This document shows, piece after piece, positions 1-32,000 of a stretch of 32,000 bases of DNA. The notes under the pieces are model-generated. The model saw nothing but the letters and a program-made list of their open reading frames with translations, had not been told where the DNA came from and ran no database searches. The DNA is from an uncultured Bordetella sp. (lineage in GTDB: Bacteria; Pseudomonadota; Gammaproteobacteria; Burkholderiales; SG8-39), in NCBI GenBank assembly GCA_964599095.1, contig CAZREB010000017.1, positions 7,203 through 39,202 on the forward strand, written 5' to 3'. The first letter of the stretch is position 1. Each line of letters opens with the position of its first letter. A program made the position numbers and the translations under genes.

Positions 1-2
1 GC

Positions 3-887
<885 letters not shown>

Positions 888-924
888 AAACCGGCGTAAT
901 TGAGAATTGGACTGAGGAGTCGCG

Positions 925-5124
<4,200 letters not shown>

Positions 5125-5143
5125 GGCGCAGGCACGAATGGAC

Positions 5144-5174
5144 AAAGGGCGGCTTCGGCCGCCCTTTTTCTTTT
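5144..5174 (+). terminator. Rho-independent terminator of the rpoBC operon
   Basis: Perfect 10-bp stem AAAGGGCGGC / GCCGCCCTTT (5144-5153 paired with 5158-5167) with a TTCG tetraloop. It runs into the T-rich tract TTTTTCTTTT, 20 nt after the rpoC stop. Confidence 0.85.
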
Positions 5175-5214
5175 GCCTACAATAGGTATCGTCCATCCGT
5201 CGGGCCAGTCCTGC

Positions 5215-6921
5215 ATGCGCAGGGATTTCTGCCTCGTTGTCGCCGTGCTTGTTGCGGCGCTGAATCTTTGGGACCCGCCACTTCCATGGTTGCGTGAGGG
5301 GACGATCTACGTTTCGCCCGACGGCAGCGACTGGAACTTCGGCACGACTCCCGAATCTGCGGTCGCGACGATCCAACGGGCGGTCGACATGGTCTCCCCC
5401 GGCGAAACAATTGCGCTCCTGCCCGGTGTCTACAGAGAGGAGGTCCACGTCCGGCGGGGAGGCACGTCAGGCAATCCCATAGTCTTGAAGGCTCTTCAGC
5501 CGGGTACAGTCACGATCAGCGGTGCGGCCCCTGACGCCATGGTCGAACGACTGGACTGGCGCGCGGAAGGGGGCAAGATGTGGTCGGCCGCGACGCCGTG
5601 GCCAATCTACCACGTCATTGGCGACGGGGAGAATTTCTACCATGTGCGCTGGGCAGACCCGCACGGCGACAACGTCTACGATTGGGTGGGCACCAGCGGC
5701 CGGGCGCAGATCGTGCGGGACCTTTCCGACCGCCCGAATGCGCGCGGTATCTTTGCCTACGAACAGGGGCGCCTTTTCGTCGCATTCGCAGACGGGCGCT
5801 CCCCGCGCGCCCACAAGTTGCAGGTCAATCGCGAGATCCCGCGTCCTTACGCCTCATGGTCGATCCGCTCGGCCAACGTTTGGGTCGAGGCCCCTTACGT
5901 CCATCTCGAAGGGCTGCGCTTCCATCTGGGCGCGGGTTCCGGCGTGCTCCTCTGGGATGCGCACGACGTCGTTGTGCGCGATTCGGCAATCACGGGCGCC
6001 ATGTTCGGCATTGCCGGCTTCCCGAGAGTCGGCCTGCCCAGGGGCATAGTCGTGGAGCGCTCCTTCTACAACAACTATCCCCAGCGCGACTGGTTGCGCG
6101 ACTGGCTGACCGGGGAAGAGATCTACAGCCACCACTCGAATTCCACCCTCATTGGCACTTTTGGCGACGGCATTGTGGCGCGCAACAACCTGGTCACGCA
6201 TGCCGGGGACGGCATGGAGCTGAGCACCCCCGATACGGGCGTCGCCAATGGGGTGGAAATCTATGGCAACTTGCTCGCCGGCGGCACCGACGACGCGTTT
6301 GAGCTGGATGGGCCTGCGATACAGGTTGTCGTCCACCACAACCTCGTCTACGACTTCGGTGTCGACTTGGGGTTGAGCCCGGTGCTTTCCGGCCCGGTAG
6401 TCGTCCGGGAGAACCTCTTCCTGCCATCGGCGCCTGAACGGCCAGGTGCACACCTGAAGCTGATGAATCCGTGGGTTGCCAGAAAAGGACGACTGTCCGG
6501 GCATATTCGCAACGTAACCGTCGAGAGGAACGTGTTCGGCGGCAAATGGCTTTGCTACTGCGCTTCGCCGCTGGACAACGTGCGGATCGTGAACAATGTG
6601 TTCGCACATTCCCGGCCCGACAAGCGCTTCGGCTTGCCGCAGGATGCGGCGCATGCCGGCAACAACACCTTTCTCCCCGCCACGGGTCACGCCCTCCGTC
6701 CGGAGGCCGCCTGCGATTTGAAGTCGAGCGCCGGGTTGCCGGCCGCAATCCAAGGGTCGCCCCCAGCGTTCCCGACCCCGGCGACTGGTTCACCGGGAGC
6801 CGCTCGGTTTGTCGTCGAGCGCCCAGGTCCATCGTGGATGGATTACGCCGCGGATCCGGCATCCCGGGATGTCGCCGACCTTGCCGATGAGTGGCGCCGG
6901 GCGGTGAAGAAATGCGACTGA
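5215..6921 (+). CDS. Right-handed parallel beta-helix repeat protein (pectate-lyase/polysaccharide-lyase-like fold) with N-terminal signal anchor
   Basis: The N-terminal hydrophobic segment 'CLVVAVLVAALNLW' is followed by 'YVSPDGSDWNFGTTPESAVATIQRAVDMVSPGETIALLPGVYREEV', typical of beta-helix glycan-active proteins. Repeated 'N..V....G' turns occur further on. I prefer the ATG at 5215 to the track's TTG at 5173, which lies inside the rpoC terminator T-tract. Confidence 0.7.
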   Translation: MRRDFCLVVAVLVAALNLWDPPLPWLREGTIYVSPDGSDWNFGTTPESAVATIQRAVDMVSPGETIALLPGVYREEVHVRRGGTSGNPIVLKALQPGTVTISGAAPDAMVERLDWRAEGGKMWSAATPWPIYHVIGDGENFYHVRWADPHGDNVYDWVGTSGRAQIVRDLSDRPNARGIFAYEQGRLFVAFADGRSPRAHKLQVNREIPRPYASWSIRSANVWVEAPYVHLEGLRFHLGAGSGVLLWDAHDVVVRDSAITGAMFGIAGFPRVGLPRGIVVERSFYNNYPQRDWLRDWLTGEEIYSHHSNSTLIGTFGDGIVARNNLVTHAGDGMELSTPDTGVANGVEIYGNLLAGGTDDAFELDGPAIQVVVHHNLVYDFGVDLGLSPVLSGPVVVRENLFLPSAPERPGAHLKLMNPWVARKGRLSGHIRNVTVERNVFGGKWLCYCASPLDNVRIVNNVFAHSRPDKRFGLPQDAAHAGNNTFLPATGHALRPEAACDLKSSAGLPAAIQGSPPAFPTPATGSPGAARFVVERPGPSWMDYAADPASRDVADLADEWRRAVKKCD

Positions 6922-7409
6922 GGCTCTGGTGCGGGATTGTCGCCGTTGCCAGCGCGATTGGCGCGGTCTCTGGGTGGGCGGTCGGCGAGTTGCTGGCCAG
7001 GATTAGCGGCGACTACGTCGTCGCCGTGGCCGGTTACGTGGCAGGCGGGCTGCGCGCAGGATTGCTGGGCGGAACGGTGTTGGCTGCGTCCAACCTCATG
7101 ACGGCAAAGCCGTTGATCGGGGCGAAAGGGATTTCGCACGCCCTCATGTTGTCGGTCATGGCCGGAGCCTGCCTCGTTTGCGCAAGTGCGGTCGCCGGAC
7201 TGCTTCTACCCTTCTTACTTGACATGACTGCGGAGGACTACAACCTCGCGCATCCGCGGCGCTACGCGCTGTTCCTCGTGCTTGACCGTAGCTGGCTAGC
7301 CGCTGTCCTGCTTGGGGCCTACGCGGGAAGCCACTGGTCCTGGCGGAAGCGCTGCAGCCTGGACGCTGTGTGCGAGGGCGAGCCCGAGCAGGAAGTTGAC
7401 CGGAAATAG
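6912..7409 (+). CDS. Small hydrophobic membrane protein (about 4 predicted TM helices), function unknown
   Basis: The ATG at 6912 overlaps the upstream stop (ATGCGACTGA), which suggests translational coupling. Codon third positions are GC-rich and there are four Ala/Gly/Leu-rich hydrophobic stretches. The 3' end overlaps the convergent gene by 114 nt, which lowers confidence. Confidence 0.4.
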   Translation: MRLRLWCGIVAVASAIGAVSGWAVGELLARISGDYVVAVAGYVAGGLRAGLLGGTVLAASNLMTAKPLIGAKGISHALMLSVMAGACLVCASAVAGLLLPFLLDMTAEDYNLAHPRRYALFLVLDRSWLAAVLLGAYAGSHWSWRKRCSLDAVCEGEPEQEVDRK

Positions 7410-8726
7410 CTCGGTGATCTTGGCCGTCAGGCCGGAGACTGCGACGACGAGGTAAAAGAACCGAGTGCGACCATCCTTCCACGAGGCCCATGCGAGCACG
7501 AGGTAAAAAGCCAGCAGGCCGGCCAGGCCGGATTGTTGCAAAAGGGCGACGACGCCGGACTCCGCACCCATCGGCGGATAGGCCGAGGAGGGTGCAAGGA
7601 AGGCGGGAGTGCCCCCTTGAAACAGGTTGGCTTCGACGTTGGAGCCTACGCCCAGTCCGCTCCCGAAAAGCCACACGAGCCCGTTGCTCGAGCGGACAGT
7701 GGACGCGACTTCGTCCAGCCGCGCGCCTGCGCCGAGCACCGAGTCGAAAACATCGGAACGACCGGTGACCGTCGGAAGCGCAAGCATCATCAGGCCGCCG
7801 AGCGCGGCCGCACCAATCCAGGCTGCAGCGCGGTACTCGGCCTTCGTATCCGAGGTGAGGATGACAAGGAAGAAGAGCAGAAGCCCGACCAAGGCAGTGG
7901 CGCTCCCGCTTGCCGCCACGAGCAGTGCAGTAATTGCAGCCAGGGACTTGAAGTATTTCCGATCGTCCGAAAAGGCGTGATGAAAGGCAAGCGCGGAAAC
8001 CGCGAAGATGCCGAAGCTGTTTGGCGCAACCAGCGTTCCACTCAACCTCCGTATAATCGACGTGTCGCCAAAATGTCCGTGGATGTGCATTCCATACGCG
8101 AACTCGAGTGGCATCAGGAGCGCTTCGAGTCCCAGCAACAGGGCGATGAATCGAGCAAAAATGCCAATATCGCCTGCGGCCCACGTGCCCGTGAATGCGA
8201 CAGCAAGGAATAGGTACGGTCTCAGGCCCGCCACTGCGAACGTGCTGCCATGGCTCAACCACGAAATCACAAAGCCCAACAGCACAACGGCTGCGAGGGC
8301 GAGCAGGGGCTGGCAAGAGCGGGTGTGCGTCCGTCTCGGACCGTGGGTCCAGGCCATTTGCAGTGACATGAGGATGAACACGACCCCAAGGACGTCTTTC
8401 AGGAGTTTCAGGCCGACTTCGAACTCGTCTGGGAGGTAAAGGTAGGCCGTCGCGGATTGCTCGAAGGCATCGAGGTGCGACGGCCTTTCTATCGAGTCCT
8501 GGCCCGCCTCGCAGGGGCAGGAAGCCGTTAGGGTCCAGCGCGCGAGATCGGTCCTGCTATCGCAGTGGGCGCGCCAATAGGCCTGGTAGGACGCATGGTC
8601 GATTACACCGACCCGCTTTAGGTAGGTCACGGCGCCGTTACAGATCGATGCAAGCACGAGGCCAGCAGCGAAGAGAATGACCAGTTGCCTGTGCAGTGCG
8701 GCCGGGGGCCTCTCGGGAATTGTCAT
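7296..8726 (-). CDS. O-antigen ligase / O-antigen polymerase (Wzy_C-like) family polytopic membrane protein
   Basis: 476 aa with at least 10 hydrophobic helices. The central segment 'ITALLVAASGSATALVGLLLFFLVILTS' resembles the O-antigen-ligase domain core. The N-terminal loop is Cys-rich (CNGAV...HC...CPCE). Confidence 0.6.
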   Translation of the reverse strand: MTIPERPPAALHRQLVILFAAGLVLASICNGAVTYLKRVGVIDHASYQAYWRAHCDSRTDLARWTLTASCPCEAGQDSIERPSHLDAFEQSATAYLYLPDEFEVGLKLLKDVLGVVFILMSLQMAWTHGPRRTHTRSCQPLLALAAVVLLGFVISWLSHGSTFAVAGLRPYLFLAVAFTGTWAAGDIGIFARFIALLLGLEALLMPLEFAYGMHIHGHFGDTSIIRRLSGTLVAPNSFGIFAVSALAFHHAFSDDRKYFKSLAAITALLVAASGSATALVGLLLFFLVILTSDTKAEYRAAAWIGAAALGGLMMLALPTVTGRSDVFDSVLGAGARLDEVASTVRSSNGLVWLFGSGLGVGSNVEANLFQGGTPAFLAPSSAYPPMGAESGVVALLQQSGLAGLLAFYLVLAWASWKDGRTRFFYLVVAVSGLTAKITELFPVNFLLGLALAHSVQAAALPPGPVASRVGPKQDSG

Positions 8727-8739
8727 GGGCAGGCTCTAC

Positions 8740-8745
8740 TATAAT
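8740..8745 (+). promoter_or_regulatory. Candidate -10 box (TATAAT) for the aldolase-family gene
   Basis: A perfect TATAAT lies 28 nt upstream of the ATG at 8774, inside the 47-nt divergent intergenic region. The nearest -35-like TTGTCA (8720-8725) is only 14 nt away, which is a poor spacing. Confidence 0.25.
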
Positions 8746-8773
8746 CCGGTGATCAGGACGCAGAGGATCTCTC

Positions 8774-9532
8774 ATGGGCAAAGCCGAGTACGTCGAATCG
8801 AAAGCAGGGTTGGAGCGTGCTGCGCGCATCGACCTGGCGGCGGCCTTCCGTCTGGCCGTGCGCCTGGACATGCACGAAGGCGTCTGTAACCACTTCTCGT
8901 TGATGCTGCCCGGCAACCGCGACCGGTTCCTGCTCAACCGCTTCGGGCTTCACTGGAGCGAAGTTTCCGCATCGAACCTGCTGGCGCTCGATGCGTCCGG
9001 GAACATTCTCGAAGGCGAGGGCGATTTCGAAAAGACGGCCTTCTACATCCATTCACGCATCCACCTCGCCAATCCGAATGCAGCGTGCGTTCTGCACACC
9101 CACATGCCCTATGCGACCGCGCTTACGCTGACCATTCCAGGGCGTCTGGAGATGGTTGAGCAGAACGCGCTGCGCTTTGTCGATGACATTGCCTATGACG
9201 ATGAGTACAACGGGCTCGTCGTCGACAATGCCGAAGGGGATCGGCTTGCGCGCGTGCTTGGCGACAAGCGCGTCATGTTCCTCGCCAACCACGGAGTGAT
9301 CGCGGTCGGCAGGAGCGTTGCCGAAGCGTTCGACCTGCTGTATTACCTCGAACGGGCGTGCCGCCTGCAGGTGCTGGCGCTTTCGACCGGCCGCGCATTG
9401 CGCCCTGTGAGGGACGCGGTGGCGCGCGCCACATATGCAATGCTCCTGGAGCAGAACACCCTGTACGCCGAGGCGCACTTCGGCGCGCTCAAGCGCCTCC
9501 TCGATCGCGAGGAACCCGATTACGTCCACTGA
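8774..9532 (+). CDS. Class II aldolase/adducin-family protein
   Basis: 252 aa. It has the metal-binding 'VLHTHMPYATALT' and 'MFLANHGVIAVGRSVAEAF' motifs characteristic of the class II aldolase/adducin N-terminal domain. Confidence 0.85.
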   Translation: MGKAEYVESKAGLERAARIDLAAAFRLAVRLDMHEGVCNHFSLMLPGNRDRFLLNRFGLHWSEVSASNLLALDASGNILEGEGDFEKTAFYIHSRIHLANPNAACVLHTHMPYATALTLTIPGRLEMVEQNALRFVDDIAYDDEYNGLVVDNAEGDRLARVLGDKRVMFLANHGVIAVGRSVAEAFDLLYYLERACRLQVLALSTGRALRPVRDAVARATYAMLLEQNTLYAEAHFGALKRLLDREEPDYVH

Positions 9533-10070
9533 CCTTCGCATTCGGCCGGCAACGCCGGACGACCTGCCGGCAATTCAGGCGATCTACGCGCACCATGTTC
9601 TCCATGGGCTGGCTTCATTCGAGGAAGTCCCGCCGGACGTTGTCGAGATGCGCCGCCGCTTCCAAGAGGTTGTTTCGCGCGGCCTGCCCTACCTGGCGGC
9701 GGATCGCGCCGGTGAGGTCGTGGGCTTTGGCTACTGCAACCTGTTTCGCACGCGCTCGGCCTACCGGTTCGCGCTCGAGGACTCGATCTACGTCAGGGAT
9801 GGCCTGCAAGGCAAGGGGATAGGGCGGGCGCTCCTTTCGGTGCTTATCGAACGCTGCACCGAACTCGGCTACCGCCAGCTGATCGCGGTGATCGGCGACA
9901 GCGGCAACGCGGGTTCGATCGGCCTGCACGCCAGCCTCGGCTTCCTGCGTTCCGGGACGCTTCGCTCCACCGGCTTCAAGTTCGGCCGTTGGGTGGACAC
10001 CGTGACGATGCAACGGCCACTGGGCGAGGGCGATGGGAGCCTGCCCGCGGGGGACCCTGTCTCGGGCTGA
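9435..10070 (+). CDS. GNAT N-acetyltransferase, phosphinothricin-acetyltransferase (PAT/YncA/MnaT)-like
   Basis: 'IRPATPDDLPAIQAIYAHHVLHGLASFEEVPP...' together with the acetyl-CoA motif 'RDGLQGKGIGRALL' and 'FKFGRWVDTVTMQRPL' are typical of the PAT family. The start is uncertain. The only canonical start codon in frame is the ATG at 9435, which lies 98 nt inside the aldolase gene. The homologous domain begins at about 9537. Confidence 0.8.
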   Translation: MQCSWSRTPCTPRRTSARSSASSIARNPITSTDLRIRPATPDDLPAIQAIYAHHVLHGLASFEEVPPDVVEMRRRFQEVVSRGLPYLAADRAGEVVGFGYCNLFRTRSAYRFALEDSIYVRDGLQGKGIGRALLSVLIERCTELGYRQLIAVIGDSGNAGSIGLHASLGFLRSGTLRSTGFKFGRWVDTVTMQRPLGEGDGSLPAGDPVSG

Positions 10071-10071
10071 A

Positions 10072-10998
10072 TCAGGCCGGGGTGCGCTGCTCCGTCATCT
10101 TCAGCAGCGCGTAAAGGGTCTCGAGGCGGGGAGCGGCGACCCCCAGTTTGCGAGCGGCGCGCACGACGTTGCCCAGCAGCGCCTCGGTCTCCAATGGCCG
10201 GCCAGCCAACTGGTCCTGCCCCATGCTCGAGATGTAGTTCGGCAACTTGCGGGTGCCGGCGATCAGCTTGTCCGCTGTGTCGGCATCGAGCCGGTGTCCC
10301 GACGCATCGGCGATCGCACAGTACTCTTCTATTGCAGCACGCACGAAATCCGTTGTTGCCTCGCTTGCAAGCATGTCCTGCGTTCCCAAGCCGCCGCCGA
10401 GCGCCGAAATCGGGTTGAGGACCGAGTTCCACGCGCACTTCTGCCAGCGGGCGCCAACGATGTCCTCGGTAAGCGCGCTGCTGGAGCCTCCCTTCTTGAT
10501 GAGGTTTGCAAAGTGCGATGCCCGTTTCGAGCCGCCTCCCGGATAGCGGCCAAGCACCAGGCGGGTAAATTGCGAATGGTGCTTGATGACGCTTCCTTCG
10601 CGGCTGACTGCTGCATAAGCCACGCCGGAAATCAGTTCATTGTCTGGGAAAGCCGCCGCCAACGGCGCGTCGATGCCAACGCCGTTGGCGACGAAGACGA
10701 TCGCAGTCTCCTTCCCTAGTGCCTGACCGATCAGCGCAACCGGATCGGTCATTGCCGTAAGCTTCAGGCAGACGAGCAGGTAGTCGGCGGGACCCTGATA
10801 GTCCGCACTCGCGCGCACAAGCTGCGCAGGCCGCCAGGACAAGTCGCCAAGGTGGCTCTCAATGCGGTATCCGCCGGCCGCGATCGCCTCGTAGCCCGAG
10901 CGGGCGACGGCCGAAACCTCACAACCGGCGCGGGCCAGCACACCGCCATAGAAGGCACCGATTGCGCCGGCGCCGATGACAAGAACCCTGTCGGCCAT
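10072..10998 (-). CDS. 2-dehydropantoate 2-reductase (ketopantoate reductase, PanE/ApbA) family oxidoreductase
   Basis: I chose the ATG at 10998 ('MADRVLVIGAGAIGAFYGGVLARAG', a Rossmann GxGxxG) over the longer Arg-rich track extension. The C-terminal 'SSMGQDQLAGRPLETEALLGNVV' matches the ApbA_C pattern. Confidence 0.85.
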   Translation of the reverse strand: MADRVLVIGAGAIGAFYGGVLARAGCEVSAVARSGYEAIAAGGYRIESHLGDLSWRPAQLVRASADYQGPADYLLVCLKLTAMTDPVALIGQALGKETAIVFVANGVGIDAPLAAAFPDNELISGVAYAAVSREGSVIKHHSQFTRLVLGRYPGGGSKRASHFANLIKKGGSSSALTEDIVGARWQKCAWNSVLNPISALGGGLGTQDMLASEATTDFVRAAIEEYCAIADASGHRLDADTADKLIAGTRKLPNYISSMGQDQLAGRPLETEALLGNVVRAARKLGVAAPRLETLYALLKMTEQRTPA

Positions 10999-11021
10999 TG
11001 GCCGCAAAACCGCGCGGGCGC

Positions 11022-11996
11022 TCAGGGCACGAGTACGACTTTGCCCTTTACCTGCCGGGCGGCCATCATCTTGAGCGCGTCGGCGGCTTTGGACAGCGGG
11101 AACTTCGCCGTGATGTGCGGCTTGAGCTTTCCTTCGCGATACCACTTGCCCAGCTGCGTCACGCTTTGGATGAATTCCTTGGGCTCGCGCTTGGTGAAAT
11201 CGCCCCAGAACACGCCGACGATCGAGCAGCCCTTGAGCAGCGTGAGATTGAGCGGGATCTTCGGGATGTCGCCGGCCGCAAACCCGACGACCAGCAGGCG
11301 GCCACGCCACGCCGTCGAGCGCAGCGCAAGCTCGGTGTAGCTGCCTCCAACGGGGTCGTACACGACATCCACGCCTTTGCCGCCGGTAATCGACTTGATA
11401 CGCTCGCGCAAGTCTTCGCTCGTGTAGTTGATCAACTCGTCCGCGCCGTGCTGCCTGCAGACTTCCAGCTTGTCGTCACTGGACGCGCACGCGATCACTC
11501 TTGCGCCGAGCGCCTTGCCGATTTCGATAGCCGCGATGCCCACGCCGCCCGCGGCGCCGAGCACCAGCAGCGTCTCGCCCGCCTCCAAGGCCGCCCGGTC
11601 GCGCAGCGCATGGTCCGAGGTTCCGTAGGTGAGGATGAACGAAGCGGCGGTCTCGAAATCCATGCCCTCTGGCATCGGGATCAGGCGGTCGGCCTCGGTC
11701 TTTACTTCCTCAGCGAACGCGCCGGCACCGGTAAACGCAATGACCTTGTCGCCGGCCTTGTGCCCGGTCACGCCCTCGCCGACCGACTTGACCACGCCGG
11801 CAAGCTCGCTGCCGGGAGAAAACGGCAGCGGCGGCTTGAACTGGTACTTGTTCTCGATGATCAGGACGTCGGGGAAATTCACACTGGCGGCCTTCACCGT
11901 CACGACTGCCTCCCCCCTGCCGGCGACCGGCGCGGGAATGTCTTCGTAGACCAGGGTGTCCGGAGGGCCGAAGGCCTTGCAGAGCACTGCTTTCAT
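11022..11996 (-). CDS. NADPH:quinone oxidoreductase / zeta-crystallin-type medium-chain dehydrogenase
   Basis: 324 aa. 'MKAVLCKAFGPPDTLVYEDIPAPV', 'VNFPDVLIIENKYQFKPPLPFSPGSELAGVV' and the nucleotide motif 'LVLGAAGGVGIAAIEI' are present. It lies 23 nt upstream of the ketopantoate-reductase-like gene, so the two are probably an operon. Confidence 0.9.
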   Translation of the reverse strand: MKAVLCKAFGPPDTLVYEDIPAPVAGRGEAVVTVKAASVNFPDVLIIENKYQFKPPLPFSPGSELAGVVKSVGEGVTGHKAGDKVIAFTGAGAFAEEVKTEADRLIPMPEGMDFETAASFILTYGTSDHALRDRAALEAGETLLVLGAAGGVGIAAIEIGKALGARVIACASSDDKLEVCRQHGADELINYTSEDLRERIKSITGGKGVDVVYDPVGGSYTELALRSTAWRGRLLVVGFAAGDIPKIPLNLTLLKGCSIVGVFWGDFTKREPKEFIQSVTQLGKWYREGKLKPHITAKFPLSKAADALKMMAARQVKGKVVLVP

Positions 11997-12078
11997 AGGC
12001 GTTTCGCAGGTCGGGCAATAAGGGAACGGAATGATAGCTTAGGATTGCGGAGTCACTGTGCCCCACCGAGGAGAACGC

Positions 12079-13017
12079 ATGTCCGAGATCGTCCTTCACC
12101 ACTATCCCGCTTCGCCTTACGCGGAAAAGATCCGCGCGATCCTCGGCTTCAAAAAGCTCAAGTGGAAGTCGGTAACCATCCCGGCGGTCATGCCTAAGCC
12201 CGATGTGGTGGCGTTGACGGGCGGCTATCGCAGGACCCCGGTGCTCCAAGTCGGAGCGGACGTGTATTGCGATTCCGGCCTGATCGCCCGCGCTCTCGAG
12301 GAAATCGCGCCTTCACCAACCCTGTTTCCCTACGGCGACACACTGGCGTTGAATGCCATCACCTCGTTTGCTGAAGCGGTGCTGTTCAACAATGCGGTGC
12401 CCCTTGCCTTTACGCCCCGGACCCTGGATGTGTTCTTTCCGGACGCGACGCCAGAGTTCATGGATGCGTTTCGCAAGGACCGCGCCGAGATGCGCAAGGG
12501 CGGGACCGTGCGTCGCGGGCCGATCCACGAGAACCGCGCCACCATGCTGCATTTCCTGCCGAAGATCGAATCGCAGTTCAAGGACGGACGGCCATTCGTG
12601 CTGGGATCCTCGGCGTGCCTCGCCGACTTCGGGCTGTACCACACGCTCTGGCCCGTCTGGCGCGCACCAGGCGTGCGTGCCATCCTGAATCCCTTCCCGA
12701 AGACCGATGCGTTCATTGAGCGGGTGGCCAGGCTCGGCCACGGCATGGCGACGGAGATCGAAAGCCGCAAGGCGCTGGAGATCGCGAAGTCTTCCCGGCC
12801 GGCGGATATCGGACGCGGAATCGCGACCGAGCTCGAGAACCTCAGGCTCGGTGACGCGGTGGAGGTGCTGCCAGTCGATTACGGGTTCGATCCCGTGAAG
12901 GGCGACCTGCTGACCGCGACCGCCGATGAAGTCGTTGTGCGCCGGACTGACCCGCGCGCCGGCACGCTCCACGTACATTTTCCTCGCGTGGGATACGAGA
13001 TGCGAAAGGTGGGTTGA
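12079..13017 (+). CDS. Glutathione S-transferase family protein with a C-terminal extension
   Basis: ATG at 12079 with a GAGGAG RBS at 12068-12073. The N-terminal thioredoxin-like GST fold is 'LHHYPASPYAEKIRAILGFKKLKWKSV...RRTPVLQVGADVYCDSGLIARALE'. Confidence 0.85.
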   Translation: MSEIVLHHYPASPYAEKIRAILGFKKLKWKSVTIPAVMPKPDVVALTGGYRRTPVLQVGADVYCDSGLIARALEEIAPSPTLFPYGDTLALNAITSFAEAVLFNNAVPLAFTPRTLDVFFPDATPEFMDAFRKDRAEMRKGGTVRRGPIHENRATMLHFLPKIESQFKDGRPFVLGSSACLADFGLYHTLWPVWRAPGVRAILNPFPKTDAFIERVARLGHGMATEIESRKALEIAKSSRPADIGRGIATELENLRLGDAVEVLPVDYGFDPVKGDLLTATADEVVVRRTDPRAGTLHVHFPRVGYEMRKVG

Positions 13018-13114
13018 TACAGGGTTATTTGCGCCTTGCGCCGGACGAGCGCGTCGCCACGAATCGAGCCGACGGCGCGCTACGACCGCCAACTTTCACA
13101 CCCGGGGGCCCCGT

Positions 13115-14227
13115 TCAGCGCATCATGCGCCAGTACTGCCACTTCATCGTCGCCGCCGATCCGCCTATGATCGCGACAAAGGTGATGATTGATCCCAATG
13201 CCAGTGTCGAGAATCCGGAAATCCCCTGTCCGATGGTGCAACCAAGCGCGGTCACACCGCCGAATCCCATGAGCGTGCCGCCGATCATGTGGTTGGCGGT
13301 GTCTTCAGCGTCGCGGAAACTCTCCCACCGAAACGTTCGCGTGGCAAGCGAGTAGGCGGTCGAGCCGACGATCACCCCAGCCGCAGAGGCGATGCCATAG
13401 GTGATGATCCTGCTCTTATCGGTCCAGAACATCAGGTATTCGAGGGCATAGGCTATTGGCGCGACGAACGAGAACGACTCCATGCGTCCGGAGTTGGTCG
13501 CGACAAAAACCTCCTCCAGCGTCTTCGGGTCTTCCGCGACGTAGCCGATGCTGCCGCTCACATACCAGCCGGCGACGATCACCAGGCCCGTGACTGCGCC
13601 GCCCAGCGTGTAGTCGAAATTCGCACGAAAGTCCTTCGACATGTAGACAAAAGCAATCAGGCCTGCGCCGGCCAGAAGGCTCAGCCAGAGGATCCAGGCG
13701 CTTAGCTGTCCGCCGAATACTCTGGAGAAGATAGCCGGCAGGTCCTGATTGCCTGCAAGGGTGATGGTCGCCTTCTCCAGCACGCCGACACGGAAGGAGC
13801 CGAACAACCCGCGCAGCGTCATATAAGCCGCGACGCCGAGGAACATGAACACGACGACGGACTTGAGATTGCCGCCGCCGATCCGGATCAGGGTCTTCGC
13901 GCCGCACCCTGATCCCAGCGTCATGCCCACGCCGAACAGGAATCCGCCGACCACGTAGGACAGCCAGGTGAATCGAGGCCCCTGGTACAGAGACTTGGAA
14001 AGATCGACCGCCCCCGCGAGGTGCAGGGCATTGGCGCCGAGAATCGCCACGGCGATCGCGAGCAACCACATGCGAAGGCGGCTCGTCTCTCCCATATTCA
14101 CCCAGTCGGACACCGCGCCCATGGTGCAGAAGTTCGTTTTCGCGCCTATTGCGCCAAAGACTGAGGCGAGCGCGAAGGCCGCGCCCGCAACGTACGGTGC
14201 GAGTTGCGCCGGACCGATCTCGTTCAT
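13115..14227 (-). CDS. yeeE: YeeE/YedE-family sulfur-compound (thiosulfate-type) transporter
   Basis: 370 aa and polytopic. The three conserved Cys-containing re-entrant motifs of the family are present: 'TNFCTMGAVSDW', 'GSGCGAKTL' and 'ALGCTIGQGISG'. It sits directly downstream of a TusA/YeeD-like gene. Confidence 0.9.
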   Translation of the reverse strand: MNEIGPAQLAPYVAGAAFALASVFGAIGAKTNFCTMGAVSDWVNMGETSRLRMWLLAIAVAILGANALHLAGAVDLSKSLYQGPRFTWLSYVVGGFLFGVGMTLGSGCGAKTLIRIGGGNLKSVVVFMFLGVAAYMTLRGLFGSFRVGVLEKATITLAGNQDLPAIFSRVFGGQLSAWILWLSLLAGAGLIAFVYMSKDFRANFDYTLGGAVTGLVIVAGWYVSGSIGYVAEDPKTLEEVFVATNSGRMESFSFVAPIAYALEYLMFWTDKSRIITYGIASAAGVIVGSTAYSLATRTFRWESFRDAEDTANHMIGGTLMGFGGVTALGCTIGQGISGFSTLALGSIITFVAIIGGSAATMKWQYWRMMR

Positions 14228-14339
14228 GCCGTTACGCTCCCAGATTCATCCGCTCCGACGCGGGTGCCGCCATCGCTCCCGTCGCACGGGTCCTCGCGAA
14301 GATCGCTGCCATTGCCCGCGGCGATCGCAGGTGACGGAC

Positions 14340-14567
14340 TTACTTGCGCTTCATCAGGACGATGAATTCCTTGTTCGCCTCGGTTTGCGAAATCAGTTCG
14401 TTGCCGGTCTGCTTGCAGAAGGCTTGGAAATCCTTCACCGAACCCGGGTCGGTGGCGGTGATCCGGAGGATCTGCCCGGGTAGCATGTCGGTGAGCGCCT
14501 TCTTTGCACGCAGGATGGGGAGCGGACAGTTGAGACCGCGCGCGTCGAGGTCCTTGTCGAAGTTCAT
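14340..14567 (-). CDS. tusA: TusA/SirA/YeeD-family sulfur carrier (75 aa)
   Basis: Starting at the ATG at 14567, 'MNFDKDLDARGLNCPLPILRAKKAL...' contains the canonical CPxP active-site motif. The size and single-domain architecture are typical of the family. Confidence 0.9.
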   Translation of the reverse strand: MNFDKDLDARGLNCPLPILRAKKALTDMLPGQILRITATDPGSVKDFQAFCKQTGNELISQTEANKEFIVLMKRK

Positions 14568-14629
14568 TTCAGGTTGCCTTGTGGGGGAAGAAGGAGGTGC
14601 TGGTTGTACCCGGTCGGGGACCCGACAGG

Positions 14630-14905
14630 TCAGGCGTAGCGTGCAAGAAGTTCGGCAACGTGTTCGGCGCTTGCCTCCCGCTCGTCGCTGCGCTGCGCTG
14701 CGCCTGCCTTGATCATGCACGCGACCATCTCGTAGAACGCACGATCGAGCGCCTTGCGAGCCGCCGAAAGTTGCTGCGCGATGTCTTCGCATTCCTGGTC
14801 GCCGTCGATCATCCTGCGCACGGCTCGCACCTGGCCCTCGATGCGTGCGAGCCGCGCGAGCATTGCCTGCTTGGCTTGCGCACTATGCATTTGCGCGCCG
14901 GTCAT
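14630..14905 (-). CDS. CsoR/RcnR/FrmR (DUF156) family transcriptional repressor, 2-Cys type (candidate persulfide or redox sensor)
   Basis: ATG at 14905 with an AGGAGA RBS (plus-strand TCTCCT, 14913-14918). The 91-aa protein carries the family signature 'RLARIEGQVRAVRRMI...CEDIAQQLSAARKALD'. It is the first gene of a minus-strand string that continues with tusA and yeeE. Confidence 0.85.
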   Translation of the reverse strand: MTGAQMHSAQAKQAMLARLARIEGQVRAVRRMIDGDQECEDIAQQLSAARKALDRAFYEMVACMIKAGAAQRSDEREASAEHVAELLARYA

Positions 14906-14918
14906 GGTGTTTTCTCCT

Positions 14919-14934
14919 ATACCCTGGATAGTAT
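14919..14934. promoter_or_regulatory. Candidate CsoR-type operator 1 (ATACCCTGGATAGTAT)
   Basis: An ATAC-N8-GTAT pseudo-palindrome with a C-tract, immediately upstream of the regulator's RBS. It resembles the ATACCC...GGGGTAT architecture of known CsoR/CstR operators. A related site lies 124 nt away. Confidence 0.4.
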
Positions 14935-15042
14935 CGATGCGATCGAAGTCACGCAAGATGTCGTCGAAAAATTGGGTCACTATATCAATATGGTATGTTG
15001 CTTTGCAGCGAATTCGATGCTCTGCCATGATAGCTGTTGCGA

Positions 15043-15059
15043 ATACTGTATGGGGGTAT
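15043..15059. promoter_or_regulatory. Candidate CsoR-type operator 2 (ATACTGTATGGGGGTAT)
   Basis: An ATAC-N9-GTAT pseudo-palindrome with a G5 tract, 38 nt upstream of the DsrE2-like ATG. The reverse complement of operator 1 (ATACTATCCAGGGTAT) aligns with it. Confidence 0.4.
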
Positions 15060-15096
15060 TAGCCTTCATCCACGCTGAATGCCCGGGAGCCCAGAC

Positions 15097-15699
15097 ATGG
15101 CCGCGCAAATCGATACCGAGACGCTAGACCGCCTGATCAATGAGCGCCTCGACGCGCTGCTGCCGGGCAAATTGGCCGCCCTGGACGCGGCCAGGACGCC
15201 GTCGATGACCATCATTGCGACCAAGGGGACGCTGGACTGGGCCTATCCCCCGTTCATCCTTGCTTCGACCGCCGCCGCGCTCGGCTGGGAAGTTTCGGTG
15301 TTTTTCACCTTTTACGGCCTGACGCTGCTCAAAAAGGACCTCGACCTCAATATCAGCCCGCTCGGCAATCCGGCCATGCCGATGAAGATGCCTTTCGGGC
15401 CGGACTGGTTCAAGAGTGTTGAATGGAACATCCCGAACGCCGTCCAATCGATCATCCCCGGCTTCGAGAACTTGGCCACCGGCCTGATGAAGCAGACCAT
15501 CAAGAACAAGGGCGTGGCAAGCATCGCCGAATTACGCCAGGCCTGTGTGGAGTCGGACGTGAATCTGCTCGGCTGCCAGATGACGGTGGACCTTTTCGGG
15601 TTCACCCATGACGATTTCATTCCGGAAGTCAAAGAGTACTGTGGCGCCGCCTCGTTCCTTGGGCGCGCGCAAAAAGCCGATGTCAATTTGTTTATCTAG
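15097..15699 (+). CDS. DsrE2-like / DrsE_2-family sulfur-relay protein
   Basis: ATG at 15097 with GGGAG 7 nt upstream (an alternative ATG lies at 15079). 'MTIIATKGTLDWAYPPFILASTAAALGWEVSVFFTFYGL' matches the DsrE/F-like fold with a hydrophobic segment. The Cys pair 'ACVESDVNLLGCQMTVD' is conserved. It is divergent from the CsoR-like gene. Confidence 0.7.
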   Translation: MAAQIDTETLDRLINERLDALLPGKLAALDAARTPSMTIIATKGTLDWAYPPFILASTAAALGWEVSVFFTFYGLTLLKKDLDLNISPLGNPAMPMKMPFGPDWFKSVEWNIPNAVQSIIPGFENLATGLMKQTIKNKGVASIAELRQACVESDVNLLGCQMTVDLFGFTHDDFIPEVKEYCGAASFLGRAQKADVNLFI

Positions 15700-15774
15700 A
15701 TCGCTGCAGCGACGGGTTCGTTGCGCAAGGCGAGTTGGCGCCGAAGGAAAACGCCGGGCGGCTCGATGACGGCA

Positions 15775-15800
15775 GCGTCGGGAGACGATTCCCCCGACGC
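15775..15800. terminator. Possible hairpin between convergent genes
   Basis: 8-bp stem GCGTCGGG / CCCGACGC (15775-15782 paired with 15793-15800) with a 10-nt loop. It lies in the 105-nt gap between the DsrE2-like and tandem-TusA stops. There is no U-tract on either side. Confidence 0.3.
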
Positions 15801-15804
15801 CCGA

Positions 15805-16293
15805 TCAGGCCTTGCGGATATGGAACTCGTACTCTCCGGGCGCGACTTCACGGGTGTCGAGCAGTTTGTGGCCGGTGGCTTTTGCCCAACTGCGCAAGTC
15901 CGCCCGGATTCCCGAGCAATTTCCGAGAAGACGAAGCACCTCGCCTTTGCGCATGCCGTCCAGCAGCTTCTTTGCCTCGATGATCGGACCAGGACAAGTT
16001 GCTCCGCGCATATCGAGTACGGAATTCGGTGACACCCGGCCGCCCTTGCCTTTGCGAATGTAATAACCGAACCCGCCTTGGGGCCGCTTCGCGACCTTCA
16101 GCACCTCGACATCGCTATACTTGGGCCACGAGCGCAGATCGTCCCGGGTGGCCGGGCAATCGGAAATCAGCAACATGACTTCGCCCGCAAGCAGTTCGTC
16201 GAGGACTCTCTTGGCGCCGAGCAGCGGACCTGGACAGGCGAGCCCCGAAAGGTCGAGGGTGAGATGCGGTTTCGGAAGGGCCGATTTGGCCAT
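15805..16293 (-). CDS. Tandem (two-domain) TusA-family sulfur carrier, 162 aa
   Basis: I chose the ATG at 16293; the rest of the 472-aa track ORF is Arg-rich shadow. There are two TusA modules, each with a CPxP motif: 'LDLSGLACPGPLLGAKRVL' and 'LDMRGATCPGPIIEAKKLL'. Each is followed by a parallel '...DLRSW.K' segment. Confidence 0.85.
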   Translation of the reverse strand: MAKSALPKPHLTLDLSGLACPGPLLGAKRVLDELLAGEVMLLISDCPATRDDLRSWPKYSDVEVLKVAKRPQGGFGYYIRKGKGGRVSPNSVLDMRGATCPGPIIEAKKLLDGMRKGEVLRLLGNCSGIRADLRSWAKATGHKLLDTREVAPGEYEFHIRKA

Positions 16294-16338
16294 GGGCGCC
16301 CCCTTCGGTGCGGCATTTGCTCGCAACACTATACACAG

Positions 16339-17364
16339 ATGATGCAAAATTTTCCGCAGATCGCGAGTACGGTGCAGCGTAACTGCGACATCTCCGATGC
16401 ACGCCACGCGGGGGACTACGGCCTGTGCATATTCCTGCTCAAGATGCGCGAGTTCTATCGCTGGGAGAACGAACTGCCGTTCGCGCGTAAGCTTTCGAAG
16501 GAGCAACTTGGCGAATGGCTGGCGGCCCGCGAGCAACTGTGGGACGGCATCGAGTCGGACGAGTTCCTTCCGCTCCCGCTTGCGAACCGTGAGATTGACC
16601 CGTTCGACGTCGATACTGCCAATCGCGCATTGCTGCCCCACGGCTACGTTTACAGCGCTGGCTTGGGACGCTTTGGTAAGCCGGTGTTCTTCCTCGGCGA
16701 GCTGCAGCGGGTAGAAACGAGATCGGGTTGCACGGTGCTCGTATCGTCTTGCGAGCACGCGCGCGAACTGGCCGCACCGCCCGCGATGCTGCAAGGACGG
16801 ACGATCTTTCTGCGGCAGGAGTCGTTGCGCCGCTACCTGTGGGAAAAGATCGAGGATTGGCAGTGGCACAGGCGGGACAACGCCACGGGGCGCGCCATGG
16901 CCCGCTATGGATTCGTCGCGGACCCTGAGGCGGCTCTGCGGCGCATGGCCGAAGATGCCGCCGAAGCGATGATTCTTCATGAGGTCGGCGAAGCCATGGC
17001 GGGAGCGCTGATCGGCGACGAGTGGCACGATCGGGTGCTGGCCGGAACGAATCCGCAGGTCGAATCGCTTGCGCGGTCGGTCCGCGACCTGCTCGCCGAC
17101 TGCCTGTCTACCTTGCCTGCGCTGATCAGGAATCCCGACGCGAAAGTGCTGCACCTTTACTTTGCCACCCTGGACGCGCCGCGTCGCCAAATGTTCCCCG
17201 AGGTGCTCGATGCCTACGAGCACTTTGTGCTTTCAGGCGCGCGCGACCGCTTGTCGCGACTCGCAAGCGAGGGCGCGGAACACTGGCTGTCGGTTGCGCG
17301 AGGCCTCGTGGCACTCGATCCGCCCGCTCTCGAGGCCACGCTGAAGGCGTTGGTCAGAGGATGA
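16339..17364 (+). CDS. Conserved-looking hypothetical protein (341 aa), family not recognised
   Basis: The ATG at 16339 is the first start downstream of the divergent tandem-TusA gene. The composition looks coding ('GDYGLCIFLLKMREFYRWENELPF...') and a rhodanese gene follows on the same strand. The start is uncertain (another ATG lies at 16444). Confidence 0.6.
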   Translation: MMQNFPQIASTVQRNCDISDARHAGDYGLCIFLLKMREFYRWENELPFARKLSKEQLGEWLAAREQLWDGIESDEFLPLPLANREIDPFDVDTANRALLPHGYVYSAGLGRFGKPVFFLGELQRVETRSGCTVLVSSCEHARELAAPPAMLQGRTIFLRQESLRRYLWEKIEDWQWHRRDNATGRAMARYGFVADPEAALRRMAEDAAEAMILHEVGEAMAGALIGDEWHDRVLAGTNPQVESLARSVRDLLADCLSTLPALIRNPDAKVLHLYFATLDAPRRQMFPEVLDAYEHFVLSGARDRLSRLASEGAEHWLSVARGLVALDPPALEATLKALVRG

Positions 17365-17442
17365 GCCGGGTCTGCGAGGCGATTCAGGGACCCGGAAGCC
17401 GGCCGGGCGCAGCCACGCGTTGTGGGGGATAATGCAGGGCTC

Positions 17443-17838
17443 ATGGAACATCTCGATCCCAGGCAGGCCTACGAGTTTCTCAAGAAGCAAGCAGACGCCC
17501 TGTTCATCGACTGCCGCAGCGAAATGGAGTACCTGTTCGTCGGTCATCCAGTCGGTGCGTTGCACGTGGCGTGGAACGACGGTCCGGACTGGGAGGTCAA
17601 CCCACACTTCGTTGGGCAGGTGAAGAAACTCGCAGGCACCGACCACGCGACGCGCCCCATCGTGCTCATTTGCCGCAGCGGTAACCGGTCCAGGGAGGCC
17701 GGAGAAGCACTCGAGCGCGCCGGCCTCAGGAATGTCTACAACGTCGCGCACGGCTTCGAGGGTGAGTTGAACGACAATCACCAGCGCAGCACGCTCGCCG
17801 GCTGGCGCCACGCGGGGCTGCCATGGGAGCAGTGCTGA
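17443..17838 (+). CDS. Single-domain rhodanese-like sulfurtransferase
   Basis: 'LFIDCRSEMEYLFVGHPVGALHV' plus the active-site loop 'ICRSGNRSREAGEAL' (CRxGxR type). I prefer the ATG at 17443 to the track's GTG at 17422. Confidence 0.9.
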   Translation: MEHLDPRQAYEFLKKQADALFIDCRSEMEYLFVGHPVGALHVAWNDGPDWEVNPHFVGQVKKLAGTDHATRPIVLICRSGNRSREAGEALERAGLRNVYNVAHGFEGELNDNHQRSTLAGWRHAGLPWEQC

Positions 17839-17866
17839 CCTGGCTTGAAGTCAGTTCTGCGGAGCA

Positions 17867-18478
17867 CTAAGCCTGAGGCGCGGGGGCGGCGGGTACCGTT
17901 CGCTCAATGAGCTTCCGTACCAGAAGCACCATTTCCGGGGCTTCGATGTCCATCATCTGCTCGGTGACCCATTTGTTGTCGCCGCCCGCGTCGAGATCCG
18001 ACACCATCGCATCGGACACCTTGTCCGAAAAGTAGCTCAGGCAGGCATAGTCGGGAGCAGCCCCGGGAAAATCGAAGGTTGCATAGTCCGCGAAACGTGC
18101 ATTGAGAAGGCTGATGAAAGGCTTGAGGTAATCGCCTGGACCGAGCAGGTCCTGCTGGTTGTTCTCCATGGTCGCGGCCAGGTGGCGGACGGTTTCGGCG
18201 ATCAACGTCGCGCGGTCGGCTTCCGGAATCTTTGCGTACACCGACCGATCGATCAGCTGGACGAGGAACGCAATGAATTCGGTGAGCACGTTCGTTACCG
18301 TTCGGTCGGACCCAAAGCGGAAGCCCTCCCTTTCCATGTGCTTGAAGACTTCGAGCGCGATCTTCCAGACATTCGCGCCGAGAATGCCGGCAACCTCCGG
18401 CAGCGTGCGGGTGCCGTTCTTGCGCCAGCGGGTCTTGACGAGCGCCACCGAAGGGCGACTGCTGCTGAGGATGGCCAT
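17867..18478 (-). CDS. Hypothetical protein (203 aa), family not recognised
   Basis: ATG at 18478 with AGGAA 4 nt upstream. The composition is acidic and helical and looks coding. It is convergent with the rhodanese gene and divergent from the Sel1 operon. Confidence 0.5.
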   Translation of the reverse strand: MAILSSSRPSVALVKTRWRKNGTRTLPEVAGILGANVWKIALEVFKHMEREGFRFGSDRTVTNVLTEFIAFLVQLIDRSVYAKIPEADRATLIAETVRHLAATMENNQQDLLGPGDYLKPFISLLNARFADYATFDFPGAAPDYACLSYFSDKVSDAMVSDLDAGGDNKWVTEQMMDIEAPEMVLLVRKLIERTVPAAPAPQA

Positions 18479-18649
18479 GATTCCTGTCCGGACGATGGTG
18501 AGTGAGGATACCAGCGGGCGAACCAACGCCGCGCTCGGAGCGCGAATCCGGCAGAGTCGCTAAACTACGCGCAATTGAGCGATATTTGAAGCAGCCTTCG
18601 ACCCGTCGGCGCGGCCGCGACGATGCGTTCCGAAGCGCCGGAGAAAACG

Positions 18650-19078
18650 ATGTCGGGACTGGACATGGAGCTGGCCAGCGGCATAGCCGCGTTCGAGGCC
18701 AAGGAGTTCGCCCGGGCGATGCAGTTGCTGCGTCCTTTGGCCGAATCCGGGGATCCGCGGGCGCAATACCGCGTCGCCATCATGGCGCAGGTCGGTTTGG
18801 GCATGGTCAAGGATTGCGCCACCGCGGTCCGGTGGATGAGCGCGGCTGCCGATCAAGGCTTTGCGCTTGCTCAGCACGGACTCGGATTCATGTACTTTCA
18901 GGGCGAGTGCACTCGCGCAGATGCTGCGCAAGCGGCGCGATGGTTCAAGCTCGCTGCCGACCAGGGCATGGCGGGCTCGCAGGCGATGCTGGCGACGATG
19001 TACGAGAAGGGCGTAGGCGTGGAGCGCAACGCCGCGGAAGCCGCCAAGTGGCGCGAACGGTCCGGACAATCGTCCTGA
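18650..19078 (+). CDS. Sel1-like repeat (SLR/TPR-like) protein
   Basis: ATG at 18650 with a GGAGA RBS at 18640-18644. There are three consecutive Sel1 repeats: 'GDPRAQYRVAIMAQVGLGMVKDCATAVRWMSAAADQGFALAQHGLGFMYFQGE...AAQAARWFKLAADQGMAGSQAMLATMYEKGVGVERNAAEAAKW'. Confidence 0.8.
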   Translation: MSGLDMELASGIAAFEAKEFARAMQLLRPLAESGDPRAQYRVAIMAQVGLGMVKDCATAVRWMSAAADQGFALAQHGLGFMYFQGECTRADAAQAARWFKLAADQGMAGSQAMLATMYEKGVGVERNAAEAAKWRERSGQSS

Positions 19079-19080
19079 AC

Positions 19081-19404
19081 ATGCGATTCAGGGTGGTGGT
19101 CGGCCAGCAGGTCTATGCGATCGAGGTTCCCGAGGATCTCCTGCAGCAGGCCGGCGAGTTCCACAGCCGCCTCGACCGCGACATGGACCGCGGCTGGCAG
19201 ATGAGCCGCGAATTCGTTGCGCTGCCCGACCGGCTGCAGCGCTGCCAGATCGTCGCCGAAAGACTGCTCACCAGCCTGCACAACGGCAACGCGGCGAGCG
19301 CCATGCTGATGGCAGGGTATATCGCTATCCGCATGCCGGGCGCCGTAGGGGTCGACATCGACGACTGCGGCGAGATCCAGAACACCGAAGTGCTCTTTTC
19401 CTAG
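19081..19404 (+). CDS. Hypothetical protein (107 aa)
   Basis: The ATG lies 2 nt after the Sel1 stop, and the next gene starts 3 nt after its own stop. That tight packing supports a real gene. No family recognised. Confidence 0.5.
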   Translation: MRFRVVVGQQVYAIEVPEDLLQQAGEFHSRLDRDMDRGWQMSREFVALPDRLQRCQIVAERLLTSLHNGNAASAMLMAGYIAIRMPGAVGVDIDDCGEIQNTEVLFS

Positions 19405-19407
19405 GCA

Positions 19408-20001
19408 ATGACGTTCTCCGGCGGCAGGCTGCGTGAAATCAGGCCGCTCAGCTTCATCTACGAGGCGGTCGAGGCACTGCCGGCCGACGTCTGCACCGAA
19501 GTGATCCGGCGGTTCGAATCGCTGGCCGACCAGCAATACCGCGGCCGCATCGGCGAGGGCGGGATGGAGGCCCCCGCGGTCAAGCGCTCGACCGACTTGC
19601 ATATAAGCGGGCGCGACGGCTGGAGCGACATCGACCGGACGTTGGCGCGGCAACTCGTATTGGCACTCAATGCGCTTGCCGGCGAATTTCCGTTCTTCGC
19701 CGCCAATTCGTTCAAGGACCTCGGTTACAACATACAGCGAACGCTGCCGGGGGAGTTCTATCACTGGCACGTGGACTCGGGGCCGGGAGCATTCAGCCAG
19801 CGCCAGCTGGTCGCAATCTGGTACCTGAACGATGTCCCGGGTCCCGGCGGAGAAACCGAGTTTCCGCTCCAGCAGGTCTTGATCCGGCCGGCACAGGGCA
19901 AGCTGGTCCTGTTCCCGCCTTTCTGGACGCATGTACACCGCGGCGTCACGCTGCAGGCAGGCGTCAAGTACATTGCCACCACGTGGATCAGTTTTGCCTG
20001 A
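19408..20001 (+). CDS. 2OG-Fe(II) oxygenase superfamily protein (prolyl-4-hydroxylase-like)
   Basis: The HxD...H facial triad sits in the expected context: 'FYHWHVDSG' ... 'LVLFPPFWTHVHRGV'. The double-stranded beta-helix signature 'LVAIWYLNDVPGPGGETEF' is also present. Confidence 0.8.
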   Translation: MTFSGGRLREIRPLSFIYEAVEALPADVCTEVIRRFESLADQQYRGRIGEGGMEAPAVKRSTDLHISGRDGWSDIDRTLARQLVLALNALAGEFPFFAANSFKDLGYNIQRTLPGEFYHWHVDSGPGAFSQRQLVAIWYLNDVPGPGGETEFPLQQVLIRPAQGKLVLFPPFWTHVHRGVTLQAGVKYIATTWISFA

Positions 20002-20013
20002 ACGGAGCAGACT

Positions 20014-20688
20014 TTGCTGCTAGCGATTCCGAAGGTCCTCAAACCCGATGAGCTGCAGCTAGCGCGCGCGTGGCTTGCCGACGCCCCGTTCGTCGACGGG
20101 CGATTGTCGGCAGGGTCCGCGGCGCAGAGGGTGAAGAGCAATCAGGAGGTCGATCGAACCGCACCGGACCTGGAGCGGCTCAACCGCCTTGTCATGGGCA
20201 ACCTCGTGCGCCACCCGCTCTATCGCGCGGGAGCGCTTCCGTTGCATGTGGCCAGCCCGTTCTATGCGCGTTGTCGCCCAGGCATGGCGTACGGAGATCA
20301 CCTCGACGACCCGATCATGGGAGCGGATGGCGTAATGTATCGGTCGGATATCGCCGTCACGGTATTTCTGTCGGCGCCCGAGGAGTACGATGGCGGTGAG
20401 CTTGTCATTCGCGCTGCGGCGGGCGAGCGAGCGGTCAAGTCGGCGGCGGGCGATGCCGTGCTCTATCCGGCGAGCAGTATCCACCATGTCAATCCGGTGA
20501 CGCGCGGCGAGCGCCTGGTGGCGGTGACTTGGTTGCAGAGCCTGGTGCGCGATCCCCTGCGGCGCGAATTGCTTTTCGGGCTCAACGAGGCACGCGAGAG
20601 CCTCCTGAGGCGTGAGCCTGATGCGCCGGAGACCGCGCAAGTCAGTGCCGCGTACATGAACCTGATTCGCATGTGGTCGGATATTTGA
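20014..20688 (+). CDS. PKHD-type Fe(II)/2OG hydroxylase (PiuC/YbiX family)
   Basis: TTG start with GGAG 6 nt upstream. The N-terminus 'MLLAIPKVLKPDELQLARAWLADAPFVDGRLSAG' is characteristic of the PiuC/YbiX family. 'YGDHLDDP' (HxD) and 'SSIHHVNPVTRGERL' (distal His/Arg) are present. Confidence 0.85.
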   Translation: MLLAIPKVLKPDELQLARAWLADAPFVDGRLSAGSAAQRVKSNQEVDRTAPDLERLNRLVMGNLVRHPLYRAGALPLHVASPFYARCRPGMAYGDHLDDPIMGADGVMYRSDIAVTVFLSAPEEYDGGELVIRAAAGERAVKSAAGDAVLYPASSIHHVNPVTRGERLVAVTWLQSLVRDPLRRELLFGLNEARESLLRREPDAPETAQVSAAYMNLIRMWSDI

Positions 20689-20696
20689 GGTTTGCG

Positions 20697-20999
20697 ATGA
20701 CCAATACGGAACATTCAATCGAGGCAAGGATCCTGCAGGCGGTAAAGCTGACGCTCGCGGGCGTGATCAGGGACACCGCCACGCCCCACGGCATGCGCCA
20801 TCCCCTTTCCGACTCCACCATCGCGGACATGCGCCAGTGCCTGGTGCTCATCAGCGCGCGCGAGCGCGAACTGGCGCAAGAAGGCGACCGGCAGCCCGTC
20901 GAGCGCCCGCGGTTCGCCGACGAGCCGGCCAGCGGGCAATGCGGCGACAAGGTGATCCACTTTCACAAGGGAACGCCCTCCGGCAACCCGCGAGGCTAG
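20697..20999 (+). CDS. Small hypothetical protein (100 aa) preceding the S24 peptidase gene
   Basis: ATG at 20697 with GAGG 6 nt upstream, 8 nt after the piuC-like stop. 'IEARILQAVKLTLAGVIRDTATPHGMRHPLSDSTIADMRQCLVLISARERELA' looks like an ordered helical domain with a disordered tail. Confidence 0.5.
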   Translation: MTNTEHSIEARILQAVKLTLAGVIRDTATPHGMRHPLSDSTIADMRQCLVLISARERELAQEGDRQPVERPRFADEPASGQCGDKVIHFHKGTPSGNPRG

Positions 21000-21016
21000 A
21001 CTGCAATGGAGTCTCA

Positions 21017-21331
21017 ATGAGCCAGGACAACTGCAGCTCGATCGAACCCTATGCCCTGCAGGTGCTGGGCGACAGCATGGAACCCGAGTTCGCCGACGGT
21101 TGCGTCGTCATCGTGGATCCCGGCTACGCACCTCGTGACGGCAGTTTCGTGATCGTGGAGTTCGCCGGCGACATCTTCTTCCGCCAGCTGCTCATCGAAG
21201 GCGAGCGGCGCTTCCTGAAGCCTCTCAACCCGAAGTACGGAGGCTTCGAACTGACTCCGCCCTTTACGATCCTGGGCGGTGTGGTGCAGCGCGCCGGCCG
21301 CAGGCGCTCCGAGCGCAGGCACTACGCGTAA
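21017..21331 (+). CDS. Stand-alone S24 (LexA/UmuD-type) peptidase domain protein, no HTH domain (104 aa)
   Basis: ATG at 21017 with GGAG 5 nt upstream. The catalytic Ser motif 'LQVLGDSMEPEF' and the downstream Lys context 'RRFLKPLNP' are present. The whole protein is only the size of the peptidase domain. Confidence 0.8.
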   Translation: MSQDNCSSIEPYALQVLGDSMEPEFADGCVVIVDPGYAPRDGSFVIVEFAGDIFFRQLLIEGERRFLKPLNPKYGGFELTPPFTILGGVVQRAGRRRSERRHYA

Positions 21332-21337
21332 GCCGGT

Positions 21338-21679
21338 TCAGTACCCGCCCTTGCGAAGGCTCTCCGGCAGGCCGGCGATCTTTCCAGCCTGCTTGGAAGG
21401 ATTTCCCGGGAAAAGGTCGAATAGCGTCTTGTTGTCGACTTTCCGGTCCGGCCATTTCTCCTGCATCGCCTTGAGCATCGCGCGGTTGTTCGGTTGCTCG
21501 CCGTTGTGGTTCAGGAAGGCGTCGCGCAGATATTCGATCACGTCCCAGTGGTCCGGTGTGAGAGTCAGGCCTTCCGATGCGGCGATCGCCTCGGCGACTT
21601 CGCGGTCCCATTCGTCGTGCGAGACCAGGTAGCCGTTCTCGGTCGTTTCCAGCACCTTGCCTTTGATCTCGTATGCCAT
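21338..21679 (-). CDS. TusE/DsrC/DsvC-family protein lacking both conserved C-terminal cysteines (DsrC paralogue, 113 aa)
   Basis: ATG at 21679 with a GAGGAA RBS. 'GYLVSHDEWDREVAEAIAASEGLTLTPDHWDVIEYLRDAF' and '...LFDLFPGNPSKQAGKIAGLPESLRKGGY' align along their length with the bona fide DsrC at 27910-28242 ('...[26 protein letters not shown]'). Confidence 0.85.
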   Translation of the reverse strand: MAYEIKGKVLETTENGYLVSHDEWDREVAEAIAASEGLTLTPDHWDVIEYLRDAFLNHNGEQPNNRAMLKAMQEKWPDRKVDNKTLFDLFPGNPSKQAGKIAGLPESLRKGGY

Positions 21680-21690
21680 GGTTTCCTCGT

Positions 21691-22377
21691 CTAGAAAGAA
21701 TCCGACCTGTGGCCCAGGTCGTCGATGTTCTTGTGCGGGATGAACAGGCCGAAGCCGAGCTTGCGCTCGATGCCCAGCCCTTGCTGCTGGAGCAGCAGCG
21801 ACTGGTCCCGGGTAAGACCGGCAAGCATGAGGCTGCGCGCGAGCAGGGCGCGCCCGGGTGTCGTCACCTGCGTGCTGCGACCGCACACTCTGGTGCATTT
21901 CCGGATGCCGAGCGCCTCGAGTTGCTGATTCGCCGAAGACATGAACTGCGCCTCGTCGCCGCTCTGGCCGAAGATCACCCCGCGCGAGTACAACGTGGTG
22001 ATGCGCGACAGCGGCTTCACCGACAGACGGTCGATGCGCAATGGCCAGCCGGCTACCTGCAGGGTGGCGCCAAGCAGGGTTGAAGCCGCCTCGACGCGGT
22101 GCCGCGGCAGGCGCAGCGAAAGCTTTGCCCTATGGGAGAGCTGCAGCAGGTCCTCGGGCGACTCGGGGCGCATCCAGCCGCTGCCCGACCCGGCACCGTG
22201 GATCAGATGCAGGCCCGCTCGCGGCTCGTCCGCGAACCATGGAAGGGCATCGTGAATCGCTTGCGACAGGGCATACGCATGGTCGACCGGCAGGCACCGG
22301 CACGAAATGCCGAAGACCGCATCGACGATATCCGCGAGGGGGGCGGGTCCGGCGGCGGCGTCCGCTTCCATTTGCAC
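21691..22377 (-). CDS. Cas6/Cmx6-like RAMP-superfamily protein (orphan; no CRISPR array or other cas genes in the window)
   Basis: 228 aa. The N-terminus 'VDAVFGISCRCLPVDHAYALSQAIHDALPWF', the '...LSLRLP...' segment and the C-terminal Gly-rich loop 'QQQGLGIERKLGFGLFIPHK' match my recollection of the type I-MYXAN Cas6/Cmx6 pattern and of RAMP G-loops generally. The start is either GTG at 22377 or ATG at 22371. Confidence 0.5.
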   Translation of the reverse strand: MQMEADAAAGPAPLADIVDAVFGISCRCLPVDHAYALSQAIHDALPWFADEPRAGLHLIHGAGSGSGWMRPESPEDLLQLSHRAKLSLRLPRHRVEAASTLLGATLQVAGWPLRIDRLSVKPLSRITTLYSRGVIFGQSGDEAQFMSSANQQLEALGIRKCTRVCGRSTQVTTPGRALLARSLMLAGLTRDQSLLLQQQGLGIERKLGFGLFIPHKNIDDLGHRSDSF

Positions 22378-22382
22378 CTGGT

Positions 22383-23105
22383 TCAGTCCACGGGCAGGAC
22401 GGCCTGCAGGGCCTCACGGTCGAACCACCATTCGTCCTGCACCAGCACGTCGACCACGTTGCGCAGGCGCGGAAGGAACCGCCCCGGGTCGTCGAGCTCC
22501 ATGCGCTCGATCCAGCGATTGAAGTCCTCCTGGCCCGCGACGCCGCTATGGCGGCGGGCGACCGTCGCAAGCAACTGGCTGGCATAGATCAGCAGGTGTT
22601 CGCGTTGCGGCTCCTGTGCCCGCAAATCGACCAGGTAGTAGGCAGTGACCGCCGCGACCGCTGCGCCGTCAGCGTCGGGCGGCGTTTCATCGACCACGTG
22701 CTGGAGCAGCGCGACGCTCAGTTCGGGATCCATCGGGTAAGTGACGGCCAGCCATATCCCCTGGCCGAGGGCGGCGAGAGACTGCGGTTGGTCGCAGACG
22801 AACAGGATGTCGCATGCCTGTGCCGCGCCTTCCCAAGCCTGAGCGGCAAGGTACAAGTCGACCGCCTCCCGCGCCGCCGTCCAGGCCTCGGAATGCGCTT
22901 CGAGCCGCACGAGAGCGCGGCCGAGCTGCAGCAGCAGGTCGGCTCGACGCAGTGGATCGGCCCTTGTCGACAGGGCCGCGAGTTGCTCGCGATGGTCTGC
23001 GACCAGGCGCTTGAGCAGGCCGGTCGATTCCTTGGCATCCTCGATGCTGTCGGCGTTGCCGACCGCGCGATCTTCCTTGATGTACTTGAGGGGGATGTGT
23101 TTCAT
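22383..23105 (-). CDS. Hypothetical all-helical protein (240 aa), family not recognised
   Basis: I chose the ATG at 23105 ('MKHIPLKYIKEDRAV...'); the upstream part of the track ORF overlaps the TauD-like gene. The protein is Ala/Leu-rich, helical-repeat-like and acidic. It is tightly packed between the TauD-like and Cas6-like genes. Confidence 0.6.
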   Translation of the reverse strand: MKHIPLKYIKEDRAVGNADSIEDAKESTGLLKRLVADHREQLAALSTRADPLRRADLLLQLGRALVRLEAHSEAWTAAREAVDLYLAAQAWEGAAQACDILFVCDQPQSLAALGQGIWLAVTYPMDPELSVALLQHVVDETPPDADGAAVAAVTAYYLVDLRAQEPQREHLLIYASQLLATVARRHSGVAGQEDFNRWIERMELDDPGRFLPRLRNVVDVLVQDEWWFDREALQAVLPVD

Positions 23106-23127
23106 GAGTCGAGGCTGGTTTCTTCGC

Positions 23128-24105
23128 CTAGGACAATGGCGTGTCGGAGGGGGCGACGCGATCGGAGTAGCGGGCTCGATAGACCAGCCTGGACTGGCCG
23201 GGCTCGTCGCCGAACGCACTGCGATTGTGGAGCACGTTGTTGCATACGAGGCCCTGCCCGGCCTCGAGCCGCAACTTGAAAACGTGCGGTGAACCGGCAT
23301 CGAAAATGCGGCCCAGGAACGCCGTTGCTGCGCGCGTGACTTCATCCGGACGCCACCTCACGCTGCGCGTGCGCGCGGTATAGCGCATATGGATCCGGCC
23401 GCCGTGGGTCGAAAATACGGGACCGACGCAGGCGGCGCGAATTTCACTGCCGTCCACGACATTGGCGGGGATCGTCATTGCGTCAGGCGCTGTGAGCGCC
23501 TTGACGTATTCGGGGTCCGCGTCGCGCAACAGGATGTAGGCGATTTCGGGATCGAGCAGGCAATTTTCTCCTCCAGAAGCGGCGGGCTGGACACAATGGA
23601 GAATGAAGGCGCAAATGCGTTCCGGCGGCCGGATGTAATAGCCATCCGTATGCCAAAGCAGGCGCTGGTTCGAATAAGGGATGTAGCCCGCGGCGGACTT
23701 TTCCGGTACGGCCTTAAGCGAGCTTACGCCATCCTCGTCCGCGAGCGGGTTCGCATGCAGGTGAGCAAGGCCCAGACATTCGCCCAATCGGAGAGGTATG
23801 GCCTTGTCAGGCACGCCCGCAAGGGGGGTCGAGTAGACCGCCATGTTGGCGACCTCGCAGATCCGTCGAATCTCGCCTACCTCGGCCGCCGTGGGATTGA
23901 GCGGGTCGCGGACCTCGACGACCAGATCTTCCGTGCGGGTCGGGTAGCGGGCCAGCTTGCGCTCACGCCAGCGCAGGTAGTCCTGCGGCCGGTCGAACGG
24001 CAGGTCGATGTCAATCGGCAGCGGAGCGTTCAAGGGTCGCGGGCCAAGCGGCGCAGAGATACAGGGATCGGAACATACCGCAACGGTGTCGAGTGGCGCA
24101 CGCAC
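23128..24105 (-). CDS. TauD/TfdA-family Fe(II)/2-oxoglutarate dioxygenase
   Basis: 'QRLLWHTDGYY' (HxD), 'SGGENCLLD', and 'LVCNNVLHNRSAF' (distal His plus the 2OG-binding Arg) occur in the order expected for the TauD fold. The GTG start at 24105 is uncertain; an internal TTG is possible. Confidence 0.8.
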   Translation of the reverse strand: MRAPLDTVAVCSDPCISAPLGPRPLNAPLPIDIDLPFDRPQDYLRWRERKLARYPTRTEDLVVEVRDPLNPTAAEVGEIRRICEVANMAVYSTPLAGVPDKAIPLRLGECLGLAHLHANPLADEDGVSSLKAVPEKSAAGYIPYSNQRLLWHTDGYYIRPPERICAFILHCVQPAASGGENCLLDPEIAYILLRDADPEYVKALTAPDAMTIPANVVDGSEIRAACVGPVFSTHGGRIHMRYTARTRSVRWRPDEVTRAATAFLGRIFDAGSPHVFKLRLEAGQGLVCNNVLHNRSAFGDEPGQSRLVYRARYSDRVAPSDTPLS

Positions 24106-24327
24106 CGCGATCGCAATTACAGGGGCGACAGAATCACTCGGCTTGGCAGGCAGTGCGCGGGCAATCGCCTAAGAATCAATGGTATCCGCCGGCTCGCGCG
24201 TTCGAGGCTATCTCCAAAGAGATGTATTGCTGCGGTGCGGTCCCCTCCCAATGAGTTCTTCGGCCGCGCGCGGGCGCCTCGTTACACTGGCGCGGCACAA
24301 TGCAGATCGTTTGTTTGGAGGTATCCC

Positions 24328-25653
24328 GTGTCCGACCCGAAAAAGCAGCCCAAGAATCCCGAGCGGCACAGCACCTTTATTCCAATCGAGAAGAAGTCGA
24401 CCAAGCCGTTTCATCCTACGCCGATGCTCGACCAGCTCGAGAGCGGGCCCTGGCCCAGCTTCGTTACCGGGCTCAAGCGTCTGGCGCACGAAAACAACAT
24501 GATGGTCGATCTGCTGGGACAGCTGGAGCATTCCTACAAGACCCGCCTGGGGTACTGGAAGGGCGGTACCGTATCGGTGTTCGGATACGGCGGCGGCATC
24601 ATCCCGCGCTTTTCGGAAGTTGCCAGCATGTTCCCGGAGTCCAAGGAATTCCATACGCTGCGCGTGCAGCCACCGGCGGGCAACCACTACACCACCAAGC
24701 TGCTGCGGCGGCTTTCGGATTCCTGGAACAAGTGGGGGTCCGGCCTGATCGCGTTTCACGGCCAGACGGGGAACATCATGTTCATCGGCACCACGACCGA
24801 GAACACGCAGCATTTCTTCGATGAAATCAACGAGTACGGCTTCGATCTTGGCGGGGCCGGCCCCTGCGTGCGCACCGCGATGTCGTGCGTCGGCGCCGCG
24901 CGCTGCGAGCAGTCCTGTACCAACGAGCACCGGATCCACCGCACGCTGGTCAACAACTTCATCGATGACATGCATCGCCCGGCACTGCCCTACAAGTTCA
25001 AGTTCAAGGTCTCGGGCTGCCCGAACGACTGCATGAACTCGATCCAGCGCGCCGACTTCGCCGTGATCGGCACGTGGCGCGACGCCATGCAGGTCGACCA
25101 GGCGGAGGTCAAGTCCTACGTGGCGAGCCACGGCCGCAAGTACACGATCGACAATGTGATCGCGCGCTGCCCCACCAAGGCGCTGTCTCTCAACGACGAC
25201 GATACTCTGGAAGTGGACAATCGCAGTTGCGTGCGTTGCATGCACTGCATAAACGTCATGACCCGGGCGCTGAAGCCCGGCAAGGACCGGGGCATCACGC
25301 TGCTGATCGGTGGCAAGCGCACCCTCAAGATCGGCGACACCATGGGCACCGTCATCATCCCGTTCATGAAGATGGACACCGACGAGGACTACGAGAAACT
25401 GCGCGATCTGGCTGCCACGGTGGTCGATTTCTGGGCGGAGAACGGCCTGGAGCACGAGCGCTGCGGCGAGATGATCGAGCGCATCGGGCTGGCGAATTTC
25501 CTGGAAGGCATCGGGGTGGAAGTCGACCCCAACATGATCAGCCATCCGCGCACAAGCTCGTACGTTCGGTTGGACGATTGGGATGCGGAAGCCGAAAAAT
25601 GGGTCGCGCGCCATGGCGGCGGCAAAGCGGGCGAAAACGCCCCGCAGGCGTAG
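24328..25653 (+). CDS. dsrA: Dissimilatory sulfite reductase alpha subunit, oxidative (reverse) type
   Basis: GTG at 24328 with a GGAGG RBS 6 nt upstream. 'GPWPSFVTGLKR', 'GYWKGGTVSVFGYGGGIIPRF', the siroheme/FeS Cys cluster 'MSCVGAARCEQSC...SGCPNDC' and the ferredoxin insert 'CPTKAL...CVRCMHCINV' are present. The first 313 codons of the track ORF are a non-coding extension. Confidence 0.97.
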   Translation: MSDPKKQPKNPERHSTFIPIEKKSTKPFHPTPMLDQLESGPWPSFVTGLKRLAHENNMMVDLLGQLEHSYKTRLGYWKGGTVSVFGYGGGIIPRFSEVASMFPESKEFHTLRVQPPAGNHYTTKLLRRLSDSWNKWGSGLIAFHGQTGNIMFIGTTTENTQHFFDEINEYGFDLGGAGPCVRTAMSCVGAARCEQSCTNEHRIHRTLVNNFIDDMHRPALPYKFKFKVSGCPNDCMNSIQRADFAVIGTWRDAMQVDQAEVKSYVASHGRKYTIDNVIARCPTKALSLNDDDTLEVDNRSCVRCMHCINVMTRALKPGKDRGITLLIGGKRTLKIGDTMGTVIIPFMKMDTDEDYEKLRDLAATVVDFWAENGLEHERCGEMIERIGLANFLEGIGVEVDPNMISHPRTSSYVRLDDWDAEAEKWVARHGGGKAGENAPQA

Positions 25654-25676
25654 GACACGGAAAGGAGGAAGTCTGT

Positions 25677-26777
25677 ATGGCACAGCAATCTGCAGCGGCG
25701 CCCGAAAAGAAGAAGATGCGCCCGCCCATCGAAAGCGGCTGCCCTGATGGCGTGCAGTACATGCATCCGCTCATGGTCAAGAATTTCGGCCAGTGGAAAT
25801 ACCATGACCGGCCGCGACCGGGGGTGCTTCATCACGTGGCCTACTCGGGCGATGAGATCTGGACGGTGCGCGTAGGCACGCAGCGCCAGCTCGGTCCTTA
25901 CGAGATCAACCTGTTGTGCGACATCGTCGACCAGTACGGCGAGGGGCACGTGCGCTTCACGATACGCTCGAACATGGAGGTGATGGTCTCCTCCTGGGAG
26001 AAGGTCGGGCCGTTGATCAAGGCCTTCAATGACGCCGGTTATCCGGTGGGCGGGACCGGAAACTCGGTGACCATGATCTCGCACACCCAGGGCTGGCTGC
26101 ATTGCGACATTCCCGGCACCGACGCATCGGGCGTCGTCAAGTCCCTGATGGACGAGCTCTACGAGGAGTTCGTCAAGGAAGAGATGCCGAACCGCGTGCA
26201 TATCACTACGTCCTGCTGCCAGATCAACTGCGGCGGGCAGGGGGACATCGCGATCAATGTCCAACACACCAAGCCGCCGAAAATCAATCACGACCTCGTG
26301 GCGAACGTGTGCGAGAGGCCTTCGGTCGTGGCCCGCTGCCCGGTGGCGGCGATCCGTCCGGCGATCGTGAACGGCAAGCCGTCGCTCGAGGTCGACGAGA
26401 AGAAATGCATCTGCTGCGGCGCCTGCTATCCACCGTGCCCGCCGATGCAGATCAACGACCCGGAACATTCCAAGCTCGCAATCTGGGTGGGTGGGAAGAA
26501 CTCGAACGCCCGGTCCAAGCCGATGTTCCAGAAGCTGGTGGCCGCCGGCCTGCCGAACAATCCGCCACGCTGGCCGGAAGTCGCCGCGGTGGTGAAGAAG
26601 ATCCTGTACACCTACAAGAACGACGCCCGCGACTGGGAACGTGTCGGCGACTGGGTTGAGCGGATCGGCTGGCCGCGCTTTTTCGAGCTGACCGGGCTGC
26701 CGTTCACGAAATTCCACATCGACAACTGGCGCGGGGCACGCAACAGCCTCAACGCCTCAGCGCATATCCGCTTTTAA
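25677..26777 (+). CDS. dsrB: Dissimilatory sulfite reductase beta subunit, oxidative (reverse) type
   Basis: ATG at 25677 with an AGGAGG RBS. 'MHPLMVKNFGQWKYH', 'TSCCQINCGGQGD' and the ferredoxin domain 'CPVAAI...CICCGACYPPCP' are present. It starts 23 nt after dsrA. Confidence 0.97.
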   Translation: MAQQSAAAPEKKKMRPPIESGCPDGVQYMHPLMVKNFGQWKYHDRPRPGVLHHVAYSGDEIWTVRVGTQRQLGPYEINLLCDIVDQYGEGHVRFTIRSNMEVMVSSWEKVGPLIKAFNDAGYPVGGTGNSVTMISHTQGWLHCDIPGTDASGVVKSLMDELYEEFVKEEMPNRVHITTSCCQINCGGQGDIAINVQHTKPPKINHDLVANVCERPSVVARCPVAAIRPAIVNGKPSLEVDEKKCICCGACYPPCPPMQINDPEHSKLAIWVGGKNSNARSKPMFQKLVAAGLPNNPPRWPEVAAVVKKILYTYKNDARDWERVGDWVERIGWPRFFELTGLPFTKFHIDNWRGARNSLNASAHIRF

Positions 26778-26790
26778 GGCGCCCGCCGGC

Positions 26791-27183
26791 ATGAAATTCG
26801 GGATACTCGTCAACGAAGGGCCTTACACCCACGCGGCCTCGGACACGGCTTACCAGTTCGTCAAGGCGGCATTGGCTAAAGGGCACGAGATCTATCGCGT
26901 ATTCTTCTATCACGACGGCGTCAACAACGGAACTCGGCTTACCGTCCCGCCGCAGGATGACCGCAATATCGTCAAGCGATGGAGCGAACTGGCGGCGCAG
27001 CATAAACTGGACCTCGTTGTTTGCATTGCAGCGGCGCAGCGTCGCGGACTGATGGATGCGGCGGAAGCGAAACGCAATGGCAAGGATGCCGACAACATCG
27101 CGCCGGGATTCCGGATTTCCGGCCTTGGCCAACTGATCGAAGCGGGCATCCAGTCGGACCGGCTGGTCGTGTTCGGCGGCTGA
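26791..27183 (+). CDS. dsrE: Sulfurtransferase complex subunit DsrE
   Basis: 130 aa. 'MKFGILVNEGPYTHAASDTAYQF' and the active-site Cys context 'LVVCIAAAQRRGL' are present. Its position directly after dsrB fits. Confidence 0.93.
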   Translation: MKFGILVNEGPYTHAASDTAYQFVKAALAKGHEIYRVFFYHDGVNNGTRLTVPPQDDRNIVKRWSELAAQHKLDLVVCIAAAQRRGLMDAAEAKRNGKDADNIAPGFRISGLGQLIEAGIQSDRLVVFGG

Positions 27184-27194
27184 GGAGGGCACAA

Positions 27195-27578
27195 ATGACT
27201 GAGCAGGCCGAACCCGGCGCAGCGAAAAGGTTCCTGTACGTGAACACGAAGGCGCCCTACGGCACCATCTACGCGCTCGAGTCCCTCGAAGTCGTTCTCA
27301 TTGGTGCGGCATTCGATCAGGACGTGAGCCTCGCCTTCGTGGGCGACGGTGTATACCAGCTCGTGAAGGATCAGGACACCAAGGGTCTCGAAATGAAAAA
27401 TTTCTCGCCGACGTTCCGCGCTCTGGAGGATTACGACGTCACCAAGCTTTACGTCGAGCAGGAGGCTCTGGCGGCGCGAGGCCTCACCGAGGCCGACCTG
27501 GTGGTGCCGGTGGAGGCGGTCAGCGCGGAACGCATGGCTGAGATCATGGATAGCCAGGACGTGATCCTGACCTTTTGA
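27195..27578 (+). CDS. dsrF: Sulfurtransferase complex subunit DsrF
   Basis: ATG at 27195 with a GAGGAG RBS. 'FLYVNTKAPYGTIYALESLEVVLIGAAFDQDVSLAFVGDGVYQL' is typical of DsrF/TusC. It sits between dsrE and dsrH. Confidence 0.9.
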   Translation: MTEQAEPGAAKRFLYVNTKAPYGTIYALESLEVVLIGAAFDQDVSLAFVGDGVYQLVKDQDTKGLEMKNFSPTFRALEDYDVTKLYVEQEALAARGLTEADLVVPVEAVSAERMAEIMDSQDVILTF

Positions 27579-27589
27579 GGACCAAGGAC

Positions 27590-27889
27590 ATGCTGCATAC
27601 CGTCAACAAGTCGCCGTTCGAAGACAAGACGTTCGAGACCTGCCTGAAGTTCGCGAAGCGGGGCAGCTCGATCCTCCTAATCGAAGACGGAATATATGCG
27701 GCAGCCGCAGGCACGACCGTTGCGAAGCAGGTGCAGGATGCCTTGAGCCGGGTATCGATATACGCACTCAGACCCGACGTCGAGGCGCGCGGCATGCAGA
27801 ACCGGGTGATGGACGGCGTTCGCCTGGTGGACTATGGGGGGTTCGTCGATCTGGTGACCGAACACCACGCCGTACAAAGCTGGATTTGA
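27590..27889 (+). CDS. dsrH: Sulfurtransferase complex subunit DsrH
   Basis: ATG at 27590 with an AAGGA RBS. 'MLHTVNKSPFEDKTFETCLKFAKRGSSILLIEDGIYAA' carries the conserved Cys, as in DsrH/TusB. Confidence 0.9.
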   Translation: MLHTVNKSPFEDKTFETCLKFAKRGSSILLIEDGIYAAAAGTTVAKQVQDALSRVSIYALRPDVEARGMQNRVMDGVRLVDYGGFVDLVTEHHAVQSWI

Positions 27890-27909
27890 ACCTTGAGGGA
27901 AACCACGAA

Positions 27910-28242
27910 ATGCCTATCGAACTGAATGGCCAGAGCATTGAAACCGACGAGGAAGGTTATCTCGCCAACCGCGCGGACTGGTCCGAGCAAGTGGGAAAGG
28001 AAATGGCCCGGATCGACGGCTGCGAATTGACCGACAGCCACTGGGAGGTGATCAACTTCCTGCGCGAGTACTACGACGAATACCAGATCGCCCCTGCAGT
28101 CCGCGTGCTGACCAAGGCGATCGGGAAGAAACTGGGCGCCGACAAGGGCAACAGCAAGTACCTGTACGAACTGTTTCCCTATGGCCCCGCCAAGCAGGCC
28201 TGCAAGTACGCGGGGCTGCCCAAGCCTACCGGCTGCGTGTAG
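27910..28242 (+). CDS. dsrC: DsrC sulfur carrier / DsrAB substrate-donating protein, with both conserved cysteines
   Basis: ATG at 27910. 110 aa ending in 'PAKQACKYAGLPKPTGCV', the canonical CysB-X10-CysA-Val C-terminal arm. Confidence 0.95.
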   Translation: MPIELNGQSIETDEEGYLANRADWSEQVGKEMARIDGCELTDSHWEVINFLREYYDEYQIAPAVRVLTKAIGKKLGADKGNSKYLYELFPYGPAKQACKYAGLPKPTGCV

Positions 28243-28283
28243 GGACCGGACTCGCCGGGTTCCCCGTCGCCCCTTCGTCGAAT

Positions 28284-29060
28284 GTGCCGCGTCGGAACCT
28301 GGAGAATGCGTTGTCGGTGCTGACCGTCCTTTACGCGGTGCTCTTGTATTTCGCGTTCGCCATGCTCGTCGTCGGCGTGGGCTACAAGTGCTGGGTGTAC
28401 GCACGCACGCCGCAGCCGCTCAGGATCCCGGTCCCGCCGGCGCCGACGACCCGCCGGGGTGTCGTGCTGCGCCTGCTTTTCGAGGTCACGTTCTTCAGGG
28501 CGCTGTTCCGCTCGAACAAGTGGATCTGGCTGTTCGGATGGGTCTTTCACGTGGCGCTTTTCGCGGTGCTGATGAGGCACTTGCGCTACTTCGCCGACCC
28601 GGTATGGGGCTGGGTGGTGATGATCCAGCCAATCGGACTGTACGCAGGGTTTGCCATGCTGGTGGGCCTCGCCGGCCTCTGGGCAAGGCGCCTGCTGGTC
28701 GACCGGGTTCGCTTCATAAGCAGCCCCTCCGACCACCTGATGCTGGCCCTGCTGGCGGCGATTGTCGTGAGCGGACTGACCATGAAGTATCTGGCGCACA
28801 CGGATATCGTTTCGCTGAAGGCCTTTGTCCTTGGCCTCATGGTCTTCGACTGGCGTGAGCTCCCGGCGGACCCGGCGCTGCTGGTCCACCTTGCTCTGGT
28901 CGCGATCCTGATGATCGTATTCCCGTTGAGCAAGCTGCTGCACGCGCCGGGCGTGTTCTTCAGCCCGAGCCTCAACCAGGTCGACGATGCACGCGAGAGG
29001 CGGCATGTGGCTGGATGGTCTGCACAGATCGTCCATGCCGATCGGGTGCGGAGCGGCTGA
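28284..29060 (+). CDS. dsrM: DsrM, NarI-like dihaem cytochrome b membrane subunit of DsrMK(JOP)
   Basis: 258 aa with about 5 TM helices and conserved His residues ('GWVFHVALFAVLMRHLRYF', 'SDHLML', 'LLHAPG') as in NarI/HdrE-type proteins. The GTG start is uncertain by a few codons. The stop abuts the dsrK ATG. Confidence 0.9.
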   Translation: MPRRNLENALSVLTVLYAVLLYFAFAMLVVGVGYKCWVYARTPQPLRIPVPPAPTTRRGVVLRLLFEVTFFRALFRSNKWIWLFGWVFHVALFAVLMRHLRYFADPVWGWVVMIQPIGLYAGFAMLVGLAGLWARRLLVDRVRFISSPSDHLMLALLAAIVVSGLTMKYLAHTDIVSLKAFVLGLMVFDWRELPADPALLVHLALVAILMIVFPLSKLLHAPGVFFSPSLNQVDDARERRHVAGWSAQIVHADRVRSG

Positions 29061-30551
29061 ATGGCTGCCTTCGAAACGCCGCCGCTGGGCGAGTATCCGG
29101 TCATTCCACTGGTGCGCGAAGGTGCGATGGCGCACAGCAAGCCGTTTCTGGCCAAGCCGGAACACCAGACGGGGCTCGGGTTCCCCGGCGAACTGGTGCA
29201 CGACTGGGAGAAGGTCGCGGTCACCAGGCTCGGCCAGCTCGTGTCACAGTCGCGGGGGTTGCAGGTGTTTCTCGATGCCTGCGTGAAGTGCGGCGCCTGC
29301 ACCGACAAGTGCCACTACTTCCTCGGCACTTCGGACCCGAAGAACATGCCGGTGGCCCGCCAGGACCTCCTGCGCTCGGTCTATCGCCGCTACTACACGT
29401 TCGCCGGCAGGCATTTTCCGAAGCTCGTGGGCGCCCGCGACATGACCAAGGAGGTGCTCGACGAGTGGTACAGCTATTACCACCAGTGCTCTCAGTGCCG
29501 ACGCTGCGCGGTGTTCTGCCCGTACGGGATCGATACCGCCGAGATCTCGATGGCCGCGCGCGACATCATGGACAGCGTCGGCGTCGGCCAGAAGTATTCC
29601 AACGAGATCATCGGCAAAGTCCACAAGATCGGCAACAATCTCGGCCTGCCGGAACCGGCCCTGCGCAACACGCTGGACGGTCTGGAAGAGGACGTGAAGG
29701 ACGAGACCGGGGTGGATGTAAAGTTCCCGCTCGATGTCAAGGGCGCCGAAGTCCTGCTCATCACGCCCAGCGCGGACTTTTTCGCCGAACCGCACATCGA
29801 TGGGCTGATCGGATATGCCAAGGTATTTCACGCCGCGGGCATCTCCTGGACGCTGTCGTCGCACGCCTCCGAGGCCGCGAACTTCTCGCTCTTCATCGGC
29901 AATCACGACAATCTGCAGAAGGTGGCCACGCGCATACGCGATGCCGCGCTCGAACTGGGTGTCAAGCGCATCGTGGTGGGCGAGTGCGGACATGCGTGGC
30001 GCGTTGCCTACAGCTTCTGGAACACGTTGATCGGGCCATTCGATTTTCTCGATCCGCACTACCCGGCGCCGCAGCATATCTGCGAGCTGACCTACGACCT
30101 CATCCAGCGCGGCGCGCTGACGCTCGACAAGGCGGCAAATGACGACAAGGTGGTGACCTTCCACGATTCCTGCAACGTGTCGCGCGGATCGCGCATGGGT
30201 GACATGCCGGGAGGGCAGTTCCGCATTCCGCGCGAGATCATCCGCGCTTGCGTCAACAAGTTCGTCGACATGGCGCCTGAAACGATCGGTGAAACCACCT
30301 TTTGCTGCGGCGGTGGCGGTGGCCTGCTTACCGACGACCTGGTCGAACTGCGGGTCAAAGGTGCGCTGCCGCGCATGCAGGCCCTCCAGCGCGTGGTCGA
30401 GGAGGAAGGTGTGAATTACATGGCCGCGATCTGCGCCATCTGCAAGAGCCAATTCACCAAGGTTTTGCCTTATTACAAGCACCCCATGGACATGATCGGC
30501 AGCGTGCATGGGCTCGTGAGCAAGGCGATCGTGCTGAAGCCCGGGAATTGA
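29061..30551 (+). CDS. dsrK: DsrK, HdrD-like FeS/CCG-domain catalytic subunit
   Basis: The ATG lies immediately after the dsrM TGA. Two ferredoxin-type motifs, 'CVKCGACTDKC' and 'CSQCRRCAVFCP', are present, along with CCG-domain motifs 'DSCNVSRG' and 'TFCCGGGGG'. Confidence 0.93.
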   Translation: MAAFETPPLGEYPVIPLVREGAMAHSKPFLAKPEHQTGLGFPGELVHDWEKVAVTRLGQLVSQSRGLQVFLDACVKCGACTDKCHYFLGTSDPKNMPVARQDLLRSVYRRYYTFAGRHFPKLVGARDMTKEVLDEWYSYYHQCSQCRRCAVFCPYGIDTAEISMAARDIMDSVGVGQKYSNEIIGKVHKIGNNLGLPEPALRNTLDGLEEDVKDETGVDVKFPLDVKGAEVLLITPSADFFAEPHIDGLIGYAKVFHAAGISWTLSSHASEAANFSLFIGNHDNLQKVATRIRDAALELGVKRIVVGECGHAWRVAYSFWNTLIGPFDFLDPHYPAPQHICELTYDLIQRGALTLDKAANDDKVVTFHDSCNVSRGSRMGDMPGGQFRIPREIIRACVNKFVDMAPETIGETTFCCGGGGGLLTDDLVELRVKGALPRMQALQRVVEEEGVNYMAAICAICKSQFTKVLPYYKHPMDMIGSVHGLVSKAIVLKPGN

Positions 30552-30582
30552 AACTGTTCGACTGGATATAGCGGAGACAACA

Positions 30583-32000
30583 ATGTCGGCGCCAGCAAGC
30601 AAGCCCGAAGCGAAAAGCGGGCATACCTTCCGTAAGTTCAAGGACGGCGATCATGAGTGGGCCTCGCTCCAGGACAAGATATTCACGGCCGACGAGAGCG
30701 ACAAGTGCCCGACCTACGTACACAAGACCCCGCCCTGCCAGGCAAGCTGCCCGTCCGGCGAGGACATCCGCGGCTGGCTGAATATCGTGCGCGGCGTGGA
30801 GAGGCCGCCAAAGGGAACGACGATGCAGGAGTATGCTTTTCGCCGGTCTACCGCGGCCAATCCATTTCCTTCGATGATGGGGCGAGTGTGCCCCGCGCCC
30901 TGCCAGGCGGGCTGCAACCGCAACAGCGTGGAAGACTACGTAGGCATCAACGCGGTCGAGCAATACATTGGCGACTTCGCTCTTGCACAGAATTTCTCAT
31001 TCCAGGCCGGGCCGGAGACCGGGAAGCGAGTCGCGATCGTGGGCGGCGGCCCGGCGGGGCTGTCGGCAGCCTACCAGTTGCGCCTCAAGGGGCACGCCGT
31101 GACCGTATTCGACGATCACGCAGAGCTCGGCGGCATGGCGAAATACGGGGTGCCGGGCTACCGGCTGCCGCGGACCCACCTGGATGGCGAAATCAACCGG
31201 ATCGTCGCGATGGGGGTCGAGGTCCGGCTCAATACGCGGGTGGGCGAAGACGTGAACCTCGGGGACCTCGAGGCGCAATTTGACGCGGTGCTGCTCGCGA
31301 TCGGCTGCAAGGCAGGGCGCGCACTCCCGGTCCCTGGCGCCGATGCGCCCAATTGCATCAGTGGTGTCGCTTTCCTGGAGGCATTCAACCAAGGACGGCT
31401 GAAGTCGGTCGCGGGCCGTGTGGTCGTGGTCGGCGGCGGCGACACGTCGGTTGACGTCGTCTCGGTTGCTCGCCGACTGGGCTATGTGGCCGATCTTAAG
31501 GAATCCGAGCGCCCCGAATTCGTCGTCATGGGGCATACCGCGCACGACGCATCGGCGATGGCTGCCCGCAAAGGCGCGGAAGCGATGCTGATTTCGATGC
31601 AACCCGTCGAGCAGATGAACGCCGCCAAGCACGAGATCGAGGATGCTCAGCGCGAAGGGGTGAGGATTCGCGGCAGCCTGCTGCCGGTCAAGGTCATCCT
31701 GGACGACAAAACGGGTCGCGCGACGGCACTGCGCGTGATCGAACTCGACTACTCGAGCGGCAAGCCGGTGGAAAAGCCCGGTACCGAAATGGACCTAGAG
31801 GCCGACCTGATCGTGTCGGCGATCGGTCAGACGGGCGACCTGCGCGGCATGCAGGAACTGGACAACGGCAGGGGCCTGATCGCAGCGGACAAGTTCTACC
31901 AGGTGCCGAATCGCCGCGGAGTCTTTGCATGCGGCGACATCATCCGACCTCACCTGCTAACCACGGTGATCGGGCAGGGATCGGTTGCCGCCGACAGCAT
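30583..32000 (+). CDS. dsrL: DsrL, GltD-like NAD(P)H:acceptor oxidoreductase (3' end lies outside the window)
   Basis: This gene is not in the supplied ORF track because the frame has no stop before the window end. ATG at 30583 with a GGAGA RBS 5 nt upstream. My own translation gives 'CPTYVHKTPPCQASCPSGEDIRGWL', 'RVCPAPCQAGCNR', the FAD site 'KRVAIVGGGPAGLSAAYQL' and the NAD(P) site 'GRVVVVGGGDTSVD', with no in-frame stop through 31998. Confidence 0.9.
   Translation, partial: MSAPASKPEAKSGHTFRKFKDGDHEWASLQDKIFTADESDKCPTYVHKTPPCQASCPSGEDIRGWLNIVRGVERPPKGTTMQEYAFRRSTAANPFPSMMGRVCPAPCQAGCNRNSVEDYVGINAVEQYIGDFALAQNFSFQAGPETGKRVAIVGGGPAGLSAAYQLRLKGHAVTVFDDHAELGGMAKYGVPGYRLPRTHLDGEINRIVAMGVEVRLNTRVGEDVNLGDLEAQFDAVLLAIGCKAGRALPVPGADAPNCISGVAFLEAFNQGRLKSVAGRVVVVGGGDTSVDVVSVARRLGYVADLKESERPEFVVMGHTAHDASAMAARKGAEAMLISMQPVEQMNAAKHEIEDAQREGVRIRGSLLPVKVILDDKTGRATALRVIELDYSSGKPVEKPGTEMDLEADLIVSAIGQTGDLRGMQELDNGRGLIAADKFYQVPNRRGVFACGDIIRPHLLTTVIGQGSVAADS

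Follow-up and report, generated by a model that had tools for sequence, protein, structure and literature searches.

A conserved operon divergent from dsrAB in sulfur-oxidising bacteria combines dsrQ with a CRISPR-independent Cas6 homologue and a cysteine-less DsrC-like gene

Among the key enzymes of the global sulfur cycle is oxidative DsrAB, whose control, especially by oxygen, is poorly understood. In Ruegeria the oxidative (reverse) Dsr pathway, rDsr, is induced at 2% O2 and not in air. The name dsrQ goes back to Lenk et al. 2012, as reported in PMC7596348 and PMC9371685, and stands for a TauD-like gene that points away from dsrA and has been speculated to free sulfite from sulfonates; it is reported mainly from (facultatively) aerobic chemotrophs (PMC7596348). 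In these papers dsrQ appears as a single gene with this speculative sulfonate-cleaving role, and Cas6-like, small-protein (or g2) and RKGGY-DsrC partners go unmentioned. Cysteine-less DsrC paralogues, for their part, have been called RspA-type and proposed as regulators (a 2014 source, as cited in PMC9371685 and PMC8477390). They have a DsrC fold without the redox-active C-terminal cysteines and are encoded near dsr genes; the gene for one of them lies three genes away from dsrQ in Methylovirgula thiovorans and has been classed as an RspA-type regulator. Finally, Cas families have been recruited away from adaptive immunity in the Streptomyces cas5-6-7-8 plus STAND module, HRAMP and CASTs, among other exapted derivatives of CRISPR (PMC8730458). 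Those systems retain more than one Cas subunit, or guide RNAs, and still serve defence or mobility, whereas the locus described here holds a single Cas6 homologue within an energy-metabolism operon.

The window, by which we mean the whole stretch of DNA analysed, comprises 32,000 nt from an uncultured Bordetella sp. (GCA_964599095.1 CAZREB010000017.1:7203-39202), and all coordinates count from its first letter. Open reading frames and sequence place four tightly packed minus-strand genes at 21338-24105, divergent from dsrA:

21338-21679, minus strand: dsrCL, a cysteine-less DsrC/TusE-family protein of RspA type, 113 aa, ending in RKGGY
21691-22377, minus strand: cas6L, a Cas6 homologue without CRISPR, 228 aa, GTG start
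22383-23105, minus strand: g2, an acidic all-helical protein, 240 aa
23128-24105, minus strand: dsrQ, a TauD-superfamily Fe(II)/2-oxoglutarate dioxygenase, 325 aa as called, GTG start
24106-24327, no strand: divergent control region common to dsrQ and dsrA, from an alignment of 31 loci
24328-25653, plus strand: dsrA, first gene of dsrABEFHCMKL, from ORF and translation

Counted from dsrQ, the genes are separated by 22, 5 and 11 nt, the second gap becoming 11 nt with an alternative ATG start of cas6L at 22371, which gives the 226-aa form in databases. The dsrCL ATG is preceded by GAGGAA. At one end the operon as called lies 222 nt from the GTG start of dsrA at 24328, which follows a GGAGG, and at the other just 6 nt separate it from the end, at 21331, of a convergent S24-peptidase-like gene. 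The gaps, the GAGGAA and the 222- and 6-nt distances had been read in an earlier note on the same DNA and were found again in the ORFs and sequence. That note's four family and fold calls were likewise borne out: PF02668 for the dioxygenase, no family for the 240-aa protein, PF09559/TIGR02807 plus fold for the Cas6-like protein, and PF04358 without cysteine for the DsrC paralogue. Protein conservation in dsrQ starts at about residue 21 and an in-frame TTG lies at 24033; this TTG is possibly the true start, in which case about 294 nt, and not 222, would separate dsrQ from dsrA.

This arrangement recurs in essentially all related loci examined, far beyond chance. Across 48 species-level betaproteobacterial genomes the quartet adjoins dsrAB in every locus with enough flank, with dsrQ in 40/40, a divergent dsrA in 34/34, the DsrC-like gene in 41/41 and g2 in 40/40. 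Among 78 distant metagenomic loci, in which Cas6 is 35-55% identical, the dioxygenase was found in 36/40, the divergent dsrA in 24/25, the DsrC-like gene in 28/31 and g2 in 14/40. Indeed, a dsrQ-type gene lies directly upstream of dsrA, in the opposite direction, in 58 of the 59 loci with enough flank, and the adjacent DsrA and DsrB are 88-96% identical in all betaproteobacterial loci and about 70-88% in distant ones. Well above 100 sulfur-oxidising bacteria carry the recurring operon. The earlier note had proposed a dedicated accessory module next to dsrAB, which is supported by synteny that tracks dsrAB over beta- and gammaproteobacterial lineages, and the recurrence of the quartet in other genomes, which it had set as a check, is seen in the 48-genome set, with the wider module recurring in the distant set.

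Outside the beta clade an acidic protein of about 60 aa replaces or accompanies the 240-aa g2, and the quartet as seen here is a clade-specific version of a wider module. In one lineage of gammaproteobacteria (L054, L059), dsrQ, cas6L and the small protein are all present, yet no DsrC-like gene adjoins them. The short gaps within the operon (10-28 nt in the beta clade) and the overlapping stop and start codons of relatives fit co-transcription; this is not universal, since certain lineages have a spacer of 80-330 nt upstream of the DsrC-like gene, or a gene on the opposite strand that sets it apart from the rest. Near the module, another two 2OG-Fe(II) oxygenases are found repeatedly.

The gene at 23128-24105 shares the family, position and orientation relative to dsrA of the dsrQ of Lenk et al. 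2012, and is thus a dsrQ. Its product matches PF02668 TauD (E 2.7e-17, 64 bits vs a cutoff of 27) and has the HxD...H iron triad (H152/D154/H293) and the 2OG/anion-binding arginines (R306/R310) of the TauD/TfdA Fe(II)/2OG superfamily, all of which are kept in 97/97 unique homologues. From these intact catalytic residues DsrQ is predicted to be an active Fe(II)/2-oxoglutarate, O2-consuming dioxygenase. It falls below equivalog level in NCBIfam, where the best model is TmpA (40 bits vs 400) and TMLH and BBOX are also far under their cutoffs. TmpA is likewise its sole PDB sequence match (E 4e-6), and DsrQ is nearer to TmpA, TMLH and BBOX than to TauD proper, and weakly so.

The long-noted dsrQ belongs to a conserved module, then, whose most conserved partner is a Cas6-fold protein. 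Cas6L matches PF09559 (E 1.9e-55, 188 bits vs 26.7), TIGR02807 (118.4 bits vs a cutoff of 98.85) and the PADLOC Cas6 models (E 3e-54). Its AF2 model (pLDDT 88) aligns in Foldseek with 8fcu_B/8fcj_B at TM 0.76-0.81, then with PfCas6 and Cse3, and the 36 PDB matches at E <= 0.001 are all Cas6 or Cse3 chains except the weakest one. Modelled fold and sequence together give the two ferredoxin/RRM-like domains and C-terminal glycine-rich loop (conserved GLGxxRKLGxGLF, here within GLGxxRKLGxGLFIPHK) that define the family. Cas6L shares sequence (E 5e-10 to 8fcj_B, a type I-B Cas6), fold (TM about 0.8), two-RRM architecture, G-rich loop and one aligned His with the Cas6/Cmx6 of type I-B/I-MYXAN CRISPR-Cas, of which chain B of 8FCJ/8FCU, from a type I-B CAST Cascade, is a solved example. 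The aligned residue is the invariant His57, opposite the His of GIHPI in 8fcj_B; His33 stands opposite an Asn there. Across clades 27 positions are invariant, several of them Arg or Lys, and the protein is evidently under purifying selection.

In contrast to the solved Cas6, Cas6L carries an LPxDHA motif and a family-specific insertion of 9-12 residues, SG(S/N)GWxRP (residues 64-72), and is near-neutral rather than basic (median pI 6.2-6.7 vs 9.3 for the solved type I-B Cas6), which fits a role other than bulk RNA binding. Its context is also different, being a dsr operon with neither a CRISPR array nor neighbouring cas genes. Scans for direct and tandem repeats found no CRISPR array in the 32-kb window, a repeat scan of one relative's flank (L096) found no array features, and Pfam and PADLOC found no other cas gene among the window's ORFs. 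Similarly, no cas7, cas5, cas8, cas3, cas1 or cas2 lies within +/-8-10 kb of the module in the relatives L001-L006 and L057-L061. In L145, cas1/cas2 lie 7.5 kb from the module with unrelated genes between. Automated annotation calls cas6L Cas6/Cmx6 because its HMM score exceeds the NCBIfam equivalog cutoff, and the database name 'type I-MYXAN Cas6/Cmx6' is misleading because no array or other cas gene accompanies it; hundreds of such calls in sulfur oxidisers are uninformative on CRISPR content. Of the 150 nearest clusters at 50% identity, about nine in ten would belong to the Cas6 subfamily that may have been exapted. Gene fusions (Rosetta stone) in longer Cas6L relatives were considered and rejected, as the extensions look like mis-called starts.

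DsrCL matches PF04358 DsrC (E 8e-33) and TIGR03342 (101 bits vs 53.5), and has no cysteine anywhere in its 113 aa, so that the CysB-X10-CysA of the C-terminal arm is missing. It is not a TusE (NF008562 equivalog, 92 bits vs a cutoff of 191; no reactive Cys), and its DsrC fold without CysA, encoded near dsr genes, is what PMC9371685 defines as RspA-type. Within the RspA type at large, whose regulatory role is putative, DsrCL differs in belonging to a subgroup with its own invariant RKGGY arm, tied specifically to dsrQ and cas6L. Its tail, KQAGKIAGLPESLRKGGY, differs from that of the window's true DsrC, and the RKGGY arm is two residues longer than the PTGCV arm of DsrC. All 102 of 102 module-linked DsrC-like copies end in RKGGY, and only 8/103 have any Cys; the invariant tail implies a specific docking partner. 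DsrCL is acidic (pI 5.2). The earlier note knew of no described system with this composition, which does not hold for dsrQ and the RspA-type cysteine-less DsrC, both already named; on the Cas6-like partner of dsrQ our literature search found no paper.

The remaining protein, g2, has more than 3400 homologues and a pI of about 4.5, with no match in Pfam, NCBIfam or PADLOC. Its AF2 model is all-helical but poor (pLDDT 62), and its TPR-like Foldseek matches are weak and non-significant (E >= 0.018). The protein of about 60 aa was rejected as a g2 homologue (hhalign probability 0.8%) and was not found in the window.

Operator-like sites lie in the dsrQ-dsrA region at 24209-24224 (TATCTCCAAAGAGATG) and 24241-24256, with a -10-like TACACT at 24283-24288. 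In the beta clade, half-sites TATCYC are fixed at about -117 and -83 from the dsrA start (alignment of 31 loci), and gamma and marine lineages have a palindrome, TATCCC-N4-GGGATA, between dsrQ and dsrA. We rejected reading the palindrome as a hairpin in RNA: an excess of T·G mismatches is confined to the beta clade, whose members are closely related, and outside it T·G is about as frequent as C·A. Given this lack of G-U bias, a predicted DNA operator is the simpler reading. Folding the cas6L-dsrCL spacers of 36 lineages gave no common hairpin as a Cas6 target; a recurrent TA(T/A)nAT-(T)CGCGC in these spacers looks like a promoter for the DsrC-like gene. A hairpin at the cas6L 3' end (CGACCTG-N5-CAGGTCG, 21703-21721), conserved in the beta clade and flagged as terminator-like, was rejected as a Cas6L target, since its pairing is 84.9% vs 84.5% in shuffles, with one compensatory change, and marine lineages lack it. 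A search of Rfam at gathering thresholds produced 0 matches. The RNA processing that the earlier note had suggested for the module finds no support here in the case of the Cas6-like protein, there being no conserved hairpin in the local non-coding regions and the protein being near-neutral.

The four genes form a conserved accessory operon of the oxidative Dsr pathway, unrelated to CRISPR immunity and most likely an O2-linked accessory or regulatory module. For the mechanism that we infer, the chances are about even. The operon would be transcribed divergently from dsrAB out of the shared control region, and the module would link rDsr to oxygen, with DsrQ consuming O2 and 2-oxoglutarate as it hydroxylates a partner that the remaining module proteins present to it. 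The best candidate, which is a guess, would be the C-terminal arm of the DsrC-like protein, which is invariant and flexible; in true DsrC the corresponding arm enters DsrAB. The Cas6-fold protein might serve as a binding adaptor together with an acidic partner (g2 here, the protein of about 60 aa elsewhere), and the module would thereby adjust rDsr activity or expression to O2 availability and would not deliver substrate. The oxygen link is supported by the two further 2OG-Fe(II) oxygenases nearby, by the occurrence of dsrQ mainly in (facultatively) aerobic chemotrophs and by the behaviour of Ruegeria rDsr at 2% O2. Within the Fe(II)/2OG superfamily, the oxygen-sensing HIF prolyl and asparaginyl hydroxylases offer a functional analogy only, in that an O2- and 2OG-dependent enzyme could couple O2 to a partner protein as DsrQ might; DsrQ is TauD/BBOX-like, not PHD or JmjC, and the analogy is our own reasoning. 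Against protein hydroxylation, the nearest characterised relatives of DsrQ (TmpA, trimethyllysine hydroxylase and butyrobetaine hydroxylase) act on small molecules. Moreover, the L054/L059 lineage without an adjacent DsrC-like gene suggests that DsrQ may have Cas6L, and not the DsrC-like tail, as its core partner, and Cas6L, with its G-rich loop and aligned histidine, may still bind or cleave RNA.

Alternatively, Cas6L could bind or cleave structured RNA, processing or stabilising dsr transcripts or its own or sequestering a small RNA, with the other three proteins as modulators. The genuine Cas6 fold with its G-rich loop, the invariant His57 aligned with a His of the solved type I-B Cas6 and the several invariant Arg/Lys all favour such an RNA-level regulator, and the DsrC/TusE family has an RNA connection of its own, as TusE works with MnmA-tRNA. 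We nonetheless judge it unlikely in view of the spacers without a conserved hairpin, the cas6L 3' hairpin without covariation beyond shuffles, palindrome mismatches that point to a DNA operator, the empty Rfam search and a near-neutral protein unlike the basic Cas6 enzymes. A decayed type I-B/MYXAN CRISPR-Cas remnant lying beside dsr by chance would account for the HMM score above the equivalog cutoff, but the synteny statistics in effect rule it out: an intact ORF, 35-100% identical, recurs beside dsr in about 126 unique loci, with no arrays or cas genes in the regions scanned, purifying selection and 27 invariant positions.

Sulfite is the product of oxidative DsrAB and not its substrate, which makes it awkward to suppose that the module feeds sulfite to Dsr. 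We therefore think it quite improbable that DsrQ oxygenolytically frees sulfite from an intracellular or ambient sulfonate while its neighbours handle substrate or product: this supply would not feed the adjoining DsrAB, the conserved gene set has no sulfonate transporter or desulfonation partner, TauD proper is less close to DsrQ than TmpA, TMLH and BBOX, themselves only weakly similar, and no reason is given why a Cas6-fold protein and a cysteine-less DsrC should be obligately linked to it. On the other side are its TauD-superfamily membership and an active site intact down to the Arg pair, which in TauD binds anionic groups. The same idea, raised in the earlier note, is not new, having been published as speculation (PMC7596348 and PMC9371685). 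Finally, the cysteine-less DsrC-like protein might by itself be the core, plugging DsrAB/DsrEFH/DsrMK or binding the dsr promoter, with the other genes as passengers. That RspA-type paralogues are proposed regulators, that the invariant tail implies a docking partner and that a conserved predicted operator lies between dsrQ and dsrA would suit this reading. It is nevertheless very unlikely, as dsrQ and cas6L are at least as conserved as the DsrC-like gene, the lineage without that gene retains dsrQ, cas6L and the palindromic operator, and the protein is acidic.

The boldest form of the oxygen-linked reading, in which an exapted Cas6 subfamily joins DsrQ, a small acidic partner and the RKGGY cysteine-less DsrC in energy metabolism as an O2-sensing switch gating rDsr, via protein hydroxylation or RNA, is tentative and on balance improbable. 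If true, it would explain why rDsr runs at low O2 and not in air, would make this the first Cas6 to act outside both defence and CRISPR, and would add a layer of regulation so far missing from a sulfur-cycle pathway of global importance. For CRISPR biology the locus would offer a clear-cut example of one Cas protein taken up by a metabolic operon. New here are the invariant iron and 2-oxoglutarate residues of DsrQ, the invariant RKGGY, the near-neutral Cas6L and the finding of no conserved RNA hairpin target. Testable candidates are dsrQ, cas6L, the RKGGY DsrC paralogue and the putative TATCCC-N4-GGGATA operator. Thioalkalivibrio sulfidiphilus, in which the module is also present, and Methylovirgula thiovorans are cultured carriers; Ruegeria, should it carry the module, offers base-editing genetics. 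In CM001438.1 the module is present with its gene order permuted.

The four genes divergent from dsrA form a conserved, CRISPR-independent accessory operon of the oxidative (reverse) Dsr pathway, rDsr, with a control region in common with dsrAB. The coordinates and gap sizes that the earlier note had assigned to them all match the ORF list and a read of the minus strand:

23128-24105, minus strand: dsrQ, TauD family, 325 aa from a GTG start
22383-23105, minus strand: g2, 240 aa
21691-22377, minus strand: cas6L, Cas6-like, 228 aa from a GTG or 226 aa (the database form) from an ATG at 22371
21338-21679, minus strand: dsrCL, cysteine-free and DsrC-like, 113 aa

Gaps of 22, 5 (or 11) and 11 nt separate the genes. 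Both the GAGGAA ribosome-binding site ahead of the dsrCL start and the 222-nt spacing from dsrQ to dsrA (GTG start at 24328, preceded by GGAGG) were found in the sequence. An S24-peptidase-like gene, convergent with the quartet, ends at 21331. Protein conservation sets in only at about residue 21, and with a TTG in frame at 24033 the true start of dsrQ may lie there and not at the GTG at 24105. A 13-nt DNA motif, (T/A)TGCGGTA(C/T)GTTC, at 24071-24083 is conserved clade-wide; it is out of frame in the window and holds the annotated dsrQ ATG in some relatives.

Relatives of Cas6L number 1544 among the 90%-identity clusters of a large protein collection, and its 50%-identity clusters number 879 at E <= 1e-3 and 138 at E <= 1e-30. 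Context look-ups and a scan that took a single genome from each species yielded a near set of 50 loci, all from MAGs labelled Casimicrobiaceae, Usitatibacter, Burkholderiales or Betaproteobacteria, and a scan seeded with remote representatives yielded a distant set of 80 loci, mostly from marine sediment.

Table. Gene order around cas6L, from a tblastn table and a count over unique loci, restricted to loci with enough flank.
Beta clade (betaproteobacterial loci of the window's clade): dsrQ upstream 40/40; divergent dsrA 34/34; DsrC-like gene downstream 41/41
Distant metagenome loci (35-55% identity in Cas6): dsrQ upstream 36/40; divergent dsrA 24/25; DsrC-like gene downstream 28/31

Gamma lineages were reached from a 42%-identical gammaproteobacterial Cas6 copy. 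For example, Thioalkalivibrio sulfidiphilus carries dsrABEFHCMKL divergent from TauD (314 aa), a 63-aa protein, Cas6 (229 aa) and DsrC (113 aa), and another such lineage has TauD, a 67-aa protein and Cas6, with no DsrC-like gene adjacent. Therefore, with dsr-linked loci across the beta, distant and gamma sets, the possibility raised in the earlier note that the cluster is syntenic in no other genome fails decisively. A permuted module adjoins dsrAB in locus L143 (CM001438.1, GCA_000244995.1; 9781-14397), where the order is DUF6967 (75 aa), Cas6 (212 aa), a DsrC-like protein (109 aa), a 205-aa protein related to the 219-aa protein of the window, TauD (315 aa), a Fer2 protein (492 aa) and S24 (114 aa). 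Even with the order changed, the components stay together. The sole clear exception to dsr linkage is locus L096 (9445-10687), a small protein plus Cas6L on a low-GC contig of 86 kb; neither dsr genes nor TauD occur within 10 kb of them, and the surroundings show partial local duplications (9503-9575 versus 9694-9765; 9565-9690 versus 9859-9984).

The middle of the operon varies. Searches of Pfam and NCBIfam confirmed the TauD, Cas6 and DsrC calls and returned no family for the 240-aa protein, which is acidic (pI ~4.5) and all-helical, with a poor AlphaFold model (pLDDT 62) for which Foldseek gave only non-significant TPR-like matches. Its gene is in the middle of all counted beta-clade loci. 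In nearly all lineages outside that clade, an acidic protein of ~60 aa (pI ~4.5) follows dsrQ and precedes cas6L; it was found in 78 fetched loci and not in the window, has no Pfam family, and has the consensus MLxLSEILLQ..SF.EL...GE.FFRMDVKPPFPDTPENWEDxLEAAF (in part, ...FFRMDVKPPFPDTPENWEDRLEAAF). Examples from related loci are:

L057 9796-9987: ~60-aa protein
L059 9805-10008: ~60-aa protein
L096 9445-9633: ~60-aa protein

As a homologue of g2 it was rejected (hhalign probability 0.8%). Of the 40 distant loci whose flanks are long enough, 25 have it as their sole middle gene and 14 have it together with a g2 homologue. Therefore, the constant core is dsrQ and cas6L, nearly always with a DsrC-like gene and with one or two acidic partners, and the quartet is a clade-specific version of this wider module.

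Cas6L matches PF09559 (E 1.9e-55) and exceeds the curated cutoff of TIGR02807 cas6_cmx6 (Pfam, NCBIfam), and it matches 8fcj_B, a solved type I-B Cas6 chain of a CAST Cascade, by sequence (E 5e-10). Structure searching bore out the Cas6-like reading of the 228-aa protein, as its AlphaFold model (36 homologues in the alignment, pLDDT 88) aligns with 8fcj_B at TM 0.76-0.81, followed by Pyrococcus Cas6 and then Cse3. The sequence match, the model match and the presence of the glycine-rich loop together indicate that the Cas6 assignment is no HMM artefact. Two marks that are missing from the solved Cas6 are common to the dsr-linked proteins: a 9-12-residue insertion, SG(N/S)GWxRP, which directly follows the conserved GxHxIH, and the motif LPxDHA. 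Both occur in about nine-tenths of the 150 closest 50%-identity representatives. The Cas6 of L143 lacks the insertion, yet is dsr-linked.

No direct-repeat or tandem array was found in the window, no window ORF other than cas6L matched defence models, no Rfam family reached threshold in the window, and the neighbours of cas6L in the relatives examined are sulfur genes, not cas genes. Given this context and the subfamily marks, 'type I-MYXAN CRISPR-associated protein Cas6/Cmx6' is a family label rather than a functional one for the dsr-linked group. As a decayed CRISPR remnant the locus is scarcely credible. Public pipelines apply that name, or 'CRISPR-associated protein Cas6', in sulfur oxidisers with no CRISPR context at the locus. 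The over-annotation is systematic and could inflate CRISPR-Cas counts. The sole cas neighbour observed is a cas2/cas1 pair (16162-16690) ~7.5 kb downstream of the module on one gammaproteobacterial contig (L145), beyond an IS605-type TnpB, dsrL and another DsrC-like gene; its proximity is probably coincidental.

Might Cas6L nevertheless act on RNA? It keeps the glycine-rich loop, several invariant arginines and lysines, and an invariant His57 aligned with a histidine of 8fcj_B. Members of the group are, however, close to neutral (median pI 6.2-6.7, net charge -1 to -3), as against pI 9.3 and +6 for the solved Cas6 used for comparison, no target RNA was found, and the cas6L-dsrCL spacers of 36 lineages have no hairpin in common. 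With points on both sides, Cas6L may or may not bind RNA, and a role at the RNA level is rated as fairly unlikely. The one candidate target, a hairpin on the minus strand at 21703-21721 (CGACCTG GGCCA CAGGTCG; 7 bp, 5-nt loop), was rejected as evidence, since its covariation is no better than in shuffled controls (pairing 84.9% versus 84.5% in shuffled columns). It occupies the extreme 3' end of cas6L directly upstream of the dsrCL ribosome-binding site, includes a rare AGG arginine codon, is also flagged by a terminator scan, and is kept in the beta clade and missing from marine lineages.

DsrCL matches PF04358 (DsrC, E 8e-33) and has no cysteine, in agreement with its description as a cysteine-less DsrC paralogue. 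Its tail, KQAGKIAGLPESLRKGGY, differs from that of the window's true DsrC at the same place. RKGGY-COOH (codons at 21338-21352, minus strand) ends 102 of 102 module-linked DsrC-like copies, which span 44-100% identity, with GKGGY instead in L143; the tail defines the subgroup. In true DsrC, the C-terminal arm brings reactive cysteines into DsrAB. Since the arm enters DsrAB there and is invariant here, the non-reactive arm of DsrCL would imply a specific docking site. A cysteine-less DsrC-like protein (MHY1_00075), encoded three genes from dsrQ (MHY1_00078) in the alphaproteobacterial methanotroph Methylovirgula thiovorans HY1, has been read as RspA-type (PMC9371685), and these two genes, on either side of MHY1_00076 and MHY1_00077, suggest that the module may exist in Alphaproteobacteria too.

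DsrQ belongs to the TauD family (E 2.7e-17, Pfam). Because H152, D154 and H293, together with R306 and R310, are kept in 97 of 97 unique homologues, it is predicted to be an active dioxygenase under selection. Its closest characterised relatives, TmpA, trimethyllysine hydroxylase and butyrobetaine hydroxylase, are all remote, and it is not taurine dioxygenase itself. The gene has been reported chiefly from (facultatively) aerobic chemotrophic sulfur oxidisers (PMC7596348).

In an alignment of 31 dsrQ-dsrA intergenic regions, two direct TATCYCCAAAG elements are followed by a -10-like TCGTTACACTG, then by a short leader and lastly by GGAGG. In the window's clade the two direct TATCYC half-sites keep fixed positions relative to the start of dsrA, at about -117 and about -83. 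Gamma and marine lineages have as their first element a 16-bp palindrome, TATCCC-N4-GGGATA, which lies ~104-180 nt (in most cases 130-176) ahead of dsrA and has the variants ATATGCC-N4-GGCATAT and TACCC-N5-GGGTA.

24209-24224, window: operator-like half-site
24241-24256, window: operator-like half-site
24283-24288, window: -10-like TACACT
8630-8700, locus L057: operator-like palindrome region
8760-8800, locus L059: operator-like palindrome region

In lineages other than the beta clade, the palindrome shows T·G mismatches about as often as C·A ones, which fits a putative DNA operator for a dimeric regulator better than a strand-specific RNA hairpin.

The rest of the window holds rpoB/rpoC, dsrABEFHCMKL, a sulfur-handling run (YeeE-like transporter, DsrE2, Sfum_1244/DUF6866 protein, rhodanese) and two further 2OG-Fe(II) oxygenases, so that three O2-dependent oxygenases cluster at the locus. 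Close to the module, near and distant lineages alike have two oxygenases, one of PKHD/YbiX type and one other 2OG oxygenase, along with a Sel1-repeat protein, proteins of ~107 and ~219 aa and the Sfum_1244/DUF6866 protein. The extended neighbourhood recurring with the module, distant lineages included, corresponds to 15079-21331:

15079-15699: DsrE2
16360-17364: Sfum_1244/DUF6866 protein
17422-17838: rhodanese
17867-18526, minus strand: 219-aa protein of no assigned family
18623-19078: Sel1-repeat protein
19078-19404: 107-aa protein of no assigned family
19408-20001: 2OG-Fe(II) oxygenase
20014-20688: 2OG-Fe(II) oxygenase, YbiX/PKHD-type
20673-20999: 108-aa protein of no assigned family
21017-21331: S24 peptidase domain protein

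We infer, with about an even chance of being right, an oxygen-linked regulatory or maintenance module in which DsrQ would hydroxylate a partner protein and Cas6L and the acidic proteins would serve as adaptors; the most plausible targets are the RKGGY arm and Cas6L itself. In Ruegeria, thiosulfate induces a standalone rDsr at 2% O2 and not in air (bioRxiv 2024.06.14.599071). The published idea that DsrQ releases sulfite from sulfonates fits poorly, as it leaves the linkage to Cas6L and DsrCL unexplained and sulfite is what the neighbouring enzyme produces; we hold it to be slightly less probable than an RNA-level role, and a DsrC mimic or regulator acting alone to be more doubtful still. The observation of the earlier note stands, and its interpretation is borne out in part only.

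The note knew of no described system with this composition, which is partly right. Two published accounts already name dsrQ and describe its position relative to dsrA (PMC7596348, PMC9371685), and an RspA-type DsrC near dsrQ is known. Full-text searches on Cas6 with DsrC, dsrA, sulfur and Cmx6 turned up no report of a Cas6 homologue within a dsr cluster, nor is one mentioned in a review on the exaptation of CRISPR components (PMC8730458). Within the literature searched, the Cas6 partner, the small acidic protein, the RKGGY tail and the conserved operator appear undescribed, and the novelty lies in the linkage of the known dsrQ with a Cas6 subfamily and an RspA-type DsrC. This should interest specialists in CRISPR evolution and in the sulfur cycle alike, the mechanism being our inference.

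Spacing ahead of the DsrC-like gene also varies. Several genomes of the beta clade carry, between cas6L and the DsrC-like gene, an inserted ORF of ~125 aa on the opposite strand (MFDPITLPFGAKMLFNTVKLKPGV...), putatively ABM/Dabb-like by eye (L019 10681-11217; also L022, L033, L037, L042, L047 and L055), and so these two genes are not always co-transcribed. In marine lineages (L066-L140) an 80-330-nt spacer precedes the DsrC-like gene, and a recurrent motif within it, TA(T/A)nAT-(T)CGCGC (for example, GCGCTTTGTATCATTCGCGC), looks like that gene's own promoter.

Follow-up and report, generated by a model that had tools for sequence, protein, structure and literature searches.

In the 32-kb stretch of DNA analysed here (the window), a Cas6-like gene, which we call Cas6L, is very probably a CRISPR-independent offshoot of the Cas6/Cmx6 family that became a domesticated accessory gene of the oxidative (reverse) Dsr system in Beta- and Gammaproteobacteria, where it sits in a small operon divergent from dsrAB. 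The protein is a full-length member of its family, far beyond chance. It matches Pfam PF09559 (Cas6) with 188 bits (E 1.9e-55; cut-off 26.7) over positions 1-191 of the 191-position profile, scores 118.4 bits against NCBIfam TIGR02807 (cas6_cmx6; cut-off 98.85) and matches PADLOC Cas6 models with E down to 3e-54. The original prediction had read the protein as a Cas6/Cmx6-type RAMP, quoting two peptides, LPVDHAYALSQAI and GLGIERKLGFGLFIPHK; both are found in the translation, and the assignment is borne out by the two profiles, each above its cut-off. The open reading frame (21691-22377, minus strand) gives 228 residues when read from the program-listed GTG at 22377. The start is more likely the ATG at 22371, which gives 226 residues, because an AGGTG Shine-Dalgarno sequence lies 5 nt upstream; the database copy P0001 is also 226 residues long. 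Relatives turned up in at least 586 of the species genomes scanned, and more than 1,500 clusters of homologous proteins were recovered; public records name these homologues "type I-MYXAN Cas6/Cmx6". Complete or nearly complete genomes with Cas6L include OZ252002.1, OZ244046.1, OY730298.1, OZ251487.1 and CAVRDW010000005.1.

In the AF2 model of Cas6L (pLDDT 88, pTM 0.83), the order beta-alpha-beta-beta-alpha-beta is predicted twice, corresponding to two tandem ferredoxin-like (RRM) domains. A Foldseek search with this model returned only Cas6, Cas6e or CRISPR effector-complex entries among its top 45 PDB matches, the best being the Cas6 of a type I-B CAST (8fcu_B/8fcj_B, TM 0.79-0.84); the duplicated fold of Cas6 structures is thus present. 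P. furiosus Cas6 (3PKM) and T. thermophilus Cas6e/Cse3 (2Y8W) have the same overall architecture (Foldseek E 1e-9 to 1e-6) at 11-14% sequence identity. Metal-independent Cas6 enzymes carry a catalytic His near the junction of strand 1 and helix 1, and their glycine-rich loop holds the RNA. The C-terminal glycine-rich loop that had been noted earlier is present in Cas6L as GLGIERKLGFG, residues 198-208, and its four glycines are 92-96% conserved over 144 clusters at 50% identity. Across the same clusters, Arg87 is conserved in 100%, Arg81 and Glu140 in 99%, Gly65 in 95%, Lys214 in 93%, Trp66 in 92%, His31 in 89% and His213 in 82%. Such conservation is consistent with a maintained binding or active site and not with a relic in decay. 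According to the secondary structure of the AF2 model, helix 1 begins at His31, and His213-Lys214 adjoin the glycine-rich loop. The His at the strand 1-helix 1 junction and the basic residue at the loop appear to be placed like the catalytic residues of 3PKM and 2Y8W, a placement judged from predicted secondary structure; the active-site equivalence is putative.

The Cas6/Cmx6 proteins of type I-B ('I-MYXAN') systems and of type I-B CRISPR-associated transposons belong to the same Pfam family over its full length. They have in common with Cas6L the tandem ferredoxin-like fold (TM 0.79-0.84 to chain B of 8FCJ/8FCU), a length of about 220 residues, invariant Arg87, Arg130 and Phe143, and, towards the C-terminus, a glycine-rich loop that leads into a hydrophobic strand. 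The identity is only 22-27%, however. Position 31 is His in Cas6L and Asn in Cmx6. Cas6L carries a 10-residue 'SGNGWxRP' insert with an invariant Gly-Trp that is missing from Cmx6, and residues 62-65 of this loop insert are predicted to be flexible (pLDDT <50). Conversely, the basic 8-residue insert of Cmx6 (GTPQRRQL...RGFG), which probably extends the RNA-gripping hairpin, is absent from Cas6L. The loop region reads GxGx5GxG-PHK in Cas6L and GxGGx6G-P(A/S) in Cmx6. The signatures of CRISPR-linked Cmx6, namely the LDN motif, the GTPQRRQL insert, the GIGGKxKMMCG loop and no GW insert, are not those of Cas6L. Among close Cas6L proteins, the GW motif and the glycine-rich-loop pattern are present in 120 of 120 and the PHK and DH motifs in 118-119 of 120; none of 114 Cmx6 proteins carries the Cas6L motifs. 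The median pI is 6.1 for the Cas6L clade, compared with 9.2 for genuine Cmx6, and the net charge of the clade is mostly -1 to -9, near-neutral or acidic. The operon partners of Cmx6, Cas8 (DevT/Cmx8), Cas7 (DevR) and Cas5 (DevS), do not occur beside Cas6L; a genuine Cmx6 used as a positive control lies in a TniQ / Cas6-DevT-Cas7-Cas5 locus (Cas5d).

As had been stated from inspection by eye, the 32-kb window contains neither a CRISPR array nor another cas gene. TRF and an interspaced-repeat search found no tandem or interspaced repeat array in it, Rfam gave no match at gathering thresholds and no CRISPR-DR at E<=5, and Cas6L alone matched a cas model when the 117 window ORFs of at least 100 aa were scanned against PADLOC. 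Two neighbouring oxygenases matched a PADLOC model labelled '2OG, CAS-associated'; this model is a generic 81-position 2OG domain, and the matches were not counted as evidence. Related loci (80 species genomes; 85 loci, 1.3 Mb) likewise showed no confirmed array and no cas gene within 10 kb. The array screen of the 85 loci was a k-mer screen, in which three loci were flagged. In L042 and L060 the apparent arrays are tandem or dispersed repeats of an ordinary kind in Beggiatoaceae, without cas genes beside them, and the repeat flagged in L067 has three copies about 7 kb downstream of Cas6L.

Features of the window around Cas6L
Feature	Coordinates	Strand	Basis or remark
2OG-Fe(II) oxygenase	19408-20001	plus	convergent neighbour block 19408..21331
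2OG-Fe(II) oxygenase, PKHD/YbiX-type	20014-20688	plus	convergent neighbour block
LexA-like S24 regulator, split into two ORFs	20673-20999 + 21017-21331	plus	convergent neighbour block
DsrCL, DsrC/TusE-family paralogue, 113 aa	21338..21679	minus	PF04358 111 bits, TIGR03342, DsrC structures
Cas6L, Cas6-like gene	21691..22371	minus	family matches, Cas6 fold, Shine-Dalgarno before ATG, database copy length
hyp240, conserved 240-aa protein	22383..23105	minus	no family assignment; kept in 57/76 loci
TauD/TfdA-family Fe(II)/2OG dioxygenase ('dsrQ'-type)	23128..24033	minus	PF02668 64 bits; 301-aa gene call
Operator-like direct repeats, dsrA/dsrQ divergent promoter region	24208..24253	minus	TCTTTGGAGATAG 24208-24220; degenerate copy CATTGGGAGGGGA 24241-24253
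dsrA	GTG 24327 or ATG 24349 to 25653	plus	NIR_SIR domains; divergent from Cas6L operon
dsrB	about 25680-26777	plus	NIR_SIR domains
dsrE, dsrF, dsrH, dsrC, dsrM, dsrK (remainder of oxidative dsr operon in window)	26791..30551	plus	
dsrC	27886-28242	plus	ends ...PKPTGCV

The original prediction placed the gene in a sulfur-metabolism operon. Cas6L does adjoin dsr, but it belongs to a minus-strand four-gene operon divergent from dsrA and not to the dsr operon itself. The four genes, TauD-like, hyp240, Cas6L and DsrCL, are separated by gaps of 11-22 nt; hyp240 stops 11 nt before the Cas6L start and DsrCL starts 11 nt after the Cas6L stop. The gaps and the Shine-Dalgarno sites indicate co-translation of Cas6L with both neighbours. 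Elsewhere, too, Cas6L usually shares its operon with the TauD-like dioxygenase ('DsrQ'), the helical TPR-like protein and the DsrC paralogue without cysteines. The dsrQ-type gene is the first of the divergent operon (its program-listed ORF extends to 24105), and its product gave weak betaine/TML dioxygenase-like matches. In Loffler (2020), which cites Lenk et al. (2012) for the name, 'dsrQ' is a tauD-like gene upstream of and divergent from dsrA in chemotrophic sulfur oxidisers. For hyp240, profile and PDB sequence searches found no sequence family and no PDB match; it has 3408 homologues, the top 120 at 82-100% identity. Its AF2 model (pLDDT 79) is all-helical with weak TPR-like fold matches (E ~0.02), and no relation to Cas8 or Cas11 was seen. 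DsrCL is a cysteine-less paralogue in the recognised DsrC/TusE/RspA family. DsrC proper has two C-terminal cysteines (C-x10-C-x); DsrCL lacks both, contains no cysteine at all and ends in ...AGLPESLRKGGY. The RKGGY C-terminus and the lack of Cys are kept in 71 of 71 relatives. TusE, a DsrC homologue, works in a tRNA-modifying complex, and thus the DsrC family has a precedent beside RNA.

The arrangement around Cas6L was compared in 80 species-level genomes of Beta- and Gammaproteobacterial sulfur oxidisers, in which Cas6L identity ranges from 44 to 69%. Cas6L is divergent to dsrAB in 64 of the 67 informative loci and is followed by DsrCL in 70 of 73, making the cysteine-less DsrC paralogue its most constant partner; a TauD-like gene is present at the locus in 65 of 76, hyp240 in 57 of 76, and at least one 2OG-Fe(II) oxygenase of the kind in the convergent block lies within 10 kb of the module in 39 of 51. 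One related locus (Cas6L 64% identical) has a TauD-hyp240-Cas6-DsrC unit divergent to dsrABEFHCMKL, and two relatives at 33% identity are also dsrAB-linked and divergent to dsrAB. Synteny with dsrAB, kept across two proteobacterial classes, strongly backs the earlier suggestion of an exaptation into a sulfur-metabolism locus. DsrAB of the window is 93-95% identical to that of related loci; at locus L001 the corresponding values are 93-95% for DsrAB, 78-82% for hyp240 and DsrCL and 64% for Cas6L. Judged by sequence identity, Cas6L evolves faster than its neighbours. About ten loci have an unrelated 131-aa gene between Cas6L and DsrCL, and strict co-transcription of the two is therefore not universal. 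Both 'dsrQ' and cysteine-less DsrC/TusE/RspA-family paralogues are dsr-associated accessory genes with which Cas6L has its locus in common. In the papers that could be searched, the tauD-like gene is the one that is named; none of those found mentions the Cas6-family gene beside it, the TPR-like gene or the DsrC paralogue ending in RKGGY, and our literature search found no paper linking Cas6 with dsr.

The synteny bears on whether Cas6L could be a displaced CRISPR gene that lies at dsr by accident and processes pre-crRNA, in trans, for a CRISPR-Cas system in another part of the genome. Cas6L exceeds the NCBIfam equivalog cut-off of type I-MYXAN Cas6/Cmx6 and carries this name in public records, our searches of the source genome cover the 32-kb window, and type III systems are known to draw on a Cas6 provided in trans (Makarova et al., 2025). 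Against this, the divergent position is retained in several orders and even at 33% identity, no confirmed array and no cas gene lies within 10 kb among 80 loci, and Cas6L differs systematically from CRISPR-linked Cmx6. CRISPR-Cas systems, by comparison, are patchy and mobile. Because the dsr position is kept in 64 of 67 loci and the signatures are clade-specific, a displaced cas gene is very unlikely. Other Cas genes outside adaptive immunity, such as Cascade in CRISPR-associated transposons, array-less type IV / 'type U', solo Cas4 and Cas1, resemble Cas6L as CRISPR-Cas components without an adaptation module or array, and exaptation of such components is a recognised trend (Makarova et al., 2025). 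Those cases are tied to mobile elements or defence and keep the guide-RNA logic; Cas6L, in contrast, is a single Cas6 inside a core energy-metabolism locus and is inherited with that locus.

Our leading guess for its function, offered tentatively, is that Cas6L binds, and perhaps cuts, a specific cellular RNA through its Cas6 surface, acting in post-transcriptional dsr control. The RNA-binding surface would be retained in the intact glycine-rich loop and the conserved Arg81, Arg87 and Arg130, and His31 with His213-Lys214 would form a putative His/Lys active site. The outcome may be control of dsr expression or of a sulfur-relay-linked RNA, with the DsrC paralogue as partner or effector and the TPR protein as scaffold. 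The more specific proposal, that Cas6L is an active sequence-specific endoribonuclease from a type I-B-like CRISPR system, complexed with the cysteine-less DsrC paralogue as a regulator or maturation factor of reverse Dsr, seems to us rather doubtful. Searches for an RNA partner in cis, by inverted repeats in 21200-24400 and by Rfam to E<=5, found nothing, and no conserved hairpin or repeat was seen near Cas6L or in the dsr intergenic spacers. All-versus-all BLASTN of dsrA-upstream intergenic regions from 72 loci returned within-lineage similarity only. In Burkholderiales relatives dsrA has a leader of only about 30-40 nt, and 13-40 nt separate the dsr genes of the window. The original prediction that Cas6L may process hairpins in the long dsr polycistron is therefore unsupported, though not refuted, given the lack of a conserved hairpin, the short leader, the tiny gaps and the clade's median pI of 6.1. 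Against an RNA mechanism in general we counted the low pI, the lost basic insert, the lack of an RNA element, the short leader and gaps, the faster evolution and the intervening 131-aa gene.

The divergent promoter region contains two copies of a direct repeat (TTGGRGATAK), 34 nt apart. In 16 aligned Burkholderiales loci both copies have an invariant core, and the proximal copy lies about 23-25 nt upstream of the -10-like TTACACT. The exact pattern is almost confined to the dsrA/dsrQ site in 1.3 Mb of loci; gammaproteobacterial loci have weaker variants. We considered and rejected reading the repeats as a mini-array or a hairpin for Cas6: their core does not vary and shows no covarying stems, the length of the spacer does vary, and on the dsrA strand they occupy activator-like positions in the promoter. 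A conserved, operator-like pair exactly between dsrA and the Cas6L operon raises the question whether Cas6L, with or without the helix-turn-helix-bearing DsrC paralogue, binds these repeats and regulates dsr transcription. No other non-dsr genes at the locus are as constant as Cas6L and DsrCL, and the DsrC of Allochromatium vinosum reportedly binds DNA upstream of dsrA. We nevertheless consider this improbable: we know of no Cas6 that binds double-stranded DNA, the adjacent LexA-like S24 regulator in the Burkholderiales group is a more ordinary candidate for the operator, and the strong repeat is confined to that group and a few gammaproteobacterial loci (Thiohalobacter, Thiogranum), a much narrower range than that of Cas6L.

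A role without RNA is almost as likely as the RNA-binding one, because the pI is near neutral and no conserved hairpin lies nearby. Cas6L may have kept the tandem ferredoxin-like scaffold and lost its nucleic-acid function, acting, alongside the TPR-like protein and DsrCL, as a subunit of a dsr accessory complex where it would bind a protein or a small ligand. It could present or sequester the DsrCL arm (...RKGGY), modulate DsrAB or DsrEFH, or work as an O2-dependent switch with the TauD-like and PKHD-type dioxygenases. The shift in pI to about 6 with loss of the basic hairpin insert, the new, nearly invariant and predicted flexible Gly-Trp loop insert absent from Cmx6, the steady presence of a TPR-like scaffold and of a DsrC paralogue bearing an invariant C-terminal peptide, the three Fe(II)/2OG oxygenases within the conserved neighbourhood, and the failure of cis searches to find an RNA element all suggest such an adaptor. 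However, the glycine-rich loop, with which Cas6 proteins characteristically clamp RNA phosphates, remains 92-96% conserved, the arginines common to Cmx6 (R87, R130, R179) are retained, and His31, His213 and Lys214 resemble an acid-base site. To our knowledge there is no precedent for a Cas6 acting without RNA.

If Cas6L is indeed a domesticated dsr accessory gene, it would be a clean example of a lone Cas protein that left defence long ago and settled in a core metabolic locus. Its homologues are misleadingly labelled 'type I-MYXAN Cas6/Cmx6', and this label can inflate CRISPR-Cas counts and inferences of 'CRISPR-linked genes'. The oxidative Dsr system gains a conserved uncharacterised module, consisting of the TauD-like DsrQ, a TPR-like protein, Cas6L, the RKGGY-ended DsrC paralogue and the operator-like repeat of the dsrA promoter, which bears on its regulation and its link to oxygen and offers concrete genes for deletion. 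Were Cas6L an active endoribonuclease regulator, it would be the first Cas6 domesticated to control the energy metabolism of its host, and hundreds of sulfur-oxidising species would have a new conserved Dsr component.

Cas6L, the Cas6-like protein encoded on the minus strand at 21691-22377, has the Cas6 fold and belongs to a distinct clade that is inherited with oxidative dsrAB, stands outside any CRISPR context and carries a conserved putative site. Counted from the GTG, the open reading frame encodes 228 residues; translation from an ATG at 22371, two codons inside the frame and preceded by an AGGTG ribosome-binding site, agrees with the database copy of 226 residues. The original prediction of a Cas6/Cmx6-like protein cited two peptide strings, both of which are present in the translation, and profile searches bear it out. 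Three independent model sets match Cas6L over its full length: Pfam PF09559 'Cas6' (188 bits, E 1.9e-55, profile positions 1-191 of 191), NCBIfam TIGR02807 'type I-MYXAN Cas6/Cmx6' (118.4 bits, cut-off 98.85) and several PADLOC Cas6 models. Its only sequence relative in the PDB is 8fcj_B, the Cas6 of a type I-B CRISPR-associated transposon (E 5e-10, full length). The AlphaFold2 model, built from 22 diverse homologues (pTM 0.83, pLDDT 88), shows the expected duplicated fold, two beta-alpha-beta-beta-alpha-beta halves. Using Foldseek, the model matches 8fcu_B/8fcj_B at TM 0.79-0.84, and the further matches to rank 45 are Cas6, Cas6e and CRISPR effector-complex entries. Together, the profiles, the PDB relative and the model confirm the fold and family.

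No tandem or interspaced repeat array was detected in the window by repeat searches, and no tRNA was found there. Rfam gave no match in the window, with CRISPR-DR families absent even at E<=5. When all 117 window ORFs of at least 100 aa were scanned with PADLOC, only the Cas6L ORF matched a cas model; Pfam annotates the remaining large ORFs as rpoC, aldolase, GNAT, GST and sulfur-relay genes (TusA, DsrE2-like, sulfur transporter, DUF6866), with no cas gene among them. Thus, the proposed absence of an array and of other cas genes near Cas6L holds across the window. Two 2OG oxygenases in the window match a generic '2OG' model that PADLOC lists as CAS-associated; these matches are at the domain level only and were discounted as a CRISPR lead. 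The repeat screen of all 85 related loci (1.3 Mb) revealed no CRISPR array. A genuine cyanobacterial Cmx6 served as positive control; this CRISPR-linked Cas6 of type I-B/'I-MYXAN' systems sits in a TniQ / Cas6-DevT(Cas8)-Cas7-Cas5d locus. It is very unlikely that Cas6L serves a CRISPR system in trans.

Cas6L comes third in a minus-strand operon of closely spaced genes (gaps of 22, 11 and 11 nt), following dsrQ and the gene for the protein hyp240 and preceding that for DsrCL, a DsrC/TusE-family paralogue. The dsrABEFHCMK genes run divergently from it, on the plus strand from ~24327. The Cas6 gene had been placed within a sulfur-metabolism operon; it does lie in a dsr-adjacent operon with DsrCL, but outside the dsr operon itself. 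A tauD-like gene upstream of dsrA is the 'dsrQ' of chemotrophic sulfur oxidisers in a passage of Loffler et al. 2020 (PMC7596348) that cites Lenk et al. 2012. Downstream and convergent lie two 2OG-Fe(II) oxygenases and a LexA-like S24 regulator; counting the TauD-like DsrQ, three Fe(II)/2-oxoglutarate dioxygenases are grouped at the operon, as also seen in related loci. Each of them requires O2, a hint that the module is tied to oxygen. The regulator, split in the window, is a single 205-aa ORF in L001, a related locus from another genome; the same split is repeated in L002 and L003, on contigs from other sequencing runs, making a sequencing error unlikely. Upstream, at 13115-17364, is another conserved block of sulfur-relay genes, which also contains a sulfur transporter (PF04143) and TusA-domain ORFs; in the distant locus L087, the DUF6866 protein is a direct neighbour of Cas6L.

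Features of the Cas6L neighbourhood (positions in the window)
Feature	Position	Strand	Remarks
TauD/TfdA-family dioxygenase (dsrQ)	23128-24033	-	family match
hyp240, 240 aa	22383-23105	-	no Pfam, NCBIfam or PDB sequence match
Cas6L	21691-22371	-	PF09559, TIGR02807
DsrCL, 113 aa, DsrC family	21338-21679	-	family matches
LexA-like regulator (N-terminal domain + S24 peptidase)	20673-20999; 21017-21331	+	split in two frames
2OG-FeII_Oxy_3 oxygenases	19408-20001; 20014-20688		one PKHD/YbiX-type
DUF6866/Sfum_1244-family protein	16078-17364		sulfur-relay block
DsrE2-like protein	15079-15699		sulfur-relay block
Direct repeats TCWTTGGGGATAG / CCWTTGGRGATAK	24208-24253	-	dsrA/dsrQ divergent promoter

At E<=1e-5, a 90%-clustered collection yields over 1,500 homologues of Cas6L; at 50% identity, 879 clusters have E<=1e-3, 138 of them below 1e-30. 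When one genome was scanned for each GTDB species, relatives turned up in at least 586 genomes. In the best 80 of these they are 44-69% identical to Cas6L, and nearly all 80 are labelled as sulfur oxidisers (Burkholderiales and other betaproteobacterial MAGs, Acidiferrobacterales, Sulfuricaulis, Thiodiazotropha, Thiogranum, Thiohalobacter, Beggiatoaceae); a few MAGs are labelled Bacteroidota, Ca. Methylomirabilis or Nitrospiraceae. Synteny was counted by tblastn of the window proteins against the loci of these 80 genomes. On the opposite strand, dsrA lies within 6 kb upstream of Cas6L in 64 of 67 loci, and a DsrC paralogue follows on the same strand in 70 of 73, within 200 nt in 58. A TauD-like gene accompanies Cas6L in 65/76 loci, hyp240 is immediately upstream in 57/76, and one of the 2OG oxygenases is within 10 kb in 39/51. 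The three loci without a divergent dsrA are from Beggiatoaceae, where dsr is not inside the fetched flanks; none has cas neighbours, and one retains the adjoining DsrC paralogue. Two distant members (33% identity) are both divergent to dsrAB, but their companions differ in part: one has DUF6967 and DUF6866, the other TauD and small ORFs. From the synteny, the lack of arrays and the Cmx6 control, what this lineage consistently keeps is its linkage to oxidative dsrAB rather than any tie to CRISPR. Relative to the window, L001 is 64% identical in Cas6L, 78% in hyp240, 82% in DsrCL and 93-95% in DsrAB; Cas6L changes faster than its neighbours. In ~10 betaproteobacterial loci (L009, L011, L014, L019, L021, L026, L028, L031, L032 and L034), a conserved gene of ~131 aa (MFNPITLPFGAKMLFNTVKLKPG...) lies between Cas6L and DsrCL, on the opposite strand in 9/10, and co-transcription of the two is therefore not universal.

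DsrCL contains no cysteines and ends in AGLPE(S/T)xRKGGY in 71/71 loci (within L001 and L006-L085), whereas the true DsrC of the window ends in AGLPKPTGCV. Judged from its sequence, DsrCL cannot carry sulfur in the manner of DsrC. That this C-terminal arm is invariant yet carries no redox cysteines points to a conserved site for docking or modification, for which hyp240 or the adjoining dioxygenases are possible partners. The 3408 homologues of hyp240 include a top 120 that are 82-100% identical. Structure prediction (pLDDT 79) gives a repeat protein made entirely of helices, with no more than weak TPR-like structural neighbours (E ~0.02); hyp240 is plausibly a peptide-binding scaffold.

Cas6L and genuine Cmx6 are 22-27% identical in alignment. 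The 'VDH' of Cas6L (His31) is 'LDN' in Cmx6; Cas6L has a 10-residue insert, 'SGNGWxRP', with an invariant Gly-Trp, and lacks the basic 8-residue insert of Cmx6 (GTPQRRQL...RGFG). Its C-terminus reads GxGx5GxG-F-PHK, compared with GIGGKxKMMCG-F-P(A/S) in Cmx6. These motifs occur in 0/114 full-length Cmx6; among close Cas6L, the GW motif and glycine-rich-loop pattern are present in 120/120 and the PHK and DH motifs in 118-119/120. Over 144 Cas6L clusters at 50% identity, Arg87 (100%), Arg81 and Glu140 (both 99%), Gly65 (95%), Lys214 (93%), Trp66 (92%), His31 (89%, Tyr in a further 8%), Arg130 (88%), His213 (82%) and the glycines of the loop (92-96%) are kept. This is the pattern of a putative functional site under selection; the much less basic character of the clade (median pI 6.1, versus 9.2 for Cmx6) counts against it. 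Fold and profile place Cas6L in the Cas6/Cmx6 family, whereas its genomic context and signature residues are not those of a type I-MYXAN Cas6 'equivalog'. The TIGR02807 equivalog cut-off fails to tell dsr-linked Cas6L from CRISPR-linked Cmx6, and NCBI/JGI name dsr-linked homologues 'type I-MYXAN CRISPR-associated protein Cas6/Cmx6' or 'CRISPR-associated protein Cas6' (public records P0038, P0069, P0107, P0394, P0398 and P0198). Through the dsrAB linkage and these signatures, comparative genomics supports well the proposed exaptation of a Cas6 fold into a sulfur-metabolism locus.

Candidate RNA substrates were sought around the locus. The spacer upstream of dsrA has no conserved nucleotide block common to different lineages, and no significant inverted repeats surround the Cas6L operon. 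In Burkholderiales relatives the dsrA leader, from a -10-like TTACACT to the start codon, is ~30-40 nt, and gaps within the window's dsr operon are 13-40 nt. The dsrA/dsrQ spacer contains a direct-repeat pair, TC(A/T)TTGGGGATAG and CC(T/A)TTGG(A/G)GATA(T/G), with equivalents at L008:6789-6880 and counterparts in 16 Burkholderiales loci. The cores are invariant in the 16 aligned loci and the window, the spacing is mostly 32-34 nt (22-25 nt in two loci), and within 1.3 Mb of loci the exact 10-mer hardly occurs anywhere else; gammaproteobacterial spacers have weaker, partly palindromic variants (CCCATATGGGATA). The proximal repeat lies ~23-25 nt upstream of TTACACT on the dsrA strand. Given the invariant cores and promoter position, an RNA element was set aside, and the sequence pattern is probably that of an activator or operator site of a dsr regulator. 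That Cas6L itself binds DNA at these operator repeats is improbable.

Tentatively, our best guess is that Cas6L still binds a specific RNA, held by the glycine-rich loop and the conserved arginines, and that His31 and His213/Lys214 may act in cutting this RNA; alongside the DsrC paralogue, Cas6L would serve the Dsr system as a post-transcriptional regulator or maturation factor. TusE, a DsrC relative, acts in a tRNA-modifying complex, giving some precedent for DsrCL beside an RNA-acting Cas6L. Nearly as likely, though still doubtful, is an adaptor role: the scaffold would now bind a protein or ligand, partnered by the TPR-like protein and the RKGGY arm, and the three dioxygenases might join them in a circuit that depends on O2. 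In favor of such an adaptor are the shift in pI, the loss of the basic hairpin insert, the gain of the Gly-Trp loop and the failure to find an RNA element around Cas6L and dsr in spacers, inverted repeats or leaders. For RNA binding by Cas6L, the specific mechanism originally proposed, processing of the dsr polycistron, is speculation with evidence both ways.

That CRISPR components can be exapted is well recognised, and the known cases are still tied to mobile elements or defence. In the full text of open-access papers and bioRxiv, we found no report of a Cas6-family gene linked to dsr; at the dsr locus, only the adjacent tauD-like 'dsrQ' is described there. The Cas6L gene is widespread, conserved and mis-annotated, and it connects dissimilatory sulfur oxidation with a family of CRISPR proteins.
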